Source: a bacterium
GTDB lineage: Bacteria; Zhuqueibacterota; Zhuqueibacteria; Oceanimicrobiales; Oceanimicrobiaceae
Direction of reading: 5' to 3'
Assembly (NCBI GenBank): GCA_037446635.1
Contig: JBBIIG010000014.1
Span: 16,294-80,293 of the forward strand
Length of the DNA: 64,000 nucleotides
The notes below the pieces were generated by a model, which had not been told where the DNA came from, searched no databases, and was given only the letters and a program-made list of their open reading frames with translations. Both the position numbers and the translations under genes were made by a program. This document shows, in pieces, positions 1 through 64,000 of the stretch (positions are counted from its first letter, which is position 1; each line of letters starts with the position of its first letter).

Positions 1-1
1 G

Positions 2-178
2 CAGCGTACGGACAACCGCAGTGACTACGGAATGCAATGCCGGGTCTATTTTGTGGATGGCCATTTCACCGGCGTACCGAGTAAGCAAATGATTCAGGTA
101 GCCTTGCAGCACGCGCTGGCTGAGCAACAGGGAATCTCAGTCTTAATTACACGGAGCAATAATGGAGGATTGAATTGA
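2..178 (+). CDS. 3' end of an unidentified CDS (5' part lies outside the window)
   Basis: The frame is open from the window edge to TGA at 176-178 (...YFVDGHFTGVPSKQMIQVALQHALAEQQGISVLITRSNNGGLN). I recognise no family. Confidence 0.3.
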   Translation, partial: QRTDNRSDYGMQCRVYFVDGHFTGVPSKQMIQVALQHALAEQQGISVLITRSNNGGLN

Positions 179-232
179 TGGATTAATGAAAGACAAACCG
201 CATGAATCCACCGATCCATATATCCATTAATC
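161..232. repeat. Family-G inverted array (aatggaggattgaattgatggattaatg ... catgaatccaccgatccatatatccattaatcc)
   Basis: Forward TGGA(G/T)TA-type units face inverted copies across a 13-nt spacer. The element overlaps the stop of the upstream CDS. Confidence 0.75.
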
Positions 233-259
233 CTTTGGAAATTTAGAGGAGAAAAGACG

Positions 260-1246
260 ATGACACTCAAAGTAATCTTCTTGACGGGTTTCATTATGGT
301 GTTGGCTTCCGCGCTCTACGCACAGTCAAAAGATTTGCCAGCGGAGTACAAACAGATTCTGCCGCGCGGACAAATTGCGGCCATCACGCAGCCGCAATTT
401 GTTCCAGCCGACAAAGCCGAAATCGCCGATGACTCGTGGGTGCTGGGCGTGGTCATCGACGGTCAGGCACGGGCGTACAGCTTGAATCTGTTGAACAGCC
501 ATGAAGTGGTGAACGACCAAATCGGAGAGCAGGCTTTTGCCGCGGTGTGGTGACCGCTGGCTAATACCGGCGTCGTGTACGACCGCAAATATCAAGATAA
601 AACCATCACGTTTGAAGCTTCGGGCGGGCTGCTAAACAGCGCGTTGGTCATGCAGGATCGCGAGACCGATAGTTACTGGCCGATTATGCAGGGCGAGGCC
701 ATCGCCGGCGAAATGAAGGGGACGAAGTTAAAAGAAATGCCGGTCGCTGAAAAAGTCCAGTGGAAGGATTGGGTCAAAAAGCACCCGAACACATTGGTGC
801 TCTCGGTGAACGGCCGCGAAGACGGCTTCAATCCCTACAAAACATATTTTGAATCGAAAGAAGGCTTTCGCGGGACGGCGGCAAAGGATCGGCGTTTGGC
901 AACTAAGGAGCCGATCTTCGCTTTTCATTATCAAGGAAAAAGTTACGCGGTACCTTATAAGAATTTTGAGGGCGGCAAAACCTTCGATTTGAATGGTGTG
1001 AAACTCTTTCTCTATCGTCCGCCAAAATCCGAAATTTTCTACTCCACCGCGGCCTTTGCGGCTGCGGGTGATGGGTTTAAGATCGAAAACGGAAAGTGGT
1101 ACCACGTGGATTCGGGCTGCCAGTTTAATCCGAATTCGGGTTCATTTGAAAAGGGACCGGGAGCGTGCCCGGAGAAATTTCATGGGTTTGATACCTTTTG
1201 GTACAATTGGAGTTTGTCCAATCCGGATACCCAACTTTTACGGTAA
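260..1246 (+). CDS. DUF3179 domain protein with a single in-frame TGA (551-553): candidate selenoprotein, or a nonsense-mutated gene
   Basis: ORFs 260-553 and 575-1246 share one frame and are separated only by the TGA. GAGGAG RBS before ATG 260, followed by a signal peptide. Read-through gives FAAVW-[TGA]-PLANTGVVYDR...DRETDSYWPIMQGEAIAG, matching the DUF3179 core (Y/W)CPLCNT...D.ET.S.W as I recall it. Confidence 0.7.
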
Positions 1247-1354
1247 TTGTAATGAAATGGATTTAACTTTCCGAGAGGAGGTGAAAGAGGAGAGCAAGTA
1301 ACCCCTTTAACTCGCTGTCAAAATTATTCATTCACAAAAAACGGGAGGGTTCCA

Positions 1355-1978
1355 ATGAAAGCATTCAGGACTTTGGTCGTATTCGCTCTGGCAACGGTTG
1401 TAGCTTTTGCTCTGGTCAATCTTTCAGCGCAGGAAACCAAGCATCAGCCCAAACCGCTCACCGAAGAGCAAAAAATGATGATGAAAAACATGGCCATGAA
1501 AAACATGGATAAGTTCATGGCCAGCAAAGACGCCATGATGCAGCTACCTCAGCATCTGAAAAAAACCCAGGACGAATCTATTAAGCTGGGGGAAGAATTA
1601 TTTAATTCGAAGACCGCGCTCAGCACCAATGGCCAGGCTTGCGCCAGTTGTCACCCCGGCGGCGGCACCACCGGCGGCGAAGCCGAGACGCCTATGGCCA
1701 GCGAGGTGACGGGCAAACCGTATAAACTGCCCATCCCGACTCTCATTGGCTCGGCGGCCACGTTTCCGAAATACAAAATTCCTAATGATGCGGTTATTAC
1801 CGTGGGCGATATGGCCAACAACTGCATCATGATGTTTATGGCTGCGCAGCCGCTTGACCCCAAAAGCAAAGAATTTAAGGCGTTGTCTGCTTACGTGACC
1901 TCCTTGAGCAACGAGGACAAAGTGTCGGTGGGAGAAGTGCCAGAGATGATGAAAAAAATGATGGGCGAAAAGAAGTAG
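1355..1978 (+). CDS. Monohaem c-type cytochrome, Met-rich (SoxA/TsdA-like domain)
   Basis: GGGAGG RBS, signal peptide and one CASCH haem motif. Met-rich tracts MMMKNMAMKNMDKFMASKDAMMQ and PEMMKKMMGEKK. The segment NNCIMMFMAAQPL...ALSAYVTSLS resembles SoxA/TsdA-type domains (recollection). Confidence 0.85.
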   Translation: MKAFRTLVVFALATVVAFALVNLSAQETKHQPKPLTEEQKMMMKNMAMKNMDKFMASKDAMMQLPQHLKKTQDESIKLGEELFNSKTALSTNGQACASCHPGGGTTGGEAETPMASEVTGKPYKLPIPTLIGSAATFPKYKIPNDAVITVGDMANNCIMMFMAAQPLDPKSKEFKALSAYVTSLSNEDKVSVGEVPEMMKKMMGEKK

Positions 1979-1996
1979 CTTTTCCATAACTGTGAT

Positions 1997-2029
1997 AACC
2001 CTGACGGGGTTCGCAACCCTGTCAGGGTT
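1997..2029. repeat. Family-E double palindrome, probable terminator of the monohaem cytochrome gene
   Basis: AACCCTGACGGGGTTCGCAACCCTGTCAGGGTT, 19 nt after the stop at 1978. Confidence 0.8.
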
Positions 2030-2058
2030 AAAACCATTGCACAAACTTTAAATTAGTC

Positions 2059-3072
2059 ATGAAGATTGTCAATATCTGTTTACTATTTGTGGTAGTAAGT
2101 TTGTCTATTGTAACCGCGCAAGATGGTGAAGATGCTGCGCGCTGGAAGAACACGCCGCAGGAGGCTTTCTTAAACAGCGAAATTGTTCAAACCTATCAAT
2201 GCACCAGTTGCCACACCATCGCCGAGCGCGGGGGTACCGTCGGGCCGATCCTGAATCAAGTGGGCAATCGCCGAACCGAAGAGTGGCTGCGCCGCTGGCT
2301 GGCCGACCCGCAGCAGGTTAAGCCCGGAACCAAGATGCCCAAGTTTGATTTCACGCCCGAGCAATTGGATGCGGTGGTCGGCTATTTGACCAACATGAAA
2401 AAAACGCTCCGCACCGATGCCATTCTCGCGCAAAACAAATCTTTAATCGAAACAGGCGAGATGCTGTTTGAGGATTACGATTGCCTGGCCTGCCATCGCG
2501 TGGGCTCCGACGGCAGATTTATCGGGCCGGACTTAACCTGGGTTGGGTTGCGAAAGACCGCGGCCTGGGAAAAAACCTGGCTGGCCGATCCCCCCGGATT
2601 TAAGCCCGATACCTTCATGCCTAATTTTCATATCCCGCAAAAGGGAATAGAAGCGCTGGCGGAGTATCTGCATAACCAGCAAGGACAGAAAAATGCCGAT
2701 TCGCAGGAGTGGGAATTTCGCACCAACTTCTTTCTGGGAAACAGCGATCGCGAACGCGGCGAATTGGTATTCAAGCGCTTTGCGTGTTGGGCGTGCCACG
2801 GTGAGAGCGGCAGCGGCGGCATCAAAAATCCCAACATGGCGCCCGACGAAATGATGCCGCCGCTGAAAGAAGCCGCGGTGAAATATACCGAAGCCGAGCT
2901 TTTGGCGCGGCTGAAAACGAAAACCGCGCCCCGGTCGCTGGATGGCAATAAACCAGCTCCGCCATTTTTCTGTCCGGACTATGGCAATTATATGGAAACT
3001 TCCGAATTCAGCGACCTTTACGCTTATTTGAAATCATTCGCGCCCAAGAAACTCAAGTGGCGGTTTAATTAA
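2059..3072 (+). CDS. Trihaem c-type cytochrome
   Basis: Signal peptide. Three CxxCH motifs (CTSCH, CLACH, CWACH), each inside a ~100 aa class-I cytochrome c-like unit. Confidence 0.9.
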   Translation: MKIVNICLLFVVVSLSIVTAQDGEDAARWKNTPQEAFLNSEIVQTYQCTSCHTIAERGGTVGPILNQVGNRRTEEWLRRWLADPQQVKPGTKMPKFDFTPEQLDAVVGYLTNMKKTLRTDAILAQNKSLIETGEMLFEDYDCLACHRVGSDGRFIGPDLTWVGLRKTAAWEKTWLADPPGFKPDTFMPNFHIPQKGIEALAEYLHNQQGQKNADSQEWEFRTNFFLGNSDRERGELVFKRFACWACHGESGSGGIKNPNMAPDEMMPPLKEAAVKYTEAELLARLKTKTAPRSLDGNKPAPPFFCPDYGNYMETSEFSDLYAYLKSFAPKKLKWRFN

Positions 3073-3128
3073 GTAAGCGGCATTATTCACAGACGGCAAA
3101 AGGTGAGGACGACATCTACATTGAAGTT

Positions 3129-3172
3129 TATTAATCCAAATGGGAGTAATGGATTATTGGATCGTTGGATCG
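3129..3172. repeat. Family-G units (tattaatccaaatgggagtaatggattattggatcgttggatcg)
   Basis: Same TGGAGTAATGGATTA vocabulary as the other family-G sites. Followed by two hairpins (GCCCGCC...GGCGGGC 3194-3221; CTCAAAGC-GGA-GCTTTGAG 3223-3241). Confidence 0.65.
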
Positions 3173-3280
3173 TAACGCAAACCTCAGGTTTGCCCGCCTG
3201 CCTAAGGCCTCTGGCGGGCAGCTCAAAGCGGAGCTTTGAGTTACATATATAAAATTATCCAAGCTAAAAGGAGCAGAATC

Positions 3281-4012
3281 GTGTCAGTCAGGAAAGTTTT
3301 TTCGATAGCTTTGCTAGCGGTAGTTGCGCTCATCTATTTGGCCAATCATCGTACCTCCGAGGCCAGTTTAAACGGCGGCGCCGTCACCGGCGTGGTGCGA
3401 TTTCCTGGGGAGTATCCGGATCGCGAAAAGATCATGATCACCAAAGACCAGCAGGTTTGCGGCGCGTTTCAGTACTCGGAGATTTTTGTGGTGGCGGAAG
3501 AAAACCACGGGTTGAAAAACGTCGTGATTACGCTGGTAAATGTCAAAGGTGGGCAAGCGCCGGCCGCGGTAACGGCCACCATCGATCAGAAAGGGTGCCG
3601 CTATATGCCCCACGTGCAGGCCGTGCCGGTCGGCAGCAATTTGGAAATTCTGAATAGCGATGGCATCTTGCATAACATTCATGCCTATTACAATGGACTG
3701 GATCCTAAAAATACCGTCTTTAATAAAGCCCAACCTAAGTTTCTCAAAAAAATCACTCATACGCTGGATAAGGCCGGGATGTACTACTTCAAGTGCGATG
3801 TGCACAGTCACATGAGCGCGTATGTGGCGGTGATGGATCACCCGTATTATGCGGTGAGCGATGACTACGGTAAATTTACGATCGATAACGTGCCTCCCGG
3901 TTCCTATAAAATTCAAGCCTGGCATGAGGCTCTCGGCGTTTTAGAGAAGAACGTTACCGTCGCGGCTGGCAAAACCACTGATGTAAATTTTGATATTTTG
4001 CCAAATGAGTAA
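3281..4012 (+). CDS. Cupredoxin (type-1 copper) protein with a C-terminal carboxypeptidase-regulatory-like domain
   Basis: The ORF spans 3236-4012. I prefer GTG 3281 as the start (AAAGGAG RBS upstream, then a TM/signal segment). Cu-ligand pattern LHNIHA ... C-DV-H-SH-M has amicyanin-type spacing. The tail GKFTIDNVPPGSYKIQAWHE is CarboxypepD_reg-like. Confidence 0.8.
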   Translation: MSVRKVFSIALLAVVALIYLANHRTSEASLNGGAVTGVVRFPGEYPDREKIMITKDQQVCGAFQYSEIFVVAEENHGLKNVVITLVNVKGGQAPAAVTATIDQKGCRYMPHVQAVPVGSNLEILNSDGILHNIHAYYNGLDPKNTVFNKAQPKFLKKITHTLDKAGMYYFKCDVHSHMSAYVAVMDHPYYAVSDDYGKFTIDNVPPGSYKIQAWHEALGVLEKNVTVAAGKTTDVNFDILPNE

Positions 4013-4033
4013 TTTATCGAGAGAATGTGAATC

Positions 4034-4521
4034 ATGAAAAAGCTGTTCTTCTATTTTTTAGCCATTTCTAGTTTATTGTTAGTCTCGTGCAATAGTGACC
4101 AACCGTTGGGCAGCAATGACGGGGCAAATCCGAGTAAGTCGGGTTTCGGGGTCTCCGGACTTTTGTTTGAGAACAACCTGGTGATGTGGGATCGCGAGAA
4201 CCAAGGCAGCCGCAGCGAATTATTTCCACAAATGTATTTCACCCGCGCCGACGCCGCCGACTTTCCCACCTGGGACACATTTCCTTCCAACCAGATGGTT
4301 TCCGGCGGTCCGCCACGTGATGGCATACCTGCGCTGACCAATCCCAGAATCGTATCCTCAACTTCATAAGTAACGCGAATCCATTTCAGATGACTGATAA
4401 CGAGACCAACAGCGTTTGGAACATCAAAGGCGAGGCGATTTCCGGTGCACTCTCCGGCGTGAAGCTGACACAGATTCCCGCATACAATGTCAAATCTCAA
4501 TATCGTCGTTCCGATTGCTGA
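4034..4521 (+). pseudogene. Second DUF3179 gene, internally deleted and truncated
   Basis: The N-terminal lipoprotein part ends ...GGPPRDGIPALTNP then hits a stop at 4369. A different frame (4387-4521) carries QMTDNETNSVWNIKGEAISGALSGVKLTQIPAYN, the D.ET.S.W...G..G..L block of DUF3179. The central ~130 aa, including the CPLC region, is missing. The 3' end overlaps the convergent gene 4497-4907. Confidence 0.7.
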
Positions 4522-4907
4522 ATGGGGAGGTCGTTGGCGCTCATGTCTCTTCGCCTCATGAGACCCTCCTCATCGAACTCCCAGTGCTCGTTGCCGTGCG
4601 TACGATACCATTGACCGGTATCGGCATCGCGCCATTCGTATTCAAAGCGCACGGAAATGCGGTTATCTGTGTAAGCCCAGAGTTCCTTCATGAGGCGGTA
4701 ATCCAATTCTTTCGCCCACTTTCGTTTCAAAAACTCTTTAATCGCTTCTCTCCCGGTGAAAAATTCAGTGCGGTTTCGCCATTGGGAATCTTCCGTATAA
4801 GCGAGCACAACCCGTTCGGGGTCGCGGGTATTCCAGGCGTCTTCAGCAGCCTTTACTTTCGCCCGTGCGGTCTCTGCAGTGAATGGAGGTTTTATCGGTT
4901 GCTTCAT
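4497..4907 (-). CDS. DUF1348 / NTF2-like family protein
   Basis: Full-length 136 aa [30 protein letters not shown]...[22 protein letters not shown] is typical of DUF1348. Confidence 0.85.
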
Positions 4908-4942
4908 TTTGTGGTTCTCCTCTTGGTAAATTGAATTTATTT

Positions 4943-5275
4943 TTATAAAAGCGTTTTCAGCCTCTCTGTCAACTCACTTTTTGAAATCACCCCGTTTAGT
5001 CGGTCGATCACTCTACCATTTTTGAAAAAGAGCATGGTTGGGATACATTCAATCCCAAATGTCGTGGCGATCGCAGGGTACTCGTCCGCGTTTATTTTCG
5101 CAAAATTAGCTTTACCAGAGAATTCCAGCGCCAAATCTTCGACGATGGCTGTCATGATTTCAGAAGCCCCACTCCAACTGGTCGAGAATAGCACCAGAAC
5201 CGGGAGTACGTTTTCGAGGACCCGGTGATTGAAATTCTTGCTCGTTAATATGATCGTTCTATTGGTTCTCGGCAT
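4943..5275 (-). CDS. Thioredoxin-fold protein with a degenerate active site (WSGAS instead of WCGPC)
   Basis: Trx-like layout: [16 protein letters not shown]...[30 protein letters not shown]. Start placed at the internal Met (MPRTNRT) to avoid overlapping the upstream gene. Confidence 0.7.
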
Positions 5276-5295
5276 CGATGTTTTTATGTCATTCG

Positions 5296-5898
5296 TTACA
5301 ACCGAATTCTTGCTGGGCAACACGATCTTAAAATATCCGGGTTTAATTTAGCGATTTCTTCGGCAATTTCTTCACTGGTGAATCGGGGTGTGATATGCTG
5401 CGGGCAGTTCCAATCAAAAGCCTGGATTTTGAAAATGATCAGACGCTCAATGTTGGCTTTGTAATCGGGCATCTTCAGTTCTTTTAACAATTCAGCATTC
5501 TGCTCGGCGTCGATCATTTCTGATTCAGCCCATATTTTCAGACGTTGTTGAGAAGGATAGTCCATTAAGAATAGTGACGCTTTACGGCTCGAATTGATGT
5601 TGCCAACACTGATGTATTGCATGTTGCCGCGAAAATCGGCATAGCCGAGCGTGGTGCTATCGATTACTTTCAGAAATCCTTTCGGACCACCGCGGAATTG
5701 CACATACGGCCAGCCGTTTTCGCCAACGGTAGCCATGTAAAAGCTGTCCCTTGATTCAATAAAAGAAATTTCTCTGTTTGTTAGAACATATTGGTTGCCG
5801 GACGCTTCCACACGGGCGTAGGATTGGCGAGAGCCGTACCGTTGCTGAGCCCTTCTAACGCTATCGGTGAAAGCAAACTTGGTGAAATTCTGGTTCAT
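5296..5898 (-). CDS. Pyridoxamine 5'-phosphate oxidase-like FMN-binding protein
   Basis: SFYMATVGENGWPYVQFRGGPKGFLKV...FRGNMQYISVGN is typical of the PNPOx-like split-barrel family. Confidence 0.85.
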   Translation of the reverse strand: MNQNFTKFAFTDSVRRAQQRYGSRQSYARVEASGNQYVLTNREISFIESRDSFYMATVGENGWPYVQFRGGPKGFLKVIDSTTLGYADFRGNMQYISVGNINSSRKASLFLMDYPSQQRLKIWAESEMIDAEQNAELLKELKMPDYKANIERLIIFKIQAFDWNCPQHITPRFTSEEIAEEIAKLNPDILRSCCPARIRL

Positions 5899-5961
5899 GA
5901 TTTTCCTTTTCTTAAACCTCGAAGCCGCGACAGTGAGCCTGCCGCGGCCTTGAGTTTCCGG

Positions 5962-6975
5962 TTATTTCTCCGCGACCAGTTCAAGCTTCGTTGTCAAAAA
6001 GTTTCGGATGTAGCTGGCAATTAGCTCACCATCCTCTTCGAGCGCAAAATGACCCGTGTCCAGCAAATGAAATTCGATGTTCTTTAAGTCACGTTTGTAG
6101 GGATGAGCCCCTTCCGCCGGGAAGATGTAGTCATTCTTGCCCCAAACGATGAGTGTCGGCGGTTGATACTCTCTGAAATAGGCTTGCCAGCGGGGGTACA
6201 AAGGAACATTGGTTTGATAATCATAAAATAATTGCAGCTGTATGGCGGGATTGCCTTCACGTGTCAGATGTCTCAAGTCCATGTTCCACGTGTCGGGGCT
6301 AATGACTTCTTTATTCCTGACGCCATGGGTAAATTGCCATTCGACGCCTTCCTTGGTTATGAATCCTTTGAGCGGCTCCGCATTTTCGGGCGTCCTATCA
6401 TTCCAATATTTCTTTATTGGAACCCAGAACTCTCTCAGTCCTTCGTCGTAGGCGTTGCCATTCTGTACGATGAGCGCTTGCACTCTTTCTGGATGCTTTG
6501 CCGCGATTCGGAAACCCACCGGGGCGCCGTAGTCCATCAAATATATTGAATAAGATTGGATGCCGAGCTGATCCAGAAACTTCTCGATTAGCAGACTATA
6601 ATTATCAAAGCTGTATTCAAACTTGTCCATGGTTGGCTGATCGCTATTTCCAAAGCCCGGGTAGTCGGGAGCAACCAAATGGAACTGATCAGAGAGGGAT
6701 GGGATCAAGTTGCGAAACATGTGGGAAGAAGTCGGAAAACCGTGCAGCAGCAGAATCGTTGGTGCATTGTCAGGTCCGGCCTCGCGATAGAAGATGTTCA
6801 GGCCATCTACATTAACAGTTTTGTAAAAGGTGCGCTGAGTTCTTGAATCAGTTTTGGCCGTCTCTGCCGAGACCGGTTGTGCATCTTTTGTAAACACGGA
6901 CAAGCCAATAACACCGATGATTACAACTGCCGCCAGCATCAGGGCTTTCTGAAAATTAACTTGTAAATGCTTCAT
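5962..6975 (-). CDS. Alpha/beta hydrolase (epoxide hydrolase/haloalkane dehalogenase-like), membrane-anchored or secreted
   Basis: [38 protein letters not shown]. Start set at MKHLQ (GAAAGGA RBS) inside ORF 5962-7041. Confidence 0.85.
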
Positions 6976-7083
6976 GGTCTTAAATCCTTTCTTTATTGAC
7001 TTCATCGTTTTTTCATGATGGAGAGCATTGGGGCTGCCCATCAGCTACAAGCGGACAGCCCAAGTCCTTTCCTTCATTGTTAA

Positions 7084-7830
7084 TTAATTAGTAGCGGTTG
7101 CTTGTTTGATGGCTTCGACGGCTTCCTCGGTGGTCCAAACGGCATTGGCGATGAAACGAAAATTGACCAGGGCCGCCGCATAGCCGTCGCCGTCGGGGAT
7201 GACAGCCGCTGCCGTTGCATCTTTGACCACGGCAACTTCAAAACCCTGTTCCAGCAATTCGCGCAAATGTGATTCGGTACACAGATTTGCCGACATGCCG
7301 GCGAGGATAACTTTGTCGATGCCCCGCTTGCGTAGTTGCAAAACCAGGTCATTTGCTTCCGGTCCGTAAACCTTGTGAGGGCTGGTAACCACGGTTTTGC
7401 CATCCTGAATGTAGGGTTTATAAATTTCGAGAAAGTCGGCGCCGGAGCCTTCAAAGCCGTCCAGGCTCAAGGCGTCTTTGCGGTCGAACATGCCGATGTT
7501 GTGCATCAGCACCTCCAGAGCGCCTCCGAATTTCCATCCTTTGTCCGTCGGGTAGTAATAGTGAGGCGAAACAAAAACCGGAAGGTTGTTTGCTTTCGCT
7601 ATTTTTAACAGGGCCTCAATGTTGGCGACCGTGTTGTTTTCCGTTACACTTTTTCCAACCACCCCCCAGGTCACACCGTCCGGACTCAAAAAGTCGTTTT
7701 GTGGGTCTGTGATGACGATTGCCGTACGCTGCGGATCGATTTTCATCCCTGGATTGGGAAGTTGTGCCATGCCAACTGAGACGATGCCCATCAAAAAAGC
7801 GACTACGATTGTTATTCTTACTGCTTTCAT
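7084..7830 (-). CDS. Isochorismatase-family cysteine hydrolase (secreted)
   Basis: AIVITDPQNDFLSPDG ... VILAGMSANLCTESHLRELLEQGFEV. Start at MKAVRITIV, preceded by an AAGGAGG RBS, with a signal peptide. Confidence 0.85.
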   Translation of the reverse strand: MKAVRITIVVAFLMGIVSVGMAQLPNPGMKIDPQRTAIVITDPQNDFLSPDGVTWGVVGKSVTENNTVANIEALLKIAKANNLPVFVSPHYYYPTDKGWKFGGALEVLMHNIGMFDRKDALSLDGFEGSGADFLEIYKPYIQDGKTVVTSPHKVYGPEANDLVLQLRKRGIDKVILAGMSANLCTESHLRELLEQGFEVAVVKDATAAAVIPDGDGYAAALVNFRFIANAVWTTEEAVEAIKQATATN

Positions 7831-7900
7831 CTTCGTCCTCCTTAATAAGGATTCCTGATTGAGTTTAATTGATTGGTGATGATCATCACTACGGTCGAAG

Positions 7901-7915
7901 GCAAGGTGTATGCCA
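7901..7915 (-). promoter_or_regulatory. Candidate sigma-54 promoter (-24/-12) for operon 7830->4497
   Basis: The minus strand reads TGGCAT-ACACC-TTGCC with GG and GC 12 nt apart. It lies 71 nt upstream of ATG 7830 and directly downstream of the EBP gene. Confidence 0.55.
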
Positions 7916-8062
7916 CCTGAAATGGCGCAGGAAAATACCAGAGGCAATGGACTGATTATCTAATGGCTTAGGAGACCATCAGACATGTTTTGAAGAGAAT
8001 GAATGGTAGGAATAGAATCTTTGGGATTTCGTAGAACCGCGAAATATCACAGAAAAATGGGG

Positions 8063-9613
8063 CTAGACCGGTTTCCTGATGCCCAGCTTCTGCATGCGAG
8101 AGCGCAGGGTATTGGGATTAATTCCTAACCGCAAGGCCGCACCCTTCGGTCCTTCGATGCGCCACTTCGTTTCCTGAAGAACCGATATGATATGATTTCG
8201 TTCAACATCCTCAAGGGTGGCGACGCTTAAAGCCGGGCTTGATGGCTTTTTCAAGAGTTCTAAGCTTTCATCCACTTGCAGAGTTTTGCCTTTTGCGAGA
8301 ATGATCGCTCGTTCGATAATGTTTTCCAATTCTCTGACATTTCCCGGAAAATGATAGCCTTGCAGAGTCTGCATGACTTGTTGTGACACTTGGGAAATCT
8401 TCTTTCCCATTTTTGCTCCGTATTTTTTGACGAAATGGTTGATGAGCAACGGAATGTCTTCCCGGCGTTCCCGAAGTGGCGGGAGCCTAATAGGAAACAC
8501 ATTCATTCGGTAGAAAAGATCATTCCGGAACTCACCGGATTGAACGGCGTGTTCCAGGTCCCGATTGGTAGCAGCTATCACCCGAACATTTACTTTGAGA
8601 GTCTGCGTGCCGCCGACTCTTTCAAATTCACCTTCTTGCAAAACACGCAGAAGTTTAGCCTGTAAGTCCAAAGGCAACTCACCAATCTCATCCAGAAAAA
8701 TAGTACCGCCATTTGCCAATTCAAAACGGCCTTGCTTGCGAGACAGGGCTCCCGTAAATGCTCCTTTTTCGTGGCCGAAGAGTTCGCTTTCGATCAAATT
8801 GGCAGGCAATGCAGCGCAGTTAACTTTTACGAGCGGTCTTTCCCTGCGCGGACTAATCGTATGTAACGCGCGCGCAATGAGTTCCTTGCCGGTGCCGGTT
8901 TCTCCCAATATGAGCACCGTCGCATCTGTTACAGCTACCCTCTCCACATTTCTCAGGACTTTCTTAAACGGCTTACTCGTGCTAATGATTTCATCAAAGT
9001 TGTGTTCGAGTTTGATTTCTTCCTGTAAATAGACGTTTTCGGCCTGGAGCCGGTTTTTCAATTCCACAACTTCTGAGAAAAGCTGGGCGTTTTTAATTGC
9101 AATGGCCGCCTGGTTGGCAAAAACGGCCAGTCGATCAAATTCTGCCGGCGTCATGACCCGACGGCTGAACATGGCAATGACGCCAAGCAATTCACCGCGA
9201 AAGATAAGTGGGTGGCCTGCAAAGGACTGCAACATGTTCTCCACGAGCCACTTTTTGTTTGGGAGCCGATCATCGTTCAGCACATCATTTGTGGACAGCG
9301 GTTCTCTACTCTGGCCAATTTCTCCGATCTTTAATGCACCGAGAGGAACTCGCCGATACCCCCCATGCGTGCGTGTGTACATCCCGGCACTGGCCTTCAG
9401 GTGTAAGCATTGTTCTCGGCTGGAGCAGCTATCCGCTTTGTAGCATTCCGCGCACAGGTCGCCCGGACCGAGCAGCCAGATGCGTGCAAAGGCCGCGTCT
9501 AATTCATCTACCAGACCTTGGGTAATTGTGGTAAGCACTTCCTGAAGGTTCAGACGCGAGGTCATCTGGAGTGTGATACGCTCGAAACTGTCGTCTTTGA
9601 GTTTTTGCTTCAT
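8063..9613 (-). CDS. Sigma-54-dependent transcriptional activator (GAF - AAA+ - Fis HTH)
   Basis: GETGTGKE Walker A, GAFTGA loop (EKGAFTGA), [10 protein letters not shown], and a C-terminal HTH. N-terminal GAF-like domain, no receiver domain. Confidence 0.95.
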
Positions 9614-9750
9614 GAATGAATCAGCCTAACATATTATGAGCAGACGCGCCGCTTGCTGTCACAAATAATCTGGAGTGGGCAGAAAAGCAAGGCCTGAAGT
9701 CAACAATCGCGGCGGCAAATGTGTCGACCGGACGGATGTTGTTAATAATC

Positions 9751-10446
9751 TCAGAAAATCTCAGCTTTCAAAACTTCAGGTTTACAAATGGTGAGCGATT
9801 TTGTCGTGAAGTCGATGACGCTTTCCGCGCGCAGTTCGTTCAAAACCGTGGCGACGGTTTGGCGGCTGGCGCCGGTGAGGTGGGCGATTTCTTCCTGGGA
9901 GAGAAATTTGGGCACAGAGATTTGGCGATCCTTAACTGTGCCAAAGTCTTCCGCAAATCGCAGCAGAAAAATGATGATGCGCTGCCGCACATTTTTAAAA
10001 ATTAGATCTTCGATTTTCGACTCCACCTTGCGCAGCTTTAAGCCCATCAATTTGAGCATGCGCAGGTTGAGCTTTGGATTCTTTTCAAGAAACTTAATGA
10101 AGTCGTTTTTATTCATCGCACAAATCAGCACCTCGTCGAGCGCCTCGGCCATTTCGACGTAGATTTCTCCCTCATCTTCCGCCAGCGCCAACTCTCCAAA
10201 AATTTCGCCCGGTCCGATAACATCCAGAATCGTCTGGCGTCCCTCTGGAGAAAGCCGGGTGATCTTCACATGCCCGGTTTTTAGAAAATAAATATTCTTT
10301 GATTGCGCCTCCGGAAAATAAATGACGCTGTTTTTCCGAAGTTGGCTCATAGAAGTGCGTGCGGCGAGCGCCCTCAATTCCCTCTCGGACAATCCCTCAA
10401 GAATGTTGATGTTTTTTAGATACCAGAGTTTGGTTTTTTCTGACAT
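9751..10446 (-). CDS. Crp/Fnr family transcriptional regulator
   Basis: cNMP-binding fold (IYFLKTGHVKITRLSPEGRQTILDVIGPGEIFGE) plus a C-terminal HTH (QEEIAHLTGASRQTVATVLNEL). Confidence 0.9.
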   Translation of the reverse strand: MSEKTKLWYLKNINILEGLSERELRALAARTSMSQLRKNSVIYFPEAQSKNIYFLKTGHVKITRLSPEGRQTILDVIGPGEIFGELALAEDEGEIYVEMAEALDEVLICAMNKNDFIKFLEKNPKLNLRMLKLMGLKLRKVESKIEDLIFKNVRQRIIIFLLRFAEDFGTVKDRQISVPKFLSQEEIAHLTGASRQTVATVLNELRAESVIDFTTKSLTICKPEVLKAEIF

Positions 10447-10621
10447 TATCTATCATTAAAGTTTTGCTCGCGCTTCTAATCAACATCGCGAACGAATTAA
10501 ATATTTCTGCTTTATCTGTTGCTGAACAGTTCTACGGAAGAAAAAGGGATTGAATTTTGTCATTAATATAGTAACTTTATGTAGCTAATGAAATAAGCTC
10601 TTAAATCGAGCGGAAAATCCA

Positions 10622-12943
10622 ATGCCCGCTTTTCGTTTGCCATCTCAAAAGAATTTCATTATACTCATTACCTCAGTATGTGTGATCGCCGTTCTTGTCG
10701 TGTTCGGCCGATCCATCTTCACGCCGTCCTCGGGTTCACATTCATTTTCAGCGGAGGCTTTGCCAGTGCAATCTGATTCCAGCAAATTTAAAAATACTAT
10801 TGAAGCCGTCATCCAGCGTCATCTCGCGGCTGGTGAAAAACCGAATCGGCTCATCCATGAAAAAAGTCCGTACTTGCTGCAGCACGCCTTTAATCCCGTG
10901 CATTGGTATCCGTGGGGCGAAGAAGCGTTCGAAAAAGCGCGCCGGGAAGATAAGCCGATTTTTCTGTCGATTGGATACTCCACTTGCTACTGGTGTCACG
11001 TGATGGAGCGAGAGGTGTTTGAAAACGACTCCCTCGCCGCGCTCATGAACCAGTACCTGGTGAGCATCAAAGTTGATCGCGAGGAGCGCCCGGACGTGGA
11101 CCGCGTTTACATGACAGCGCTGCAGGCCATGACCGGCAGCGGCGGCTGGCCCATGTCCATGTTTTTGACGTCGGATCTCAAGCCATTTTACGGCGCCACT
11201 TACATTCCACCGCACGCCAAGTGGGGGCGGCCCGGTTTCGGCGAAATCATCACCCGAATTCATGAGGTGTGGACCAGTAATCGCCAGGTCGTTTTGGAGA
11301 ACAGCCAGAAGATGGCGGATTACCTGAAGCAAGTGTCGATCCCCAAATTAGATGCGGCCAAAGCCGATCAGCTCGCGCTGCAGCGTGGGTTCGAGTCCTT
11401 TGCTGAAAGTTTTGATTCTGTCACCGCCGGCTTTGGCGGCGCCCCGAAATTTCCGCGGCCCGTGGCGTTCAATTTTCTTTTGCGCTACTACAGCCGAACT
11501 GGCGAGAAAAAAGCGCTCGACATGTCCCTGGCGACCCTCATTAATATGGCGAAAGGCGGCATGTACGATCACATCGGCGGCGGCTTTCACCGCTATGCCA
11601 CCGATGAGCGCTGGCACGTTCCCCACTTCGAAAAAATGTTGTACGATCAGGCGCAGTTGGCGATTTCTTATCTTGAGGCTTTTCAAATTACCAACGAGCC
11701 GTTTTACGCCGATGTCGCTCAGGATGTGCTGTCCTATGTCCAGCGCAACTTGACCCACTCCGAAGGCGGATTCTACTCCGCGGAAGATGCGGAGAGCGCC
11801 GTTGATCCCCAAAAGCCGCAGGAAAAGGAAGAGGGGGCGTTTTACGTTTGGACCAAAAGTGAAATCGACGAGCTCCTCTCGCCCGAGGAAGTCCGTTTGT
11901 TCGACTTTCATTTTGGTGTGAAAAACGACGGCAACGTGATCGCCGATCCCCATCAGGAATTTGTGGGAGAAAATATCCTCTATATTGCCCACACGCCGGA
12001 AGAGACGGCAAAGCAATTTAATATCTCAATCGATGAGGTGCTCGCCGCACTTTCGTCGGCACGGCAAAAATTATTTCAGGCCCGGGAAAAACGGCCGCGT
12101 CCCCATCTCGATGATAAGATTTTGGTGTCGTGGAACGGGCTGATGATTTCGGCGTTTGCGCGCGCGCATCAGGTTCTCGACGAGGTGAAATATCGTGACG
12201 CCGCGGAGCGCGCCGCGAAATTCATTTTGACGAAGTTGTATAATGAAAAGAAGAAGCAGCTTTTGCGGCGCTACCGCGCTGGCGAAGCCCGCTTCGACGC
12301 TCATCTCGAGGATTATGCGTTTTTGATTCAGGGACTAATCGATTTGTATGAATCTACATTTGACATACAGTGGTTGATGACAGCCATCGAATTGACCGAG
12401 CAACAAACCCAACTTTTTTATGATCAAGACGCGGGCGGATTTTTTGATACCTCAGGCGAAGACAAATCCATTCTCGTCCGCACCAAAGAATCGTACGACG
12501 GCGCGGAGCCCACCGGCAATTCCATTGCCATTTTGAATCTGCTGCGGTTGTCGCAAATGATCGACCGTCAGAAGTGGCGCGTGCTGGCAGAAAAATCGCT
12601 GGCTTATTTTGGCAGCCAGATGCTGAATATTCCGCAAGGGCTGGCGCAATTCTTGGTCGCACTTGATTTCAGTTTGTCGAAACCGAAACAGATTATCATT
12701 GCGGGAAAAGCCGACGATCCGCACACTGGCAACCTGCTGGCAGAGGTTCACAAGCGATTTATCCCCAACAAAATAATTTTGCTGGCCGATGGCGCGCAAG
12801 GCCAGAAAACGCTGGCTTCGTACGTTCCATTTATCGACAGTGTGCGAATGATCGATGGCAAGCCCACGGCGTATATTTGCGAAAATTATGCGTGCCAGTT
12901 GCCGACTTCTGATCCGCAAACAATGGTAAAATTGCTGCAATAA
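10622..12943 (+). CDS. Thioredoxin-domain / DUF255 protein (YyaL/SPATA20-like, six-hairpin glycosidase-like C-terminus)
   Basis: [38 protein letters not shown] and the long alpha/alpha-toroid tail are typical of this family. N-terminal TM anchor. Confidence 0.9.
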
Positions 12944-13034
12944 ATAATAAAATTGGGAACTAAAGAAAAGCTGACGGATTAAAAAACACGTCAAACCAAT
13001 CAATTCAACATATCAAAATTTCAAGGAGGTAATC

Positions 13035-13517
13035 ATGAATCGTCCCCCGCGTCTATTGACTTGTTTGTTCAGCATGGTCGTTCTTCTCATGTTTGGCCTT
13101 GCCGCCGGCTTTACGCAGGAACACCCCGAACATCCGAAGCAGGAACATCCGAAAAAAGAGCACCCGAAGGCCGCCGTTAATATCACTAAAGAATCGCTGG
13201 CCGAAGCGATTGAAGGCTACATCCAAAAAGACACGGCTTTGAAAGGCGGCTTTTTCTGCGTTTATGATGCGCAGGCAAAAGCTCCGCTGGCGCTCAAGTT
13301 GGACAAAGTGCATCAGGACAAATTGGCGAAGGTGAGCGATGGCCTCTATTTCGCGTGCAGCGACTTCAAGACCGCCGACGGCAAAACCTACGATCTCGAT
13401 TTCTTTATGAAGGCCACCGACTCCGGGCTGGAAGTGAGTGAGGTGATGATCCACAAAGAAGCCGGCGTCGCCCGCTACGGCTGGGTGGAAGAAGGCGGCG
13501 TGTGGACGCGCAAATAA
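13035..13517 (+). CDS. Secreted hypothetical protein with an N-terminal (Q/K)EHP(E/K) repeat
   Basis: AGGAGG RBS and signal peptide. The mature N-terminus is QEHPEHPKQEHPKKEHPK. I recognise no family. Confidence 0.6.
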   Translation: MNRPPRLLTCLFSMVVLLMFGLAAGFTQEHPEHPKQEHPKKEHPKAAVNITKESLAEAIEGYIQKDTALKGGFFCVYDAQAKAPLALKLDKVHQDKLAKVSDGLYFACSDFKTADGKTYDLDFFMKATDSGLEVSEVMIHKEAGVARYGWVEEGGVWTRK

Positions 13518-13545
13518 CGCTTTGCCTGAAAGAGTCGGCGTTAAG

Positions 13546-13640
13546 TGATTGGAGTGATGGAGCGTCCATCGTGAAGTGATAAAGGGGAGTAATGGAAAAA
13601 CAACGCATCAATCCATTAATCCAGCAATCCATCACTCCAT
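13546..13640. repeat. Family-G inverted array (gattggagtgatggag ... catcaatccattaatccagcaatccatcactccatt)
   Basis: GGAGTGATGGA at 13550-13560 is mirrored by TCCATCACTCC at 13627-13637, with internal ggggagtaatgg units. Confidence 0.75.
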
Positions 13641-13667
13641 TATATATTAACTTGGGAGAATAGCCGC

Positions 13668-14663
13668 TTGAACAAAATAACGCTTTTGCTTTTCATTAGC
13701 CTCGCCGGTGCCGCCGGTCTTCTTTCCTGCACAAAATCCCCCGCACATTCCAACGATTTGACGAGAAGAATTCAGTTCTCGTATGCCTTCACCGTGAAAA
13801 ACATCCCGCCAGATGCCAAGCGCGTTGACATCTGGGCGCCCGTTCCGCAATCGGATGCGTGGCAAAGCATTTCGAACCTCGAAGTTAGGTGCCAAGCTCC
13901 GTACTCGTTCGAGACCGAGCCGGAATATGGCAACTCGATTCTTCGGGTATCCGCGAATGGCAGCGTTCCCGACAGCCTTTCGGTGGTGATGAATTTTTCG
14001 GTGACGAGGACGGGCTACCACCTTTTGAAAGGCGAGGATGAATCTGTGGGGGCGGTTTCCGAAAAAATCCGCCAGCGTTTTCTCGCTCCGGATCGCTTGA
14101 TTCCCATCGACGGCAAAATCGCGGAGGAAGCAAAAAAAGTCGTGCGCGAGGACATGCCGCCGCTCGAAAAAGCCCGCGCCATTTATGATCACGTCGCCCG
14201 CACGCTCAAGTATGACAAAAGCGGCGCCGGCTGGGGCCTCGGGGACGCGCTCTACGCTTGTGATGTCCGCGCCGGCAATTGTACCGATTTCCATTCGCTG
14301 TTTATCGGCATGGCGCGCGCCAGCGGCATCCCCGCGCGTTTTGTGATTGGATTTCCGCTGCCGGAAGATGCGGCCGTAGGCGAGATTCCCGGCTATCATT
14401 GCTGGGCGGAATTTTATATCGATGGCAGGGGATGGCTGCCGGTGGATGCTTCGGAAGCTAGCAAACATCCGGAAAAATGGCATGATCTCTTCGGCGGTCT
14501 CGATCCTCACCGTGTCCAGTTCACAGTTGGCCGCGACATTCAAATCCCGTCTTTAGCTCAGTCTGAGCCCCTCAATTATCTCATTTATCCCTATGTGCTG
14601 ATCGATGGCCAGCCACATGAGAAGGTAGAGCGGCAGTTCCGGTTTTCGGAGTTGACGAATTGA
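13668..14663 (+). CDS. Transglutaminase-like cysteine peptidase domain lipoprotein
   Basis: Lipobox LLSC. Core GNCTDFHSLFIGMARASGIPARFVIGF...GYHCWAEFYIDGRGWLPVDASE carries the Cys-His-Asp triad pattern. Confidence 0.85.
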   Translation: MNKITLLLFISLAGAAGLLSCTKSPAHSNDLTRRIQFSYAFTVKNIPPDAKRVDIWAPVPQSDAWQSISNLEVRCQAPYSFETEPEYGNSILRVSANGSVPDSLSVVMNFSVTRTGYHLLKGEDESVGAVSEKIRQRFLAPDRLIPIDGKIAEEAKKVVREDMPPLEKARAIYDHVARTLKYDKSGAGWGLGDALYACDVRAGNCTDFHSLFIGMARASGIPARFVIGFPLPEDAAVGEIPGYHCWAEFYIDGRGWLPVDASEASKHPEKWHDLFGGLDPHRVQFTVGRDIQIPSLAQSEPLNYLIYPYVLIDGQPHEKVERQFRFSELTN

Positions 14664-14675
14664 ACGCGGAGTGAA

Positions 14676-15425
14676 TTGTTGACATCAAAAAAAATCACCC
14701 TGACGGCGCTCCGAAAAGCGCTGCGCCAGGTTGCGGAAAAAGAGCGGGTGCCGGTGCTCATGCGCTTTTTCAAAACCGGAAAAGGAGAATACGGCTACGG
14801 CGATGTTTTTTTAGGCGTCACGGTGCCGAACAGCCGCAAGGTCGCCAAGCAATTCGCTGCCCTTTCATTTCCCGATCTCGAGACACTGCTGCACTCGAAA
14901 TTCCACGAGGAGCGGCTTGTGGCTTTGCTGATTTTGGTTAAAAAATTTGCTCGTGCGGATGAGTCAACGAAGAAGCAGATATACCAGTTCTATCTCGCAG
15001 AGACAAAATGGATAAACAATTGGGATTTAGTCGATCTTTCTGCCGAATACATCATCGGGGAATATTTGCTTTCACATCCGGCGGAAAATGGGGGCATACT
15101 CGCTGAGCTCGCCGTTTCGCCCAATCTTTGGGAGCGGCGCATTGCGGTGCTTTCGACCTTCGCTTTCATCAAAGCCGGCCGGGCAGAAGAGACGATGCGC
15201 ATCGCGGAGATGTTGCTCTCTGATAAGCATGATCTCATTCACAAAGCCGTTGGCTGGATGCTGCGCGAAGTGGGCAAGCGTGTTTCGAAAGAAGAAGAAA
15301 AGAAGTTTCTCGATGCTCATGCGCACCGCATGCCGCGCACCATGCTGCGCTACGCCATCGAGCATTTCCCAGAGTCTGTGCGCAGAAAGTACCTGTCCAT
15401 GAAAGCGGCCAGAGCTTCCAACTAA
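14676..15425 (+). CDS. DNA alkylation repair protein (AlkC/AlkD-like HEAT repeat)
   Basis: MRFFKTGKGEYGYGDVFLGVTVP...HEERLVALLILV...NNWDLVDLSA...HDLIHKAVGWMLREVGKR. Confidence 0.85.
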   Translation: MLTSKKITLTALRKALRQVAEKERVPVLMRFFKTGKGEYGYGDVFLGVTVPNSRKVAKQFAALSFPDLETLLHSKFHEERLVALLILVKKFARADESTKKQIYQFYLAETKWINNWDLVDLSAEYIIGEYLLSHPAENGGILAELAVSPNLWERRIAVLSTFAFIKAGRAEETMRIAEMLLSDKHDLIHKAVGWMLREVGKRVSKEEEKKFLDAHAHRMPRTMLRYAIEHFPESVRRKYLSMKAARASN

Positions 15426-15585
15426 TCTCATTCGCACCAATAGACAAATAAACCCGATATTTCGATCCCCCTGAAATATCGGATTCTACCTCGATTTTTT
15501 CCCTCAACTAATCCTTATTTCAAAGCCCCGTAAGTTTCTTTATCAACATCCGTTTGTAATTCCAAGCAGGCGGCTGTTTTTATTT

Positions 15586-15600
15586 TGGCACAGCGCTTGT
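15586..15600 (+). promoter_or_regulatory. Weak candidate sigma-54 promoter upstream of the YHS-like gene
   Basis: TGGCAC-AGCGC-TTGT has the correct spacing, but the -12 element is GT rather than GC. It lies 82 nt upstream of ATG 15682. Confidence 0.3.
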
Positions 15601-15681
15601 TTAATCCTGAGCCGTCGACAAACTCAGTTTTGGCTAATTAGCTGTACAATTTACAAACCTTGAAAATAAGGAGAACAATTA

Positions 15682-16169
15682 ATGAAAAAATTAACCCTTT
15701 TCTCGGCCATTTTTTTTCACTGCGCTGACGCTCGCGATGGCCGGCTCGGTTTTTACCGTTCAAATGACGAAGTCGGAAACGCGCAGTAATATCGAACGCT
15801 ACAATCTCGATGACACCCGCATTGCGCTGGCCGACTACAGCCCGGTTTCCCATTTCGAAAAAAGGCAAAACCGAGCGCGGCAAGAAGGAATTCAAAGCCG
15901 AGCATCGCGGCATCAAGTACTACTATTTCACCAGCGAGGCTCAGCGGCAGAAATTTCTGAATAACCCCGAAAAGTACGAGCCGGCGTTTGGCGGCGGAGT
16001 CGAATTGAGCTTGGCCGGAAATCAGGTTTTTCAACGGGCAAAAAGCGGCGACACCAGCGGCGTCTTTTCCGTGGTGGAGCTGGTTTCTCGGCCGGGAACT
16101 GGAGTTTATTTTGTCCAACTGGACACCACCAAACAGACCATCGTTCGTCAAGTCACTTTGCAAAAATAA
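15682..16169 (+). pseudogene. YHS-domain periplasmic protein family gene broken by two 1-nt homopolymer frameshifts
   Basis: AAGGAG RBS, then ATG 15682 (MKKLTLFSAIFF). The frame switches at T8 (15710-15717) and again at A6 (15857-15862). The repaired product reads ...LADYSPVSHFEKGKTERGKKEFKAEHRGIKYYYFTSEAQRQKFLNNPEKYEPAFGG..., matching the GYDPVSYF...NPxKYxPxYGG family. Confidence 0.6.
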
Positions 16170-16234
16170 CCCGCCAATAGATTTCAAATCATCTCATGAA
16201 GGCGCGCCTGCCTTCTGAGTTTCTGATTTTCAAG

Positions 16235-16267
16235 CCCCCGGAGGCAGCAAGTCTTCGGGGGTTTTTA
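16235..16267 (+). terminator. Rho-independent terminator
   Basis: CCCCCGGAG-9 nt loop-CTTCGGGGG (9 bp including one G-U pair) followed by TTTTT. Confidence 0.8.
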
Positions 16268-16473
16268 TTTCACCCAATCTTCACCTGCCCTTAAGTGAAT
16301 TGTAACTCTCCGAGTCTATATTTTTCTCGCGAAATTAGTTTTGAAAAATTAGACGCGAACACCAGCGACGGACACTTTACTGAAAATTTACTCATTCTTA
16401 AGAAATGTGTAACACGGTAATGTTAAGTATGAACACAAGAATTTCAATTACAGATTCCGAGGCCCTCGACCTG

Positions 16474-17169
16474 ATGACGAAGCGCATTTTAATTGTTGAA
16501 GACGAAGCGGATATCAATATGCTGATCAACCAGCATCTTAGTAATTCCGGTTTCGAGGTGGACTCTGTGTACGATGGGTTCCAGGCGTTGGAAGCTGTGG
16601 AATACGGCCGCTTGGATCTGGTGGTGCTTGACATATTATTGCCCGGAATAGATGGCTGGGAAGTGTGCCAGTTTTTGCGGAAGTCGCACACTACCGTGAA
16701 TGTGCCAATCGTGTTTCTTTCGGCGCTCAACAGCGAAGTGGAGCGCATCAAGGGGTTTGATCTGGGCGGCGACGATTATTTAGTCAAACCGTTTTCGCCG
16801 CGCGAGTTGGTGTCGCGAATCAAAGCGGTGCTCAAGCGCAGCGAAAACGGCGCCGCGGGAAAAAACCTGCACAGCGTCGGCGATTTGAACATCGATGATT
16901 TAAAGCATCAGGTGAATGTGGACGGCAGGCACCTTCATTTGACCGGCAGTGAATTTCTGCTTCTTCATCTACTAATCTCACATGAAGGCAGAGTCTTTTC
17001 GCGCCAGGAACTACTTGATGCCATTGGCGGCGAAAATCAAGTTTTGGAGTATGGCAACGTTGATGTGCACGTTCATAACATCCGCCAAAAAATCGAAAAA
17101 AATCCCAAACAGCCGCAATACATTCAAACGGTTTGGGGCGTGGGTTATCGCTTCAGAAATTCCAAATGA
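16474..17169 (+). CDS. OmpR-family response regulator (receiver + winged helix); no cognate kinase adjacent
   Basis: KRILIVEDEADI...DLVVLDILLPGIDGWEVC...LSA...KPFSPRELVSRIKAVLKR, and C-terminal IQTVWGVGYRF. The start is ambiguous (16405/16429/16474). Confidence 0.9.
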   Translation: MTKRILIVEDEADINMLINQHLSNSGFEVDSVYDGFQALEAVEYGRLDLVVLDILLPGIDGWEVCQFLRKSHTTVNVPIVFLSALNSEVERIKGFDLGGDDYLVKPFSPRELVSRIKAVLKRSENGAAGKNLHSVGDLNIDDLKHQVNVDGRHLHLTGSEFLLLHLLISHEGRVFSRQELLDAIGGENQVLEYGNVDVHVHNIRQKIEKNPKQPQYIQTVWGVGYRFRNSK

Positions 17170-17190
17170 GCTTAAATAAGGAGTTGTGCT

Positions 17191-17460
17191 ATGAATGTAG
17201 TAATAAAGCGCTTGCAAATTTTTTCAGCCAGCGTTTCGCACCAGTCGCAATGGCAGTTAGTGCTGACCACGATGGCGCATTCATTCTGGCTGCTTGCGAA
17301 GAGCCTCAAGATCGTGGCGATTTTGCACAAGGAGATGTTTGACTATTTGCTTGGCCGCATGGATTCGGGCATTGTCATGAAACGCAATATCTTCAATCGT
17401 TATGGGACCTGGTTCGTGGATATTCGCGAACTGATTCATGAGGAAATGGGAGTGAAATAA
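17191..17460 (+). CDS. Small hypothetical protein
   Basis: 89 aa ORF with an AAGGAG RBS 7 nt upstream, lying between the regulator and the receptor. No recognisable motif. Confidence 0.4.
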   Translation: MNVVIKRLQIFSASVSHQSQWQLVLTTMAHSFWLLAKSLKIVAILHKEMFDYLLGRMDSGIVMKRNIFNRYGTWFVDIRELIHEEMGVK

Positions 17461-17495
17461 ATTCTTTCAAAACTAAAACTCGAGGTGAAGTAAGA

Positions 17496-20360
17496 ATGAA
17501 AGTGATCAAAATGTTTTTTGCCGTGGGTGTGATTGTTGTGGTTAGCAGTACTTCGGTGTTCGCGAATGGTTACGCGCGCATCACTGGCACGCTGGTCGAT
17601 GCCGAAACCGGCGAGCCGCTGATTGGCGCCAACGTGTTTTTGGAAAACACCACCATCGGCGCCGCCAGCGATCTCGAAGGCCGCTTTACCATCGCCAAAA
17701 TTCCTTCCGGAAATTACACGGTGGTGGTTTCCATTATTGGCTATTCCACCCGCAAGCTGGCCGATGTTAAAATCGTTGCCGGGGAAACAGTCACTCTTAA
17801 TTTGGCGTTGACGCCGGAAGCCGTTGCCACCGCGGACGTGATTGTCACCGCTGCACTGTTAACCAACACCGAGGCCTCGCTTCTGCGGCAGCGCCAGAAA
17901 TCCATTGCCGTTAGCGACGCCATCAGCGCCGAGGCGATTTCGCGTTCGGCGAGCGGATCGGCTGCCGATGCTATGGAGCAGGTGACTGGCGCCTCCATCG
18001 TCGATGGGCGATACATTTACGTGCGCGGTCTCGGCGATCGTTATATGAACACTCAGCTCAACGGCACGCTTCTCCCCAGCGCCGATCCCAACCGCAACAC
18101 GGTTGCGATGGATTTGTTTCCCGCAAAGTTTATCGAGAACATCGTCACCACCAAAACCTTCACGCCGGACAAACCCGGCAACTTCACCGGCGGCAGTGTA
18201 AACATCACCACCAAGTCGTTTCCCGAGCGCTTCTCCATGTCCTTTTCGGCCTCGTCTGCGTTCAATACTCAGACCTCACTGAAAAGCGGACTGACTTATC
18301 CCGGCGGCGATTTAGATTGGCTGGGATTCGATGATGGCACCCGCGATATTCCAGATCCGCTGACGGATCCGAACGTCGTGATCCCGAACATTGGTTCAGC
18401 GTTTACTAATCGCGAACAAGCGTTGGAGTTGGATCGGCTATCAAAGGCATTCAATCCGGTTATGTCGGTCTCCTCAAAAGACGCGCCGGTGGATCAAAGC
18501 TACGCTTTTTCAGTGGGAAACCAGTTGAGTTTGTTGGGCAAGCCGCTGGGATTTTTTATGAGCCTCAGTTACAATCGCAGCTTTTCTTCCTATCATGATG
18601 GACTCACGGCGCAATACAATTTGAGCGGCAAAGTGGCCGAGGTTAACGAGCTGACGAACCTGTTGGAGTTGAACGACTCCAAGAGTTCGGAAGAGGTGTT
18701 GTGGGGCGGTTTGGCCAGCCTCTCTTTCAAGCCCAGCGCCAGCCACAGCCTTCAGGCCAACTTCACCTACAATCGCACTGGTGAATCGCAGGCGCGTTAT
18801 CAAGTCGGTTCGATGCCGCGCGACCTTGCCCCCGGGACGTTTTACGAAACGCGTGTTTTGAAATGGGTCGAGCGCGACCTGCGCTCATTGCAGTTTAGCG
18901 GCGATCACTATTTCAAGAGTCTCTTGAATATGCGGGTGGATTGGGCCAGCTCGCTCACCGGCTCCAAGCAGGATGAGCCAGACCTGCGCTTCTTCAGCAA
19001 CGACTTTACGCCCTCCGTTCGCCAGGGACGAGATACGACCTTCTACGCCATTTCGGTGTCAAACTATTCGCGCCCCGTGCGTTATTACCGCAACCTCGAG
19101 GAAAATATTTGGGACTCGTATCTCAACATTTCCATTCCATTCAAGCAATGGAGCGGTTTGGGCAGCTCGTTCAAATTTGGCGGCGCTTACGGATTGAAAG
19201 ATCGCACCTTTCGCGAGCGGCGCTACGAATATTTTCAATCATCCATTCGCTACAGCGGCGATCCGGAATCGTTTTTCGCCCCAGAAAATGTCGGCATCGT
19301 TGACAGCACCTCGGGCCGGTTCTACCGGTTTGGCAACTACATTGTGGACGCGACTCAGCCCTCCAGCAACTACGATGGCGAACAGGATATTTACGCTGCT
19401 TTTGCCATGATCGATATGCCACTGCTCCGGCGGCTGCGGCTGATCACCGGCTTGCGGTATGAGACGACGCGCATCGAGGTTGCGAGTCAGGATGCCAGCA
19501 AACAAGCAGGCCAGCTTTCAACAAACGATATCTTGCCGGCCACAAACTTGATTTTTCAATTGACTGAAAATATGAACCTGCGCGCGGCGTACGGCCGGAC
19601 TTTGGCGCGCCCGACATTCCGCGAGTTGGCGCCATTCGCTTCTTTCGATTTTATTGGCGATTTCATTTTCGTCGGCAATGCCAATCTCGAACGCACGCTC
19701 ATCGACAACTTCGACCTGCGCTGGGAATGGTTCTCGCGCCCCGGCGAGATTTTTGCGGTCAGTGGATTCTACAAGAATTTCAAAAATCCCATCGAGCGTG
19801 CCATTGTCTCCAACAACAACAACGGACAATTTCAAAATGTTGACAACGCGCGCGTGATTGGGCTGGAATTTGAGCTGCGCAAGCGCCTCGATCAGATTCA
19901 CCCGATTTTGAGCAACTTTCAAATCGGCGGCAATTTCACTCTCATAAATTCGCGAGTGGATATCCCGCAAAAAGAGCTGTTGCCCATTCTCGCGCTCGAC
20001 CCGAATGCCTCGCATCAGCGCCCATTGCAGGGGCAGTCGCCGTACGTTCTGAACCTCGACCTCGGTTACGACAACAACGCCACGGGCACGGCGGTAAGCG
20101 TGTTCTACAATCTGTTTGGCAGGCGCTTGTCCGAAGTCAGTCTCGGCGGCACACCTAATGTGTTCGAGCAAGCGCGCAGCACGCTGGACGTCACGCTTTC
20201 GCAGAAAATCTGGAAAGGGTTCGCATTGAGAGCTTCCGCAAAGAACCTGCTCGATACCAGTGTTCGCAAGTCACACGCTTATAAAGGCCAGGAGTTTGTG
20301 GTTTCCGAGTACAAGTTGGGGCGCACCTTGTCATTTGGAACAAGCTTCAGTATTAATTGA
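17496..20360 (+). CDS. TonB-dependent receptor with an N-terminal carboxypeptidase-regulatory-like domain
   Basis: Signal peptide, then ITGTLVDAETGEPLIGANVFLENTTIGAASDLEGRFTIAKIPSGNYTVVVSIIGY, a plug domain (VTGASIVDGRYIYVRGLGDRY), a long beta-rich barrel and a terminal aromatic-rich strand. Confidence 0.9.
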   Translation: MKVIKMFFAVGVIVVVSSTSVFANGYARITGTLVDAETGEPLIGANVFLENTTIGAASDLEGRFTIAKIPSGNYTVVVSIIGYSTRKLADVKIVAGETVTLNLALTPEAVATADVIVTAALLTNTEASLLRQRQKSIAVSDAISAEAISRSASGSAADAMEQVTGASIVDGRYIYVRGLGDRYMNTQLNGTLLPSADPNRNTVAMDLFPAKFIENIVTTKTFTPDKPGNFTGGSVNITTKSFPERFSMSFSASSAFNTQTSLKSGLTYPGGDLDWLGFDDGTRDIPDPLTDPNVVIPNIGSAFTNREQALELDRLSKAFNPVMSVSSKDAPVDQSYAFSVGNQLSLLGKPLGFFMSLSYNRSFSSYHDGLTAQYNLSGKVAEVNELTNLLELNDSKSSEEVLWGGLASLSFKPSASHSLQANFTYNRTGESQARYQVGSMPRDLAPGTFYETRVLKWVERDLRSLQFSGDHYFKSLLNMRVDWASSLTGSKQDEPDLRFFSNDFTPSVRQGRDTTFYAISVSNYSRPVRYYRNLEENIWDSYLNISIPFKQWSGLGSSFKFGGAYGLKDRTFRERRYEYFQSSIRYSGDPESFFAPENVGIVDSTSGRFYRFGNYIVDATQPSSNYDGEQDIYAAFAMIDMPLLRRLRLITGLRYETTRIEVASQDASKQAGQLSTNDILPATNLIFQLTENMNLRAAYGRTLARPTFRELAPFASFDFIGDFIFVGNANLERTLIDNFDLRWEWFSRPGEIFAVSGFYKNFKNPIERAIVSNNNNGQFQNVDNARVIGLEFELRKRLDQIHPILSNFQIGGNFTLINSRVDIPQKELLPILALDPNASHQRPLQGQSPYVLNLDLGYDNNATGTAVSVFYNLFGRRLSEVSLGGTPNVFEQARSTLDVTLSQKIWKGFALRASAKNLLDTSVRKSHAYKGQEFVVSEYKLGRTLSFGTSFSIN

Positions 20361-20392
20361 GGCACTCAAGGATTATCAATAGGTGAACCAAC

Positions 20393-20916
20393 ATGAATCC
20401 GCGCGCAAAAACCCATACGAGCCGACTATCAACCCAGTTTGTTTTTGGAATTCTGTTCGTGGCCGGCGTCGCCATCGGCCAGCCTCCGACCGGTTTGACT
20501 TTCAAAGAAACGCGTCAATTGTTTCCATGGGCGGATATGTTTAAACCCATCAAGGATATCAATGAGACGACGAAGATTGCCGAAGTTTGGGATACCGACG
20601 ACCCCATCGAATTGCTTGGTTGGGCGATCGTGAAGGAGATGGCTTACGAGGACCGCGAATTCTCACTCGTCTTAGGCATCAAAAAACAAGATCGCGCGAT
20701 TTCAAAAATCATGATCTCCCACAGGACTTCCTCGCGCAATTCGAGGGCCGAAGCTTGCGCCATAGTTTTGAGATTGTTAAAACGCCGGAGGACGAAATGT
20801 TCTTGCCCCGAAAAGTCAGGCCAATCCGGGATCGCATTGAGCTTTCCGAGGAAATTGCCAAGAGCGTGGAAGAGGTGCTTTCCCTGTTTCAGAAAATGAG
20901 CGAAAACGTCAACTGA
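20393..20916 (+). pseudogene. Hypothetical exported protein (FMN_bind-like layout?) split by a frameshift near 20700-20725
   Basis: Frame A (20393-) gives a signal anchor and ...FSLVLGIKKQDRAISKIMISH. Frame B continues (P)QDFLAQFEGRSLRHSFEIVKTPEDEMFLPRKVRPIRDRIELSEEIAKSVEEVL to the stop at 20916. The junction sits at short A5/C3 runs. Confidence 0.5.
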
Positions 20917-20985
20917 AGATTTGCTAACTCACTCAAATAACCTAATCGAATGACTAATCCTAAACCAGAAGGAGAGGAGGTCTAA

Positions 20986-22647
20986 ATGAAGCGTTGGACA
21001 TTTGTTTTGTTAATCCTGTTATTTCCGGCTGTGCTTGCCGCACAAGGCGTCGTGCAGGTGTTTGATGCGGATATAGTTGGGGATGTGCTTTGGACTAAGA
21101 ACAACACCTACGTTTTGAACGGTTTGGTATTCGTGGAGGACGGCGAGACCTTGACCATCGAAGCTGGCACGGTGGTGAAAGGGAAGCCGGGGCAAGCGGA
21201 GGCGGCGAGTGCGTTAATTGTGGCGCGCGGCGGGAAGATTTTTGCGGAGGGCACGCCGACGCAGCCGATAATTTTCACCGCGGAGGCGGACGACGTGACA
21301 GACCCGAACGATTTGCCGGCGAACACGCGCGGCTTGTGGGGCGGCGTGATTATCTTGGGCCGCGCGGTGATCAACGTGGCAGGCGGGGAGCAGGACATCG
21401 AAGGCATTCCGGTGACGGAGCCGCGGGGGGTTTATGGCGGCACGGACGACGATGACAACAGCGGAGTTTTTCGGTACGTATCGATTCGCTACGGCGGCAC
21501 CAACATCGGGGCCAACAACGAGATCAACGGCTTGACGATGGGCGCGGTGGGGCGCGGGACGACAATTGAATTTGTAGAAGTGTTCAACAACGCGGACGAC
21601 GGCTACGAGTGGTTTGGGGGGACGGTGAACACGCGTTATTTAGTGAGCGCCTTCAACGATGACGACGGTTTTGATTATGATGAAGGGTGGCGCGGCCACA
21701 ACCAATTCTGGTTTTTGATTCAGGCGGAAGACGCCGGCGGTTCGGGCGGTGAGCATGACGGCGGCACGACGCCGGAGGATGGCTTGCCGTTTGCGATCCC
21801 GTTGATTTACAATGCGACGTATATTGGCAGCGGCGCCAGTTCAGCTAACACGCGCAGTGACTTTGCTTTGAACATTCGGGACAACGCGGGCGGGAAGTAT
21901 TACAACAGTATTTTCACGGATTTCTTTGGGCGGGCGGTTCAGATTGAAGATTTGGCGAGTGGGGAAGACAGTCGGGCGCGTTTGGACGCCGGCGATTTGG
22001 TGCTGCAAAACAACATTTGGTTTGGGTTTGGCGCCGGCAGCGCGACCACGGATTTGTTTGCGCAGGATTTCGTGCATACATACATGACCGACGCTGCCAA
22101 CAACAATCGCTTCGTCGATCCCATGCTGAATGGCGTCAGCCGCGCCGCCGATGCCGGCCTTGATCCACGTCCCGATGATGCAAGTCCAGCGTTGAGCGGA
22201 TTCGTTCAGCCGCCGACTGACGGTTTTTTTGCGCCCGTCGATTATGTCGGAGCGTTTGGCGACCAAAACTGGGCAGCCGACTGGACGTTCCTTTCAGAGG
22301 CCGGCTATCTGACGACCGCTGGCGCCCGTACGCCCAACGTGGTCACTTCAGTGGAGGAAGAGCGAATTCCAAACGTTCAGCCCACCAGATTTACGCTCAG
22401 CCAGAATTATCCGAATCCGTTCAACCCGACCACCAACATCAACTATGATTTGGTAACGACTACCCAGGTTCGGTTGACGGTGTACAACCTGCGCGGCCAG
22501 AAAGTCGCCACGCTAGTGGATGGTGTGCGCCCTGCTGGCAGCTACACCGTTACCTGGGATGCCGCAAATCTTTCGAGCGGAATATACATCTACCGTTTGG
22601 AAGCTGGCAAAAATGCCGTCTCGCGTATGATGACGCTTTTGAAGTAA
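20986..22647 (+). CDS. Secreted beta-helix-like protein with a T9SS C-terminal sorting domain
   Basis: Strong RBS and signal peptide. Repetitive G/D-rich body (NNADDGYEWFGGTVN, NDDDGFDYDEGWRG). C-terminal NYPNPFNPTTNINY...GIYIYRLEAGKNAVSRMMTLLK. Confidence 0.85.
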   Translation: MKRWTFVLLILLFPAVLAAQGVVQVFDADIVGDVLWTKNNTYVLNGLVFVEDGETLTIEAGTVVKGKPGQAEAASALIVARGGKIFAEGTPTQPIIFTAEADDVTDPNDLPANTRGLWGGVIILGRAVINVAGGEQDIEGIPVTEPRGVYGGTDDDDNSGVFRYVSIRYGGTNIGANNEINGLTMGAVGRGTTIEFVEVFNNADDGYEWFGGTVNTRYLVSAFNDDDGFDYDEGWRGHNQFWFLIQAEDAGGSGGEHDGGTTPEDGLPFAIPLIYNATYIGSGASSANTRSDFALNIRDNAGGKYYNSIFTDFFGRAVQIEDLASGEDSRARLDAGDLVLQNNIWFGFGAGSATTDLFAQDFVHTYMTDAANNNRFVDPMLNGVSRAADAGLDPRPDDASPALSGFVQPPTDGFFAPVDYVGAFGDQNWAADWTFLSEAGYLTTAGARTPNVVTSVEEERIPNVQPTRFTLSQNYPNPFNPTTNINYDLVTTTQVRLTVYNLRGQKVATLVDGVRPAGSYTVTWDAANLSSGIYIYRLEAGKNAVSRMMTLLK

Positions 22648-22660
22648 CAGTCGACGACTT

Positions 22661-22896
22661 GCCACGCACTTCAAAAGTGCGTGGCACGTTTTGAGTAACC
22701 TGGAATTGCCTGGCACTTTAAAAGTGCCAGGCAATTTTAATCCCGTGCCATGCCCTTCAAAAGTGCCTGGCAAGTGTATAACCAAAAACTCCCTTCACTC
22801 TCGAACCTTTCCTCGAGTCAGGCGCTGGGCTAAGTTAGCCGGCGCCTGTTTTATTTTGAAGTGCACAAGTGCCAGGCACTTTCAAAGTGCCTGGCA
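22661..22896. repeat. Cluster of four family-A palindromes (GCCAGGCACTT-N-AAGTGCCTGGC)
   Basis: Copies at 22661-22685 (variant GCCACGCACTT/AAGTGCGTGGC), 22706-22734, 22747-22772 (degenerate) and 22870-22896. All lie just 3' of a T9SS cargo gene. Confidence 0.9.
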
Positions 22897-22907
22897 CTTT
22901 GTCTCCC

Positions 22908-22923
22908 CGGCTTTTCTGTTGCA
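22908..22923 (+). promoter_or_regulatory. Candidate sigma-54 promoter upstream of lipoprotein gene 22987
   Basis: CGGCTT-TTCTG-TTGCA with correct GG/GC spacing and a perfect -12 TTGCA, but a weak -24 element. It lies 64 nt upstream of the ATG. Confidence 0.35.
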
Positions 22924-22986
22924 TTTCAGGACGATTTGTTTTAAAATTCAACAAAATTCAACAAACAATTTTAGCCGCGATGACTC

Positions 22987-23979
22987 ATGAAACCACAACC
23001 GCAGAAGCTAGCGTTCGTCTACTTCGTTCTGGTTATTTGTGGCTGTCTCAACGACGCCGACCGCAACAACCCGCTCGATCCCGCTTCTCCAAATTTTAAA
23101 AACACCGGGGGCATTTCCGGGCAAACACTTAGTTTTTACTCGCCGTTTTCTCCTATCGCCGATGTGGAAGTTCGTTTAGACCCCGGCCCGCTGTTGACGA
23201 CCAGCGACGCTCAAGGCCGATTTAGTTTTGCAAATTTACTCGCGGCGGCCTACCAGATTCGCGCCTCCAAAGATGGGTATGCCGCAGTTTTCGACACGGT
23301 CGAAGTTCCGCTGCAGCAACTGGCACAAATAAGTTTGAATCTGGACGCCTTGCCCGTGATCACGAACCCCCGCGTCAGCTCCAGCCACATCAGCCGCTGG
23401 TGGCCGCAGACCGATTTGTATTTGCTCGCGGCCAACGTTCGAGTGGAGGATTTAGACGGCGTCAACGACATCGCCACCATCGAGTTGCTGATTCCGGATT
23501 TGAGTTTCGTCGATACGTTGTCGATGACGGCCGCGCCGGGAGTGTTTCAGATTCAGGTTCTGGAATCGCAGTTGCCGGGGCGCAACTTGCAGGAGGTGTT
23601 GGGACGAGAGATTTTGATTCGCGCCAAAGATCGCGCAGGCTTCAACAGCACGTCGGCGCCGCAGTTCATCGCCCGCATTATTGAGGAGGTGCCAATAACG
23701 TTATCTCCGCAGGGATTAGAAACCGTTGCCACCGCCAATCCCACTTTGCAGTGGCAGGCACTGAACCAGCCCTATCGCTTCACGTATCGCGTTGAGTTGT
23801 ATCGCGTGGATTTTGGCATTAACAATCTGGTTTGGCAACGTGGCGAGATTGATCGCGCTACCACAGAAATCATCGTCCCGGAAAATCTGACTCCCGGAAC
23901 TTATTTCTGGACTATCGCCGTAGTTGATGAATTTGGCAACCTGAGCCGCTCGAAAGAGGCCTCGTTTCAAGTGAATTAA
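22987..23979 (+). CDS. Lipoprotein with a carboxypeptidase-regulatory-like domain, otherwise unknown
   Basis: Lipobox VICGC. VEVRLDPGPLLTTSDAQGRFSFANLLAAAYQIRASKDGY. The rest is unrecognised. Confidence 0.7.
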   Translation: MKPQPQKLAFVYFVLVICGCLNDADRNNPLDPASPNFKNTGGISGQTLSFYSPFSPIADVEVRLDPGPLLTTSDAQGRFSFANLLAAAYQIRASKDGYAAVFDTVEVPLQQLAQISLNLDALPVITNPRVSSSHISRWWPQTDLYLLAANVRVEDLDGVNDIATIELLIPDLSFVDTLSMTAAPGVFQIQVLESQLPGRNLQEVLGREILIRAKDRAGFNSTSAPQFIARIIEEVPITLSPQGLETVATANPTLQWQALNQPYRFTYRVELYRVDFGINNLVWQRGEIDRATTEIIVPENLTPGTYFWTIAVVDEFGNLSRSKEASFQVN

Positions 23980-24000
23980 CCGGAGTAAAACGCTTAAGCG
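23971..24000. repeat. Family-C palindrome (CGGAGTRAAACGCTTAAGCGTTTCACTCCG)
   Basis: 14-bp arms with one mismatch. It overlaps the stop codon of 22987-23979 and is related to the units at 29702-29785. Confidence 0.8.
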
Positions 24001-24018
24001 TTTCACTCCGAAGTCTAT

Positions 24019-24042
24019 AGGGGCGTATGACTATACGCCCCT
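24019..24042. repeat. Family-B palindrome (AGGGGCGTAT-N4-ATACGCCCCT)
   Basis: Perfect 10-bp arms. A second copy lies at 32804-32831. Confidence 0.85.
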
Positions 24043-24059
24043 GCGAAGTGAACCACCAA

Positions 24060-25547
24060 ATGCAAATCAAATCCAACAACTCGCGCTCTTCCCTCGAAGC
24101 CCTTTCCGAAATCGCGCAGGTGATCAACACCATTCAGGAGATCGATCCCCTGCTCGAAAAAGTTTTGGAGATCGCAATGGCCACGCTGGAAGCGGAGCGC
24201 GGATTCGTGCTGCTAAAATCTGCCGCGGCGCCGCAGGGTTTCGAAATCCGCAGCAGCCGCAATTTCGCCGAAACGCAGATTTCCGATCTCACCCGCATTT
24301 CCACCAGCGTGGTGCAAGCGGTGCTGAGCGCCGGCGAACCGTTGCTGGTTTATGAAGCGCAGACCGATCCCAAATTCCGCGAGACCGAGAGCGTGGTGCT
24401 GCAAAAAATCCAGTCCATTGCCTGTGTGCCGCTGCGGCTGAAAGCCAAACAGATCGGCGCCATTTATCTCGACAGCCTCACCCGCCGCAGCAAATTCACG
24501 CAGGACAGCCTGCCGTTTCTGACGGCGTTCGCCAATCAGGCCGCCATCGCCATTGAAAATGCCAAGCTCTATCACGCCCTGCGGGATGAAAATCGCCGGC
24601 TGCGCTCTGAGGTGCAGCGGCTGCACGGTTTCAAAGAGATCATCGGGCAGAGCCCGAAGATGCGCGCGGTGTTCGACATGCTGAGCCGGGTAGTGGAGTC
24701 CGATGCCACCGTGCTCATCGAAGGCGAGAGCGGCACCGGCAAAGAACTGATCGCCCGCGCGCTGCATTACAACGGGCCGCGCAAAGACCAGCCGTTCATG
24801 GCGCTGTTTTGCGGCTCGCTGCCGGACTCGCTGTTGGAAAGCGAGCTCTTCGGCCACAAAAAGGGCGCGTTCACCGGCGCGGTTTCGGACAAACGCGGAC
24901 TTTTTGAAGCGGCGGACGGCGGCACGTTTTTTCTCGATGAAATCGGCGATCTCAGCCCGCAAATTCAAACCAAGCTGTTGCGCGTTTTGCAGGAGGGCGA
25001 AATCAAACGCGTGGGCGAAAATCAAATTCGCAAAGTGGACGTGCGCATCGTCTCCGCTACCAACAAAGTGCTCAAAGATTTGGTGAAAGCCGGCAGCTTT
25101 CGCGAAGACTTGTTTTATCGCCTCAACACCATCAACATCGTGTTGCCGCCGCTGCGCCAGCGCAAAAGCGACATCCCGCTTTTAGCGCATCACTTTCTCG
25201 ACAAGTATGCCGCCAAGAAAAAAAATCACATCAAAGGATTCGACAAATCCGCGCTCGAGGCGTTGACGAATTATTTGTGGCCCGGCAACGTGCGCGAGCT
25301 GGAAAACACGATCGAACGCGCGGTGGTGATGGCGCGCGGTGAGTTTATCACCGTCGCGGATTTGCAACTGCCGAAAAATGAGCCCGCGGCAGAAATCGAA
25401 TCCGGTTTAACTCTGGAAGAAGTCGAAAAGCGGTTGGTGCAAAAAACATTGCTGGATCAAAACCATAATATCTCCGAAACCGCGCGCGTGCTGGGCGTGT
25501 CGCGGCGCTGGCTGCATTATAAAATCAAAGAATGGAATATTTCGTGA
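24060..25547 (+). CDS. Sigma-54-dependent transcriptional activator (GAF - AAA+ - Fis HTH), paralogue of 8063-9613
   Basis: [24 protein letters not shown], and a C-terminal HTH ([22 protein letters not shown]). ATG 24060 is preferred because ATG 24027 sits inside the family-B hairpin. Confidence 0.95.
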
Positions 25548-25593
25548 GCAATTCGTAAATCGCTGAGCAAGGTGTTAATTAAGAGAATGGAGT

Positions 25594-25830
25594 ATTGGAT
25601 TGATGGAGTAATGGATTAATGCGCCAGCGTTCCCACTCCTTGCCAAGGAGGGGGTTAGGGGGGTCGGTGATCTGATGTGGAGTTGTGGAGTACTGGATTA
25701 ATAGATGACTGCTTTGGGACGATGCGCTCTTCGCTTGACCCGTACGAATGTGCGCTTTTTCATCACTCCACTACTCCATCAATCCATTACTCCAATAATC
25801 CAATAATCCAATAATCCATCAACTCCGTCA
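25594..25830. repeat. Family-G array pair: forward TGGAGTA/TGGATTA units (25594-25631) and inverted units (25771-25830) around a ~140 bp core
   Basis: Left arm: atggagtattggattgatggagtaatggattaatg. Right arm: catcactccactactccatcaatccattactccaataatccaataatccaataatccatcaactcc. Confidence 0.85.
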
Positions 25831-25846
25831 TCGAAATTATCAAGAC

Positions 25847-27571
25847 ATGAAGACGACGAAAGAGATCGGGGGAATTCAAATTTTCGCCGAAATCCATTCG
25901 GGCGCCACCACGTTGGTGTTCAAAGGCTATCAGCCGGCGCTCGACCGCATGGTGCTGCTCAAAGTGCTGCGCCCGGAATTTAATCACGACGCCGAACTCA
26001 CCCGGCGCTTCGAGGAGGAGGCGCGCCTCACCGCCAAAATCCAGCATCCGAACGTGGCCGCGATTTACGATTACGGCCGCGCCGGCGACTGGCGCTACTT
26101 CGCCGCCGAATTTGTGGAAGGGTTTAATTTAGGAGAAATCATTCATCAGCGAAAACTGCCGCCGGAATTGGCCGCGTTCATTTTGTTGGAATGTGTGCGC
26201 GGACTGAAAGCCGCTCACGACAAAAAAATTTTGCACCGCGATCTCAAACCTTCGAACATCTTGATTTCCCACGAAGGTCAGGTGAAGCTCACCGACTTCG
26301 GCATGGCTTCGCTGCGGCCAAGCGCAGAGCAGCAACTTGAAGAAAAAATTTCCGGAACGTTAGCCTATCTCGCGCCCGAACAAATTTTGGGAAAGCCTGC
26401 CAGTCCCTCCTCCGATATTTTTTCGCTGGGCGCGACTTTCTTCGAAATGGTGACCGGCGAACCGGCATTTGCCGGTGAAAATCCCGGCAATATATTCGAG
26501 GTAATATTGCATTCAGATCCTTTCGCAAAAATTTCCAGCGCCGCTTTCCCGGAAATATGGCGGCGAATTTGTGCGAAGATGCTGGCAAACGATCCGGCGC
26601 AACGATACAGCGAGTGCTCTGCGCTGATCGCAGACATTGAGGTCGCTGGCGTTTTTGTAAATTCTTCTGACTTGAAAAGTTATTTGTTCGATCCAGTTAG
26701 TTATTTAGAAAAAGTCGTGATCGCCCCGGGTTCCGTTTCCAGGTTTTCGCCGACTGCCACGGAAGGTGCTCGTTCGGGATTTTTCCGCCTGCGCGGGCAG
26801 GCAATTCCGCACGCTACGTTGCGCCGAGTCTGGCCGGCAGCCGCGGCGATAATCCTTATCGTTATGGCTGCGGCTATTGGGTTTTCATTTTTGCAAAAGA
26901 AAGAAAAACTAGCTTTGCGCGAAGAGCAGCAGGCAGCATTTTTATCACCATCAGACTCAAACGCCATTCAAAATAATCAATCAAAATTTGTTGATGAGCC
27001 GAAGCCAACCACAACCGTCGCAGCACGCGAAGCTGAAATTAATGCGCCAGCGCAACCGCAGCCAGGGCAAATGATGATTGGGATTGAAAAAGACGCAACC
27101 CCATCAGCCCAAATTCCGGCCGAACATCCGGCGCCGGAGTTTGGCTATTTGACTATCATCTGCACGCCGTGGGCAGCGGTTTTTGTCAACGGCGATTCGC
27201 TCACCACGACGCCGCTGCGCTCGCCGATAAAATTACCGCTCGGCCGCCATGAGTTGATTTTGCGAAATCCGCAATTTCCAGAATTCAAGCAGTGGATCGA
27301 ATTAAGTGAGGAAAATACGACGATCGAAATTTCGCTGTGGAGTCTGGTCGGCACGCTCAAATTAGAAGTGAGTCCGTGGGCGGAAGTTTATGTCGATGGC
27401 CAATACCAAGACACGGTGCCGCCGCAGCGGCGGCCGCTGATTTTGTCGCCGGGCCAGCACGTGCTCATGCTCAAACATCCGCAATTAGGCGCGTGGGAGA
27501 CGCCTATTGAGATCGCCGCCGGCAAAAATTTGGAGATGAAATTTAATCTTCAAACCCTGCTGTCAAAATAG
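25847..27571 (+). CDS. Hanks-type Ser/Thr protein kinase with a TM helix and two C-terminal PEGA-like domains
   Basis: HRDLKPSNILIS, DFG, GTLAYLAPE. TM segment VWPAAAAIILIVMAAAIGFSF. PEGA-like GYLTIICTPWAAVFVNG and GTLKLEVSPWAEVYVDG. Confidence 0.9.
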   Translation: MKTTKEIGGIQIFAEIHSGATTLVFKGYQPALDRMVLLKVLRPEFNHDAELTRRFEEEARLTAKIQHPNVAAIYDYGRAGDWRYFAAEFVEGFNLGEIIHQRKLPPELAAFILLECVRGLKAAHDKKILHRDLKPSNILISHEGQVKLTDFGMASLRPSAEQQLEEKISGTLAYLAPEQILGKPASPSSDIFSLGATFFEMVTGEPAFAGENPGNIFEVILHSDPFAKISSAAFPEIWRRICAKMLANDPAQRYSECSALIADIEVAGVFVNSSDLKSYLFDPVSYLEKVVIAPGSVSRFSPTATEGARSGFFRLRGQAIPHATLRRVWPAAAAIILIVMAAAIGFSFLQKKEKLALREEQQAAFLSPSDSNAIQNNQSKFVDEPKPTTTVAAREAEINAPAQPQPGQMMIGIEKDATPSAQIPAEHPAPEFGYLTIICTPWAAVFVNGDSLTTTPLRSPIKLPLGRHELILRNPQFPEFKQWIELSEENTTIEISLWSLVGTLKLEVSPWAEVYVDGQYQDTVPPQRRPLILSPGQHVLMLKHPQLGAWETPIEIAAGKNLEMKFNLQTLLSK

Positions 27572-27587
27572 TGGAACGCCATTTGCC
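27572..27587 (+). promoter_or_regulatory. Candidate sigma-54 promoter for the Kelch/TPR operon
   Basis: TGGAAC-GCCAT-TTGCC with correct spacing, 74 nt upstream of ATG 27660. Confidence 0.5.
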
Positions 27588-27659
27588 TTTTTCATGGCCG
27601 GTTTGGCTCGGACCATTCATCAGCGGGAAAAATTTGCACAATAAACTGGAATTTTCAAC

Positions 27660-28910
27660 ATGAAACAGATCGTCTTTTTTTTGATTGTGCTTGGTTGGTT
27701 GGTGTGGGTTGAGGACATCTCGGCGCAAGCCGGCTGGATTTTCAAAACGCCGATGCCCACGGCGCGCGCCGGCATTTGCGCCGCGGTGCTCGACGGCAAA
27801 GTCTATGTGATGGGCGGCCGCAGCAGCAGCGGCCAGGTGCTCGATTTGGTGGAGCGATACGACCCGCAAAACGACCGTTGGGAAAGTTCGCCGCGTTTGC
27901 GGGATGGGCGCGAGAACGCCGCGGCGGTGGTTTATGATGGCACCATCTTTGTGCTCGGCGGCCGCGATCACGAAGGAGAAGTCATAAAGAAGGTAGAATT
28001 TTTTAATCACAATAGAAATGAATGGGAGGGCTTTGATGATATGTTAGAAAAGCGGGAGGGGCTCGGCGCCGTAGTGGTGAATGGTCTTCTGTATGCCGTG
28101 GGCGGTGGCGATGAACACGAAGTGTTGTTGGATGGCGTGGAATTTTTTGATCCAAGCCAGCGGAAATGGATTAAAGCGAATGACTGGCAGCTGATTTTGC
28201 CGGCGGCATCGCTGGTCGCGGTGGCGGTGCGGGATTCCGCCTTCACCATCGGCGGATTTGGGGGCGTGTTGGGACCGCTGAATATTGTGCAGCGGTACTA
28301 CGCCGGCTTGGAAACGGCGGTGCGTGCCTCCCTGCTGATTGGGCGCGGGGGGTCGGCTGTCGTCGCCCGCGGCGACTCCATTTTCGTTTTGGGAGGAAGC
28401 GGATTGTTGGGCACGTTAAATTCCGTTGAGGTGTTCATCCCGAAATTCAATCGCTGGGAAAGCTTCTCATCTCTGCAAACCGCCCGCGAGAACTTCGCCG
28501 CGGTGGCGGTGGATCACACGCTGTTCGTCTTTGGCGGCCGCGGCGCCAACGGCCACGCCCTCAACTCCGTGGAAGCGTATGAGCTCGTGACCGCGGTGGA
28601 AGACGAGCCGCCGATTTTGCCGCTCGGTTTTGCGCTGGAGCAAAACTATCCCAATCCCTTCAATGCTGGCACGAAGATCGTTTTTCGTGTTCCAGCCTCT
28701 AACAGTACGGCGGCGATTCGATTAGAGATTTTTAATGTGCGCGGCGCGCGCGTGGCAACTTTGGTCGATGGGCCGCGGCTGCCAGGCGAGTACGAAGTGT
28801 TTTGGGACGGCGCTGATTTTCAAAAGCGGCCGGTTGCCAGCGGAATTTATGTGTACATATTAGAAATGGGCGGACAACGCATCGCCAAAAAAATGATCCT
28901 GAGCCGATGA
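27660..28910 (+). CDS. Kelch-repeat beta-propeller protein with a T9SS C-terminal sorting domain
   Basis: Repeated GGR..G..L..VE.YDP..N.W units. C-terminal NYPNPFNAGTKIVF...GIYVYILEMGGQRIAKKMILSR. Confidence 0.9.
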   Translation: MKQIVFFLIVLGWLVWVEDISAQAGWIFKTPMPTARAGICAAVLDGKVYVMGGRSSSGQVLDLVERYDPQNDRWESSPRLRDGRENAAAVVYDGTIFVLGGRDHEGEVIKKVEFFNHNRNEWEGFDDMLEKREGLGAVVVNGLLYAVGGGDEHEVLLDGVEFFDPSQRKWIKANDWQLILPAASLVAVAVRDSAFTIGGFGGVLGPLNIVQRYYAGLETAVRASLLIGRGGSAVVARGDSIFVLGGSGLLGTLNSVEVFIPKFNRWESFSSLQTARENFAAVAVDHTLFVFGGRGANGHALNSVEAYELVTAVEDEPPILPLGFALEQNYPNPFNAGTKIVFRVPASNSTAAIRLEIFNVRGARVATLVDGPRLPGEYEVFWDGADFQKRPVASGIYVYILEMGGQRIAKKMILSR

Positions 28911-29701
28911 AACCTACTATTATTTTTCTGATTCTATTTTTGCAGGCTACCGTTTTTGGACAGGGCGCCGAGCGCGATCTGATTGAAGAAATTCAAACGG
29001 CGTACAATCAATTGAATTACCCGGAAGCGGAAATCAAAGCGCAGGCGGCGCTCAAAGATTTCCAGCGCTTCACTCCCGCCCAGTTGACCGAGATTCACAA
29101 AATTTTAGCTCTCATTTATTTTTCTCAAAACCAAGAAGACGCCGCCCGTTTGCAATTTGAAAATGCGCTGTCGCTCTCGCCGGATTTAAAACTCGACCCG
29201 CTGTTTGTCTCGCCCAAGATCGTGGAGTTTTTTGAGGACATAAAAAAAGCGCGCGCGGCAAAGGTGAATGATGCCGGCGCGCCGCGAGCGGATGTGCGGT
29301 ACGTGCTAGTGCAAGACCCGCGTCCGGCCGCGGCCATGCGCTCGATGATTTTGCCGGGCTGGGGCCAGCTTTATAAAGGCGAGAAAACCAAAGGTCGCGT
29401 GCTGCTCGGACTCTGGAGCGCCGGCGTCATAGGAACCGTCGCCGCACACATTGCCCGCGCCAACGCCGAGGACAAATACCTTGCGGAAACCGATCCCAAT
29501 CGCATCGAATCCCGTTACGACGCCTTCAACCGTTATCACAAGCTGCGCAACAACCTGTTGATTTTCTCCGGCGGCGTCTGGCTCTTCAGCTACCTCGACG
29601 CCATCGTCAAAAAACAAAATCCCAATTATTCCTCTCAAAATTCCGTTCTCATTCTCCCAAATTTCGACAAACCGCAGGTGAGCTTCGTCGTTCGTTTCTA
29701 A
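28907..29701 (+). CDS. TPR-like N-terminal / DUF5683-like membrane protein
   Basis: ATGA start-stop overlap with the Kelch gene. Signal peptide and a TPR-like helix pair. The ILPGWGQLYKGEKTKG motif followed by two hydrophobic helices resembles DUF5683 (recollection). Confidence 0.65.
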   Translation: MKPTIIFLILFLQATVFGQGAERDLIEEIQTAYNQLNYPEAEIKAQAALKDFQRFTPAQLTEIHKILALIYFSQNQEDAARLQFENALSLSPDLKLDPLFVSPKIVEFFEDIKKARAAKVNDAGAPRADVRYVLVQDPRPAAAMRSMILPGWGQLYKGEKTKGRVLLGLWSAGVIGTVAAHIARANAEDKYLAETDPNRIESRYDAFNRYHKLRNNLLIFSGGVWLFSYLDAIVKKQNPNYSSQNSVLILPNFDKPQVSFVVRF

Positions 29702-29785
29702 CCGGAGTGAAACGCTTTAGCGTTGCAGTTTCCCTGTGGAGTGCCAAACTTTAGTTGGCCTACGTCACCTAAAGCTTGACACTCC
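29702..29785. repeat. Three family-C units GGAGTG-N6-CTTTAG (two direct, one inverted)
   Basis: ggagtgaaacgctttag (29704-), ggagtgccaaactttag (29738-), and the inverted copy cacctaaagcttgacactcc (ending 29785). Confidence 0.75.
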
Positions 29786-29927
29786 TCGCCTGCGCAAACT
29801 TTTCTCACGCCATTGCAAACCCTGCGCATACCAATTTTTCAACGACTCAATTGGGCGCGTTAAATCACGAATCGTAAACCATCACAAGATTACCACTTAA
29901 CGCCCCTCGATTGTGACGCGACCGCGC

Positions 29928-29942
29928 TGGCATCGCCTTTGC
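29928..29942 (+). promoter_or_regulatory. Candidate sigma-54 promoter for the DUF5666-repeat cargo gene
   Basis: TGGCAT-CGCCT-TTGCG with correct spacing, 57 nt upstream of ATG 29999. Confidence 0.6.
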
Positions 29943-29998
29943 GTGATGAACGTCCAAACCAATTCACCCAATTTATTTCAAAAATAGGAGGATTTGTC

Positions 29999-32740
29999 AT
30001 GCCAACGGTACGGTTTACAAAATCAATTTTATGGACGTTGCTGGCGAGCGCGATATTGCTGGCCGCAACGAACCTGTGGGCGGCGGGAGAATTCGTTCTA
30101 TCCACGCGCTCCGATTTTTCCACCAATGATCGCATTTTCACCCGCGACGACACGCTGTTCATGAAAGTCATTGTGCCCAATATCGATGTCACTGAAATTC
30201 ACGACAACGAATTTCGTTTGCACGCTGAGAGCGGCGGCGGAAATTTCGAGGGCAAATTCACCAACCATCTGAACGGCACCTTCACCGCGAAGCTGGCGCT
30301 AAAAAACGCCGATCCCGGCGAAGCTAACTGGGAATGGCGCGGCCGCATCCGCGATCGCCACGGCCGCGAATTTGAAGCCGAAGTGAATCTGCAAATCGTC
30401 GCCAGCATCAATGGCGATATCGAAGTGAGGCTCAAGGGTAAGATTGAGGCACTGGGTGCGGATTTTGTCGTTGTCCAAAAAACGAAAGTCTTTGTGGATG
30501 CCCATACCCAAATCGTTGATGAAAATGGACAGGCGTTGACGTTCGTCGATTTGCGCGTCGGGCAGTCGGTGACAGTGACCGCGGTACGGAAAGAGAACGG
30601 CGATCTACTGGCGCGGCGCATCGCGTTTGTTTCGCGTTCGGAAAACGAACTGGAGTTGAAAGGCGTCATCGAAAGCATCGACGAAAGCAGTCTCGTGGTG
30701 CTTGGTCTCACGTTCAAGGTCGATGCCAACACCGAAATTGAAGACCACGACAACAACCCGATTTCGTTGAATGATTTATCGGTTGGCCAGTTCGTGGAAA
30801 TCAAAGCGAAAATTCAGAGCGACGGCTCGCGGCTGGCGCTGCGCATCCGCGTTGAAGATCACTCCGGTGAAATCGAATTGAAGGGGAAAATTGAAGCGCT
30901 GGGCGACCACAGTTTGGTTGTCTCCGGCGTGACGTTTGAAGTTACAGCGAATACCGAAATCCTCGGCGACGATAACCAGCTTATTTCGTTTGCCGATTTG
31001 CAGGTCGGCTTTTTGGTGGAGGTGAAAGGCATTCCAACTCAAGGGGAAACGATCATGGCAACGCGCATCAAAGTGGAGGGAGAATTATTTGTCGATGATG
31101 AAATCGAGTTTACCGGGCTGGTGTTCGAGGTCGGCGATCATTTCATCGTGGTTTCCGGGTTGCGATTTGAAGTGAGCGCCGCCACCGTGATTTTAGATGA
31201 CGACAATCATCCCATTACTTTGGCCGACATTCGCGCCGGCGTGTTTGTGGAAATTCGCGCGGACGTTGCCGCCGATGGCTCATTGCAAGCGACCAAAATT
31301 AAAATCGAAGATCGCTTCGACGATGAGGTCGAATTGACCGGCGAAATCGAAAGCATCGGAGAAAACACCCTGACGGTCGATGGCAAAGTTTTTGTGGTCA
31401 ACGAAAGCACGGTGGTGCTGGACAACCGGAACCTGCCGATTCCCTTCAGTGCGCTGCAGGTTGGGATGCTCGTCGAAGTGCGCGCTGATTTGCAGTTGGA
31501 CGGCTCGCTGCTGGCGACGCGCATCAAAATCGAAGATCGCGATGACGACGAAGTGGAGCTGACGGGCCGCATTGAGGCGATTGTTGGCCAAACGCTGGTG
31601 GTCGGCGGCTTCACGTTCACCGTGGACGCCAACACCGTTGTTCTCGACAACCGCAATAACGCAATCGCCTTTGCCGACCTGCGCGTTGGGTTGATTGTGG
31701 AGATTCGCGCCGATAAGCAATTGGACGGAACGCTGCTCGCCACCCGCATCAAAATTGAAGACCGCATGGCAGACGAAGTGGAAATCACCGGATTGATTGA
31801 AGCCCTCACCGAGTCCGCGATCACCGTCGCAGGCCAAACCTTCCTGTTCACGGAAAACACCATCGTGCTGGATAATAACAATTTGCCCATTCCGCGCGCG
31901 AATCTTTCGGTGGGGCAGCGGGTGGAAATCAAAGGCGATCTTTTGGCGGACGGCACGCTCATCGCGCTGCGAATAAAATTAGAGGACGGCGCCAACAACG
32001 AAGTGGAGGTTGAAGGGCCAATCTCCGCGGTTGGTCTCGGCACGCTTGCGGTTCTGGAAAATAATTTCATCGTCAACCTCGGCACCGAGATTCTCGACAT
32101 CAACAATTTGCCAATCACATTGGGCGATTTGTTAGTTGGACAGGTCGTGAAAGTGCGCGCTGTGCTGGAACTGAACGGCACGCGCATCGCTACGCGCATT
32201 CAGTTGAAAAACGTGGTTGTGATGTCAGGCAATATCGCGCAGGTGAACGTGAATAGCGTGGTGATTTTGAATAAAGTTGTGAAGATTGATGCCAACACGT
32301 TGATTCTGGCCGAACAGAATCGCGCCATCGCTTTTGCGGATTTGAAAGTCGGCGACCGCGTGGAAGTGCGCGGTGAGCCGCAGCCCAACGATGAAGTAAA
32401 CGCGACGAAAATCAAAACTCAGCAGCCGAATGTGATTACCGGTATCGGCGATTCTGATGCGGGTTCCAACCTTCCCAAGCAGTTTGCGCTGGAGCAGAAT
32501 TATCCCAATCCCTTCAACCCGAGCACGAACATCAGTTACAATCTCGCGCGCGACGGCCGGGTTCGTCTCGCGGTGTACAACTTGCTGGGTCAGCGAGTCG
32601 CCACGCTGGTGGACGAGGTTCGCCCGGCTGGGAGTCACACTTTAACCTGGAATGCCGCGAATCTTCCCAGCGGCATTTACATCTACCGTCTGGAAGCCGG
32701 CGGCAATGTGTTGTCGCGGCGGATGACACTTTTGAAGTGA
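29999..32740 (+). CDS. Large secreted protein: nine tandem DUF5666-like modules plus a T9SS C-terminal sorting domain
   Basis: AGGAGG RBS before ATG 29999, then a signal peptide. ~70 aa modules of pattern E(L/V)xGxIE(A/S)(I/L)...TF.V.ANT.(I/V)LD..N..I.FADL.VG..VE(I/V)RA....DG(S/T)LLATRIKIED. C-terminal NYPNPFNPSTNISY...GIYIYRLEAGGNVLSRRMTLLK. Confidence 0.85.
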   Translation: MPTVRFTKSILWTLLASAILLAATNLWAAGEFVLSTRSDFSTNDRIFTRDDTLFMKVIVPNIDVTEIHDNEFRLHAESGGGNFEGKFTNHLNGTFTAKLALKNADPGEANWEWRGRIRDRHGREFEAEVNLQIVASINGDIEVRLKGKIEALGADFVVVQKTKVFVDAHTQIVDENGQALTFVDLRVGQSVTVTAVRKENGDLLARRIAFVSRSENELELKGVIESIDESSLVVLGLTFKVDANTEIEDHDNNPISLNDLSVGQFVEIKAKIQSDGSRLALRIRVEDHSGEIELKGKIEALGDHSLVVSGVTFEVTANTEILGDDNQLISFADLQVGFLVEVKGIPTQGETIMATRIKVEGELFVDDEIEFTGLVFEVGDHFIVVSGLRFEVSAATVILDDDNHPITLADIRAGVFVEIRADVAADGSLQATKIKIEDRFDDEVELTGEIESIGENTLTVDGKVFVVNESTVVLDNRNLPIPFSALQVGMLVEVRADLQLDGSLLATRIKIEDRDDDEVELTGRIEAIVGQTLVVGGFTFTVDANTVVLDNRNNAIAFADLRVGLIVEIRADKQLDGTLLATRIKIEDRMADEVEITGLIEALTESAITVAGQTFLFTENTIVLDNNNLPIPRANLSVGQRVEIKGDLLADGTLIALRIKLEDGANNEVEVEGPISAVGLGTLAVLENNFIVNLGTEILDINNLPITLGDLLVGQVVKVRAVLELNGTRIATRIQLKNVVVMSGNIAQVNVNSVVILNKVVKIDANTLILAEQNRAIAFADLKVGDRVEVRGEPQPNDEVNATKIKTQQPNVITGIGDSDAGSNLPKQFALEQNYPNPFNPSTNISYNLARDGRVRLAVYNLLGQRVATLVDEVRPAGSHTLTWNAANLPSGIYIYRLEAGGNVLSRRMTLLK
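30419..32420 (+). repeat. Coding tandem repeat (9 x ~210 nt, diverged) inside 29999-32740
   Basis: Module starts: KGKIEALGADF, KGVIESIDESS, KGKIEALGDHS, TGLVFEVGDHF, TGEIESIGENT, TGRIEAIVGQT, TGLIEALTESA, EGPISAVGLGT, SGNIAQVNVNS. The copies are similar but clearly diverged at nucleotide level, by eye. Confidence 0.85.
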
Positions 32741-32757
32741 CCCGGAATTGCCCGGAA

Positions 32758-32786
32758 TTGCCTGGCACTTCAAAAGTGCCAGGCAA
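32758..32786. repeat. Family-A palindrome, near-identical to copy 22706-22734
   Basis: GGAATTGCCTGGCACTT(C/T)AAAAGTGCCAGGCAATTTTAA(C/T)CCC is shared over ~45 nt with 22702-22745. It is preceded by a CCCGGAATTG x2 direct duplication. Confidence 0.9.
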
Positions 32787-32803
32787 TTTTAACCCCACGT
32801 TGT

Positions 32804-32831
32804 GTAGGGGCGTATGGCCATACGCCCCTAC
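32804..32831. repeat. Family-B palindrome (GTAGGGGCGTATGGCCATACGCCCCTAC)
   Basis: Perfect palindrome sharing the AGGGGCGTAT core with 24019-24042. A further hairpin GGGCGATTCATGAATCGTCCC follows at about 32857-32877. Confidence 0.85.
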
Positions 32832-32915
32832 TGTGAAATGATTCTGTAACCCGGGGGGGCGATTCATGAATCGTCCCTCCGGGATCCCATAATTATCGCC
32901 TTTCTCCTTAAATCA

Positions 32916-32960
32916 AAAGCAGGCGCGGACGTTTGAAAGTCTCGCGCCTGCTTTATTTTT
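32916..32960 (+). terminator. Rho-independent terminator
   Basis: AAAGCAGGCGCG-15 nt loop-CGCGCCTGCTTT followed by ATTTTT. Confidence 0.8.
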
Positions 32961-33042
32961 CTGGATGAAATTTTTCATTCAAAGGGTTGCCTTAGTTGCA
33001 AAGATTGTTAGATTGATGGATTAATTCAAGGAGACCAAATTC

Positions 33043-34434
33043 ATGCCGACCGAAAAATTCGACGCCATCGTCATCGGCTCCGGACAGGGTGGGGGGCCGC
33101 TTGCCACCACCCTCGCCAACGCCGGCTGGAAAAGCGCGCTCATCGAAAAAGAGCACGTGGGCGGCACCTGTGTGAACGAAGGCTGCACGCCGACGAAAAC
33201 TATGGTCGCCAGCGCCCGCGTGGCGTATTTGACGAGGCGCGCTGCGGACTACGGGGTCCACACCGGGCCGATCAGCGTGGATATGAAAAAAGTGCGCCAG
33301 CGCAAGCGGGACATCGTCACCAGCTTCCGCAGCGGCAGCCAGAAGCGAATGGAGAGCACTAAAAATCTCGAGCTGATTTTTGGCGAAGCGCGCTTCACGG
33401 CGCCGAAAACCATCGAAGTGAAATTGAACGCGGGCGGCGTGCGACAAATGGCCGCCGATAAAATTATCATCAACACTGGCACGCGGCCGGTGAATCCACC
33501 GGTGCCGGGACTCGATCAGGTTCCCACGCTCAACTCAACTTCGATCATGGAACTCGACACCGTGCCGAAGCGCCTGCTGGTAATGGGCGGCGGCTACATC
33601 GGTTTGGAGTTCGGACAAATGTTCCGGCGTTTCGGCAGCGAGGTGACGATTGTCCAGCGCGGCAAGCAACTGCTGGCGCGCGAAGACGACGACGTAGCCG
33701 ATGAGGTCGCAAAAATTCTGCGCGCAGATGGCATCGAAGTGCTGCTGGAAACCGAAGCCGTGAGCGTTTCAAAAAATTCGAATGGCGAAATTAATCTCAA
33801 AGTCAAAAACAGCGCGGGCGAACGAACGCTGACCGGGACGCATTTTCTGGTGGCGGTGGGTCGTATTCCCAACAGCGATCGCCTCAACCTCGAATCCGCC
33901 GGCGTGAAGCTTGACAAACGCGGCTTCATTCAAGTAAACGAGCGGCTCGAAACCTCGGCGGCGGAGGTGTACGCCCTCGGCGATGTGAAGGGCGGACCGA
34001 TGTTCACTCACATTTCTTACGATGATTTTCGCATCCTGCGCGCCAATCTTTTGGAAAAGGATGGCGCCGCGATCACGGGGCGGCTGGTGCCCTACACGGT
34101 GTTCATCGATCCGCAATTAGGCCGCGTGGGATTGACCGAAACCGAAGCCCGCGAAAGAGGCTTGAATTTCAAAGTCGCGAAAATGCCCATGAATTACGTC
34201 GCTCGCGCGTTGGAAATGGACGAGTCCCGCGGCTTCATGAAAGCCGTTGTGGATGCCGGCAGCAAACAAATTCTCGGCGCCGCGATTTTTGGCATCGAGG
34301 GCGGGGAGATGATGGCGGCCCTGCAAATAGCGATGATGGGCAAGCTGCCGTACACCGTATTGCGCGACGCCGTCTTTGCGCACCCCACTTTAGCGGAGGC
34401 CTTCAACAATCTTTTCTCGACATTGGATTCGTAG
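33043..34434 (+). CDS. Class-I pyridine nucleotide-disulfide oxidoreductase (MerA/RclA-like core, without a metal-binding N-domain or C-terminal Cys pair)
   Basis: [16 protein letters not shown] (FAD fold), redox-active [24 protein letters not shown] (NAD fold), and a dimerisation-domain HPTLAE motif. Confidence 0.9.
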
Positions 34435-34477
34435 AAGACAGTCCGAAATTGTAGCCAAAGTTGTCCGCAGCGGACGC

Positions 34478-35428
34478 GTGGAGAGCAGCCACCGTGGGCA
34501 CATTACTGTAGTCGATGCCGACGGAAATTTGCACGCGTCTGTGGGCGATCCTAACCACGCTACCTACATGCGCTCCGCCGCCAAGCCGGTGCAGATCATG
34601 CCGCTGCTCGAAGACGGCGTGGACCAACATTTCGGACTCACCGATTCGGAGCTGGCAGTGATCATGGCTTCGCACAACGGCGAGGAGGTTCACGTTCGCG
34701 CCGTTGAAAGCATCCTCAAAAAAATTGGACTCACGGACAGCAATCTCAAATGCGGCTTTCATCCCCCGATGTACGGACCCGCCGCGGCTCATCACATCCA
34801 ACAAAATCTTCCCAAATCCCCGATTTACAACAACTGCTCCGGCAAGCACTCCGGCATGTTGGCGGTGGCTAAATTTCACAACTGGCCGCTGGAGAATTAC
34901 CTCGATCCCCATCATTCCCTGCAAAGTCGCATCAAAGAACGGATGGCGTTTTTCTCGGGTTTAAATGAAGATGAAATCGGCGTGGGCGTGGATGGCTGCA
35001 GCGCGCCGGTGTTTTATCTGCCCCTCAAAAACATGGCGCTGATTTATGCGAAGTTAGCCGCGGGTGTGACTCAATCCGCCAACCGAGTTTTTGAAATCAT
35101 GACTGCTCATCCGGAAATGATTGCCGGCACCGGCCGCTTCGATTCTGAATTGATGCGAGTGACGTCCGGCCGCATGATCAGCAAAGTCGGCGCGGAGGGA
35201 ATTCGGTGCGTTGGAGTTGTGGGTGAGCGGCCGCTGGGTATTGCTCTCAAAATTGCAGACGGCAGCAAACGCGCTTCGGAGGCGGTGATGCTGGAGGCGC
35301 TGGGGCAATTGAAGTTGATTTCTGAAGCCGAATTGGATGCTCTGGCAGATTTTTATCGTCCCGAGATTGTGAATTTTGCGGGAATTGAGACGGGCGTCAT
35401 TCGTCCGGAGTTTGAGTTGCGGCTCTAA
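34478..35428 (+). CDS. L-asparaginase II family protein (PF06089-like)
   Basis: VESSHRGHITVVDADGN...MRSAAKPVQ...NNCSGKHSGMLA...GVDGCSAPVF. Family-like sequence (EIVAKVVRSGR) continues upstream of GTG 34478 with no canonical start, so the true start is uncertain. Confidence 0.85.
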   Translation: MESSHRGHITVVDADGNLHASVGDPNHATYMRSAAKPVQIMPLLEDGVDQHFGLTDSELAVIMASHNGEEVHVRAVESILKKIGLTDSNLKCGFHPPMYGPAAAHHIQQNLPKSPIYNNCSGKHSGMLAVAKFHNWPLENYLDPHHSLQSRIKERMAFFSGLNEDEIGVGVDGCSAPVFYLPLKNMALIYAKLAAGVTQSANRVFEIMTAHPEMIAGTGRFDSELMRVTSGRMISKVGAEGIRCVGVVGERPLGIALKIADGSKRASEAVMLEALGQLKLISEAELDALADFYRPEIVNFAGIETGVIRPEFELRL

Positions 35429-35507
35429 ACACCGGGGTCTTTAAGACGCCGGAGTTTCATTGATCTACTTTCGTGCAAACTCCGGGGTCTTTAAGACCCG
35501 GAGTTTT
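35427..35507. repeat. Two family-D hairpins (AAACTCCGGGGTCTTTAAGACCCGGAGTTT)
   Basis: Copies at 35427-35457 and 35477-35507. A third copy lies at 37088-37119. Each sits directly after a stop codon and looks terminator-like. Confidence 0.85.
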
Positions 35508-35638
35508 AGTGAGTTTCTCTCACTTTTGCGTTTCCGTTTATCAGAAATAAGAAAAGTTCTCTCCCCACGGAAATCTCCCAATTCAGCAGAGCTTTATAAA
35601 TCAGTCGGTTAAACTCCTCTAGAATCTCACCCAAAATC

Positions 35639-35654
35639 TGGCATCATTTTCGCT
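35639..35654 (+). promoter_or_regulatory. Candidate sigma-54 promoter for the beta-eliminating lyase gene
   Basis: TGGCAT-CATTT-TCGCT with correct GG/GC spacing, 54 nt upstream of ATG 35708. Confidence 0.45.
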
Positions 35655-35707
35655 TGAGCGACTTAAACCTTTGCAAGGTTTTTTGAAATCAAACCGAGGA
35701 GAACATA

Positions 35708-37084
35708 ATGCAATTCCCTGCTGAGCCGTTCAAAATCAAAGTCGTGGAAAAAGTCAAACGCACTACCCGCGAGGAGCGCGACCGGCTGCTGCGGGAGGGC
35801 GGATTCAATGTTTTCAATTTGCCGGCGGAGAGCATCTACATCGATCTGCTCACCGACAGCGGCACCGCGGCCATGAGCGACTACCAGTGGGCCGGCCTGA
35901 TGATGGGCGATGAGTCCTACGCCGGCAGCCGCAATTTTTACAACTTCCAAAATGTTGCGCGCGAGATTTTCGGGTTCAAACACATCGTGCCCACTCACCA
36001 GGGGCGCGTGGCGGAGAACCTGCTGTTCTCGGTGGTGCTGAAAGAGGGCGACATCGTCCCCAACAATATCCACTTTGACACCACGCGCGCCAACGTGGAG
36101 TATCACAAAGCCCGCGCCGCGGATCTGGTAATCGATGAGGGCTTGGACCCGAGCAGCGAGTTTGCGTTCAAAGGCAACATAGATTTGCGGAAGTTGGAGG
36201 CCGTGATCAAAGAGTACGGACGCGAGCGCATCCCGCTGGTGATGATGACCATCACCAACAACTCCGGCGGCGGCCAGCCGGTATCGATGCAGAATATTCG
36301 CGAGACCAAAGCGCTTTTACAGAAATACAACATCCCGCTCTTTTTCGACGCCTGCCGTTTTGCCGAGAATTGTTATTTCATCAAAGAGCGCGAGCCGGGC
36401 TGCGAAAACAAAACCATCCTCGAAATCGCGCAGGAATTGTTTTCTTACGGCGACGGCTGCACCATGAGCGCCAAAAAAGACGGATTGGTGAACATCGGCG
36501 GGTTCCTCGCCACCAACAATGACGAGTGGGCCGAGCACATCAAGAATCTCGAAATTTTGATAGAGGGCTTTCCCACCTACGGCGGACTCGCCGGCCGCGA
36601 CCTCGAAGCCATGGCGCGCGGCCTGCAGGAAGTGCTGGATGAAGATTACCTGCGCTTCCGCATCAGTCAAGTCCGCAATCTCGGTGAGCAGTTGATCGCC
36701 GCCGGCGTGCCGATTGTCAAGCCCGTGGGTGGCCACGCGGTTTATCTCAATGCCCGCGAGTTTCTGCCGCACATTCCGCAGGAACAATTTCCGGCGCAGG
36801 CGCTGACGGTGGCGCTCTATCGCGAAGCCGGCATCCGCGCGGTGGAAATCGGCAGCTTGATGTTCGGCTCGAAAGACCCGAAGACCGGCAAAGTCACGTA
36901 TCCCAAGTTGGAATTGGTGCGGCTGGCGATTCCGCGGCGAGTTTATACGACGATGCATATCAACTACGTGGCGGAATCGATCATCGAGATTTTCAAGAAT
37001 CGCGAGTCGTTGAAGGGGCTGCGAATCGTGAAAGAAGCGCCGTTTCTGCGTCACTTCACGGCGGTGTTGGAGGAGGTGGGGTGA
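35708..37084 (+). CDS. PLP-dependent beta-eliminating lyase (tryptophanase / tyrosine phenol-lyase family)
   Basis: AEPFKIKVVEKVKRTTREER...YIDLLTDSGTAAMSDYQWAGLMMGDESYAGSRNFY...FGFKHIVPTHQGRVAENLL...MSAKKDGLVNIGG...FPAQAL...LRHFTA. It has features of both TnaA and Tpl, so substrate is not assignable by eye. Confidence 0.9.
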   Translation: MQFPAEPFKIKVVEKVKRTTREERDRLLREGGFNVFNLPAESIYIDLLTDSGTAAMSDYQWAGLMMGDESYAGSRNFYNFQNVAREIFGFKHIVPTHQGRVAENLLFSVVLKEGDIVPNNIHFDTTRANVEYHKARAADLVIDEGLDPSSEFAFKGNIDLRKLEAVIKEYGRERIPLVMMTITNNSGGGQPVSMQNIRETKALLQKYNIPLFFDACRFAENCYFIKEREPGCENKTILEIAQELFSYGDGCTMSAKKDGLVNIGGFLATNNDEWAEHIKNLEILIEGFPTYGGLAGRDLEAMARGLQEVLDEDYLRFRISQVRNLGEQLIAAGVPIVKPVGGHAVYLNAREFLPHIPQEQFPAQALTVALYREAGIRAVEIGSLMFGSKDPKTGKVTYPKLELVRLAIPRRVYTTMHINYVAESIIEIFKNRESLKGLRIVKEAPFLRHFTAVLEEVG

Positions 37085-37087
37085 TCT

Positions 37088-37119
37088 AAACTCCGGGGTC
37101 TGGAAGAACCCGGAGATTT
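37088..37119. repeat. Family-D hairpin, third copy
   Basis: AAACTCCGGGGTCTGGAAGAACCCGGAGATTT, immediately after the lyase stop codon. Confidence 0.8.
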
Positions 37120-37130
37120 ATAAGCAATTT

Positions 37131-37177
37131 TCGAAAATCGGATAACGTTATTCGGTTTTCGATTTCCGATTTCCGAA
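37131..37177. repeat. Family-F element (CGAAAATCGGATAACGTTATTCGGTTTTCG plus TTTCCGA repeats)
   Basis: Imperfect 16-bp-arm palindrome centred on AACGTT, followed by gatttccgatttccgaa. Related to 41827-41930. Confidence 0.75.
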
Positions 37178-37248
37178 TCCCAAAAATAAGCCTTGAAAAT
37201 CCACCTTTATTATCCTATATTGTGGCGTTTTATTCTTGAAAATAAACC

Positions 37249-37281
37249 GAACCCTGTCAGGGTTTCAAACCCTGACAGGTT
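37249..37281. repeat. Family-E double palindrome (AACCCTGTCAGGGTT / AACCCTGACAGG)
   Basis: GAACCCTGTCAGGGTTTCAAACCCTGACAGGTT. Other copies at 1997-2029 and 56364-56379. Confidence 0.85.
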
Positions 37282-37298
37282 ATGACAGCGGAGGTTAA

Positions 37299-37973
37299 TT
37301 GCTCAAAGCCGTGCTCTTTGATTACGATGGCGTATTAGTTGACAGCATGAATTATCATGTGCAGGCCTGGCAGATCGTGTTCAAAGAATTCAACATCGAG
37401 ATTCGCCCCGAAGAGGTGTTGCTTGCCGAAGGCGCCCGTTCCATTGAGTTGGCGCGTCAAATTTTGTCCCAAAATAACATTCTCATTGCGGAAGATAAAT
37501 TAGTGGAGTTTGTAGAAAAGAAGCAGCGGACTTATCATGAAATCACCGGCGCCAAATTTTTGGAGGATGCGCGAAAGTTGATTCTGAAAGTAAAGAAGCG
37601 TGAGATGCGCGTGGGAGTGGTGAGCGGCGGCGCGCGCTTCGATATTGAAAATTCGCTGCCGCCGGACGTGCGCGGGCAAATCGATGTGATTATTTCCGGC
37701 GAAGACGTTCGCCGCGGCAAACCCGACCCCGAAGGATACCTGAACGCCGCGCAGAAGTTAGGGGTATTGCCAGCCGAGTGTTTGGTGATCGAGAACGCGC
37801 CGTTTGGCATTGAGGCCGCGAAACGCGCCGGGATGAAAGTGGCCGCGGTGGCGACGACCTTGCCGCGGCATCTGTTAAATGGCGCCGATTTTCACGCCGA
37901 TGATCTCGCGCACTTGAATAAACAATGGCCATTAATTTTTAAGCCGCAAGTCCAAACCCAGAAAGTCGATTGA
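37299..37973 (+). CDS. HAD-superfamily hydrolase (beta-phosphoglucomutase-like subfamily IA)
   Basis: Motif I LFDYDGVLVDS, motif II VVSGG, motif III/IV KPDPEGY...IENAPFGIEAAKRAGM. TTG start with a GGAGG RBS. Confidence 0.85.
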   Translation: MLKAVLFDYDGVLVDSMNYHVQAWQIVFKEFNIEIRPEEVLLAEGARSIELARQILSQNNILIAEDKLVEFVEKKQRTYHEITGAKFLEDARKLILKVKKREMRVGVVSGGARFDIENSLPPDVRGQIDVIISGEDVRRGKPDPEGYLNAAQKLGVLPAECLVIENAPFGIEAAKRAGMKVAAVATTLPRHLLNGADFHADDLAHLNKQWPLIFKPQVQTQKVD

Positions 37974-37996
37974 TCTTTTTACCCAAGGAATGGTTC

Positions 37997-39166
37997 GTGC
38001 CAGTTAATCGTACTATTCGAAGTTTTGTTATTCATCTCTTCCTTCTCGTTTTATTTTTTTCTTGCACACAGAATCCCATCCAGGTTGATGTCCGCGTCTC
38101 GCCGGAGCTATCCGAGCTTATTGTGCCGGCGCTGGTGTACAATCAATCTGCCCGCAAACACGTGATCTCGGTTAAAGTGGTAGATCCCCAGGGCGTAGCG
38201 GACATTTCGCAAGTATCGCTCACGATTACCAAAGCCGGCGAGTCCGTTCCGGCGCTGCAAAAAAATCTGGTGGATGACGGAACTCAGGGGGACATCATTC
38301 CCAAGGATGGCGTGTTCGCGGCGCAAATTGATGGCAACTTCGCTGGGGGCGAGGTCGGCGAGTTTCGCGCAGCGGCATCGGCCACCGACTTAAGCGGTAA
38401 CCAGAGTAACACGCTGGAGGCGACCATCACCGTCGCGGCGGGCGCCGAGAATCTGCCGCCGGAAATTAAAAATGTTTCGGCGCCGAGTTCGGTGGCAGTG
38501 GATGTGCCGTCGGATTTTATTGTGCAAGTGGAGATCACCGATCCCAATGGTCTGGAAGACGTGCTTCTCGTGCGCTCGGAATTTTTTCCGCCAGCTCACC
38601 CAACTCCAACAAAAGTTGACACTCTCAACGATGATGGCCTGAATGGCGATATCGAAGCCGGCGACGGGGTTTACACCGCCACGTTTAGCTCAAGCCAATT
38701 TCGGGAAGCAGCGGATTATTTTCTGCGCATTGTGGCGGAAGACCGCGCGGGCGATTTCAGCGCGGCGGCGGTGGCCGGAATCCGCGGCGTATTTTTGAAT
38801 CCACGCGCGCCAGTGATCTCCAATTTAGTGGCGCCCGACACCGTTCGGGTGGACCCCAATCAGGTGGTGCAGATTTTAATGACCATCGACGCCTCCGACC
38901 CGCAGGGTTTGTCGGACATCGATTTCGTGCGCTTCCGCAGCTTCCTGCCCGATGGCCGGGAAGCCACCGACAGCCCGTTTGAAATGGCCGACGACGGCAA
39001 CCGCGCCCGCAGCGGCGATCTGATTGCCGGCGACGGCACCTACAGCATCATCATCAATCTGCCGCCAGGGACCACGCCCGGAAATTTTCGTTTCGTGTTT
39101 GAAGCCAAAGATAAATCGAATTTGTTCAGCAACCAAATCGAACATATTATCACGGTGATTCAGTGA
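37997..39166 (+). CDS. Lipoprotein built from three ~110 aa modules, each ending in a DDGxxGDxxAGDGxY motif
   Basis: Lipobox FFSC. Module motifs: VVDPQGVADISQVSL...VDDGTQGDIIPKDGVFAAQI; ITDPNGLEDVLLV...NDDGLNGDIEAGDGVYTATF; SDPQGLSDIDFV...ADDGNRARSGDLIAGDGTYSIII. The start could be 37970 or 37997. Confidence 0.65.
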   Translation: MPVNRTIRSFVIHLFLLVLFFSCTQNPIQVDVRVSPELSELIVPALVYNQSARKHVISVKVVDPQGVADISQVSLTITKAGESVPALQKNLVDDGTQGDIIPKDGVFAAQIDGNFAGGEVGEFRAAASATDLSGNQSNTLEATITVAAGAENLPPEIKNVSAPSSVAVDVPSDFIVQVEITDPNGLEDVLLVRSEFFPPAHPTPTKVDTLNDDGLNGDIEAGDGVYTATFSSSQFREAADYFLRIVAEDRAGDFSAAAVAGIRGVFLNPRAPVISNLVAPDTVRVDPNQVVQILMTIDASDPQGLSDIDFVRFRSFLPDGREATDSPFEMADDGNRARSGDLIAGDGTYSIIINLPPGTTPGNFRFVFEAKDKSNLFSNQIEHIITVIQ

Positions 39167-40776
39167 AAAATTTATCCGCTCGACAAGGATTTGTTATCCT
39201 CGTCGAACAATTATTTGGGGGATTTAATCCCTTTTCAATGATTCGCGGGAATTGGGACTGCATTGACTGTGTCAATGCTGCTGCAGCGACACAGTCGCCG
39301 CACTCCAAGAGGTTATTTTTTCCGAGACGATTGGTTTTAATAGCTGTTCTTTTGTTAGCGCCCTTTTTTAGCTTCTCCAACTCCTTCTCCCAAATTCTTC
39401 ACAAATACGCTTTCCGTCTCGATGCCCAGCCCAAACCCGGATTGGCCAGCAACACCATCACCGACATTAAAGTTTTCGGCAGCGCAATCTGGTTTGGCAC
39501 CGGCGACGGCCTGAGTCGCACCAAAGATGACGGCCTGTCATTCGAATCCTTTCGGCACGAGCAGGAGATTGGCCGCGGCGGCGTTTCAGGGTTGGCAATT
39601 GGCGACGGCATTATCTGGGTGGCCACGGGGTTTGATTCCACCACTCCGTTGGGCCGTTTTCAAACCGGCGGCGGCCTGGCCTATTCGAAGGATGACGGCC
39701 AGACCTGGGTGTTCGTTCCGCAGCCCGGCCCGACTCCCATCAACAACATTACATTTGATATTGCGCTGCGCGGCGACGAAGTGTGGATCACCAGCTTTGC
39801 CGGCGGCCTGCGCAAATCGGTGGATCTCGGACAGTCGTGGGAGATCGTTTCGCCGGATTCGTTCATTTTCGATCCGGTGGCGCACCTCAACCACCGCGTG
39901 TTTTCGGTGACCGTGGTGGACAGCATTCTTTGGGTGGGCAGCGCCGGCGGCATCAATCGCTCCAACGATGGCGGCATCACCTGGACTAAATTCAGCCATC
40001 AAAATCAAGCGCGTCCCATTTCCGGAAATTTTGTGGTGGCAATTGGGCGGCAGCGTTATGCCAACAAAGACATCATTTGGGCTGCCACGCGCGAGACCAC
40101 CATCGAGTCCGGCGACGAAACCGAATTTCGCGGCGTGTCGTGGAGCGAGGACCAGGGCTTCACCTGGCGCACGGCCTTGGAGGGCGAAACCGTTCACAAT
40201 TTTGCTTTCGATGATTCGGTGGTGTACGCAGCTTCGGATAACGGCCTGTGGAAATCCATTGACGGCGGCGAAACCTGGGCGCTGTTTCCCAACATTGTAG
40301 ATGTCTCGAATGGCCGGCAGATTCTTGCTAATGAAGTTTTTTCGGCCGGCGTCAGCGCGGGGCACACGCTGTGGGTTGGCACACGCAATGGTTTAGCCAA
40401 AACTTCCGATAACGCGCTCACCTGGGAAGTCTTTCAAGTATTTGAACCCACCGGCCGCGACGGCGCGCCGCGCACCTATGCGTATCCCAATCCTTTTTCG
40501 CCCAGCGTTCACAACAATTTGGGCGGAAGAGGACACGTACGCTTTCAGTACAACACCATCAACCCCACGCAGGTTACATTAAAAGTCTATGATTTTGCGA
40601 TGAAGCTGGTGCGAACCGTGGTGGCGGATGCGCCGCGCCCCGGCAGCAGCGACATTTATGAAACCTGGGATGGCACCGATGAAGGCGGCCGGCAGGTGGA
40701 CAACGGCGTCTATTTTTATCGGCTGGAGTTGTCCGGCGACGGCACGTATTGGGGAAAATTGGTTGTTCTGAATTAA
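39163..40776 (+). CDS. BNR/Asp-box beta-propeller protein with a C-terminal T9SS/FlgD-Ig-like sorting domain
   Basis: Six SxDxGxTW boxes (SKDDGQTW, SVDLGQSW, SNDGGITW, SEDQGFTW, SIDGGETW, TSDNALTW). C-terminal YAYPNPFSP...GVYFYRLELSGDGTYWGKLVVLN. The start is uncertain because a hairpin at 39265-39296 lies in the annotated N-terminus, ahead of the signal peptide. Confidence 0.8.
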   Translation: MKNLSARQGFVILVEQLFGGFNPFSMIRGNWDCIDCVNAAAATQSPHSKRLFFPRRLVLIAVLLLAPFFSFSNSFSQILHKYAFRLDAQPKPGLASNTITDIKVFGSAIWFGTGDGLSRTKDDGLSFESFRHEQEIGRGGVSGLAIGDGIIWVATGFDSTTPLGRFQTGGGLAYSKDDGQTWVFVPQPGPTPINNITFDIALRGDEVWITSFAGGLRKSVDLGQSWEIVSPDSFIFDPVAHLNHRVFSVTVVDSILWVGSAGGINRSNDGGITWTKFSHQNQARPISGNFVVAIGRQRYANKDIIWAATRETTIESGDETEFRGVSWSEDQGFTWRTALEGETVHNFAFDDSVVYAASDNGLWKSIDGGETWALFPNIVDVSNGRQILANEVFSAGVSAGHTLWVGTRNGLAKTSDNALTWEVFQVFEPTGRDGAPRTYAYPNPFSPSVHNNLGGRGHVRFQYNTINPTQVTLKVYDFAMKLVRTVVADAPRPGSSDIYETWDGTDEGGRQVDNGVYFYRLELSGDGTYWGKLVVLN

Positions 40777-40787
40777 TTTCTCACAAA

Positions 40788-40815
40788 TGCCAGGCACTTA
40801 GAAAGTGCTTGGCAT
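40788..40815. repeat. Family-A palindrome (ATGCCAGGCACTT-AG-AAAGTGCTTGGCAT)
   Basis: Lies 12 nt after the stop of the third T9SS cargo gene. One mismatch in the arms. Confidence 0.8.
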
Positions 40816-40842
40816 TTTCTTGTAAATGAAGGAGCTGATTTT

Positions 40843-41823
40843 TTGACCCATTTTTTTAAGACGATTTTTTTGGTCTTTTGCCTGCTGGTCTCCGCCACCA
40901 CGGCGCTGGCGCAGGCCGGTAAGGCCGGCGCCTTTTTACGGCTGGGCGTCAGCGCCCGCGCCAAAGCCATGGGCGACGCCTACACCGCGATGGCGCGTGG
41001 CGCCGAAGCCAGTTATTACAATCCGGCGGGATTGCCTTTTCTCGAGCACAAGGAAGTTGCGGCGTCGTACTGGCTGCTTTCCCTCGATCGCCAATTCACT
41101 TACATCGGTTTTGGATTGCCCATTCACCCAAAGGAAGATAGCACTGGCCGCGGCGCCTTCGACGGCGGCTTCGCGCTTTCGTGGATTCACGCCGGCGTGG
41201 ACAATATCGATGGCCGCGACACCGACGGCCAGTCCTTTGGCGACATCTCCAACTCGGAAGACGCGTTCGTGTTTTCGTTTGCGCTGAATCCGGTGCAGAA
41301 ATTATCGCTGGGACTTTCGGTGAAGATTTTGTGGAACCGCTTTCCCGATCTCGGAATTGATGGGCAAACCATCTCCGCCACCGGCGTGGGCTTCGATTTT
41401 GGCGCCCTGCTGACGCCGGCGCCGTGGCTCACGTTGGGCGTTTCGGTGCGCGACATCAATTCCAAATATACCTGGAACACGCAGGATTTGTACGGCGAAG
41501 ATGACGGCTCCGAAACCACTAACAAGTTTCCAAAAATTTTGCGGGTGGGCGCCGCCTTTCAGCCGCCGCAAATTCCGAACGTGACCTTGGCATTTGATTT
41601 TGAGGACAGCAAAGAGCTGGACAACCGGGTTCACTTCGGCGCAGAGGCGGTACTGGGAAACCATCTGTTTCTCCGCAGCGGCTTTGATGACGGTTCGCTC
41701 GCTGCCGGCGCCGGCTACGGTTTCGGCGTGTTCGGCAGGATGTCGCAGATCAATTATGGCTTTGCCTCCGCTGGTGACCGTCCGGAGGCCGAGCATGTTT
41801 TCAGTTGGGTGTTTCAGTTTTAG
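40843..41823 (+). CDS. PorV/PorQ-family outer-membrane beta-barrel protein
   Basis: AAGGAG RBS with a TTG start, then a signal peptide. AGAFLRLGVSARAKAMGDAYTAMARGAEASYYNPAGL is the family N-terminal signature as I recall it. Alternating beta pattern, C-terminal F. Confidence 0.75.
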   Translation: MTHFFKTIFLVFCLLVSATTALAQAGKAGAFLRLGVSARAKAMGDAYTAMARGAEASYYNPAGLPFLEHKEVAASYWLLSLDRQFTYIGFGLPIHPKEDSTGRGAFDGGFALSWIHAGVDNIDGRDTDGQSFGDISNSEDAFVFSFALNPVQKLSLGLSVKILWNRFPDLGIDGQTISATGVGFDFGALLTPAPWLTLGVSVRDINSKYTWNTQDLYGEDDGSETTNKFPKILRVGAAFQPPQIPNVTLAFDFEDSKELDNRVHFGAEAVLGNHLFLRSGFDDGSLAAGAGYGFGVFGRMSQINYGFASAGDRPEAEHVFSWVFQF

Positions 41824-41826
41824 GTG

Positions 41827-41930
41827 TCGCAAATCGGAAATCGGAAAACGGAAATCGCAAACCGGAAAACGTAAACCGTAAATCGGAAATCGAAAAACGT
41901 TATTCGATTTCCGTTATTCGATATGCGGAA
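41827..41930. repeat. Family-F degenerate CGGAAA/TCG tandem tract ending in the palindrome CGGAAATCGAAAAACGTTATTCGATTTCCG
   Basis: cgcaaatcggaaatcggaaaacggaaatcgcaaaccggaaaacgtaaaccgtaaatcggaaatcgaaaaacgttattcgatttccgttattcga, between the two PorV-like genes. Confidence 0.8.
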
Positions 41931-41947
41931 TTGCATAGGAGTACAGC

Positions 41948-42868
41948 GTGAGAAATATTCAAATTACAACCGTATTGATTTGCTCGCTCGGCGTTTTTTT
42001 GAACTCAGCCTTTGCCCAAACCGGCAGCGCCGGCGCCACCGGGCTGGCGTTTCTGAAATTGGGCGTTGGCGCGCGCGCTAACGGCATGGGGGAGGCCTTT
42101 GTCGCGGTTGCCAATGACGCCGCCGCCACGTTCTGGAATCCGGCCGGTCTTTCCCAACTCGAACGTTCGCATTTCACCTTCACGCACAGCGAATGGATTC
42201 AGGATATTTCCAGCGAGTTTCTGGCGTTGGCGTTTCCGGCTTTTGGCGGCGTGACCGGCTTCAGCGTTTACGTCAACAATGTGGGCGGCATTGAACGCCG
42301 CGTCAACCCTTCTGAAGAACCGCTTGGAACCATTGACGCCAACGATGTTGCTCTGGGCGTCTCGTATGGCCGCTCGTTGGGTTCATCCATGCAGGCCGGC
42401 ATCACGGTAAAATATCTTTACGAGAAAATTTACCTGGAAAGCGCTTCGGGGTATGCTTTTGATTTCGGCCTGAATGTTCAACCTTTTGGCAGCGCGTTAA
42501 ATTTGGCGGTCGCGGCGCAGAATTTAGGCTCAATGAATGAGCTGCTGGCCGAGTCCATCGATTTGCCGAAAACCCTGCGCTTCGGCGCCGCTTATTCGTT
42601 TCCGCTGGCCGCGCTCGATGGCGCGGTGGTGCTGGCTGCAGAGGGCGTCAAAGTTGTGGAGAACGATCTGCGCGGCAGCTTCGGCGCCGAAGTGCAATTG
42701 AAAAAAATGCTGGCTTTACGCTTGGGATACCAGAGTGGCTACGAGGATAGAAGCTTGGCCGGCGGGTTTGGTTTGTCCTTCCAGCGCTACCACCTCGATT
42801 ATGGCTACACCCCGGTTGGTTCGAATTTAGGCGATACCCATCGTTTTTCCTTCGGCCTGGATTGGTAA
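41948..42868 (+). CDS. PorV/PorQ-family outer-membrane beta-barrel protein (second paralogue)
   Basis: Signal peptide. GSAGATGLAFLKLGVGARANGMGEAFVAVANDAAATFWNPAGLSQL. C-terminal ...HRFSFGLDW. Confidence 0.8.
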   Translation: MRNIQITTVLICSLGVFLNSAFAQTGSAGATGLAFLKLGVGARANGMGEAFVAVANDAAATFWNPAGLSQLERSHFTFTHSEWIQDISSEFLALAFPAFGGVTGFSVYVNNVGGIERRVNPSEEPLGTIDANDVALGVSYGRSLGSSMQAGITVKYLYEKIYLESASGYAFDFGLNVQPFGSALNLAVAAQNLGSMNELLAESIDLPKTLRFGAAYSFPLAALDGAVVLAAEGVKVVENDLRGSFGAEVQLKKMLALRLGYQSGYEDRSLAGGFGLSFQRYHLDYGYTPVGSNLGDTHRFSFGLDW

Positions 42869-43128
42869 AACTCGGAATTCGAAGCTATACGCCAGAACTG
42901 ATCCCGCCTTCGGCGGAAATCGGCCCGCAAAAATTAGGGGTGAAGAGGCGGATCTGCTGCTAAGAAGGCTTATTGGATTTGCTTGTATTTCGAGTTTCGA
43001 TATTCGGAATTTGTAAGTTGCTCTAAAAAAATAACTATCAAGATTGCCATTGACTGCAGCTAAAAATTATCGTATTATTTGCCGTATTTTTTGTGTTGTT
43101 TCCCAAGTCTTTATGAGGAGGAATCAGT

Positions 43129-45297
43129 TTGAAGCGGATCAATATTGCGTTCGGAATTCACAATCATCAGCCGGTGGGCAATTTCGATTTTGTGTTTGAA
43201 GGCGCGTACAACGACGCCTACCTGCCCTTTCTCGAGGTTCTCGAAAAGCATCCCAAAATTCGCATCGCCCAGCATTACACGGGCATTCTCTTTCAGTGGA
43301 TAAAAGATCACAAGCCGGAATTCATCCCGCGACTCAGAAAGTTAGTGAAATCCGGACAGATCGAAATGATGACCGGCGGATTTTATGAACCGATTCTGTC
43401 GGTGATTCCGTACCGCGATAAAATCGGCCAGATCAACAAGCTCACTAAGTTTGTGAAAGAACACACGGGCTACGATCCGCAGGGGATGTGGCTGGCGGAG
43501 CGCATTTGGGAGCCGCAGCTTCCCAAGCCCATCAGCGAGGCCGGGGTGACCTACGTTGTATTGGACGATTCCCATTTCAAAAGCGCCGGCTTGCAAAACG
43601 AGCAGCTCCTCGGCTATTACATTACCGAAGAGGAGGGCGCGCCGGTTTTTCTGTTTCCCATCAGTGAGACCTTGCGTTACACCATTCCATTTCAAAAGCC
43701 GGAAAAGACCATCGAGTATTTGCGTTCGATTGCCACGGAGGGCGGGCAAACGCTCGTGGTGTTTGCGGATGACGGCGAGAAATTCGGCGTCTGGCCGGGC
43801 ACCCATAAACACTGTTATAAAGATGGCTGGCTGGAGCAATTCTTCCAACAGCTCGAAGCCAATCTCGATTGGATCAACATCCTGCATTTTTCGGAAGCGC
43901 TGAAAAAGATTAAACCTTTGGGGCGAATTTATTTGCCCACCGCTTCATATCGGGAGATGATGGAATGGGCCATGCCCACCCGCGCGATCCATCAGTATGA
44001 GGAGTTCGAAAATATTCTCAAAAAGAATCACCTGCATGATCAATACAAAGTTTTTGTGCGCGGCGGCTTCTGGCGCAATTTCATGGCCAAGTATCCTGAG
44101 GCCAACAACATGCACAAAAAGATGCTGCACATTAGCGACCGCCTCGCGCGTCTCGACGCCAAACATCGCACGTCTAAGGCCTTTCAGGAAGCGCAGGATC
44201 ACCTCTGGGCCGGTCAGTGCAATTGTCCCTACTGGCACGGCGTGTTCGGCGGGCTTTATCTCAACCATTTGCGGTTTGCCACCTACCGCCAGTTTATTGA
44301 AGCCGAGCGCATTTTGGAGCGCTTGGAAAAGAGCGCCGAAGAATTTAAAAACGGCTGGGTCGATCTCCAAACCTGCGATTACGACAGCGACGGCCTGGAC
44401 GAAGTCATCGTGACCAACAAAGTCATGAATCTTTACTTTGCTCCGGAAAACGGCGCGTCGTTGTTCGAGTGGGATTACAAACCCAAAGCCATCAATCTGC
44501 TTGACACCATGACCCGGCGCGAGGAAGGTTATCATAAAAAGCTGTTGCAGCATCAACAAAATCATCACCAAAAAAATGAAGGCGAGATCGCCAGCATTCA
44601 TGACTTAGTGGTGATGAAAGAAGAAGGGCTGCAAAATTTTTTGCATTATGATTTTTACCGCCGCGCCTCACTGCTTGATCATTTTTTGAAGGATGACGCC
44701 ACGCTGGACTCATTCGCACAATCTCAATACGAGGAAGCCGGCGATTTTCTAACCGCGCCCTACGAATGGTCGCGCAGCGAATTGAAAAATGGCCGCACCA
44801 TTGAGTTTTGGCGATCGGGCCGGGTGAGTGGTTCCCACGGAGCGAGCGCAGTGTGGTTGGAGAAGCGGATCACGGTGCTCAATTCGGAGGCCCGCATCGT
44901 CGTCGATTATAAGATAAAGAACGACGAACAGCAGGAGCGGGCGTTCTGGTTTGGCAGCGAATTGGATTTTGCGCTGCTGGCCGGCGACGCGGACGATCGT
45001 TACTTCGTTTTTCCGGGGCGCGAATTGAATGGCGCGCGCCTGCGCAGCACGGGTGAAATAAAAGACGCCAACCAGGTGTATTTGGTTGACGAATGGCTGG
45101 GCCTGCGGATTGGGCTCAAATTTGAACCATCCGGCTGCATCTGGCGTTTTCCCATCGAAACCATCTCGCAATCGGAAGCCGGCTTCGAGCGCGTCTATCA
45201 AAGCTCGGTGGTGTTCCCCAATTGGAAATTTAAGTTGCAACCCGGAGCCGTGTGGAGCAATAAACTCGAAATCACGATTGAAGATTTGAAGAGGTAA
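43129..45297 (+). CDS. Glycoside hydrolase family 57 alpha-glucan enzyme (amylase / 4-alpha-glucanotransferase type with DUF1925/1926-like tail)
   Basis: INIAFGIHNHQPVGNFDFVFEGAYNDAYLPFLEVL..., WLAERIWEP, FADDGEKFG. GAGGAGG RBS with a TTG start. Confidence 0.9.
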   Translation: MKRINIAFGIHNHQPVGNFDFVFEGAYNDAYLPFLEVLEKHPKIRIAQHYTGILFQWIKDHKPEFIPRLRKLVKSGQIEMMTGGFYEPILSVIPYRDKIGQINKLTKFVKEHTGYDPQGMWLAERIWEPQLPKPISEAGVTYVVLDDSHFKSAGLQNEQLLGYYITEEEGAPVFLFPISETLRYTIPFQKPEKTIEYLRSIATEGGQTLVVFADDGEKFGVWPGTHKHCYKDGWLEQFFQQLEANLDWINILHFSEALKKIKPLGRIYLPTASYREMMEWAMPTRAIHQYEEFENILKKNHLHDQYKVFVRGGFWRNFMAKYPEANNMHKKMLHISDRLARLDAKHRTSKAFQEAQDHLWAGQCNCPYWHGVFGGLYLNHLRFATYRQFIEAERILERLEKSAEEFKNGWVDLQTCDYDSDGLDEVIVTNKVMNLYFAPENGASLFEWDYKPKAINLLDTMTRREEGYHKKLLQHQQNHHQKNEGEIASIHDLVVMKEEGLQNFLHYDFYRRASLLDHFLKDDATLDSFAQSQYEEAGDFLTAPYEWSRSELKNGRTIEFWRSGRVSGSHGASAVWLEKRITVLNSEARIVVDYKIKNDEQQERAFWFGSELDFALLAGDADDRYFVFPGRELNGARLRSTGEIKDANQVYLVDEWLGLRIGLKFEPSGCIWRFPIETISQSEAGFERVYQSSVVFPNWKFKLQPGAVWSNKLEITIEDLKR

Positions 45298-45304
45298 TTT
45301 AAAG

Positions 45305-46891
45305 ATGAAACAGTATCGCAGAAGCTTTCTCGTCATTTCCTCGGTTACTTTGCTGTTTTTAATTTTGGCGTGGCGCTTTGACGCCCAAACCAAAACCGGA
45401 AACATCTACGAACAGAGCCAGCGCTTCATCGAAGTGATGCGGGCGGTGAAAGAATTTTATGTGGAAGATTTGGACACCGGCGAAATGGTGGAGGGCGCCA
45501 TCAACGGCATGTTGGAACGGTTGGACCCGCATTCGGTTTTTATCCCCAAAGAAAAGGTGCAGGAAATCAACGAACAATTTGAGGGAGAATTCGAGGGCAT
45601 TGGCGTGGAGTTCGTCATTAACAATAAATTGCCGACGATCGTTTCCCCCATCGCTGGTTCGCCTTCGGAAAAGGTGGGGCTGCGCGCTGGCGATCGCATT
45701 GTCCGCATCGAAGGCGTTTCGACCTATGGATTCACCGAGGATCAAGTACGGGAAAAACTGTTGGGCCGCAAAGGCGCCAAAGTGACCATTGAAATTTTGC
45801 GCCCCGGTTTGGAGGAGCCGTTCACGGTGACCATCACTCGCGACAAAATTCCGGTGTACAGCGTGCTGGCGGCTTTCATGCTCGACGCGCGCACCGGCCT
45901 GATCAAAATCGGGCGCTTTGCGCGCACCACCAATGAGGAGTTTCAGAAGGCGCTGCTCGACTTAAGGGGCAGGGGCATGAGGCGGCTCATTATCGATTTG
46001 CGCGGCAATGCCGGCGGCTATCTCGAACAAGCGGTGGAGATGGTCGATCACTTTTTGGGCGGCGAAAAGCGCATTGTTTACACTCGCGGCCGCACTCCCA
46101 ACTCCAGCGAAGATTACTTTGCCACCGCCGCCGGCGATTACGAGCAATTGCCGCTGGTGGTGTTGATCGATCACGGTTCGGCCAGCGCCGCAGAAATTGT
46201 GGCCGGCGCGATTCAAGATTGGGATCGGGGATTGGTCGTGGGGCAAACCAGTTTTGGAAAAGGGTTGGTGCAGCAACAAATTCCTTTAAAAGACGGCTCG
46301 GCCTTGCGGGTAACCATCGCCCGCTACTACACGCCCAGCGGCCGGATGATCCAGCGCCCCTACGAGTATGGCCTCGAAAGCTATTTTGCCGAGGGTTTGG
46401 ATGATCGCGATCCCAACGCGGAGGCGGACAGCGCCTCCGGTCGTCCGGTCTTTTTAACCAGCGGCGGACGGAAGGTTTATGGCGGCGGCGGGATCTCGCC
46501 GGATGTGATCGTCAAACCCGAAGTGATTTCGCTCACCTCGGTTAGATTACTACAACAGCAGATTTTCTTTGAATACGGCACCACCTACGCCGCGCAGCAT
46601 CGTAGTTTGGCCAGCAATTTTCTGGGGTTTCGCGATCGTTTTCAGGTTGATGAGCAGATGGTGAACGACTTTATCGGCTTGGCGCGCCGCCGTGGCGTCG
46701 AGGTGAACGATCAACATGTTGCGCAGGACAGCGGCTTCATCAAACGGAGGATCAAAAGCGAGCTCGCCCGCAATTTGTGGGGTACACGGGAGTTTTATCA
46801 AATCGAAGCGCTGGGGGACCAGCAGGTGGTGGAGGCCAGAAAACTCTTCGAGCGCGCCGCGAAGATCGCCGGGCTGAAACTCGAAGGCTAA
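45305..46891 (+). CDS. S41 family C-terminal processing peptidase (PDZ-containing)
   Basis: PDZ domain (GIGVEFVINNKLPTIVSPIAGSPSEKVGLRAGDRIVRIEG). Catalytic region LIIDLRGNAGGYL...VLIDHGSASAAEIVAGAIQD...GQTSFGKG. Confidence 0.9.
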   Translation: MKQYRRSFLVISSVTLLFLILAWRFDAQTKTGNIYEQSQRFIEVMRAVKEFYVEDLDTGEMVEGAINGMLERLDPHSVFIPKEKVQEINEQFEGEFEGIGVEFVINNKLPTIVSPIAGSPSEKVGLRAGDRIVRIEGVSTYGFTEDQVREKLLGRKGAKVTIEILRPGLEEPFTVTITRDKIPVYSVLAAFMLDARTGLIKIGRFARTTNEEFQKALLDLRGRGMRRLIIDLRGNAGGYLEQAVEMVDHFLGGEKRIVYTRGRTPNSSEDYFATAAGDYEQLPLVVLIDHGSASAAEIVAGAIQDWDRGLVVGQTSFGKGLVQQQIPLKDGSALRVTIARYYTPSGRMIQRPYEYGLESYFAEGLDDRDPNAEADSASGRPVFLTSGGRKVYGGGGISPDVIVKPEVISLTSVRLLQQQIFFEYGTTYAAQHRSLASNFLGFRDRFQVDEQMVNDFIGLARRRGVEVNDQHVAQDSGFIKRRIKSELARNLWGTREFYQIEALGDQQVVEARKLFERAAKIAGLKLEG

Positions 46892-46922
46892 AAAATCGGC
46901 GCCGGGCGCAACAAAAAAAGAG

Positions 46923-46951
46923 TTGACTTTTTAACAAAAATTATTTATACT
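46923..46951 (+). promoter_or_regulatory. Sigma-70-type promoter for the exbB operon
   Basis: TTGACT-17 nt-TATACT, about 70 nt upstream of ATG 47022. Confidence 0.55.
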
Positions 46952-47021
46952 TTTGCAAATTTTTGAAATTAAAGGGTGTTATGCGAGTAATTTAATCACT
47001 TATTTGGGAGGAGAAACCGTA

Positions 47022-47657
47022 ATGAATTTGCTGAAAATGTTCCACGACGGCGGCGGTTTTATGTGGCCGATTTTAGCCTGTCTGATCCTCGGAATCGCAA
47101 TTAGCTTGGAACGATTTTGGACCCTATCAAGAGCTTCAGTTAATACTCGAAAGTTTCTCGCCACCATTAAAAAAGCGCTGCAAGAGGGTGGGGTGAAGGC
47201 GGCGACGGAGGTGTGCACCAACACTCGCGGGCCCGTGGCCTCGATTTTTCACGCCGGGCTGCTGCGCGTTGATCGTGGAATCGAACACGTTGAGAAAGCG
47301 ATCATGAACGCTGGCAGCATTGAAATGGCCTTCCTCGAAAAGGGCCTGGTATGGTTGGCTACCATCGTCAGCGTAGCGCCCATGTTGGGCTTCCTCGGCA
47401 CCGTGTGGGGCATGATCTTAGCGTTCGATCAGATCGCCCTTGCTAACGACATTTCTCCCGCCATCGTGGCCGGTGGTATTTCGGTAGCGCTTTTGACCAC
47501 CCTGTTTGGTCTGGTGGTCGCCATCATCATTCAAACTGCCAACAACTATTTCATCTCTCGTGTTGACAAGCTCATCGTCGATATGGAAGAGAGCTCGGTT
47601 GACTTTGTTGACACGCTCATCGAAATGGAAAAAGAAGGCCGGCTCAAAAAGGCGTAA
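47022..47657 (+). CDS. exbB: MotA/TolQ/ExbB proton-channel protein
   Basis: GGAGGA RBS. MWPILACLILGIAISLERF and ...APMLGFLGTVWGMILAF.... Confidence 0.9.
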   Translation: MNLLKMFHDGGGFMWPILACLILGIAISLERFWTLSRASVNTRKFLATIKKALQEGGVKAATEVCTNTRGPVASIFHAGLLRVDRGIEHVEKAIMNAGSIEMAFLEKGLVWLATIVSVAPMLGFLGTVWGMILAFDQIALANDISPAIVAGGISVALLTTLFGLVVAIIIQTANNYFISRVDKLIVDMEESSVDFVDTLIEMEKEGRLKKA

Positions 47658-47696
47658 TCGAGTTTTGAGGCAGTATTTTTTAAGGAGCATTCAAAT

Positions 47697-48098
47697 ATGC
47701 TGGTAGAAAAAAAGAAAAGTCGCATGACAGAAATTCCGTCGGCGTCGTTGGCTGATATCGCATTTCTACTCCTGATCTTTTTCCTGGTTACCACCACTAT
47801 CGACGTGGATAAAGGCATCGGTTTGACGCTGCCTGCCAAGGGCGAGGAGACCCAGGTTCGCACCAAAAATATCACCAATCTATTGATCAATGCCCAGGGC
47901 CAAGTTTTGCTGGATAACGAATTGATCGAGATTGGCGATATTAGCCGAATCGTTCAGGAAAAGATCCGCGAGAACGAAAATTTGATCGTCTCCGTCAAAA
48001 CCGATCGCGAAACCAAATACGAAGTCTTCGTTCAGGCTTTGGACCAATTGAAAATAGCCAACGCATCGCGTATTTCAATTGCCGAACCCGAGAAGTAA
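47697..48098 (+). CDS. exbD: ExbD/TolR biopolymer transport protein
   Basis: SLADIAFLLLIFFLVTTT followed by the periplasmic domain. Confidence 0.9.
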   Translation: MLVEKKKSRMTEIPSASLADIAFLLLIFFLVTTTIDVDKGIGLTLPAKGEETQVRTKNITNLLINAQGQVLLDNELIEIGDISRIVQEKIRENENLIVSVKTDRETKYEVFVQALDQLKIANASRISIAEPEK

Positions 48099-48114
48099 AA
48101 AGGAGGGTGCAAAT

Positions 48115-48528
48115 TTGAAATTCTCGAAAAAGCAAAATGTGCAAGCAGGCATCCCGTTGGCGTCGTTGCCGGACCTGGTCTTTTTGCTATTGATATTTTT
48201 TATGGTGTCATCGGTTTTCAAGGAATTTTCCGGCATCCCGGTGCGGCTGCCGAACGCCTCGAAGATTGAAAAATTGTCCGGCAAACGTGACGTCGCCTAC
48301 CTTTGGCTCAGCAGAGACGGCCAAATCTCCATCGACGATAAATTCGTCAACCTGTCGGATGTTTCGAAAATCATGTACCAGAAACGTATCGACCCCATGC
48401 ACCCATTGAAAGTGGTGTCGTTGAAAATCGATAAGGAAACGGAAATGGGGAGAGTTACCGACATCCACGAGCAGCTCCGTGAAGCCGACGCGCTAAATAT
48501 CAATTACTCCGCAAAACCTTCATCATGA
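48115..48528 (+). CDS. exbD: ExbD/TolR biopolymer transport protein (second copy)
   Basis: AGGAGG RBS with TTG 48115. SLPDLVFLLLIFFMVSSVF. Confidence 0.85.
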   Translation: MKFSKKQNVQAGIPLASLPDLVFLLLIFFMVSSVFKEFSGIPVRLPNASKIEKLSGKRDVAYLWLSRDGQISIDDKFVNLSDVSKIMYQKRIDPMHPLKVVSLKIDKETEMGRVTDIHEQLREADALNINYSAKPSS

Positions 48529-48538
48529 GAGGTGATGT

Positions 48539-49177
48539 ATGAAAAAGAATCCAGAGGCGAACTTGAAGCTCAAATACCGTAAAGTATTTGAAGTGAGCTT
48601 GATCATCACGCTGGTGGTGCTGATCGTTTTCTTTCAAATGCTGCGCGCCATCAGCTTGGAGGCCACCGAAGCCAAAACTCCGGAAATTAAGATCGAGGTA
48701 GCAGACATTCCGCCCACCGAGCAGATAAAACGTCCGCCTCCGCCTCCCAAGCCTTCGGTGCCGATTCCCACTGAAAATGAGGACATTCCGGAGGATTTGA
48801 CGATTGAAAGCACCAACCTCGATTTAACCGAAATACCGCCTCCGCCTCCGCCTCCCGAGGACGACGGCGAAGTCAATATTTTTGTGCCGTATGATGAACC
48901 CCCAAGCCCAATCGGAGGCTTTGCCGCTATTCAGCGCGCCTTGAAATATCCGGAAATTGCGCGCAAAGCCGGCATCGAAGGCAAGGTTATCGTGCAGGTG
49001 CTGGTCTCCGAAAAAGGGGAAGTGGTGGATACCAAAGTGATTAAATCCCTGGGACACGGCGGCATGGATGAAGCGGCAGTGAATGCTATTCGCAGCGTTA
49101 AATGGAAACCCGCTTTGCAAAGAGATAAACCCGTCAAAGTTTGGGTGGCTATTCCGGTTATTTTCAAGCTCAAATAA
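48539..49177 (+). CDS. tonB: TonB-family energy transducer
   Basis: N-terminal TM anchor, Pro-rich spacers (RPPPPPKPSVP, PPPPPPPED), and a C-terminal TonB domain (IARKAGIEGKVIVQVLVSEKGEVVDTKVIKSLG...AVNAIRSVKWKPA). Confidence 0.85.
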   Translation: MKKNPEANLKLKYRKVFEVSLIITLVVLIVFFQMLRAISLEATEAKTPEIKIEVADIPPTEQIKRPPPPPKPSVPIPTENEDIPEDLTIESTNLDLTEIPPPPPPPEDDGEVNIFVPYDEPPSPIGGFAAIQRALKYPEIARKAGIEGKVIVQVLVSEKGEVVDTKVIKSLGHGGMDEAAVNAIRSVKWKPALQRDKPVKVWVAIPVIFKLK

Positions 49178-49210
49178 TTGGGGCTAAAAATTGCCTTCAG
49201 ATTTTTTGTA

Positions 49211-49247
49211 AAAGCGGCGACCGAGAACCGGCGCCGCTTTTTTTGTT
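49211..49247 (+). terminator. Rho-independent terminator after tonB
   Basis: AAAGCGGCG-12 nt loop-CGCCGCTTT followed by TTTTT. Confidence 0.8.
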
Positions 49248-49264
49248 GTGAATGAGTTAATGCT

Positions 49265-49783
49265 ATGAGTCCACAGCTCCGCAATTTCCCTTTCGTGGTT
49301 TTGATTTTGCACTTTGCGGCGTGCTTCAATCCTTTCGCTCCGAGCCTGGATAAAGCTCCCGATTTCTCTAACATCATTACCGAGCAGCGAAGTCCGGAAG
49401 AGGTGCTGCAGAATTTTAAATATGCCTATACTTTCAAAGACTCTCTCCTCTACCACGACGTTTTGGAAGAGTCGTTTGTATTTGAATATTTCGATCCCAA
49501 TCTCGCGCCTTCGGGCGGGTTTCGCACCTGGGGCCGCGATGTTGACTTAAAAACGACTGGCCAGCTTTTTCGCAATTTTGACGTGATTGACCTCGAATGG
49601 CTGGCCACCCTGTTTTCAGAATCGGACGGAGAATTTGAGCGGCGGTTCATGCGATTCAACCTGAATCTGGTCGGGCCTAATTTTAATTTTATTGTGAGCG
49701 GGACCGCCATTTTCACCTTCCGGCGCTCCGACCTCGATAACAAGTGGCGGATCGTCCGCTGGAAGGATGAATCGGATCTCTAA
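49265..49783 (+). CDS. Hypothetical lipoprotein
   Basis: Lipobox-like HFAAC. 172 aa with no recognised motif. It sits at the tail of the Ton cluster. Confidence 0.55.
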   Translation: MSPQLRNFPFVVLILHFAACFNPFAPSLDKAPDFSNIITEQRSPEEVLQNFKYAYTFKDSLLYHDVLEESFVFEYFDPNLAPSGGFRTWGRDVDLKTTGQLFRNFDVIDLEWLATLFSESDGEFERRFMRFNLNLVGPNFNFIVSGTAIFTFRRSDLDNKWRIVRWKDESDL

Positions 49784-49961
49784 CAGCTAACAGGCTGTTT
49801 GAAACTCACCTGGAGTTTTTTAGCAACCTAATGTAACCCAAGTAAATTTTCCGGAATATTTTTTTTGAAGCCCATGTTCACTCTTTTGAATCACGTCAGA
49901 AGTATCGCCCAGTTCTTATTCCTGTGTAATTTAATTAAGAGCATTTTGGAGGATTTCGTTG

Positions 49962-50615
49962 ATGGAACAAGAGTGTCGCCGCTTTTCAAATCTAATCACC
50001 GCGCTGGTGGATGACGAATTGCAAAGCGCAGAAAAGAGTGAAGTTGAAAATCACTTCAAAATCTGCCCCCCCTGCCACCAGCGCTATCAGAATGAAAAGC
50101 GGGTTAAAAGGGTGGTTGCCGATCGTTTGCCTGTTATCAGCGCGCCGGCGTATCTGGTGCAGCGAATCCGCCATCATCTGCAATCGGGCAGAGCGTGGCC
50201 GGGTTTCTGGGAGTTGCTGCGCGATTTGTTTGTTTACCATCCTCTTTCTGCATCCTTTGCGGCTGCGGCGTTGATTTTAATCGTGGCGCTGCCGACATAT
50301 TTTCTCTCCATCCACCGTGATCAGACCGCGAATTTCGCGGGTGAGTTGAATGGCAAAGTTGTTGAGCTCCAGGGGCAAATCATCTGTTTGGATTGTGCAT
50401 ACACCTATCACGATGAACAGAATCAAACGCCGCACACTGAGATTCATCGCATCGGGATCCGCTGCGCCGCCGATCAAATCTGGACGTTTCTTGATACCCG
50501 TCCGCACCAGGAACTGCTGCACGATCCGAAGTATTTGCAGCGGAATGTTCTCGTCAAGGGCGTCGTTTATCAAGATGCGCGCTATGTTTTCATTAAAGAC
50601 TACCAACTATTGTAA
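49962..50615 (+). CDS. zf-HC2 anti-sigma-factor-like membrane protein, with no sigma factor gene adjacent
   Basis: GGAGGA RBS. CRRFSNLITALVDDELQSAEKSEVENHFKICPPCHQRY (H-x3-C-x2-C). One TM helix. The external domain contains CLDC...H...C. Confidence 0.65.
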   Translation: MEQECRRFSNLITALVDDELQSAEKSEVENHFKICPPCHQRYQNEKRVKRVVADRLPVISAPAYLVQRIRHHLQSGRAWPGFWELLRDLFVYHPLSASFAAAALILIVALPTYFLSIHRDQTANFAGELNGKVVELQGQIICLDCAYTYHDEQNQTPHTEIHRIGIRCAADQIWTFLDTRPHQELLHDPKYLQRNVLVKGVVYQDARYVFIKDYQLL

Positions 50616-50657
50616 TACCTTCCCACGGTTTTTCATCGAGCCCAAACCTGAACCAGC

Positions 50658-51560
50658 ATGTTCAAACGAATCAGCGTGGTGGTTAATCCCGTTGCTGGCG
50701 GAAAGAAAGACAAATCGCAGCTCATCGCCAGGCTCACGAAGTTGCTTTCCGCCCCCGGGCGCAGCCTCTCCATTCAGTACACCGAAAAATCCGGCGACGC
50801 CAACCGCTTGGCTCGCGAAGCCGTGCAGCAAAATTCACAGCTCGTGGTGGTGATCGGCGGCGACGGCACCGTAAACGAAGTCGGCTCGGCCCTGGTTGAT
50901 ACCGACGTGCCCATGGCCATTATCCCGCGCGGCTCGGGAAACGGCTTTGCCCGGACGCTGCGGCTGCCGCCGCAATTAGAAGACGCCGCGGCTTTAATCA
51001 ATGATGGAGCGATTTCGCTAATCGACGTTGGGCAGGCGAACGAGCGCTACTTTTTTATGCTAATGGGAGTTGGCTTTGATGCCCGGATCGGCGAGCGATT
51101 TAACGCGCACTCCTCACGGGGGCCGCTGCCGTACTTCTATCTCAGCGCCAAAGAATTTTTTAACTACCGGCCCGCGCCGCTTCAAATCAACTTCAACGGA
51201 AAAGCTTTAGCGCTGGCGCCGTTTATGATTATCATCGCCAACGCCCAGCAGTTTGGCAACAACGCGCGCATAGCGCCGCACGCGATTTTGAACGACGGCC
51301 TGCTCGATATTTGCATCGTGCGCCGCCTCTCTTTTTTCGATCTACTCTTCGCACTGCCCAAACTTTTCAGCGGCCGCATTCACAATTATTCCGGTGTCGA
51401 GTTTTATCAAGCCCAACAGGTTCAGTTACAGCGCGAGCGCGCGGATTTTATCAACCTCGATGGCGAAGCCGTTTGGGAGGAAGCGGTGGTCAACGTTAGG
51501 GTGCTGCCGCGGCGCCTGAAAGTCATCACCCCAAAATTTTGCCCGGCGTTGGCGCCATGA
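50658..51560 (+). CDS. Diacylglycerol/lipid kinase family protein (YegS/BmrU type)
   Basis: VVVNPVAGGKK...VVVIGGDGTVNEV...IIPRGSGNGFAR... Confidence 0.85.
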   Translation: MFKRISVVVNPVAGGKKDKSQLIARLTKLLSAPGRSLSIQYTEKSGDANRLAREAVQQNSQLVVVIGGDGTVNEVGSALVDTDVPMAIIPRGSGNGFARTLRLPPQLEDAAALINDGAISLIDVGQANERYFFMLMGVGFDARIGERFNAHSSRGPLPYFYLSAKEFFNYRPAPLQINFNGKALALAPFMIIIANAQQFGNNARIAPHAILNDGLLDICIVRRLSFFDLLFALPKLFSGRIHNYSGVEFYQAQQVQLQRERADFINLDGEAVWEEAVVNVRVLPRRLKVITPKFCPALAP

Positions 51561-52213
51561 ATTCTCTGGTCATTTTTGTCAAACATCCCGCACCCTACAA
51601 GGTGAAAACCCGGCTCGGAGCGCAAATTGGTTATGCCTTAGCCGCCGACTTGTATAAAATTTTTATTGAACAAACCATCACGATGGCGGCGCGCAGCTCC
51701 GCCGACCGCGTGTTGATTGCGTATGAGTCGGCCGAGCGCGCTGACGACGTTAATTTGGCATTGCCCGCGGCGATGGCGGCGTTTCCGCAAACTGGCAGGG
51801 ATTTAGGCCAGCGGATGTTCAACGCTTTTCAACACACGTTTGCAGAAGGAGCCCATTCCACCGTGATCATCGGCAGCGACAGCCCCACGCTGCCGCGGCA
51901 TTTTCTAAAGCGAGCGTTCGATTATTTGGAACATAAAGATTTAGTGCTTGGCCCGGCGCAAGATGGCGGCTATTATTTGATCGGTTTAAAAACTCCCGTG
52001 CAAAAACTTTTTGAAAACATCGAATGGAGCTCGCCAGTTGTTTTGGAAAAAACGCTGGCGCGCGCCGAACAATTGCAGCTCTCTTTTGATTTGCTGCCCG
52101 TCTGGTACGACGTCGATGAAATCGAATCGCTGAAGCGCGCCGCCCACGATGACGCCAGCGGCCAGATTAAAAACTTCCTGCTGCGAAACTGTCCCACCAT
52201 CCAGCTTGATTGA
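51557..52213 (+). CDS. DUF2064 (TIGR04282-type) putative glycosyltransferase
   Basis: ATGA overlap with the kinase gene. LVIFVKHPAPYKVKTRL...DLGQRMFNAF...IIGSDSPTLP...VLGPAQDGGYYLIGL. Confidence 0.8.
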   Translation: MNSLVIFVKHPAPYKVKTRLGAQIGYALAADLYKIFIEQTITMAARSSADRVLIAYESAERADDVNLALPAAMAAFPQTGRDLGQRMFNAFQHTFAEGAHSTVIIGSDSPTLPRHFLKRAFDYLEHKDLVLGPAQDGGYYLIGLKTPVQKLFENIEWSSPVVLEKTLARAEQLQLSFDLLPVWYDVDEIESLKRAAHDDASGQIKNFLLRNCPTIQLD

Positions 52214-52214
52214 A

Positions 52215-52910
52215 ATGATTTTAGCCGCCCACCAACCTGGCTATTTGCCGACGATTGATTTTTTCTACAAAATGTCGCGCGCGGATGTTTTTGTTTTGGC
52301 GGACGATCTGGTTTTTACGACCCACTCGGATATTAATCGCGCCAAAATTAAAACCGCCCGCGGCCCGAGTTGGCTGACGGTGCCAGTTCGCACGAAGAGC
52401 CGGCGCGGCCAGCTCATTCATCAAGTCGAAACCGATCACCAGCAAAATTGGCGCGCCAAGCATTGGAACACCCTGCGCATGAATTACGCCTACGCGCCCT
52501 ATTTCGAGCTGCACTCCGACTACTTTGAAACTCTTTACTTGTTCGGCGATCCTCCGGCCCGTTTGTTTGAATGGAACGCCGCCGTCATCGATTATCTCGC
52601 GGCCTCGCTGAAATTAAAAACTAAATTGATTCGCAGTTCGGGCCTTAACGTTCACGCCCGCGGCCAGGAGTGGGTTTTCGGCGTCGCCGCCGCCACTGGC
52701 TGTCGCACTTATTTGGCGGACGCAGCCTTCGCGAGGTATCTATCAAAAGAAAAATTTGCTCAACATGGACTCGCCCTGCAATTCTTGCAAAATCCCAAAT
52801 TGCGATACCACCAACAATTTGGCGATTTCATCAGTGGACTTTCTATTGTCGATCTCCTGTTCAACGAGGGAGAACGCAGCCGCGAAATTTTGATGGAGAA
52901 CTCGCCGTGA
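52215..52910 (+). CDS. WbqC-family protein
   Basis: Starts 2 nt after the previous stop. ILAAHQPGYLPTIDFFYKMSRADVFVLADDLVFT...WLTVPV...NWRAKHWNTL. Confidence 0.8.
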   Translation: MILAAHQPGYLPTIDFFYKMSRADVFVLADDLVFTTHSDINRAKIKTARGPSWLTVPVRTKSRRGQLIHQVETDHQQNWRAKHWNTLRMNYAYAPYFELHSDYFETLYLFGDPPARLFEWNAAVIDYLAASLKLKTKLIRSSGLNVHARGQEWVFGVAAATGCRTYLADAAFARYLSKEKFAQHGLALQFLQNPKLRYHQQFGDFISGLSIVDLLFNEGERSREILMENSP

Positions 52911-53590
52911 AGGTAGTCGTCATCATCCCGGCTTTCAATGAGGAGCAGTCCATCGGTCTGGTTTTACAGGATATTCCGCGGCAGCTTGTTGACGCCGTGA
53001 TCGTCGTCGATAACGGCTCGCGCGATCGCACTGCGGAACTCGCCCGGCTTGGCGGCGCGGAGGTGGTTCGCGAAACACGCCGCGGCTACGGCAGCGCCTG
53101 CCTCGCCGGCATTAAACACGCAAAAACAATGAACCCCGACGCCGCGGTTTTTCTCGACGCGGATTTCAGCGATCACCCGCAGGAGCTGGTCGCACTTTTG
53201 GAAAAGATCGAAAGCGGCTTCGATCTTGTCATCGGTTCCCGCACTCTCGGAAAGGCCGAGCCCGGCGCGCTGCTGCCGCAGGCGCGTTGGGGAAACTGGT
53301 TGGCGGTTTCGCTGATTAAATGGTTCTTTGGATTTCGTTACACCGACCTCGGGCCATTCCGTGCCATCAAGTGGGACAAGCTGTTGGCGCTGGATATGCA
53401 GGATCGCAACTTTGGCTGGACCGTTGAAATGCAGGTGAAGGCAGTAAAAGCAGAATTGCGGATTACCGAGGTTCCGGTGAGTTACCGCAAACGCATTGGC
53501 ATCTCGAAAGTAACCGGCACGATTTCGGGAACCATCAAAGCCGGTTACAAAATCATTTTCACCATCTTAAAATATGCGTTTCGGAAATAA
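52907..53590 (+). CDS. Family-2 glycosyltransferase (polyprenol-phosphate glycosyltransferase-like)
   Basis: GTGA overlap with wbqC. VVIIPAFNEEQSIGLVLQDIP...VIVVDNGSRDRTAELA...RRGYGSACLAGI...DADFSD. Confidence 0.85.
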   Translation: MKVVVIIPAFNEEQSIGLVLQDIPRQLVDAVIVVDNGSRDRTAELARLGGAEVVRETRRGYGSACLAGIKHAKTMNPDAAVFLDADFSDHPQELVALLEKIESGFDLVIGSRTLGKAEPGALLPQARWGNWLAVSLIKWFFGFRYTDLGPFRAIKWDKLLALDMQDRNFGWTVEMQVKAVKAELRITEVPVSYRKRIGISKVTGTISGTIKAGYKIIFTILKYAFRK

Positions 53591-53610
53591 CGAGCAGAGC
53601 GTCTCCTGTT

Positions 53611-53635
53611 CGCTCCCACGCGGGGCGTGGGAGCG
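53611..53635. terminator. Hairpin CGCTCCCACGC-GGG-GCGTGGGAGCG between convergent genes
   Basis: Perfect 11-bp stem. It shares the CCCACGC/GCGTGGG core with 53672-53702. Confidence 0.6.
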
Positions 53636-53671
53636 AGAGAGCTCTCGTGGTAGCAAGAGGCTACTGAATGA

Positions 53672-53702
53672 CTTGTTCCCACGCTTTTTGCGTGGGAACA
53701 AG
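53672..53702. terminator. Hairpin CTTGTTCCCACGC-TTTTT-GCGTGGGAACAAG between convergent genes
   Basis: Perfect 13-bp stem, 4 nt from the stop of the minus-strand gene 53706-54290. Confidence 0.6.
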
Positions 53703-53705
53703 CTG

Positions 53706-54290
53706 CTAAAAACTCGCGCCAGACAAGGCCTGTGAATGAGGATGTGAATCGGCGATGACGGTGACATATTTTATCATCACCGAGTATTTGTTGGCAAGCG
53801 ATTCCACCGGGTTGACGCGAATTCCAAAATTATAAAAAAAGGATTTTTCGTCGCTGTCAAAACAGGCGCGCAGCGGCGCCCTGCTGCAGTCGAACAACTT
53901 GATGGCCAGCAGCGAAAAATCGAATTCAAAATCCAGGGCAAGATCATAACTCGATTTTTGCAGATGCTGCTTGAGCGCGTTTTTGGGCAGGCCCAGCAGG
54001 TTGATATCTTCTTTGGAATAGGGCAGGATATCCAATTTGAGGCGGCTGTCGATAAAACTCACCATTTCAAGTTGAGCGACCACCGTGATGCGCCAGTTCG
54101 GGCGCTTTTCCCGCAGCTTCTCCAAAGCTTTGAGCGCGACGCCAAAATGCTCGACTTTAACCGGCATGAAAATTAAAATTTTCTGCGCTTTAGCCAATCG
54201 TTCCACCACGTCAACCGCGCCTGCTTTTTCAGAAATTCGAAATTTCAATCGCAGCGCCGCGCTGGCAAGTTTAGCGAGAGGAGGAGTCAT
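53706..54290 (-). CDS. Hypothetical protein
   Basis: 194 aa ORF, last gene of the minus-strand cluster 57513->53706. No motif recognised. Confidence 0.5.
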   Translation of the reverse strand: MTPPLAKLASAALRLKFRISEKAGAVDVVERLAKAQKILIFMPVKVEHFGVALKALEKLREKRPNWRITVVAQLEMVSFIDSRLKLDILPYSKEDINLLGLPKNALKQHLQKSSYDLALDFEFDFSLLAIKLFDCSRAPLRACFDSDEKSFFYNFGIRVNPVESLANKYSVMIKYVTVIADSHPHSQALSGASF

Positions 54291-54355
54291 TCGAGTAGCG
54301 AGAGTTGGTTAGCCATTTTGGCGGAATATAATCATAAAACCCGTTTCGAGCAAGA

Positions 54356-56344
54356 TTAAATTTTGAGATCGATTTGCACGCCGAAGCGTCGGTCGCGTTG
54401 GCCTTGAATTTCGTCGGCGCCGCTGCCGATGACGTCGGTATCGTCGCGAAAGGTCTCCGCATATTTCGCCGAGAACCCCATGAACCTGAACTGGTAGTTT
54501 ATAAGTACATACCAACGCGCGCCCTCGCCGAATAAGCTGCGGTTGGTGGCCAAGCCGGGCAGATCGGGCTCGTATTGAAACACCGCGGAGTCGAAGGAGT
54601 CGGTGTCAAAAATGGTTAAACGCGCGGTCAGGGTCAGGGCTTTCGTGGGCTGGAGGCGAACATCCTGGTACATCAAAAAACCCTGCTCATCGGTTTCTGC
54701 GACCGCCGAGTTGAAGCGATTCGTTTTGAACGAAACGAATTCCCAGCGGCTGCGCAACCGCAGCTGCCGGCTGAGATCGTAATCCAATTGCAGCCGCCCC
54801 TGCCGTTTTAGAATCTCAACGAATTCGCGCCGCTCCCGCATTAATTCATCCTCGAACGTTTCAGTTTCTTGTTTTTGATTTTCGCGATAGCGCAGCGTCA
54901 GCCGCAGACGGTTGGAGAATCGCTGCTCAATCTGCGCCAAAAATTCGTTGCCATCGAACGGCAGCGGCTCAAAAAACGTCCGCCACGGATGGGTGAAAAT
55001 ATCGTAGTAGGCGCTGACCGCGGTGCGCTCGCCAATTTTGAAATGAAGGCCGGAATAATACCCGCGCTCGTTTTGGGTGCTGCCGTTGGCGTCGGCGAAG
55101 GCGAAGCCGTGCAGGTTCTGAAAATCTTTTCCGTAATCGCGAAACAGAAACGCCAGTTGGATTTTTTTGAAGTCGAGCAGGGCGCCGGCCAGCAGCGCGC
55201 GGCCGCCGTTTTTTGATCCCGCTGCTTCTCCAAAAAGATTGGCGCTGGGAATTCGCCAATCCCAGTGAAATCCGGCCACGGCGTTTTTTCTGCCGCGAAA
55301 TGCGAAGCGCTGCCGGACAAGATCGGGATCGTTGATGGTTTTGTCGAATTTTGAAAAGTAAAAGCTGCCGCCAACCGTAAGCTGCAACGGCAGTTGCAAT
55401 CGCAGCGCCGCGCCGGCCAGCGATTCCGTGAGCGCGTCCTTTTTGCTGAGCTCGTTTTCGTTGCGGTGGAAACCAGTGGCGAAAAGTCCGGAGACTTCAT
55501 TTTCGGAAGTGAGAGTAGCATCCAACTTGGCGCGCGACGCAAAAATGGTGGCGGCGAAATGTTTCAAAGTCACATGCGCGACCCCGCCGTGCAGCGCGGC
55601 GTTTTCATCTACTGTGCTGTAGCCGCGAAATTCACGGCCGCGTTTTTTGATGGGGAAAATCGCGTCGGCGCTTTTGGAAAAGCCGTACGGCCCCCACAGC
55701 GTCAGCCCCTGCCCGATTTGCAGCAGATAATTTCCAACCAGAAAAGAGAAGTTTGGGTGGGCGTCCACGGCGACGTAGTAGAGCCGCAGATCGTCCCAGC
55801 GCCGTTCGCCGCTGTCTTTCTCCAATAAAAATCCGCCGGAAATTTTTTCAGCGATTTGATATTGAATGCGGTGATAAATTTTTTGCGGCGAGTAGAGATA
55901 ATCGCCCTCCTCGAAGCCAACCGGCCGATCGACGCGATCGCTCAGCCGGCTGCGCAGGTTGAGGCGAATGCTTTTTGGGGCGGGCCGCGCCGGCTTTTTT
56001 ACAAACACCAGCTCGCGCAAATATTCGTACGTTTCGGCATTCACCCCGTCAACGCGCAGTAATTCTTCGACGCGCTTAAATTCGCCGCGCCGCTGGCGGT
56101 AGCGCAAAATGTTGTCGCGCAGAACCGGGGTGAGTCCGGGAATGATCTCCAATTCCTCCAGCGTCGCCGAGTTGAGATCGAGGGGATATTCTTTCAAGTT
56201 CAAAAGAATTTCGTAAAGCTCGGATTGTTCCGAGCTTTCTTCCTGGCTTTCCAGCAGTTTTTCCGCCATGGTTTCCTGGGCGAAAAGGGGGGCAGAAAGG
56301 CAAAGATAAATTACGAAGAAAGATGTTGTAGATAGGTTTTTCAT
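54356..56344 (-). CDS. Secreted protein: N-terminal ComEA-like helix-hairpin-helix domain plus a ~540 aa beta-rich (barrel-like) domain
   Basis: Signal peptide. LDLNSATLEELEIIPGLTPVLRDNILRYRQRRGEFKRVEELLRVDGVNAETYEYL. The remainder alternates beta-strand patterns and ends ...RRFGVQIDLKI. Confidence 0.75.
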   Translation of the reverse strand: MKNLSTTSFFVIYLCLSAPLFAQETMAEKLLESQEESSEQSELYEILLNLKEYPLDLNSATLEELEIIPGLTPVLRDNILRYRQRRGEFKRVEELLRVDGVNAETYEYLRELVFVKKPARPAPKSIRLNLRSRLSDRVDRPVGFEEGDYLYSPQKIYHRIQYQIAEKISGGFLLEKDSGERRWDDLRLYYVAVDAHPNFSFLVGNYLLQIGQGLTLWGPYGFSKSADAIFPIKKRGREFRGYSTVDENAALHGGVAHVTLKHFAATIFASRAKLDATLTSENEVSGLFATGFHRNENELSKKDALTESLAGAALRLQLPLQLTVGGSFYFSKFDKTINDPDLVRQRFAFRGRKNAVAGFHWDWRIPSANLFGEAAGSKNGGRALLAGALLDFKKIQLAFLFRDYGKDFQNLHGFAFADANGSTQNERGYYSGLHFKIGERTAVSAYYDIFTHPWRTFFEPLPFDGNEFLAQIEQRFSNRLRLTLRYRENQKQETETFEDELMRERREFVEILKRQGRLQLDYDLSRQLRLRSRWEFVSFKTNRFNSAVAETDEQGFLMYQDVRLQPTKALTLTARLTIFDTDSFDSAVFQYEPDLPGLATNRSLFGEGARWYVLINYQFRFMGFSAKYAETFRDDTDVIGSGADEIQGQRDRRFGVQIDLKI

Positions 56345-56363
56345 TAGCGTTTTCGAAAGTGTT

Positions 56364-56379
56364 AAACCCTGTCAGGGTT
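56364..56379. repeat. Family-E palindrome (AAACCCTGTCAGGGTT) in the 44-nt gap between the two HhH genes
   Basis: Same core as 1997-2029 and 37249-37281. Confidence 0.75.
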
Positions 56380-56388
56380 GTAATTTTT

Positions 56389-57513
56389 TTAATTGCTTTC
56401 TAAAGTTACAAATGGTTTGATTTTCTCCAGTTTGTTTTTTCCGATTCCCGGGACGTTGAGTAAATCGTCAATTTTTTGGAAGGGGCCGTTTTGCTCGCGA
56501 AATTCCAAAATGGCGCGCGCCAAACTCTCGCCGATGCCCGGCAGTTTTTTGAGATCATCAATCCTGGCGGAATTGATGTTAATTTTGCCGGGCGGAGATT
56601 CCGGATCCGGCGCCGGTTCGATTTTAGTCGAATCGATAGGCAGGATTTCGGGAGAAACCTCCACCACCGGTTTGGGTTCGGGCGGCGGTTGTTTTCCAAA
56701 ATGAATGGCCAGCGAAGTTTGATGAGTGAGCCCGAGATCGTTGTGGGTGAAGAAGGCGTAATCAATGGCGACGCGCTGGATGGCGACGCCGAATCCCGCG
56801 GAGAAGCGGCTGGGGTGATTGGCCGCGCCGGCGCGAATGGCTAAATTTGCCAGCGGCTTGAATTCGCAGCCGAAACGCGCCTCTGCGGCAAAGCGCACGT
56901 CTTTGAAAATTTCAAAATTCAAAATAAGATTGTTGAGGGGATGAACCGAAACGCCACTAGAAAAAATTTGCGGCGCATGTTCGTCGGTTTGTCCAATGGT
57001 GGGACGGTTGACGTTTTTGGCGACGAATCCAAGATTGATCTCAGACGAGAGTGGTACTAAAATTCCAAGATCGAGTCCTACTGCGCCGCCGGAGCCGTAG
57101 CCCTCGATGTGAACGGTTTGATAGCGCAGGCCCACGCCGTAAAAAAGCTTGCGCTGATAGTGGTGGCTGAACGTTAGGCTGAGCGCCTGCTCGCGGTAGA
57201 GGCCGTTGCCAAAGGTGAGCGCACCCAATCCCACGCGCCGATTCCAAATCGGGAAACTGAGGGCGAGAGTTCCAAAGTTGATCTCGGAAAGCCCGAACGG
57301 CTTTTGATAAAAAATCGCCAGCTCGGTTCCAACCAACTGACCCAACCCGCCGACGTTGAGAAAGACGGCGTCGGCGGTGTTGGCCAGCGCCACATAGGTG
57401 GCGCCCATTCCCAGCGACCGAGCGCCCACCGGCCACTCTTCCGCGCCCACTGGCTCTGGAACGTACAATAGTGCAACCACCGCGAAGAAGAAAAAAATCT
57501 TGCGTTGAGTCAT
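56389..57513 (-). CDS. PorV/PorQ-like beta-barrel fused via a Pro-rich linker to a C-terminal ComEA-like HhH DNA-binding domain
   Basis: Signal peptide. VGARSLGMGATYVALANTADAVFLNVGGLGQL plus barrel strands. Linker QPPPEPKPVVEVSPE...PAPDPESPPG. Then ININSARIDDLKKLPGIGESLARAILEFREQNGPFQKIDDLLNVPGIGKNKLEKIKPFV. Confidence 0.8.
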   Translation of the reverse strand: MTQRKIFFFFAVVALLYVPEPVGAEEWPVGARSLGMGATYVALANTADAVFLNVGGLGQLVGTELAIFYQKPFGLSEINFGTLALSFPIWNRRVGLGALTFGNGLYREQALSLTFSHHYQRKLFYGVGLRYQTVHIEGYGSGGAVGLDLGILVPLSSEINLGFVAKNVNRPTIGQTDEHAPQIFSSGVSVHPLNNLILNFEIFKDVRFAAEARFGCEFKPLANLAIRAGAANHPSRFSAGFGVAIQRVAIDYAFFTHNDLGLTHQTSLAIHFGKQPPPEPKPVVEVSPEILPIDSTKIEPAPDPESPPGKININSARIDDLKKLPGIGESLARAILEFREQNGPFQKIDDLLNVPGIGKNKLEKIKPFVTLESN

Positions 57514-57614
57514 CTTCGCCTCGCAACAATTAGCTTGACATTCATTGACGGTTTTATCTATATTTTTTCAAAATCAGTGTAAAATCTGGACACCCATTCC
57601 GGGAGGTCGCGTCC

Positions 57615-58505
57615 GTGGCAACCACGAAACTCTCTTATTTGCGCTTCCAAATGCTTCCCCTCCTTTCCTCGATAAGTTTAGCAATTGCGGTTCTGCTGCC
57701 TTCACGGGCAGCGGCGCAGGCGGTGAAGGCGAACGTGAACGTTATCATCGATAAGCTGCCTATTGAAAAACAGGAAAAAATGAGAAACTTCCACCGCGTC
57801 GTCAAAGACTACATCGAAAACGCCAATTGGTTTTTGGATGACGACGCCGTGCCCATCGAAGTGACCCTGCAAATGTTTCTCACCGATATTCCCTCCAACA
57901 TCGAAGATCGCTATCTCTGCGAGCTACTGGTCTCAAGCGCGGACGTGCAGTACTTCGATAAGCGCTTCCGTTTTCCGTTTCAACCGGGAACGCAATTGGT
58001 TTACAGCGAACAAGCGATTGACCCGCTTACCGGCGTGATCGATTTTTACCTGAACCTGGTTTTAGGCAATGAGCTGGATAAATACAGCGGCTTTGGGGGA
58101 GACGTTTACTACAAACGAGCGCAAAGCATTGCGGCGCTGGGCAAGTTCGTGCGCACGGAATTTGTGCGCGGCTGGCCCGAGCGCGAACAACTGATTAAAC
58201 GGGTGTTCGAGGAGCCATTTATCACCTTCCGCAAAATGAAGGATTTCTATTTTTATGGGCTGTACGTCCGCGAAAAAAATCTCGCCGACGCCCGCAAAAA
58301 TGTGAAGATTGCTTTGGACATGCTCGAAACTGTCATCGAGAAGAAAGGCGATCTGGATGAGCCGCGACAGTTTTTAAACGCGCACTACTTGGAGTTTATC
58401 GATCTTTTCAAAGACTACGAAAACAAAAAAGAGATTTTCAAAAAGTTGATCAAGTTAGATTCGGCTCACAGAGAATTGTATGAAGCGCACGTTGGGGAGT
58501 CGTGA
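57615..58505 (+). CDS. DUF4835 family protein (PorD-like T9SS-associated protein)
   Basis: Signal peptide. VKANVNVIIDKLPIEKQEKMRNFHRVVKDYIENANW...PIEVTLQMFL...DPLTGVIDFYLNLVLGNELDKYSGFGGDVYYKRAQSIA follows the DUF4835 pattern as I recall it. Confidence 0.7.
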   Translation: MATTKLSYLRFQMLPLLSSISLAIAVLLPSRAAAQAVKANVNVIIDKLPIEKQEKMRNFHRVVKDYIENANWFLDDDAVPIEVTLQMFLTDIPSNIEDRYLCELLVSSADVQYFDKRFRFPFQPGTQLVYSEQAIDPLTGVIDFYLNLVLGNELDKYSGFGGDVYYKRAQSIAALGKFVRTEFVRGWPEREQLIKRVFEEPFITFRKMKDFYFYGLYVREKNLADARKNVKIALDMLETVIEKKGDLDEPRQFLNAHYLEFIDLFKDYENKKEIFKKLIKLDSAHRELYEAHVGES

Positions 58506-59136
58506 GTGAACAGCGACAATTTATAAATTGTTTGGAATAAGTCAAGAGCTTTTTTTCACTGACATCATTTTATACATTAGTATTACGCAACAAGTACACT
58601 CTTTAGTATTTCAATTACGGTCGAAGTTTTGATTGCGACAGATCAGTGAAAGGCAAGGGAACCGTGACTACTGTGCCACTTGTAAGTGTGCCCACGCTTC
58701 GTCCTCCTCTGGGCGATTCCAATCAACCGCCAGGGCTTCTTCCCTTAGCAGGGCGGTTATATTCAGTTTTTTCGTCAAGAGCTAAGATGGTTACAGGCGC
58801 ACGATTAAATGGATGGGGACGAGCTTTGATCAACCCACGGGCGTGCCGGATGTCTCGGCCAATGCAATTGGGATTGGATATCGGCATCCTCGTGCAAAAC
58901 CTGTTTCCACACTGGACGCTCTCCAGACAAAGCGAGTCGTTCCCCAAACGCTTTCGCAAGTTTGACCGCCCACCTGCGGCTGGGTTTCAGGGACTCTCCT
59001 TTGGCCTGGCGCTGGCCTGTTGACTGTCGCCGGCCAACTGTTGGCGGATTTGGGGCCGGGTGAAATTAGGAAGGCTTCAGTCGCAAATCTCAAAATGGTT
59101 TGGAAGAGATTGCCCAGATAATCCGTTAGCTTAAAC

Positions 59137-62100
59137 TTACCGCATCACCACCAACTTCTCCACCACCTCCACCTGCTCGTCGCCGCGGCGGGCGATGAGT
59201 TTGTATAAATACACGCCGTTCGCCAGCGCGTCGCCGTCGAAGTCGCGGGCGTTCCAGTGAAATTGATTGAAGCCGACGCGCGCCGGTAGAAAGTCCGCTT
59301 CGTGGATCAGACGGCCCGCGACGGTGTAAATTTTCAAGCGCACTTCATCGGCGTCCTGGGAGAGAATGTAGGTGAACGCGGTTTCGTTTTGAAAGGGATT
59401 GGGATAGTTCAGCACCTCGGTGATCTGGAAACGCGAGCTCACCTGAAACGCCTGCTCGAAATAATTGAGGTTGCCAGACGGGTCGCGGGCAAACACTTCG
59501 ATTTGATGATCGCCCTCGGAAAGGTTTGCGGTGAACAGGACCAGCGCTTTCAAATCGCGCTGCTCGGGGTTGGACTGCGGCAGAAATTGCGCCTGGCTCG
59601 CGCCGCTGCCGTAACTCACCTTTTGCTGATCGAGATAGACCACCACCTGCGAGGTGTCGGTGAACTGCGCCGGTCCGCGGTCGCGGATTTCCACCACCAC
59701 TTGCGGCGCGGCGGAAACAAAATCGCCGGCGGCCACCGTGCGGCCATCCATCTGTACGCGGATGACCGGCGCCAGCGTGTCGCGCACCACCCATAAACTG
59801 AAATCAGCGGCGTTGTTGGTCTCATCCAATTCCGTGATGCGATCATCCGCATCGAGTCGCACCGTCAGTTCGATTTTTCCGCTCAAACCACTAGTGGAAA
59901 TCAACGCCGGGTATTCGCGGATTTCATCCACCTGCAATCCGCCGACTTTCATTTTCTGCACTTCAGTTGCGCCCCGGAACATACTCACGAAGAAACTATC
60001 AGCGGCGGCGAGGCCAAAGTTGGCCGCGCCGATCGTGACCTGCGCTTCCGCGCCCACTTCGACTGTATCCTGCTGCACGTGAATCTCACTTTTGACGGTG
60101 GCGAGATCCGGCGGCGGAGAAAAATCCACTGACCATGACTGCAGCCGCGGCGTCGTCAATCCATTCGCGCTGGTGAGCGCGGCTGCCAATTGGATTTGTG
60201 GATAAGCCTGCGCCGGGATTTGCGAGAGGTCAATTTCGGCGGCGGAAAAGTTGGAGATCAACGTATCCAATGCGCTGCTGCCGCGCGGTTTTCCGATCAC
60301 CGAAAATATGATTTGATTTTGCTGATCTGATTCAAATGCGAGCCGCGCCGATTTCCACTCCAGCGCCGGCCCAATGAGCGGCGAAATCATGCGCCCGTTT
60401 TTCGCAAAACGATACAGCGTATCCGCGATGGCGATGGCGCCCTCCCCAACTTTTTTCCATTCTTCCGGCACCGTTCCAATGGCCGCACCCTTGCGCCCGA
60501 TGATCGCCCAGGCGTCGCGAAAGCGCACCTGCCGCGTGAATTGGCTGCCGATGCTTTCCAGCGCCAAATAGGCGCTTTCGGTCATGGAGACGCTGCCGTC
60601 ATCGCGAATGGCGGCGAGCACGATTCTGCCCTCTGGCAGCGCGTTGATGAACTGCGCCAGCGCCTCGGCGTTGGCGGTCGCGCCGTAGGTGTCGAAGCTG
60701 GCGCGATCCAGCAGCGCGCCGTCAGTCTCATCGAATACCGCGAGATTGTGGCCGCGCCTGTTGAGACTGACGTGCTCGTCGTTGCGCCACAGCCGCGCAA
60801 AGTTGCCGTCGCTGAACCCCGCCGATTCCGCCAGAAATGAAAGCTGGTTTTGTCGCAGCACCGCAAAGCGCGGCGTCACGCTAACGTTCTCCAAAAAATT
60901 GTTTTCAAATTGTTCGGCGCGCTGCTGCCGCCATTGCCCCGACGTTTGCGGCGAATAGGTGAACGATGCCGTCGCCCACGGCCCAAATTGTTCGCCGTCG
61001 AAGGTGCGGACGCGCCAGTAGTAAACGCCGGCCTGCGAAAGGTTCGGCTGCCAACGCGTGGTCAATCTCCCTTCGTCAATGGGCGGCGAGGCCTGGCGCA
61101 GCGGGCTGTCGAACGCCGCGCTGGTGTCGATTTCAAAAAAATAAACCAATCCCGCGATTTGAATTTTCGAATTGTTGGCGACCAGTTCCGGATTCGCGTT
61201 TTGCACCACGCCAAAATTCAGCGGCTTGATCAAAGTTAAGTCCGATGAGAAAACGGTAACCGTTTGTTCGGCAAAATTGTTGTTTTTGTCTGTTTCCGAA
61301 ATGCGATTTTGCGGATCGATTTCCACTTGAATGCGATACGCTCCGGGTTCATCCGGGAGACGCCACGACACCGTCACCGAATCGCGAAAGCCGGTTGGCG
61401 GGCGGATGAGCGCAGCGATCGGTGTCGAGTTGTTTTCGAAATCCAAAATCGAAATTTGCCCGGCCACGCTGTCAACCGGCTGCAGTCCGAAATTGCGAAT
61501 GACGGCGGAGATGGCCGCCGTGGAATCGGTGGTGAGCAGCAACTCGGGGGCGACGGTGATGTCCTCGTTTTGAATGCTCAACTCCGGTTGTGTGGGAATG
61601 TTCAACGCCAGCGCTGGGTCGCCGATGAGGATGTACTGGTCGATGACAAATTTGCTGCGCGGCTGGCCGCCGAGCCGCTGCCACAGTTGATACTTCGCGG
61701 AAGTGGTCGCCGCGCCCACGCTGCGCAAGGTGTCTTTGGTCACCGCGCGAAACAAACCATCGAGCAGAAAATAATCCTGAGTAATGTACCCAAAGCCCGC
61801 CGAGCCCCAGTATGCCGCTGCGCCGTTGGGGTGCAGCACAAACTCTTCGCTGAGACTGTTCAGCACGGGTTCGGCGAAGCGGGCGGAGTGGCAGGACATG
61901 CCGGTGATGAACGGGAACACCTCGCGGTTTTGCCAGTCGTCCGGGTGGCCGATGTCGATGTCCCACACCTGGCTGCCGGCGTGGCCGATGAAATTAACCC
62001 AGAGAACGCCATCGTGAATTTTCTCCGAAGCGGTACGTTTAAAATTCAGGGTGATGGCCTCATTGGTGGTTTTGTTGTACGGGATGGCGAGGCCGCTGAA

Positions 62101-64000
62101 GGGCGCCGGCGCGACGTGGTCGTTGACGAGTCGGGTGCCCTGCGAAAGAAAAATAGCTTGCTCGGTGGCGTTGATGCCGCCATTGGCAAAGGCAATTTCT
62201 TTGTTCCACGCGCCGAAGGGCAAGCGCTCGTACGCCATGATTTTGTCGATGACGATGGCCGCCTGCTCCGCGGTTTCGACCGGAATGCGCCCGACGAACA
62301 GATCCGGCAGCACATCGTCCGGGCCGTCGAGCAGGGCGTACCAGTTGTCGGCGACGAGGATGCCGTAGGAAGGAACGTAATTGGTTTTCACCGCGCCCGC
62401 CGATAGTTTTTTCGGATCCCACGAAGCGTCGCCGAGCAGAACCAAATAGGTGGGCGCCGGCTTTTCCCAAAACTCAAAGGCGTAACTCAAAAACGATTTG
62501 ATGGCTTCGGGCGCAATGATGCCGAAATTGAATTCGTCATAAATATCTTGCACATCGACGACCGCTGTCCGGAAGCCATTCCGATCGCGGCGGTAGTCTG
62601 CCAGCCTCTGCGCTTCATCCAAAAAATTTTTGTGGGTGATGATGATGTAATCCGCGGCGCTGGCGGTTGAATGCAGATCGCTATTTTTTTCTTTTTCAAT
62701 GCGGCTGATTTTTTTGAGGCCGGATTTCGACGCGGCGAAATAAAATGTCGCCGCGCTGGTGTCCGTGAACCCAGCCGAGTAGCCCAGCGCCGACTCGCCC
62801 CGCAGCGTGTCGCTGACTGCGGCCGGTCCGCTCAATCTCCTCGAAAGAACTTCTTTAGCCGAGCCCACCACCGCGCCCTTGCGGCCGACGAACGCCCAAC
62901 TATCGCGGAACGCAACTTGCCGAATGAGGCCGCTGCCAGCGGACTCATAAGCTTGATACACCGCTTCGTTCAAGTTGGTGGCGCCTTCGTCGCAAATGCC
63001 GGCCAGCACGATTTGACCCGCAGGCAGGGAATTCAAATAGGCCGCCAGTTCATCGGCGGCGGCCGGCGCGCCGAAGGGATCGAAGCGGCGAATTTCCGAG
63101 GCCCCGGTTTGGGGATCGATGGTCATGATGTGATGGCCGCGGCTGCGGAATTCCTGCACCTCAAAATGGGCGATGAGCTTCACAAAGTTGCCGTCGTTGA
63201 AGCCGGCGGATTCCACTTGAAAAAAAGAGGCGCGGTCGATTAGCGGTTGCCACCGCCTGCCTTTTAGAGGATCGAAAATGGTGATCTGTGAATCCGAAAA
63301 ATTGTGCAGCAAATAATTTTTGATGACGCGGCCGGGGTTGTCGGCTTTGAATTTGAAATGACTTTGCGCCGCGGCCGGCGTTCGTGGGTAGATGACGTCC
63401 ACCCAATCGAGATAGATTTGATTCACCAGCGCGCCGCTGCCGCCGACGAGATGCAGGTCGAAACGATTCTGGCCGTTGACGAAAAGCGACGTCGGCAGAA
63501 TTAGATTCCACAGCAGCTCTTCGCGATCGTCAAAGAAATTTTCGCCGACGAGTTGATTATTAATAGTGAGCCGGACGTGGTGATCCGGATTCACCGGATC
63601 TTGGGTCGTTCCCTGCAGCCGCAGTTTGAGCGTGCAATTTTCCACGGCGTAGTGCAGGCCACTTAAATTGAAACTGAAAATGTCGTGTTCGTTTTCAAAA
63701 ATGTAGCGGCCAATCCAGCCTTCATCCGGGTCGATTTCGCTGGAGCTGTTGGAGCGATGAAAGATAACTTCGCGCTCGAGATGCAGGGTTTCCCAATAAA
63801 ATGGGTCGGGCTGGTTTTGTGAAATTCCGGATGGAATCAATTGGTAGCGCGGCCCGGGGTCGCCATCGTCCGTGAGAAAATAGACATTGGTGTCGGTGTA
63901 AAAATCGTAGTAGCGATCGCTTGCCTGCGCAGGCAGGCGGCCGCGATGCCAGTCGGCGTAAAAGTAAATGGTGTCCAGCGGAGAAAATGTGACATTCTGC
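59137..64000 (-). CDS. Giant C25 (gingipain-type) cysteine peptidase, PorU-like, with two ILEI/FAM3-like domains, CARDB-like domains and a T9SS/FlgD-Ig C-terminal domain; 5' end outside the window
   Basis: The frame stays open from 63840 to the window edge (...YYDFYTDTNVYFLTDDGDPGPRYQLIPSG). C25 core: ADYIIITHKNFLDEAQRLADYRR...YLVLLGDASWDP...LPDLFVGRIPV. Catalytic NFIGHAGSQVWD (His ~61981) and ITGMSCHSARF (Cys 61891-61893). C-terminal LNYPNPFQNETAFTY...GVYLYKLIARRGDEQVEVVEKLVVMR. Confidence 0.9.
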   Translation of the reverse strand, partial: QNVTFSPLDTIYFYADWHRGRLPAQASDRYYDFYTDTNVYFLTDDGDPGPRYQLIPSGISQNQPDPFYWETLHLEREVIFHRSNSSSEIDPDEGWIGRYIFENEHDIFSFNLSGLHYAVENCTLKLRLQGTTQDPVNPDHHVRLTINNQLVGENFFDDREELLWNLILPTSLFVNGQNRFDLHLVGGSGALVNQIYLDWVDVIYPRTPAAAQSHFKFKADNPGRVIKNYLLHNFSDSQITIFDPLKGRRWQPLIDRASFFQVESAGFNDGNFVKLIAHFEVQEFRSRGHHIMTIDPQTGASEIRRFDPFGAPAAADELAAYLNSLPAGQIVLAGICDEGATNLNEAVYQAYESAGSGLIRQVAFRDSWAFVGRKGAVVGSAKEVLSRRLSGPAAVSDTLRGESALGYSAGFTDTSAATFYFAASKSGLKKISRIEKEKNSDLHSTASAADYIIITHKNFLDEAQRLADYRRDRNGFRTAVVDVQDIYDEFNFGIIAPEAIKSFLSYAFEFWEKPAPTYLVLLGDASWDPKKLSAGAVKTNYVPSYGILVADNWYALLDGPDDVLPDLFVGRIPVETAEQAAIVIDKIMAYERLPFGAWNKEIAFANGGINATEQAIFLSQGTRLVNDHVAPAPFSGLAIPYNKTTNEAITLNFKRTASEKIHDGVLWVNFIGHAGSQVWDIDIGHPDDWQNREVFPFITGMSCHSARFAEPVLNSLSEEFVLHPNGAAAYWGSAGFGYITQDYFLLDGLFRAVTKDTLRSVGAATTSAKYQLWQRLGGQPRSKFVIDQYILIGDPALALNIPTQPELSIQNEDITVAPELLLTTDSTAAISAVIRNFGLQPVDSVAGQISILDFENNSTPIAALIRPPTGFRDSVTVSWRLPDEPGAYRIQVEIDPQNRISETDKNNNFAEQTVTVFSSDLTLIKPLNFGVVQNANPELVANNSKIQIAGLVYFFEIDTSAAFDSPLRQASPPIDEGRLTTRWQPNLSQAGVYYWRVRTFDGEQFGPWATASFTYSPQTSGQWRQQRAEQFENNFLENVSVTPRFAVLRQNQLSFLAESAGFSDGNFARLWRNDEHVSLNRRGHNLAVFDETDGALLDRASFDTYGATANAEALAQFINALPEGRIVLAAIRDDGSVSMTESAYLALESIGSQFTRQVRFRDAWAIIGRKGAAIGTVPEEWKKVGEGAIAIADTLYRFAKNGRMISPLIGPALEWKSARLAFESDQQNQIIFSVIGKPRGSSALDTLISNFSAAEIDLSQIPAQAYPQIQLAAALTSANGLTTPRLQSWSVDFSPPPDLATVKSEIHVQQDTVEVGAEAQVTIGAANFGLAAADSFFVSMFRGATEVQKMKVGGLQVDEIREYPALISTSGLSGKIELTVRLDADDRITELDETNNAADFSLWVVRDTLAPVIRVQMDGRTVAAGDFVSAAPQVVVEIRDRGPAQFTDTSQVVVYLDQQKVSYGSGASQAQFLPQSNPEQRDLKALVLFTANLSEGDHQIEVFARDPSGNLNYFEQAFQVSSRFQITEVLNYPNPFQNETAFTYILSQDADEVRLKIYTVAGRLIHEADFLPARVGFNQFHWNARDFDGDALANGVYLYKLIARRGDEQVEVVEKLVVMR

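What the first reader, a model, noticed from the sequence alone, without database searches (positions are those of the whole stretch)
54356..57513. Adjacent outer-membrane proteins carrying ComEA-type DNA-binding HhH domains in opposite arrangements (barrel-HhH and HhH-barrel)
Gene 56389-57513 encodes a PorV/PorQ-like beta-barrel, a Pro-rich linker (QPPPEPKPVV...PAPDPESPPG) and a canonical ComEA module (ININSARIDDLKKLPGIGESLARAILEFREQNGPFQKIDDLLNVPGIGKNKLEKI). Only 44 nt downstream, across a family-E hairpin, gene 54356-56344 encodes a signal peptide, a ComEA-like module (LDLNSATLEELEIIPGLTPVLRDNILRYRQRRGEFKRVEELLRVDGV) and a ~540 aa beta-rich domain. ComEA is normally a periplasmic or membrane-anchored DNA receptor for competence. 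Fusing it to outer-membrane barrels, and in particular to a T9SS-shuttle-like barrel, suggests a surface or periplasmic DNA-binding apparatus (eDNA capture, biofilm matrix anchoring or DNA uptake) that I believe is uncharacterised. The locus neighbours PorD and a PorU-like peptidase.
Basis: partly seen in the sequence, partly recalled or inferred. Interest (0 to 1): 0.65.

Follow-up and report, generated by a model that had tools for sequence, protein, structure and literature searches.

The report
Paired outer-membrane barrels with ComEA domains
Two adjacent genes encode a small and a very large outer-membrane barrel, each carrying a ComEA-like domain predicted to face the periplasm. They form a conserved, uncharacterised gene pair across Bacteroidota-related phyla, and in Pedobacter the pair shares an operon with the DNA-import channel ComEC, which makes it a testable candidate for DNA uptake.

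Summary
Gene A (56389-57513, minus strand) is a signal peptide, a 14-strand FadL/PorV-like barrel, a Pro-rich linker and a canonical ComEA HhH module. Gene B (54356-56344, minus strand) is a signal peptide, a ComEA-derived HhH module and a barrel of about 26 strands with no Pfam family and no close solved structure.

The pairing is conserved. An A-like barrel lies directly upstream of B in 74/74 KSB1/Calditrichota/Ignavibacteriota loci and 56/67 Bacteroidota-type loci. The B family has about 6,150 clusters at 50% identity.

The HhH on A is a lineage-specific accessory: about 58 protein clusters, 11-13 of 80 genomes, and decaying in L005. B's HhH is universal but degenerate, with no Gly-x-Gly hairpins in 42 sequences and a net acidic charge. 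Topology places both HhH modules in the periplasm, not on the surface.

Context points two ways. A DUF4835/PorD gene is divergently adjacent in 72 of 81 loci of one lineage set. ComEC abuts B in 23 of 84 Bacteroidota-type loci, including Pedobacter agri, and these B proteins diverge to 34% identity. The PorU-like neighbour is not conserved.

Best reading (about 0.45): an outer-membrane complex in the DNA-uptake pathway. No paper found describes it.

The parts
56389..57513 (-). Gene A (374 aa): signal peptide, 14-strand FadL/PorV-like outer-membrane barrel, Pro-rich linker, ComEA-type HhH module
   Evidence: ORF. Pfam and NCBIfam hits. AF2 model with pLDDT 87.5. Foldseek top hit PorV 8gl6_F.
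57442..57513 (-). Gene A signal peptide (aa 1-24, MTQRKIFFFFAVVALLYVPEPVGA)
   Evidence: Read from the sequence. N-terminal helix aa 2-15 followed by a low-pLDDT segment in the model. The cleavage site is inferred.
56689..57438 (-). Gene A barrel domain (aa 26-275). It has an N-terminal hatch-like segment with the conserved GARSLxMG motif and 14 strands. The last strand ends ...LAIHF, a beta-signal-like motif.
   Evidence: AF2 secondary structure. Conservation. PorV_fam 52 bits, below the 90-bit cutoff. Barrel-only homologues end a few residues after this strand.
56587..56688 (-). Gene A Pro-rich disordered linker (aa 276-309)
   Evidence: 32% Pro. pLDDT below 50 over aa 287-305.
56404..56586 (-). 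Gene A canonical ComEA HhH module (aa 310-370) with two Gly-Ile-Gly hairpins (LPGIG, VPGIG). Predicted periplasmic.
   Evidence: HHH_3 7e-23. TIGR00426 above its cutoff. Alignment to Geobacillus ComEA 8dss. 29/30 fusions keep both hairpins, mean net charge +2.7.
56365..56379 (.). Intergenic palindrome AACCCTGTCAGGGTT between A and B. It is one copy of a REP-like element that recurs elsewhere in the window.
54356..56344 (-). Gene B (662 aa): signal peptide, degenerate ComEA-derived HhH module, outer-membrane barrel of about 26 strands
56279..56344 (-). Gene B signal peptide (aa 1-22, ...SAPLFA|QE). The NCBI gene call (637 aa) starts downstream and drops it.
   Evidence: Sequence. P0121 covers 96% of the ORF. 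The homologue consensus keeps the AQxE site.
56012..56182 (-). Gene B HhH module (aa 55-111). It has the ComEA fold, but the hairpins read PGLT and DGVN. Predicted periplasmic.
54362..55969 (-). Gene B large beta-barrel (aa 126-661, about 26 strands). Long conserved loops carry the motifs EKDSGE, GQGLxLW, SVDEN and GFHRN. It has no Pfam family.
   Evidence: AF2. Conservation. No Pfam or NCBIfam hit on this region. No sequence relative in the PDB.
57615..58505 (+). Divergent DUF4835/PorD-like gene, 101 nt from the start of gene A. It is a conserved neighbour in KSB1, Calditrichota and Ignavibacteriota.
   Evidence: DUF4835 97.6 bits. T9SS_PorD 90.6 bits, below the 170-bit cutoff. Present divergently in 72 of 81 loci.
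53706..54290 (-). Downstream 194-aa gene with a weak DUF6913 match and no signal peptide. It is a possible third operon member in KSB1-type genomes only.
   Evidence: Pfam 21.6 bits, below the 27-bit cutoff. Homologue directly downstream of B in 14-15 KSB1-type loci.

Best explanation
Genes A and B encode a two-barrel outer-membrane complex that belongs to the envelope DNA-uptake pathway of FCB-group bacteria (competence or DNA scavenging).

B is a large, roughly 26-strand barrel with a ComEA-derived domain hanging into the periplasm. A is a compact 14-strand FadL/PorV-like partner that is co-translated with B.

In this organism's lineage, A has also acquired a fully canonical ComEA DNA-binding module. 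A flexible linker of about 35 residues, rich in proline, connects it to the end of the barrel, much as OmpA carries its periplasmic domain. This tethers a DNA-binding ratchet to the inner face of the outer membrane. Incoming DNA would be caught there and passed on to ComEC.

Shown here: the gene structures, the domain identities, the predicted folds, the conserved A-B pairing, and the B-comEC adjacency in Sphingobacteriaceae.

Inferred: the periplasmic orientation, the physical A-B complex, DNA binding by A's module, and any role of B as a conduit or as a docking site for ComEC.
For: 1. ComEA-type modules are present on both proteins. A's module keeps both DNA-contacting Gly-Ile-Gly hairpins and a net positive charge in 29/30 fusions.
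2. Both proteins are confidently modelled as barrels. Long loops alternate with tight turns, so the module after A's strand 14 and the module before B's strand 1 both fall on the periplasmic side.
3. A lies directly upstream of B in 74/74 and 56/67 loci that have upstream DNA. The median gap is 20 nt in one set and -1 nt in the other, which suggests translational coupling. In unbiased clustering, A is B's only near-universal neighbour.
4. A ComEC gene (DUF4131 + Competence, confirmed by Pfam) abuts or overlaps the 3' end of B on the same strand in 23 of 84 Bacteroidota-type loci. Among these, cultured Pedobacter agri has the order MerR-A-B-ComEC.
5. The ComEC-linked B proteins diverge to 34% identity and form 13 clusters at 60% identity, so the gene order has been kept over deep divergence.
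6. DprA lies about 5 kb from B in a second lineage of 7 loci.
7. The literature says the outer-membrane step of DNA import in Bacteroidota is unresolved or only recently proposed (PMC11532111; PMC8459023; PMC12478041).
Against: - B's own HhH lacks both canonical hairpins and is acidic in 42/42 members, so it may not bind DNA.
- No comEC or dprA gene lies within 6 kb of A-B in any of the 81 KSB1/Calditrichota/Ignavibacteriota loci, or anywhere in the 64-kb window.
- In those lineages the conserved neighbour is the T9SS accessory gene porD.
- The ComEC linkage forms a single clade at 45% identity (Sphingobacteriaceae), so it may trace back to one ancestral event.
- Bacteroidota already have a different proposed outer-membrane DNA importer, the TonB-dependent DdbC/RA0C_RS04915 with its lid DdbD/RA0C_RS04920. 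The Riemerella transposon screen did not report an A- or B-like gene.
- The HhH on A is dispensable. It is absent in most lineages and is decaying in L005.
- Whether B's lumen is open or plugged could not be assessed.
Confidence: 0.45

Rival explanations
1. [quoted passage not shown] The PorV-like barrel A would pair with the large barrel B in the way PorV pairs with the SprA/Sov translocon. The periplasmic HhH folds would serve as protein-protein adaptors, as they do in PsbU and GspK, perhaps contacting PorD or SprE. DNA would play no part.
For: - A DUF4835/PorD-like gene is divergently adjacent to A, about 70-100 nt away, in 72 of 81 KSB1/Calditrichota/Ignavibacteriota loci.
- The best solved-structure match for A is PorV, and A gives sub-threshold PorV_fam and PorQ hits.
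- The family has been seen only in the FCB phyla that carry T9SS.
- The window is rich in T9SS cargo genes with C-terminal sorting domains.
- B's HhH is degenerate and acidic, which fits a non-DNA role.
- PorD is a periplasmic T9SS component with only mild phenotypes, so it could have another partner.
Against: - A scores below every PorV/PorQ/PorV2 cutoff.
- A's loops are at most 16 residues long, whereas PorV binds cargo through long surface loops (PorV mechanism from PMC10994853).
- No other T9SS gene is a conserved neighbour. The PorU-like gene next to this locus appears in none of the 81 other loci.
- PorD is absent from all 84 Bacteroidota-type loci, where the recurrent functional neighbour is ComEC.
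- The canonical, positively charged ComEA module on A is hard to explain without DNA.
- T9SS interactome and cryo-EM studies did not report such proteins, although those species may lack the pair.
Confidence: 0.2
2. A-B is a general outer-membrane porin or structural complex. Its HhH domains would act only as periplasmic tethers or plugs, and the adjacency to ComEC and PorD would reflect lineage-specific synteny with no functional coupling.
For: - The neighbours differ between lineages: PorD in one set, ComEC, DprA or SusC/SusD in the other.
- Some Pedobacter genomes carry a second B paralogue next to FecR/SusC/SusD.
- HhH folds are used for non-DNA roles in PsbU and GspK.
Against: - B-comEC adjacency with overlapping or 4-nt junctions persists down to 34% B identity, which argues for selection on co-expression.
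- PorD adjacency persists across three phyla.
- The ComEA module gained by A keeps its DNA-contacting hairpins under evident purifying selection in about 58 clusters.
Confidence: 0.2
3. One reading: the HhH modules are surface-exposed and capture extracellular DNA for biofilm matrix anchoring.
For: A's HhH module is a canonical DNA binder. The organism encodes many surface proteins exported by T9SS.
Against: - Both barrels have an even number of strands, and short turns fall on the side that carries the termini. This places the C-terminal module of A and the N-terminal module of B in the periplasm under the standard outer-membrane protein topology rule.
- A's domain order (barrel, Pro-rich linker, domain) mirrors OmpA, whose C-terminal domain is periplasmic (established knowledge).
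- The genomic link is to the inner-membrane importer ComEC.
Confidence: 0.05

Closest known systems
ComEA (periplasmic or membrane-anchored competence DNA receptor, e.g. Vibrio cholerae ComEA, Geobacillus ComEA PDB 8dss, P. gingivalis PGN_0421)
   Same: Both genes carry an HHH_3/ComEA-type module outside the cytoplasm. A's module aligns to 8dss with both G-I-G hairpins intact. In Pedobacter the family sits in an operon with ComEC.
   Different: Known ComEA proteins are soluble in the periplasm or anchored in the inner membrane by one helix, often with an SLBB or oligomerisation domain. Here the module is fused to integral outer-membrane beta-barrels. B's module has lost the hairpin glycines and is acidic.
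PorV / PorQ (14-strand FadL-family T9SS shuttle and attachment-complex barrels)
   Same: A has a 14-strand barrel with an N-terminal hatch-like segment. PorV (8gl6_F, 6h3i_F) is its top Foldseek hit. A T9SS accessory gene (PorD-like) is adjacent.
   Different: A scores below the family cutoffs: 52 vs 90 bits for PorV_fam, 36 vs 220 for PorQ and 23 vs 325 for PorV2. Its barrel is only about 210 residues with minimal loops. It carries a C-terminal periplasmic domain and is paired with a 26-strand barrel, not with SprA or PorU.
OmpA-type two-domain outer-membrane proteins (barrel, Pro-rich hinge, periplasmic domain)
   Same: Gene A has the same order of parts and the same inferred topology.
   Different: OmpA has an 8-strand barrel and a peptidoglycan-binding OmpA_C domain. 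Gene A has a 14-strand barrel and a DNA-binding HhH domain.
PilQ-type secretin plus ComEA ratchet (canonical Gram-negative DNA uptake across the outer membrane)
   Same: The proposed logic is the same: an outer-membrane passage, a periplasmic ComEA-type binder, and ComEC in the inner membrane.
   Different: There is no secretin, pilus or T2SS-like gene here. B is a monomeric-type beta-barrel, not a secretin multimer. Its role as a conduit is untested.
DdbC/DdbD and RA0C_RS04915/RA0C_RS04920 (TonB-dependent transporter with a DNA-binding DUF5689 lid, proposed outer-membrane DNA importer of Bacteroidota)
   Same: This is a Bacteroidota-lineage outer-membrane barrel system tied to DNA uptake and transformation.
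   Different: It is an unrelated architecture: a Plug + TonB-dependent barrel with a surface lipoprotein lid. B has no Plug or TonB-box domain and carries a periplasmic HhH. The two may be alternative or sequential routes.
PsbU and GspK (HhH folds exapted for protein-protein contacts)
   Same: Like B's module, these are HhH-fold domains outside the cytoplasm. Weak profile matches appear.
   Different: The B-family profile is far closer to ComEA (5e-13) than to PsbU (0.1).

Membership tests
ComEA-type HhH DNA-binding module (Pfam HHH_3 PF12836 / TIGR00426) | Profile match above the curated threshold | tested here: met
   A scores 80.9 bits on HHH_3 (cutoff 27) and 66.7 bits on TIGR00426 (cutoff 53.1). 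B scores 52.6 bits on HHH_3 (cutoff 27) but only 32.9 bits on TIGR00426, below its cutoff. The feature is met for A on both profiles and for B on the Pfam profile only.
ComEA-type HhH DNA-binding module (Pfam HHH_3 PF12836 / TIGR00426) | Two Gly-hydrophobic-Gly hairpins that contact the DNA backbone - gene A | tested here: met
   A has LPGIG and VPGIG, which align to PGIG and TGIG of Geobacillus ComEA. 29/30 A-type fusions keep both hairpins.
ComEA-type HhH DNA-binding module (Pfam HHH_3 PF12836 / TIGR00426) | Two Gly-hydrophobic-Gly hairpins that contact the DNA backbone - gene B | tested here: not met
   B has PGLT and DGVN at those positions. 0/42 B-family members keep either hairpin, and the mean net charge is about -2. 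The DNA nuclease EEPD1 has similar RGLS/DGIN hairpins, so DNA binding is not excluded.
ComEA-type HhH DNA-binding module (Pfam HHH_3 PF12836 / TIGR00426) | Non-specific dsDNA binding | not testable with these tools
   Needs EMSA or an equivalent assay on purified modules.
Full-length ComEA protein (TIGR01259 comE) | Whole-protein match above the cutoff | tested here: not met
   A scores 66.6 bits and B 44 bits against a cutoff of 152.35. Only the HhH region matches.
PorV/PorQ family (NF033709, NF033711, NF052325) | 14-strand FadL-like barrel fold | tested here: met
   The AF2 model has 14 strands. The Foldseek top hit is PorV 8gl6_F at E=4e-10 and TM 0.59, followed by FadL and TodX.
PorV/PorQ family (NF033709, NF033711, NF052325) | HMM score above the curated cutoff | tested here: not met
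   PorV_fam 52.4 bits (cutoff 90), PorQ 36.4 bits (cutoff 220), PorV2 23 bits (cutoff 325).
PorV/PorQ family (NF033709, NF033711, NF052325) | Long extracellular loops that bind cargo CTDs | tested here: not met
   All inter-strand connections in the A model are 16 residues or shorter, and most are 2-6. The barrel spans only about 210 residues.
PorV/PorQ family (NF033709, NF033711, NF052325) | Physical partnership with SprA/Sov, PorU or PorZ | not testable with these tools
   The PorU-like gene nearby is not a conserved neighbour, with 0 of 81 other loci carrying one. A protein interaction assay is needed.
T9SS PorD (NF052317 / DUF4835) - neighbour gene 57615-58505 | Profile match above the cutoff | tested here: inconclusive
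   Pfam DUF4835 scores 97.6 bits (cutoff 25), so it is met. The NCBIfam PorD equivalog scores 90.6 bits against a cutoff of 170, so it is not met.
Secretin (PilQ-type outer-membrane DNA conduit) | Secretin domain, with pilus or T2SS-like partner genes | tested here: not met
   No Secretin, pilin or T2SS Pfam hit on A, B or any ORF of 150 aa or more scanned in the window.
TonB-dependent transporter (DdbC/RA0C_RS04915-type DNA importer) | Plug domain and TonB_dep_Rec barrel | tested here: not met
   No Plug or TonB_dep_Rec hit on B at E<=0.1. Structural matches to TonB-dependent transporters are partial, with TM 0.3-0.4.

The most novel reading that the evidence does not exclude
A-B is a non-secretin, pilus-independent outer-membrane DNA translocon of FCB bacteria. 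It would be built on the same principle as the T9SS SprA-PorV pair, a large barrel plus a PorV-like partner. B would form the pore and dock ComEC through its degenerate HhH domain. A would gate it and, in KSB1/Calditrichota, would supply an outer-membrane-tethered ComEA ratchet. The conserved PorD neighbour would then mark an evolutionary or physical link between protein export by T9SS and DNA import.
Probability: 0.2. Interest if true: 0.9.

Novelty: new variant of a known kind. Interest (0 to 1): 0.62.

Why it matters
How Bacteroidota and their relatives move DNA across the outer membrane is an open problem. They lack the pilus and secretin machinery used by other Gram-negative bacteria. The P. 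gingivalis work says plainly that this route "remains unclear" (PMC11532111). So far only a TonB-dependent candidate has been proposed, from Riemerella and Bacteroides (PMC8459023, PMC12478041).

This locus reveals a second candidate that is much more widely distributed. It is a conserved pair of outer-membrane barrels carrying ComEA-type domains, found from Pedobacter and Chitinophaga to Ignavibacteriota, Calditrichota and KSB1, and sharing an operon with ComEC in cultured Pedobacter species.

The family has thousands of members, no Pfam model for its barrel, and only generic "helix-hairpin-helix" annotations. Because cultured Pedobacter strains carry it, the hypothesis can be tested directly.

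It also gives PorD a possible second context. PorD is a T9SS component with puzzlingly mild phenotypes.

Tried and rejected
- **Assembly or fusion artefact:** rejected. The same barrel-linker-HhH ORF occurs in about 58 protein clusters and 11-13 species genomes.
- **PorU-like neighbour as part of the system:** rejected. phmmer with the 1567-aa protein found no homologue in the 81 other loci.
- **comEC or dprA near A-B in KSB1/Calditrichota/Ignavibacteriota or in the window:** searched and not found (and Pfam scans).
- **B's HhH as a PsbU-type module:** considered. The profile comparison favours ComEA by 12 orders of magnitude, so I describe it as ComEA-derived but degenerate.
- **First genome scan with the broad alignment A2:** failed for lack of a conserved stretch. 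It was repeated with a narrower alignment, so the count of 203 genomes is a lower bound biased towards KSB1/Ignavibacteriota-like sequences.
- **The listing of cluster members on ten diverse representatives:** gave almost no organism names.
- **Riemerella competence protein RA0C_RS02645 (HhH at aa 236-301):** considered as a possible A-type fusion. The paper describes three HhH domains and a periplasmic location, so I did not equate it with A.
- **Literature searches** linking HhH or ComEA to outer-membrane barrels, T9SS or Pedobacter competence returned nothing relevant.

Full report
**1. What is in the sequence**

They are separated by 44 nt.

The gap holds the palindrome AACCCTGTCAGGGTT at 56365-56379. 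This is not specific to the locus. The same 15-mer recurs at 1997-2029 and 37250-37282, giving 9 strand-matches against 0.06 expected, so it behaves like a small REP-type intergenic element.

Gene A matches Pfam HHH_3 at aa 310-370 (E=7e-23). It also matches the NCBIfam ComEA HhH model TIGR00426 above its curated cutoff (66.7 vs 53.1 bits). Its N-terminal 270 residues hit the PorV/PorQ family models only below their cutoffs (PorV_fam 52 vs 90 bits, PorQ 36 vs 220, PorV2 23 vs 325).

Gene B matches HHH_3 at aa 55-111 (E=5e-14, above the Pfam cutoff). It falls below the TIGR00426 cutoff (32.9 bits). Its remaining 540 residues or so hit no Pfam or NCBIfam model.

The neighbours are a divergent DUF4835/PorD-like gene (57615-58505) and a 1567-aa Peptidase_C25/PorU-like protein with two ILEI domains, CARDB domains and a T9SS C-terminal sorting domain (59137-63840).

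**2. Predicted structures and topology**

With 42-sequence alignments, AlphaFold2 models both proteins confidently.

Gene A (pLDDT 87.5) has, in order:
- a signal-peptide helix;
- a short helical, hatch-like segment (aa 31-59) carrying the conserved GARSLxMG motif;
- 14 beta-strands (aa 63-272) joined by very short connections, with one of 16 residues and the rest 2-6;
- a disordered linker (aa about 276-309, 32% Pro);
- a compact HhH domain.

Its best solved-structure match is PorV from the F. johnsoniae T9SS translocon (8gl6_F and 6h3i_F, E=4e-10, TM 0.59), followed by FadL and TodX.

Gene B (pLDDT 86, pTM 0.81) has helices at aa 26-110 that form the HhH domain, followed by about 26 long strands at aa 126-661.

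In both models the connections alternate between long loops and 2-5-residue turns, and the tight turns lie on the side that bears the termini. Both strand counts are even.

Under the standard rule for outer-membrane proteins (termini and short turns periplasmic, long loops external; established knowledge), the C-terminal HhH of A and the N-terminal HhH of B both face the periplasm. This is an inference, not a measurement.

Gene A therefore has the OmpA layout of barrel, Pro-rich hinge and periplasmic domain. Barrel-only homologues end a few residues after the ...IHF-type last strand, which fits a beta-signal at that position.

**3. The two HhH modules are not equivalent**

A's module aligns to ComEA with both DNA-contacting hairpins intact (LPGIG and VPGIG against PGIG and TGIG). 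Of 30 A-type fusions, 29 keep both hairpins, and the mean net charge is +2.7.

B's module aligns over the same positions but reads PGLT and DGVN. None of 42 B-family members keeps a Gly-x-Gly in either hairpin. Bacteroidota members have no glycine at all in the first hairpin, and the mean net charge is about -2.

By profile, the B module is still far closer to ComEA (5e-13) than to PsbU (0.1) or GspK. I therefore describe it as ComEA-derived but degenerate.

The eukaryotic DNA nuclease EEPD1 has similar RGLS/DGIN hairpins in its second module. DNA binding by B is thus doubtful but not excluded.

**4. The pair is a conserved module, and the fusion on A is the unusual part**

Homology searches found about 58 clusters (at 90% identity) of full-length barrel-linker-HhH proteins like A, from KSB1, Caldithrix and unclassified MAGs. 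They also found many barrel-only homologues of about 285 aa, chiefly from Ignavibacteria.

B homologues of 650-720 aa reach as far as Chitinophaga, Ferruginibacter and Pedobacter. An exhaustive profile search counts about 6,150 representatives of 50%-identity clusters at E<=1e-30, and the top 150 all share the same full-length architecture.

I fetched 80 species-level genome loci from KSB1, Calditrichota and Ignavibacteriota and 80 metagenome loci of the Bacteroidota type, plus several named genomes. I analysed them with HMMs built from the window's families.

- **A upstream of B:** an A-like barrel gene lies directly upstream of B in 74/74 loci of the first set and 56/67 of the second that have upstream DNA. 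The median stop-to-start distances are 20 and -1 nt.
- **HhH on A:** it occurs in only 11-13 loci, all of the KSB1/Caldithrix type, and in none of the Ignavibacteriota or Bacteroidota loci.
- **Loss of the HhH:** in L005 the barrel ORF ends at an in-frame stop that is followed by a truncated linker and a single-hairpin remnant. The extra module is therefore being lost in some lineages.

These results exclude an assembly artefact. They also show that A-B adjacency is the ancestral state and that the ComEA module on A is a dispensable, lineage-specific addition.

**5. Genomic context gives two functional leads**

Unbiased clustering of all ORFs from 165 loci shows that A is B's only near-universal neighbour (144 loci). 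Next comes the DUF4835/PorD family, with 72 loci, all in the KSB1/Calditrichota/Ignavibacteriota set and always divergent from A. It is followed by lineage-restricted families, among them ComEC, which occurs in 23 loci, all in the Bacteroidota set, and is the first neighbour there with a clear functional link.

The PorD arrangement also occurs in the complete genome of Ignavibacterium album. The PorU-like gene of the window is found in none of the other loci.

ComEC was first seen 5 nt downstream of a B homologue in L083. It was then found abutting or overlapping B on the same strand in 23 of 84 Bacteroidota-type loci, and Pfam confirmed it as DUF4131 + Competence.

The named relatives of these B proteins are Pedobacter species. 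In Pedobacter agri the order is MerR, A (266 aa), B (676 aa), ComEC (695 aa), with an 11-nt overlap and a 4-nt gap.

The ComEC-linked B proteins diverge to 34% identity and form 13 clusters at 60%, although they make up a single group at 45%. The linkage is therefore old and maintained, but it may derive from one ancestral event.

A second lineage of 7 loci has DprA about 5 kb away, which is weaker evidence. Neither comEC nor dprA occurs in the flanks of the KSB1/Ignavibacteriota loci or in the 64-kb window.

**6. Literature**

- PorD (PGN_1783, Fjoh_3466) is a periplasmic T9SS accessory protein. It binds PorW/SprE and has a mild phenotype or none (PMC8754138; PMC10994853).
[quoted passage not shown] The outer-membrane route "remains unclear", with no T2SS, T4SS or pilus involvement (PMC11532111).
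- In Riemerella, a TonB-dependent barrel (RA0C_RS04915), a DUF5689 protein (RA0C_RS04920) and an HhH protein (RA0C_RS02645) are essential for transformation (PMC8459023).
- Homologues of the first two, DdbC and DdbD, import DNA-derived material in Bacteroides (PMC12478041).

No paper retrieved describes a ComEA module on an outer-membrane barrel, the A-B pair, or its linkage to ComEC.

**7. Interpretation**

The best-supported reading (about 0.45) is that A-B is an outer-membrane complex of the DNA-uptake pathway in FCB bacteria. In this organism's lineage, A carries an additional, functional ComEA module tethered to the inner face of the outer membrane.

The main rival (about 0.2) is a T9SS accessory role. 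It rests on the PorD adjacency and the PorV-like fold. It is weakened by the sub-threshold family scores, the lack of PorV-type loops and the absence of other conserved T9SS neighbours.

A generic porin or structural role (about 0.2) cannot be excluded. Surface capture of eDNA is disfavoured by topology (about 0.05).

The existence of the DdbCD-type importer means that B need not be the DNA pore itself. It could instead be a docking or hand-over platform for ComEC.

The most novel reading the data allow is that A-B is a SprA/PorV-like two-barrel translocon specialised for DNA. I put this at roughly 0.2.

**8. Verdict**

The architecture is a new variant of the known ComEA principle, embedded in a large and entirely uncharacterised family of outer-membrane proteins.

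It deserves follow-up because cultured Pedobacter species carry the A-B-comEC operon, so the hypothesis can be tested directly.

Noticed in passing
window 1997-2029, 37250-37282, 56365-56379: The 15-nt palindrome AACCCTGWCAGGGTT recurs at three intergenic sites, two of them as tandem pairs. There are 9 strand-matches against 0.06 expected by chance. It looks like a REP-like repeat family of this genome.
   Followed up: partly
window 59137-63840 (-): A 1567-aa Peptidase_C25/PorU-like protein with an unusual make-up: two ILEI (interleukin-like EMT inducer) domains, CARDB domains and a T9SS C-terminal sorting domain. It scores below the PorU (288 vs 420 bits) and PorU2 (276 vs 450 bits) cutoffs. 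It is not a conserved neighbour of the A-B pair.
   Followed up: partly
window 53706-54290 (-): A 194-aa gene with no signal peptide and a weak DUF6913 match lies directly downstream of B. Homologues occupy the same position in 14-15 KSB1-type loci, so it may be a third operon member in that lineage.
   Followed up: partly
L005 5715-5947: In this KSB1-type genome the small-barrel gene ends at an in-frame stop. A truncated linker and a single-hairpin HhH remnant follow (...IEINSASVDELITLPGIGAKKVEIIRDKITFG*). This is a ComEA module in the process of being lost.
   Followed up: yes
window 54356-56344 (-): The public (NCBI) gene call for B is 637 aa and starts at an internal Met, which removes the signal peptide. 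The 662-aa ORF matches the N-termini of homologues.
   Followed up: partly
L002 8001-8849 (Ignavibacterium album CP003418): The barrel-only A homologue (282 aa, no HhH) is annotated 'Helix-hairpin-helix DNA-binding class 1'. The actual HhH protein is the next gene (672 aa), so the annotation seems displaced or inherited.
   Followed up: no
L167 (Pedobacter africanus), and P0274/P0278 (Pedobacter sp. G11): Some Pedobacter genomes hold a second B paralogue. In P. africanus it sits next to FecR and a SusC/SusD-like pair, preceded by what look like fragments of an A gene (58 and 174 aa). SusC/SusD pairs also follow B in Chitinophaga (L001) and in L085.
   Followed up: no
window 20986-22647, 27660-28910, 29939-32740, 39163-40776: Four genes encode proteins with T9SS C-terminal sorting domains. 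They include a Kelch-repeat protein, a protein with nine DUF5666 repeats and a BNR/sortilin-like protein. The organism clearly has an active T9SS cargo repertoire.
   Followed up: no
window 17496-20360 (+): A 954-aa CarboxypepD_reg + Plug + TonB-dependent barrel protein has the same domain make-up as the Riemerella/Bacteroides DNA-importer candidate RA0C_RS04915/DdbC. I did not test whether it is an orthologue. ExbB and TonB genes lie at 46953-47657 and 48539-49177.
   Followed up: no
L085 1008-4084, and L126, L140, L157-159, L163: In one Bacteroidota lineage, DprA and a TPR/PD40/OmpA protein with a PorE-like domain set lie about 3-5 kb upstream of the A-B pair on the opposite strand.
   Followed up: partly

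What the first reader, a model, noticed from the sequence alone, without database searches (positions are those of the whole stretch)
56389..64000. T9SS machinery-like neighbourhood: PorV-like barrel, DUF4835/PorD-like protein and a PorU-like C25 peptidase
Three proteins related to the T9SS attachment and sortase complex lie within 7.6 kb, together with five CTD cargo genes elsewhere in the window. The C25 protein keeps the catalytic His (NFIGHAGS) and Cys (GMSCHSA) and has its own C-terminal sorting-type domain, as PorU does. However, at more than 1,600 aa it is far larger than Bacteroidota PorU as I recall it (roughly 1,100-1,200 aa) and carries extra domains. This may represent a lineage-specific version of the T9SS cargo-processing module.
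Basis: partly seen in the sequence, partly recalled or inferred. Interest (0 to 1): 0.5.

Follow-up and report, generated by a model that had tools for sequence, protein, structure and literature searches.

The report
PorU-like sortase beside PorD barrel module
A giant PorU-type surface protease of an uncultured KSB1 bacterium lies, in this lineage only, next to a separate three-gene outer-membrane unit (PorD, a small PorV-like barrel, a large barrel with ComEA-type domains) that is strictly conserved across three phyla and that I could not find described.

Summary
The three genes are real and belong to type IX secretion (T9SS) families, but they are not one module.

**C25 gene (59137 to beyond 64000, minus strand).** It is a PorU-family protein, not gingipain-like: 105 bits to P. 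gingivalis PorU against 20 bits to gingipain R. The His/Cys dyad is invariant in 120 of 120 sequences. It has a type-A C-terminal sorting domain (CTD). Full length is about 1,913 aa in the 87%-identical relative. The extra length is two ILEI domains that keep the POMGnT1 sugar-binding triad, plus CARDB domains. This architecture is common in KSB1, Calditrichota, Ignavibacteria and Rhodothermales.

**Neighbourhood.** Similarity to the three closest relatives stops at the C25 stop codon. None of 66 genomes has a C25 gene within 10 kb of the other two genes.

**The other two genes.** They belong to a strictly conserved trio: PorD (DUF4835), transcribed divergently from a 14-strand PorV/PorQ-like barrel (here fused to a ComEA-type HhH domain), followed by a large (roughly 24-26-strand) barrel with an N-terminal HhH domain (54356-56344).
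- The trio is present in every locus with enough flanking sequence, across three phyla.
- The barrel pair also occurs in Bacteroidota.
- No solved structure is a close relative of the large barrel, and I found no literature on it.

**Other points.** Better PorV/PorQ candidates lie at 40843-42868. PorD belongs to the translocon, not the attachment complex.

The parts
59137..64000 (-). PorU-family C25 cysteine peptidase. It is 5'-truncated by the window end: 1,620 aa are visible, and the full length is about 1,913 aa by the 87%-identical homolog P0001.
   Evidence: The frame is open to the window end. Peptidase_C25 258 bits. NCBIfam PorU 310.7 and PorU2 299 bits. Best PDB hit is PorU 6za2, E 2e-29, against gingipain R at E 7e-4. 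Homologs are listed.
62851..63141 (-). ILEI/FAM3-like domain 1 (aa 287-383), located between the N-terminal propeptide-like region and the C25 domain.
   Evidence: 49% identical to ILEI-2. Pfam ILEI matches two stretches. The POMGnT1 triad R/D/R is kept.
61603..62649 (-). C25 catalytic domain (aa 451-799). The His motif is at 61972-61995 and the Cys motif at 61882-61902.
   Evidence: His and Cys are invariant in 120 of 120 aligned sequences, including P. gingivalis PorU.
60484..60756 (-). ILEI/FAM3-like domain 2 (aa 1082-1172), inside the roughly 600-aa insertion relative to P. gingivalis PorU.
   Evidence: Pfam ILEI 161.9 bits. Hits the POMGnT1 stem domain (E 9e-13) and FAM3A-C. The sugar-binding triad is kept.
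59806..60111 (-). CARDB domain, second copy (aa 1297-1398). Pfam matches two stretches; I did not locate the first copy.
   Evidence: Pfam CARDB 80.3 bits, two stretches.
59140..59406 (-). Type-A T9SS C-terminal sorting domain (aa 1532-1620).
   Evidence: TIGR04183 27.4 bits (cut-off 23), FlgD_ig 38.4 bits. The region aa 1412-1618 aligns with residues 940-1153 of P. gingivalis PorU.
58506..59136 (.). 630-bp spacer between the convergent C25 and PorD genes. Similarity to the closest relatives breaks here.
   Evidence: blastn/tblastx similarity to L005, L001 and L004 stops at the C25 stop codon. The ORFs in the spacer have no family hits.
57615..58505 (+). PorD-like DUF4835 protein. The likely start is the Met 12 codons downstream, followed by a signal peptide.
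   Evidence: DUF4835 97.6 bits. NCBIfam PorD 90.6 bits over the full length. The syntenic I. album ortholog scores 248.8, above the cut-off of 170.
57514..57614 (.). Short divergent intergenic region between the barrel gene and PorD, with a sigma-70-like site (TTGACA-18-TATATT) facing PorD.
   Evidence: consensus match only. The divergent arrangement is kept in every locus that has upstream sequence.
56389..57513 (-). Small 14-strand PorV/PorQ/FadL-like outer-membrane barrel (aa 28-272, 56698-57432), then a disordered Pro-rich linker, then a ComEA-type (HhH)2 domain (aa 310-370, 56404-56586).
   Evidence: 27% identical to the PorV/PorQ-family protein at 41948-42868 (E 8e-15).
54356..56344 (-). 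Large outer-membrane barrel, 662 aa, roughly 24-26 strands. It has a signal peptide and an N-terminal ComEA-type HhH domain (aa 55-111, 56012-56182).
53706..54290 (-). Fourth gene of the unit in KSB1-type genomes: a 194-aa protein weakly similar to DUF6913.
   Evidence: Pfam DUF6913 21.6 bits, below GA 27. The same position is occupied in L008, L010-L012, L015, L016 and L018-L020.

Best explanation
Two independent T9SS-related units of a KSB1 (candidate division) bacterium happen to abut here.

**Unit 1: the organism's PorU-type enzyme.** It has an N-terminal C25-propeptide-like domain (outside the window), a catalytic C25 domain with an intact His/Cys dyad, Ig-like domains and a type-A CTD, collinear with P. 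gingivalis PorU. It is enlarged by two ILEI/FAM3-type domains and CARDB domains.
- Shown: family assignment, catalytic residues, CTD, domain map, and conservation of the sugar-binding triad.
- Inferred: it is exported by the T9SS, stays on the cell surface, removes the CTD of cargo such as the four CTD proteins in this window, and transfers the cargo to a surface glycolipid.
- Inferred: the ILEI domains hold the glycan acceptor. In P. gingivalis a separate protein, PorZ, does this job.

**Unit 2: a conserved operon-like trio.** PorD is transcribed divergently from a small PorV/PorQ-like 14-strand barrel, followed by a large barrel.
- Both barrels expose ComEA-type HhH domains. These should face the periplasm, because they sit at barrel termini.
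- Shown: strict synteny across three phyla, the folds, and the HhH domains.
- Inferred: the two barrels and PorD work together at the outer membrane, most likely in connection with the T9SS translocon with which PorD associates. The HhH domains would tether a periplasmic polyanion (DNA is the only known ligand class) or a partner protein.

The closeness of unit 1 to unit 2 is a local rearrangement and carries no functional information.
For: **C25 protein**
- PorU 6za2 is the best solved relative over both the catalytic domain and the C-terminus. Gingipain scores 85 bits lower.
- The only substantial NCBIfam matches are PorU and PorU2; the other hits (<=32 bits) cover just the C-terminal sorting domain.
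- Relatives cross a curated cut-off: P0036 scores 428 on PorU (cut-off 420) and P0106 scores 466 on PorU2 (cut-off 450).
- His and Cys are invariant in 120 of 120 sequences.
- The CTD passes TIGR04183.
- Both ILEI copies keep the residues equivalent to POMGnT1 R129, D179 and R207, as do about 90% of 147 copies in the family (PMC9802357).
- Two homologs sit inside glycosyltransferase/flippase clusters.

**Separation of the two units**
- Similarity to the closest relatives ends at the C25 stop codon.
- The neighbourhoods of five homologs differ.
- 0 of 66 loci have a C25 gene within 10 kb.

**Trio**
- The barrel and the HhH barrel are present in 66 of 66 loci. A full-length DUF4835 ORF was clustered in 61 of 66, a fragment in one more, and the remaining four loci end at the barrel.
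- No other gene family is shared across these loci.
- The I. album member passes the PorD equivalog cut-off.
- The barrel pair also occurs in Chitinophaga and in a Bacteroidetes MAG.
- Both structure models are confident.
Against: - Neither the window protein nor its full-length 87% relative reaches the curated PorU or PorU2 cut-offs (311 and 324 against 420; 299 and 372 against 450).
- I could not count C25 paralogs or list the core T9SS genes in the source genome, so another gene could be the real sortase.
- No PorV-type gene is consistently adjacent to the C25 gene, unlike porU-porV in Bacteroidota.
- For the trio, the T9SS link rests on PorD synteny and on distant PorV/PorQ homology only.
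- PorD deletion has little or no phenotype in the two model organisms (PMC8754138, PMC10994853).
- In the two Bacteroidota examples PorD is not adjacent to the barrel pair.
- HhH domains of this type are otherwise known from DNA uptake, which points away from protein secretion.
Confidence: 0.65

Rival explanations
1. One reading: the three genes form one lineage-specific attachment/sortase module, with PorU anchored on the adjacent PorV-like barrel and PorD as an accessory.
For: All three families are T9SS-related and lie within 7.6 kb. In Bacteroidota porU and porV are typically neighbours (my recollection). The barrel is homologous to PorV/PorQ.
Against: The adjacency is absent in relatives whose C25 protein is 87% and 80% identical and in 66 of 66 genomes carrying the barrel/PorD unit. 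The C25 and PorD genes are convergent and separated by 630 bp of unrelated DNA. PorD is a translocon partner, not an attachment-complex partner (PMC10994853). The barrel is below the family cut-off, and better candidates exist in the window.
Confidence: 0.07
2. The C25 protein is not the sortase. It is a T9SS cargo: a large surface protease or adhesin whose ILEI and CARDB domains bind environmental glycans.
For: It carries a type-A CTD like any cargo. It is below both curated PorU cut-offs. It has many adhesin-like domains. Its gene context is variable.
Against: PorU itself carries a CTD. The protein is collinear with PorU in both the catalytic and C-terminal regions, and 85 bits closer to PorU than to gingipain. 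Relatives grade continuously into proteins that pass the PorU or PorU2 cut-offs. No second C25 family turned up among 440 hits in these phyla, though this was not tested per genome.
Confidence: 0.15
3. The PorD/barrel/HhH-barrel trio handles DNA at the outer membrane (uptake of environmental DNA for food or transformation, or anchoring of DNA). The large barrel would be the channel and the periplasmic ComEA-type domains would act as a ratchet. It would be unrelated to protein secretion.
Against: No competence gene (comEC, dprA, nuclease) is conserved near the trio. The strictly conserved partner is PorD, a T9SS-associated protein. The small barrel belongs to the T9SS-specific PorV/PorQ family. 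The HhH motifs of the large barrel are degenerate (GLT and GVN instead of GIG). The R. anatipestifer protein has a different architecture.
Confidence: 0.25

Closest known systems
PorU, the T9SS sortase of Porphyromonas gingivalis (PG0026, PDB 6ZA2; NCBIfam NF033707)
   Same: - The C25 fold, with the His/Cys dyad at equivalent positions.
- The C-terminal Ig-like domain plus type-A CTD align.
- An N-terminal C25-propeptide-like domain is present in the full-length relative.
   Different: - About 1,913 aa against 1,156 aa.
- Two ILEI domains and CARDB domains are inserted.
- Scores 311-324 bits against a cut-off of 420.
- No conserved neighbouring porV.
- Comes from a non-Bacteroidota phylum.
NCBIfam NF052324, 'putative T9SS sortase PorU2'
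   Same: The closest full-length relative scores higher on this model (372 bits) than on PorU (324 bits). A Rhodothermales homolog with the same ILEI-containing architecture passes the cut-off (466 against 450).
   Different: The window lineage is below the cut-off. No PorV2 (NF052325) partner is present: the best score in the window is 65 bits against a cut-off of 325. I found no publication on PorU2 or PorV2.
PorV / PorQ (NF033709 family): FadL-like 14-strand carriers of the T9SS
   Same: A 14-strand barrel with an N-terminal hatch-like segment. TM 0.55 to F. johnsoniae PorV. Full-length match to the family model.
   Different: - 52 bits against a cut-off of 90.
- The barrel is about 245 aa, against about 370 aa for PorV, so the loops are shorter.
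- Fused to a ComEA-type HhH domain.
- Its fixed partner is a large HhH barrel, not PorU or PorZ.
PorD (PGN_1783 / Fjoh_3466; DUF4835; NF052317)
   Same: Full-length DUF4835 match, a signal peptide, and about 295 aa. The syntenic I. album ortholog passes the equivalog cut-off.
   Different: The KSB1 version scores 91 bits against a cut-off of 170. Here it is locked in a divergent gene pair with two barrels. Such a pairing is not mentioned in the PorD papers I read, and it is absent in the two Bacteroidota loci examined.
ComEA (periplasmic DNA receptor of competence systems)
   Same: An (HhH)2 domain of the HHH_3/TIGR00426 type, predicted to face the periplasm.
   Different: It is attached to outer-membrane barrels rather than to the inner membrane or free in the periplasm. 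No competence genes are nearby.
POMGnT1 stem domain / FAM3 (ILEI, PF15711)
   Same: The best sequence matches of the two inserted domains, and the sugar-binding Arg/Asp/Arg triad is conserved.
   Different: Here the domains are bacterial, present in two copies, and embedded in a cysteine peptidase. No ligand is known.

Membership tests
PorU (T9SS sortase, NF033707) | C25 catalytic domain with a His/Cys dyad | tested here: met
   Pfam 258 bits. His and Cys align with those of PorU and are invariant in 120 of 120 sequences.
PorU (T9SS sortase, NF033707) | Closer to PorU than to gingipains or other C25 cargo | tested here: met
   PDB search: PorU 105 bits against gingipain R 20.5 bits.
PorU (T9SS sortase, NF033707) | Score at or above the curated equivalog cut-off (420 bits) | tested here: not met
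   310.7 bits for the truncated window protein. 324 bits for the full-length 87% relative. The 38%-identical KSB1 relative P0036 reaches 428 bits.
PorU (T9SS sortase, NF033707) | Own type-A C-terminal sorting domain | tested here: met
   TIGR04183 27.4 bits (cut-off 23). Aligns with the PorU C-terminus.
PorU (T9SS sortase, NF033707) | Gene paired with porV (the usual arrangement in Bacteroidota, from my own knowledge) | tested here: not met
   A PorV-family barrel lies 1.6 kb away, but the pairing is absent in all relatives examined.
PorU (T9SS sortase, NF033707) | Removes CTDs and attaches cargo to a surface glycolipid; its own CTD is retained | not testable with these tools
   Needs biochemistry or genetics.
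PorU2 (NF052324) | Score at or above the cut-off (450 bits) | tested here: not met
   299 bits for the window protein and 372 bits for P0001. The Rhodothermales homolog P0106 scores 466 bits.
PorV/PorQ family (NF033709) | 14-strand FadL-like outer-membrane barrel | tested here: met
   AF2 model with 14 strands, pLDDT 80. Foldseek hits on FadL, TodX and PorV.
PorV/PorQ family (NF033709) | Score at or above the subfamily cut-off (90 bits); a PorV or PorQ equivalog hit | tested here: not met
   52.4 bits on the family model. PorQ 36 bits against 220. No PorV equivalog hit and no Pfam PorV hit. The window genes at 40843-41823 and 41948-42868 do pass, with 101 and 172 bits.
PorV/PorQ family (NF033709) | Binds the CTD of cargo, PorU or PorZ | not testable with these tools
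   Would need a complex model or pull-downs.
PorD (DUF4835, NF052317) | Full-length DUF4835 domain above the Pfam threshold | tested here: met
   97.6 bits against GA 25, residues 35-290.
PorD (DUF4835, NF052317) | Score at or above the NCBIfam equivalog cut-off (170 bits) | tested here: not met
   90.6 bits. The syntenic I. album gene scores 248.8 bits, so orthology is supported by position.
PorD (DUF4835, NF052317) | Binds PorW/SprE of the translocon | not testable with these tools
   Known from PMC8754138 and PMC10994853 only for P. gingivalis and F. johnsoniae.
ComEA-type HhH domain (HHH_3, TIGR00426) | (HhH)2 domain above the thresholds | tested here: met
   Small barrel: HHH_3 80.9 bits, TIGR00426 66.7 bits (cut-off 53.1). 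Large barrel: HHH_3 52.6 bits (GA 27), TIGR00426 32.9 bits (below the cut-off).
ComEA-type HhH domain (HHH_3, TIGR00426) | Binds double-stranded DNA | not testable with these tools
   Needs a binding assay.
T9SS-bearing organism | Core genes porK/L/M/N and sprA/sov in the genome | not testable with these tools
   The source contig could not be retrieved. No such genes are in the window or in the held KSB1 loci. Indirect support comes from four CTD cargo genes, PorD and three PorV/PorQ-family barrels.

The most novel reading that the evidence does not exclude
The PorD / small PorV-like barrel / large HhH barrel trio is an unrecognised outer-membrane sub-complex that works with the T9SS translocon. 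It would be ancestral to the Bacteroidota-Ignavibacteriota-Calditrichota-KSB1 group. This would give PorD, which has almost no phenotype in model organisms, its real partners, and would connect a protein-secretion machine to periplasmic ComEA-type (DNA- or polyanion-binding) domains. The large barrel would be a new outer-membrane channel family, with more than 6,000 sequence clusters and no solved close relative.
Probability: 0.3. Interest if true: 0.75.

Novelty: new variant of a known kind. Interest (0 to 1): 0.5.

Why it matters
T9SS biology rests almost entirely on two Bacteroidota models.

**The sortase step outside Bacteroidota.** In other phyla this step appears to be done by a protein about 1,900 aa long, with built-in domains that keep a known sugar-binding triad. 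That suggests the glycan acceptor is recognised by the enzyme itself rather than by a separate PorZ-type protein.

**A lead on PorD.** PorD's role is unclear: its deletion has little or no effect in the two models. Here it is genomically locked to two outer-membrane barrels in every Ignavibacteriota, Calditrichota and KSB1 genome sampled. That gives a concrete, testable lead for PorD function. It also points to a very large outer-membrane protein family that I could not find described, currently annotated only as 'helix-hairpin-helix domain-containing' or 'ComEA family' protein.

Tried and rejected
- **Source contig.** Exact-sequence look-ups of window proteins failed, including P0121, which is 100% identical. 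The missing N-terminus and the genome inventory were therefore out of reach.
- **Genome scan.** A narrower alignment, A4, worked. Its patterns only reach KSB1, Calditrichota and Ignavibacteria, so absence elsewhere is not shown.
- **Taxon names.** Names for distant members of the large-barrel family were mostly missing.
- **Literature.** Nothing found for KSB1 plus T9SS, PorU2/PorV2, PorU in Ignavibacteria, T9SS plus helix-hairpin-helix, or ComEA-type outer-membrane barrels.
- **R. anatipestifer competence protein.** The HhH protein RA0C_RS02645 was considered as a relative of the barrel-HhH fusion. I rejected it because it is described as a periplasmic protein with three HhH domains, not a barrel.
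- **Spacer ORFs.** ORFs in the 630-bp spacer (58646-59023 +, 58830-59093 -) have no family hits and are probably not genes.
- **RNA genes.** No tRNA or Rfam match anywhere in the window.
- **Core T9SS genes in held loci.** No SprA-sized ORFs in the held KSB1 loci.

Full report
**What is in the region**

- Three genes lie between 56389 and the window end.
- The 374-aa protein at 56389-57513 (-) has a signal peptide.
  - Its barrel region (aa 28-272) matches the NCBIfam PorV/PorQ family model end to end at E 5.7e-14. The score is 52 bits against a cut-off of 90.
- A Pro-rich linker follows, then a ComEA-type helix-hairpin-helix (HhH) domain (HHH_3 E 7e-23; TIGR00426 66.7 bits against a cut-off of 53.1).
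- The 296-aa protein at 57615-58505 (+) is a full-length DUF4835 protein (97.6 bits; NCBIfam PorD 90.6 bits against a cut-off of 170).
- The minus-strand frame from 59137 stays open to base 64000, so the C25 protein is cut at its N-terminus and 1,620 aa are visible.
  - Its domains are Peptidase_C25 (258 bits), two ILEI, two CARDB, and a FlgD_ig/type-A sorting domain.
- The best protein relatives name the organism as candidate division KSB1.

**Is the C25 protein PorU-like or gingipain-like?**

- Against all PDB sequences the best hit is P. gingivalis PorU (6za2, E 2e-29, 105 bits).
  - Two collinear stretches match: the catalytic domain (aa 435-805 to PorU 391-791) and the C-terminal Ig-like domain plus CTD (aa 1412-1618 to PorU 940-1153).
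  - Gingipain R reaches only 20.5 bits.
- The query Cys aligns with position 688 of that chain. This is the catalytic Cys690 if my recollection of that residue number and a two-residue numbering offset are right; I did not check either.
- His and Cys are invariant in 118 homologs, the window protein and PorU.
- The only substantial NCBIfam matches are PorU (310.7 bits) and 'PorU2' (299 bits), both below their cut-offs.
  - The 87%-identical full-length relative P0001 (1,913 aa, with an N-terminal Propeptide_C25 domain) scores 372 on PorU2 and 324 on PorU.
  - A 38%-identical KSB1 relative passes PorU (428 against 420).
  - A Rhodothermales relative passes PorU2 (466 against 450).
- The size of roughly 1,900 aa is the norm, not an oddity. 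More than 100 homologs of 1,600-2,000 aa with this architecture come from KSB1, Calditrichota, Ignavibacteria, Rhodothermales and Poribacteria.

**What the extra length is**

- Relative to P. gingivalis PorU there is one ILEI domain before the catalytic domain. After it comes an insertion of about 600 aa holding CARDB, ILEI and CARDB.
- The two ILEI copies are 49% identical to each other.
- Their best solved relatives are the POMGnT1 stem domain (E 9e-13) and FAM3A-C.
- That domain class binds GlcNAc and mannose through Arg129, Asp179 and Arg207 of POMGnT1 (PMC9802357).
- All three residues are kept in both window copies and in about 90% of 147 copies across the family.
- ILEI copy number varies: two, one or none in 59, 25 and 28 full-length homologs.
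- Two homologs lie inside glycosyltransferase, flippase and sugar-nucleotide clusters (L002/L003 and L075).
- In P. gingivalis a separate protein, PorZ, brings the anionic LPS to PorU (PMC8545088).
- I therefore infer that in these lineages the sortase carries its own glycan-binding modules. This is an inference and was not tested.

**Is the neighbourhood a module?** No.

- In the loci of the three closest C25 genes (87%, 80% and 80% protein identity), DNA and translated similarity to the window stops at the C25 stop codon.
  - What follows is an HD-domain gene, toxin-antitoxin genes, or the contig end.
- The 374-aa barrel has a different set of faithful neighbours.
  - In Ignavibacterium album the order is DUF4835 (-), a 282-aa barrel (+), a 672-aa HHH_3 protein (+). 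This matches the window at 57615-58505 / 56389-57513 / 54356-56344.
- A scan of species-representative genomes with the barrel alignment returned 66 loci from KSB1, Calditrichota and Ignavibacteriota MAGs. Some carry loose 'Bacteroidetes' or 'Cytophagia' labels.
- I searched these loci with my own HMMs.
  - The barrel and the large HhH protein are present in 66 of 66 loci.
  - A full-length DUF4835 ORF was clustered in 61 of 66, always divergent. One more locus has only a fragment. The other four end at the barrel.
  - A C25 domain lies within 10 kb in 0 of 66.
  - No other gene family is shared across the set.
- KSB1-type loci add a fourth small gene (weak DUF6913 similarity) followed by GT2, WbqC, DUF2064 and a lipid-kinase-like gene, as in the window.
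- The I. album DUF4835 gene passes the curated PorD cut-off (248.8 against 170). The trio's DUF4835 gene is therefore PorD.

**The small barrel**

- The AF2 model (pLDDT 80) has 14 strands, an N-terminal hatch-like segment, a disordered linker (aa 277-306) and a compact HhH domain.
- Foldseek finds FadL, TodX, F. johnsoniae PorV (8gl6_F, TM 0.55, the best TM score) and BamG.
- It is 27% identical (E 8e-15) to the protein at 41948-42868.
- That protein and its neighbour at 40843-41823 do pass the PorV/PorQ family cut-off (172 and 101 bits) and sit next to a CTD protein.
- 'PorV-like' is therefore right at the family level. This gene is nonetheless the most divergent of three paralogs in the window and is not the best PorV candidate.
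- Because barrel termini face the periplasm, the C-terminal HhH domain should be periplasmic (inference).
- By gene length the fusion is present in 9 of 13 KSB1/Calditrichota-type loci and in none of the Ignavibacteria-type loci.

**The large barrel**

- The 662-aa protein has a signal peptide, an N-terminal HhH domain (HHH_3 52.6 bits) and a confidently modelled barrel of roughly 24-26 strands (pLDDT 86, pTM 0.82).
- A profile search of 1.84 billion representatives finds 6,251 clusters at E<=1e-30, nearly all 650-740 aa.
- Named members come only from KSB1, Calditrichota and Bacteroidota (Chitinophaga, Ferruginibacter, 'Bacteroidia').
- In Chitinophaga solisilvae and in a Bacteroidetes MAG, a homolog of the small barrel sits directly upstream of the large one (hhalign probability 97.9%; my HMM E 1.8e-21 and 2e-33). 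PorD is not adjacent there.
- None of my targeted full-text searches returned a description of this protein. No paper in the library contains both 'type IX secretion' and 'helix-hairpin-helix'.

**How it most likely works**

- **Unit 1 (confidence about 0.7 that it is the functional PorU equivalent).**
  - It is exported through the T9SS by its CTD and held at the surface.
  - The Cys/His dyad cleaves cargo CTDs and transfers the cargo to an amine-bearing surface glycolipid, as described for P. gingivalis (PMC8545088).
  - The ILEI domains position the glycan.
  - Likely substrates in this window are the four CTD proteins at 20986-22647, 27660-28910, 29939-32740 and 39163-40776.
- **Unit 2.**
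  - PorD is known to bind PorW/SprE in the extended translocon and is dispensable or nearly so in both models (PMC8754138, PMC10994853).
  - Two of the three trio genes have T9SS family ties, and all named carriers belong to T9SS-bearing phyla.
  - I therefore favour (about 0.5) an outer-membrane assembly that works with the translocon.
  - The alternative (about 0.25) is a DNA-handling channel with ComEA-like periplasmic ratchets. DNA is the only known ligand for this HhH class, and Bacteroidota use a non-canonical DNA-uptake route (PMC8459023).
  - The data cannot separate these two readings.

**Limits**

- The source genome could not be reached, so core T9SS genes, PorZ and C25 paralogs were not counted.
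- The genome scan used two peptide patterns and cannot show absence in other phyla.
- All functional statements about the trio are inference from synteny, fold and domain content.

**Verdict**

- The interpretation as one cargo-processing module is not supported.
- The C25 protein is a widespread enlarged PorU variant that I could not find described in the literature.

Noticed in passing
window 37970-42868 (+): A second T9SS-looking cluster. It holds a 'choice-of-anchor X' protein (37970-39166), a BNR/sortilin-like CTD protein (39163-40776), and two tandem PorV/PorQ-family barrels that pass the NCBIfam cut-off (40843-41823 at 101 bits; 41948-42868 at 172 bits, also Pfam PorV 30.5 bits). These are better PorV/PorQ candidates than the gene in the finding.
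   Followed up: partly
L002 5768-11527, L003 4469-10228, L075 8001-12926: PorU-like C25 genes of another KSB1 MAG and of a Rhodothermales MAG are embedded in polysaccharide-synthesis clusters (GT2/GT4 transferases, a Wzx-like flippase, WecA-like transferases, an epimerase). This hints at a link between this sortase type and a specific surface glycan.
   Followed up: partly
window 50658-53590 (+) and L008 13861-16826 (-): The genes beyond the trio (DAGK/YegS-like kinase, DUF2064, WbqC, GT2) are in the same order in a distant KSB1 MAG. The conserved block in KSB1 is therefore larger than the trio and includes lipid- or glycan-modifying enzymes.
   Followed up: no
window 54356-56344 (-): The identical database protein P0241 is annotated 25 codons shorter (637 aa), which removes the signal peptide. 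The 662-aa start, MKNLSTTSFFVIYLCLSAPLFAQE, looks correct.
   Followed up: partly
L004 about 17400-17451: A 52-bp copy (94% identical) of the 3' end of the window's C25 gene (CTD-coding part) lies 1.2 kb downstream of the L004 C25 gene, in an intergenic stretch next to split PorV-like ORFs (17539-18628). It may be a remnant of a rearrangement.
   Followed up: no
window 29939-32740 (+): A 933-aa CTD cargo protein made of nine DUF5666 repeats (405 bits).
   Followed up: no
L076 4399-7986: In a Bacteroidetes MAG, an ABC-type ATPase gene (232 aa) immediately precedes the small-barrel/large-barrel pair on the same strand.
   Followed up: no
L006 7067-9046 (+): In Ignavibacterium album a 659-aa peptidyl-prolyl isomerase gene lies directly beside PorD. 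A family of the same length (median 665 aa) starts at the same position in 25 of the 66 loci, though I did not check that it is the same family. A peptidyl-prolyl isomerase is also part of the F. johnsoniae translocon.
   Followed up: no

Follow-up and report, generated by a model that had tools for sequence, protein, structure and literature searches.

The question raised by this locus is what two domains of the ILEI/PANDER family, known from the FAM3 proteins and the stem of POMGnT1, are doing in a bacterial peptidase of family C25, and whether they may connect this enzyme to a surface glycan. The window, by which we mean the whole 64-kb stretch of DNA analysed here, which stems from an uncultured bacterium of the KSB1 type, carries the peptidase gene on its minus strand at 59137..64000, where the frame stays open to the window end, so that the N-terminus is cut off. 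The open frame and its profile matches place the protein in the PorU family of C25 peptidases. The readable portion amounts to 1620 aa and ends in a stop codon at 59137-59139, while the missing N-terminal part, judged from a relative that is 87% identical and 1913 aa long (P0001), comprises about 290 aa; residues are counted here from the TTG at 63840. Full-length relatives are about 1900 aa long and carry, besides a signal peptide, a Propeptide_C25 domain, which in P0001 lies at aa 40-202. Our searches revealed no tRNAs within the 64-kb window and no RNA families or terminator-like sites in its 56-64 kb part, including the 630-nt gap 3' of the peptidase gene.

Domain layout and the two ILEI copies

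All domains are encoded on the minus strand. The protein as far as it can be read begins with a beta-rich region 5' of the first ILEI copy (63256..63999), which by tblastn is conserved at nearly all related loci and for which a Pfam search returned no family. It is followed by ILEI/PANDER copy 1 (62836..63228, aa ~205-335, with the Pfam core at 62872-63141), by the PorU-like C25 catalytic domain (61603..62649), recognized from profile and PDB sequence matches, and by a first CARDB domain (61270..61539; profile match 5e-9). A beta-rich segment without domain assignment (60838-61269) then leads to ILEI/PANDER copy 2 (60451..60837, aa ~1002-1130, Pfam core at 60484-60756), a second CARDB domain found by Pfam (59806..60111, aa 1244-1345) and a FlgD_ig-type C-terminal sorting domain of T9SS type A (59140..59406). 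A preliminary description of this DNA had reported two ILEI segments in one minus-strand reading frame, and both are indeed present at these two places, with all of the motifs that it quoted, SAGF(N/S)DGNF, RGH, DEG/DDG and FRD(S/A)WA..GRKGA. It was also right that the copies flank the C25 core, but not that they are inserted within it, since copy 1 ends about 63 aa before the catalytic domain and copy 2 begins about 255 aa after it, the latter gap holding a CARDB domain and the beta-rich segment.

Profile searches, sequence matches in the PDB and the fold of copy 2 confirm that both segments are genuine ILEI/PANDER domains. The relationship to ILEI that had been claimed is borne out by the Pfam ILEI profile (PF15711), which has a cut-off of 27 bits and matches the peptidase in two stretches with 162 bits in all (E = 4.8e-48). 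Each copy spans the full model (positions 1-90 of 90), copy 1 reaching 76.7 bits by itself and copy 2 covering the model with aa 1029-1119. The two copies are 48% identical over 125 aa (E = 3e-39), indicating a real internal duplication, and chance or low complexity as the source of the repeat is ruled out by this similarity and by the independent profile matches of both copies. In a phmmer search of the PDB, the two copies match the POMGnT1 stem at 2e-14 and 3e-11 and FAM3A/B/C at 1e-6 to 3e-11; both also match TMEM2 directly, and the family profile reaches POMGnT1 at 1e-25. The structural superposition on FAM3 and the POMGnT1 stem that had been suggested as a check came out equally clearly, with an AlphaFold (AF2) model of copy 2 (pLDDT 95.1) superposing on the three-layer beta-beta-alpha fold of FAM3B, FAM3C and the POMGnT1 stem. 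In Foldseek, the TM-scores of this model against 5ggj, 2yoq, 5lc2 and 7ecq are 0.81-0.82, with an rmsd of 1.9-2.5 A; all 21 matches with E < 1e-3 belong to the ILEI family, and the next unrelated match has E > 0.5.

The human POMGnT1 stem (5ggj, 5ggf) is the best match in both sequence and structure (TM 0.81, rmsd 1.9 A, ~27% identity). POMGnT1 likewise joins a carbohydrate-binding module to an enzyme, and glycoconjugates, which are its substrates, are probably also those of the window peptidase. However, POMGnT1 is a glycosyltransferase of the eukaryotic Golgi in which ILEI occurs once, whereas the window protein is a bacterial surface cysteine peptidase with two. With FAM3A, FAM3B/PANDER and FAM3C/ILEI the window copies share the fold (TM 0.81-0.82), the Pfam family, the FRDxW..G.KG block and an Arg-Asp-Arg triad. 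The terminal block had been described as almost identical to that of human FAM3C, which holds only approximately, FAM3C reading FRDNWVFCGGKG in the HMMER alignment and the POMGnT1 stem, WRDTWAFVGRKG, being closer. The FAM3 family comprises small secreted proteins of metazoans that consist of one domain and are stabilised by disulfides, whereas the window copies are embedded in a protein of >1620 aa; their sequences contain one cysteine in copy 1 and none in copy 2. The window peptidase is thus related to FAM3 by domain membership only and is not a cytokine-like FAM3 protein. Nor is the domain as restricted to metazoans as had been implied, as 5586 cluster representatives match it, including phage, bacterial and protist proteins. 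The ILEI tag is already assigned automatically to such proteins in Pfam and the domain call is not new to databases, but in our literature search on ILEI, PF15711 or PANDER with PorU, T9SS, bacteria or KSB1 no publication came up in which it is described or interpreted.

The catalytic domain and its T9SS setting

PorU is the C-terminal signal peptidase and sortase of the T9SS. Judged from its sequence, the catalytic domain of the window peptidase is PorU-like rather than gingipain-like, with an intact predicted His/Cys dyad. A gingipain-type C25 peptidase of the T9SS had been proposed; the family and the secretion system are correct, but the gingipain type is not. Among solved structures, PorU of Porphyromonas gingivalis (6za2) is the closest relative at 2e-23, in an alignment of about 370 residues that keeps the GH and C motifs, whereas in the comparison with RgpB and Kgp the gingipains reach only 5e-5 (RgpB, 1cvr) and, in a weaker match, 2e-3. 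The predicted catalytic His620 (61981-61983) lies in the motif NFIGHAGS and Cys650 (61891-61893) in GMSCHSARF; the GH(A)G and SC(H) of the peptidase align with GHGG/TC of PorU and GHGS/AC of RgpB, and the His/Cys pattern is kept across the relatives. The NCBIfam models of PorU (NF033707; 288 bits) and PorU2 (NF052324; 276 bits) both score below their cut-offs, which are 420, a curated equivalog cut-off, and 450, respectively.

The differences from known systems are considerable. RgpB and Kgp have family C25, the His/Cys dyad and T9SS export in common with the window peptidase, but they differ in their haemagglutinin/adhesin domains and in their genomic context; Pfam detects no adhesin-domain families in the readable peptidase. 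PorU of P. gingivalis shares the T9SS C-terminal domain, but it is only 1158 aa long, compared with about 1900 aa estimated for the window peptidase from its relatives, and it lacks the two ILEI and two CARDB domains; the Propeptide_C25 of the window peptidase is likewise a difference, known from the full-length relatives. Even the family profile fails to detect ILEI in the sequence of P. gingivalis PorU. The gene setting also differs, with polysaccharide clusters in most relatives that have two ILEI copies and no porU-porV pair.

The sorting domain scores 27.5 bits against TIGR04183 (cut-off 23) and 38.5 bits against Pfam FlgD_ig (cut-off 27), while Pfam Por_Secre_tail gives 19.9 bits, under its cut-off of 27. 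The window contains several T9SS cargo genes and two clear PorV/PorQ-family genes at 16-18 kb from the peptidase, plus a weaker third. Genes whose products bear T9SS C-terminal domains include those at 20986-22647 and 29939-32740. Two neighbours lie within 3 kb of the peptidase, namely a PorD-like (DUF4835) gene on the plus strand (57615..58505), convergent with the peptidase gene, and downstream of it, on the peptidase strand, a gene whose product joins a barrel with weak similarity to the PorV/PorQ family to a helix-hairpin-helix domain of the ComEA type (56389..57513, minus strand). Adjacency of the peptidase to PorV/PorQ or PorD genes recurs at none of 75 related loci, so we count it only as a sign of T9SS genes in the organism.

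The Arg-Asp-Arg triad and the loci of relatives

Copy 1 carries Arg234 (63139-63141), Asp284 (62989-62991) and Arg312 (62905-62907), and copy 2 carries Arg1029 (60754-60756), Asp1080 (60601-60603) and Arg1108 (60517-60519), both triads aligning with Arg129, Asp179 and Arg207 of POMGnT1, the residues that contact beta-GlcNAc (PMC9802357). FAM3C and FAM3A also bind GlcNAc, and FAMP-1 Fam3L2 binds carbohydrate, whereas Fam3L1, without two of the triad residues, did not (PMC9802357). From these alignments we propose the ILEI copies of the peptidase as putative carbohydrate-binding modules. Among the relatives, the ILEI copy preceding the C25 domain retains the first Arg and the Asp in 39 of 39 sequences and the second Arg in 38 of 39, and in the copy that follows it the triad is kept across the KSB1-like clade. 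The triad is lost in single-ILEI relatives from Ignavibacteriota, indicating that GlcNAc binding is not a constant property of the domain. FAM3 proteins, whose physiological ligand is unclear, keep the triad as well.

A survey of the ILEI-C25 architecture, which the preliminary description had recommended, finds it conserved among some 90 proteins of KSB1, Calditrichota and Ignavibacteriota. Loci of relatives were found by a genome scan with a narrow ILEI alignment (A2), the neighbourhood being defined as +/-10 kb around each match. Of the two-ILEI loci, 29 include sufficient upstream DNA, and at 25 of these a WecA-like gene stands directly upstream on the same strand. These WecA-like genes sit in Wzx/Wzy/GT4 polysaccharide clusters, and in most two-ILEI relatives the peptidase gene is the last gene of a Wzx/Wzy-type cluster or embedded within it; in one Ignavibacteriota-type relative a WecG/TagA-family gene abuts it. 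The polysaccharide cluster is absent at three two-ILEI loci and also at that of P0002, which is 80% identical and was taken as the closest full-length relative. A different arrangement, with DUF192 and DUF2851 genes, is seen at locus L006. Since the window peptidase's own upstream region lies beyond the window as well, this synteny with WecA-led clusters may not extend to the genome analysed here. In only one genome of the scan were two C25-family loci found (L025 and L043), and these proved to be the halves of a single split gene, consistent with one housekeeping copy.

In Ignavibacterium relatives without ILEI, a beta-propeller (model pLDDT 79) occupies the ILEI slot. We considered whether this propeller might be PorZ-like, but it most resembles five-bladed propellers of a generic kind, those of glutaminyl cyclase and olfactomedin (TM ~0.5), rather than PorZ. 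The propeller supports only a modular slot and no analogy with PorZ.

Proposed glycan-coupled sorting and its alternatives

In P. gingivalis, PorU attaches a glycan, A-LPS, to cargo, and a separate protein, PorZ, binds A-LPS and passes it to PorU (PMC8545088). Our leading explanation, to which we give about an even chance, is that the window protein is a sortase-type peptidase of the T9SS that has glycan-binding ILEI modules built in, where sugar binding, the nature of the glycan, activity as a sortase and the link between binding and sorting are properties that we infer. The protein would be a cell-surface cysteine peptidase of about 1900 aa from the PorU branch of C25, itself exported by means of its T9SS C-terminal domain. 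The Arg-Asp-Arg pockets of the ILEI copies would hold a surface polysaccharide or an LPS-type glycan, which in most two-ILEI relatives would be the product of the adjoining cluster; such a cluster is WecA-initiated, and its polysaccharide should therefore be GlcNAc-primed. Holding the glycan would keep the peptidase on the glycan layer, and the ILEI modules could offer it as an acceptor while the enzyme cleaves the C-terminal domains of cargo. In this manner the peptidase would contain within itself the glycan-delivery role that PorZ performs for PorU in P. gingivalis. Conservation of the triad and linkage to WecA clusters lend independent support to glycan recognition coupled to transpeptidation, though they do not prove it.

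It is also conceivable, though in our judgment unlikely, that the protein is a degradative gingipain-like protease, a cargo of the T9SS rather than one of its components, whose ILEI domains tether it to glycan-bearing material on which the bacterium feeds, such as glycoproteins, cell-wall debris or other detritus. Such a role would be in keeping with the C25 fold, the intact dyad, the Propeptide_C25 of full-length relatives and the protein's own T9SS sorting domain and CARDB domains, as found in many secreted hydrolases; the curated PorU cut-offs are not reached, and C25 genes of Calditrichota are routinely counted as extracellular protein-degrading 'gingipains' (PMC6365825). However, the catalytic domain is much nearer to PorU than to the gingipains (2e-23 versus 5e-5), the scan data, with L025 and L043 as one split gene, fit a single housekeeping copy, and same-strand linkage to WecA/Wzx/Wzy genes at 25 of 29 loci is unexpected for a nutritional protease.

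Somewhat less probable still is a purely structural role, in which the ILEI domains serve as spacers, in oligomerisation or in the docking of cargo or of PorV/PorQ-type barrels and do not touch sugar at all. FAM3C/ILEI is known for dimerisation, and its dimer structure 5lc4 is among our fold matches; gp35 of the T4 type employs the ILEI fold as a hinge connector of the tail fibre; Ignavibacteriota-type relatives retain ILEI without the triad; and the beta-propeller of Ignavibacterium indicates that the slot tolerates different folds. Against this stands the near-invariance of the triad in both copies throughout the KSB1/Calditrichota clade, which suggests selection on a ligand pocket beyond the fold itself, and all experimentally probed close homologues (the POMGnT1 stem, FAM3C, FAM3A and FAMP-1 Fam3L2) bind carbohydrate, with Fam3L1 as the sole exception (PMC9802357). 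We regard as improbable, and as the least likely of these possibilities, a role in the polysaccharide pathway rather than in T9SS sorting, whereby the enzyme would, for instance, have a single substrate of its own, a glycoprotein or an S-layer component that it processes or anchors, or would trim peptide-linked glycan intermediates, with ILEI reading the nascent polymer. The position of the gene within or at the end of Wzx/Wzy-type clusters in most two-ILEI relatives would suit such a role, as would the absence elsewhere of the PorV and PorD adjacency seen in the window, but the closest relative and three further loci have no cluster, no conserved dedicated substrate gene was seen nearby, and the PorU-like catalytic domain and T9SS sorting domain fit a sortase equally well.

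Extending the sortase reading, we speculate, with considerable doubt, that a T9SS sortase of the KSB1/Calditrichota lineages absorbed glycan delivery through two ILEI fusions and became the terminal gene of an operon making its own GlcNAc-primed acceptor. This would amount to a self-contained protein-to-polysaccharide anchoring system outside Bacteroidota, in which the ILEI/PANDER fold of FAM3 and POMGnT1 would be an old prokaryotic reader of surface glycans. To our knowledge, almost nothing is known about the anchoring of T9SS cargo in bacteria other than Bacteroidota. If true, this proposal would provide a testable handle on that process, where the A-LPS/PorZ paradigm may not apply, and a case of a sortase-type peptidase tied to its glycan acceptor both physically, by its domains, and genetically, by its operon. 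It would also offer prokaryotic homologues for finding the ligand of the poorly understood FAM3/ILEI fold, and the abundant 'C25 gingipain' genes in sediment metagenomes, now counted as protein-degrading exoenzymes (PMC6365825), would need rereading.

The ILEI fold is common among phage receptor-binding proteins. Phage adhesion devices use it as a module for binding carbohydrate, and in the Tal protein of a Streptococcus phage, where Arg and Asp are conserved, binding to cell-wall polysaccharide has been proposed (PMC9437275). As in the window protein, the fold is borne in these phage modules and in T4-type gp35 by large multidomain surface-recognition proteins, but the phage modules are virion adhesion devices, whereas the window protein is a putative secretion or anchoring enzyme.

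The peptidase and its two ILEI domains

The peptidase gene lies on the minus strand and is listed as an ORF at 59137-63840 (1567 aa, TTG start), but the same frame continues for 53 further codons without a stop to the end of the window, so that the gene must begin beyond the window and can be read here for 1620 aa. Its nearest relative in the databases is P0001 (1913 aa, 87% identical), which also has an N-terminus resembling a signal peptide and a Propeptide_C25 domain; together with the length of P0001 this indicates that about 290 residues of the peptidase are absent here. Residue numbers are counted from the TTG at 63840. Pfam searches place Peptidase_C25 at aa 398-746 (E 1.6e-76), and they also find two CARDB domains and a FlgD_ig/T9SS sorting domain at the C-terminal end. 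Among solved structures, the catalytic region is most closely related to Porphyromonas gingivalis PorU (6za2, 2e-23 over about 370 residues). The catalytic His (H620, in NFIGHAGS) and Cys (C650, in GMSCHSARF) both align with their counterparts in PorU and RgpB. A strict His...Cys pattern is present in 74 of 113 long relatives, and 12 inspected relatives outside it have GH[AS]x...C with unchanged spacing. Since the nearest NCBIfam models, 'T9SS sortase PorU' (288 bits, cut-off 420) and 'PorU2' (276 bits, cut-off 450), score under their curated cut-offs, we name the protein PorU-family rather than PorU.

The preliminary description had proposed two ILEI/FAM3 domains in this protein, and both segments were located where it had placed them, copy 1 before the C25 domain (nt 62836-63228) and copy 2 after it (nt 60451-60837). 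The two copies are 48% identical over 125 residues (E 3e-39), and PF15711 matches the peptidase in two stretches (162 bits against a cut-off of 27, E 4.8e-48); copy 1 by itself scores 76.7 bits with the entire model covered. When each copy was compared with all PDB sequences by phmmer, with no profile, only the ILEI family gave significant E-values, namely the POMGnT1 stem (3e-11 and 2e-14), FAM3A (3e-9 and 3e-11), FAM3C (3e-9 and 6e-10), FAM3B (2e-6 and 6e-10) and TMEM2 (6e-5 and 5e-7). A profile built from 25 bacterial ILEI copies found POMGnT1 at 1e-25 and FAM3B at 1e-24, and gave no match to P. gingivalis PorU. Structural comparison with FAM3 and the POMGnT1 stem also bears out the assignment. 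The AlphaFold2 model of copy 2 (pLDDT 95.1, pTM 0.89) has 21 Foldseek matches in PDB at E < 1e-3, all of them to the POMGnT1 stem, FAM3A/B/C or TMEM2, with single-domain TM of 0.76-0.82 and rmsd as low as 1.9 A, and the first match after these is at E 0.55. The FAM3C motif given earlier proved approximate: FAM3C reads FRDNWVFCGGKG, and the closer match is WRDTWAFVGRKG of POMGnT1.

Distribution and architecture of ILEI-C25 proteins

ILEI, C25, CARDB and FlgD_ig occur together in about 90 of the 120 top-ranking database relatives, and named carriers of the ILEI-C25 combination belong to candidate division KSB1, Calditrichota, Ignavibacteriota and Rhodothermales. When one genome was scanned for each species, 75 loci emerged; the two exceptions are a Nitrospirales multi-ILEI gene and an Omnitrophota locus. 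An ILEI match and a C25 domain stand side by side on the same contig in 61 of them, and the rest are contig fragments in which the C-terminal region of the family is still present. The order ILEI-C25-ILEI occurs at 35 loci, in KSB1/Calditrichota, and C25-ILEI at 26. By these counts it is the post-C25 copy that is widespread, and the pre-C25 copy is an addition specific to one clade. At eight loci (L063, L068, L070, L076, L078, L079, L081 and L082; also in the database relative P0083) the post-C25 ILEI and the following domain are duplicated in tandem, giving C25-ILEI-x-ILEI-x proteins of about 2380 aa. Ignavibacterium-type relatives of equal length (P0095-P0116) have no ILEI, and their post-C25 slot holds a beta-propeller of about 300 aa (P0103 aa 1184-1507, model pLDDT 79). 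The best folds for this model, glutaminyl cyclase and olfactomedin (TM about 0.5), are generic five-bladed propellers; a PorZ-like propeller was considered and rejected, as nothing specifically PorZ-like was matched.

The domain had been described as best known from metazoan proteins. It is by no means confined to metazoans: 5586 matches at E <= 1e-3 were found among 1.84 billion cluster representatives. Some proteins consist of 5-10 ILEI domains in a row (P0121, P0122, P0130, P0178, P0210 and L048:2500-10400; one with Acyl_transf_3). Their sources are dinoflagellates (Effrenium, Biecheleria), a Silvanigrellaceae bacterium, a Nitrospirales MAG and metagenomes, and they score above the C25 family with the bacterial ILEI profile. 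Predicted receptor-binding and tail-fibre proteins of phages, T4-type gp35 among them, also often contain the fold, and in Streptococcus phage adhesion devices it is a carbohydrate-binding module with conserved Arg and Asp (PMC9437275).

PF15711 is already assigned to ILEI-C25 proteins by automatic Pfam annotation, and their NCBI names go no further than 'C25 family cysteine peptidase' or 'T9SS type A sorting domain-containing protein'. Our literature search found no paper in which T9SS or C25 proteins are said to contain ILEI/PANDER domains; the combination in a PorU-family peptidase is thus unreported yet visible in databases.

Predicted sugar binding and linkage to polysaccharide genes

In the POMGnT1 stem, Arg129, Asp179 and Arg207 directly bind beta-linked GlcNAc (PMC9802357, citing Kuwabara 2016). 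FAM3 proteins are reported to keep this triad, and GlcNAc is bound in vitro by FAM3C, by FAM3A and by the Fam3L2 domain of C. elegans but not by a domain copy without Asp179 and Arg207 (PMC9802357). HMMER alignments give R234, D284 and R312 as the counterparts in copy 1 and R1029, D1080 and R1108 in copy 2. POMGnT1 residue numbers were placed by the 5ggj chain offset and what we take to be the human sequence. Among relatives, the pre-C25 copy keeps the triad almost without exception (R 39/39, D 39/39, R 38/39), and the post-C25 copy keeps it all through the KSB1-like clade.

The most useful new observation is a conserved linkage to WecA-like genes in relatives. It comes with a caveat: the upstream region of the peptidase gene itself lies outside the window, and P0002, which at 80% identity is the full-length protein closest to the peptidase, has a different genomic context. 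Six relatives were looked up with called genes, and in five of them the peptidase gene comes last in, or lies within, a polysaccharide cluster that encodes a Wzx-type flippase, GT4/GT2 glycosyltransferases and Wzy_C. The same-strand gene directly upstream in these clusters encodes Glycos_transf_4 or, in one case, a WecG/TagA that abuts the peptidase gene. The Glycos_transf_4 proteins match WecA best (1e-42 to 6e-48), with scores under the curated cut-off. WecA is the UDP-GlcNAc:undecaprenyl-phosphate GlcNAc-1-P transferase. In the genome scan, 29 two-ILEI loci have 1.5 kb or more of DNA upstream; at 25 of these a WecA-like gene precedes the peptidase gene on the same strand by no more than 2.5 kb, mostly with a gap of 20-400 nt. 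The 20 single-ILEI loci all lack such a gene, although GT4 genes occur within 6 kb at nine of them.

In P. gingivalis, PorU cuts off the C-terminal domain of cargo and moves the cargo onto A-LPS, and PorZ, a separate propeller protein, binds the glycan and hands it to PorU (PMC8545088; PMC11285876). The most economical reading here, in which we place about even confidence, is that the peptidase would be a sortase-type surface enzyme with putative glycan-binding modules built in. We favor it because the catalytic domain is PorU-like, because it carries two domains of a fold whose probed triad-intact members all bind sugars, because the sugar-contacting triad is nearly invariant, and because in relatives the gene is linked, much as in an operon, to a polysaccharide pathway primed with GlcNAc.

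A nutritional, gingipain-like protease that uses its ILEI domains as substrate-targeting modules seems unlikely to us; the catalytic domain does match gingipain R (5e-5) and Kgp (2e-3), but far more weakly than it matches PorU. That the ILEI domains are purely structural or protein-binding modules, as might suit the single-copy Ignavibacteriota-type proteins, where the post-C25 copy lacks the triad and has Tyr or Phe, and Gly, instead, appears still less probable for a protein with both triads intact. That the protein is instead dedicated to the polysaccharide pathway would fit the WecA-linked loci, but we think it quite improbable.

T9SS and neighboring genes in the window

T9SS genes are abundant in the window. 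Domain searches identified cargo genes with a C-terminal type A sorting domain at 20986-22647, 27660-28910 and 29939-32740 (all plus strand), one of them with Kelch/mutarotase-like repeats. A further cargo-like gene with a C-terminal sorting domain (39163-40776, plus) directly precedes a tandem pair of PorV/PorQ-family genes at 40843-41823 and 41948-42868 (plus; 101 and 172 bits, cut-off 90), and an ORF at 37970-39166 encodes a 'choice-of-anchor X' domain. A PorD-like gene is convergent with the peptidase gene, and the 630-nt gap between them (58506-59136) holds short overlapping ORFs only, with neither an Rfam match nor a terminator-like site found. Just downstream of the peptidase, the gene at 56389-57513 (minus) fuses a weak PorV/PorQ-family barrel (aa 28-272, 52 bits against the cut-off of 90), the third PorV-family barrel in 64 kb, to a ComEA-type helix-hairpin-helix DNA-binding domain (aa 310-371). 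A DNA-uptake-type domain on an outer-membrane barrel is an unusual pairing, and the adjacent gene (54356-56344, minus, 662 aa) has the same HhH_3 domain at its start. A cluster at 50658-53590 (plus) encodes a YegS-type lipid kinase, a DUF2064/TIGR04282 glycosyltransferase-like protein, a WbqC-like protein and a GT2 glycosyltransferase, and at one related locus (L005) a YegS-type lipid kinase lies about 6 kb from the peptidase gene.
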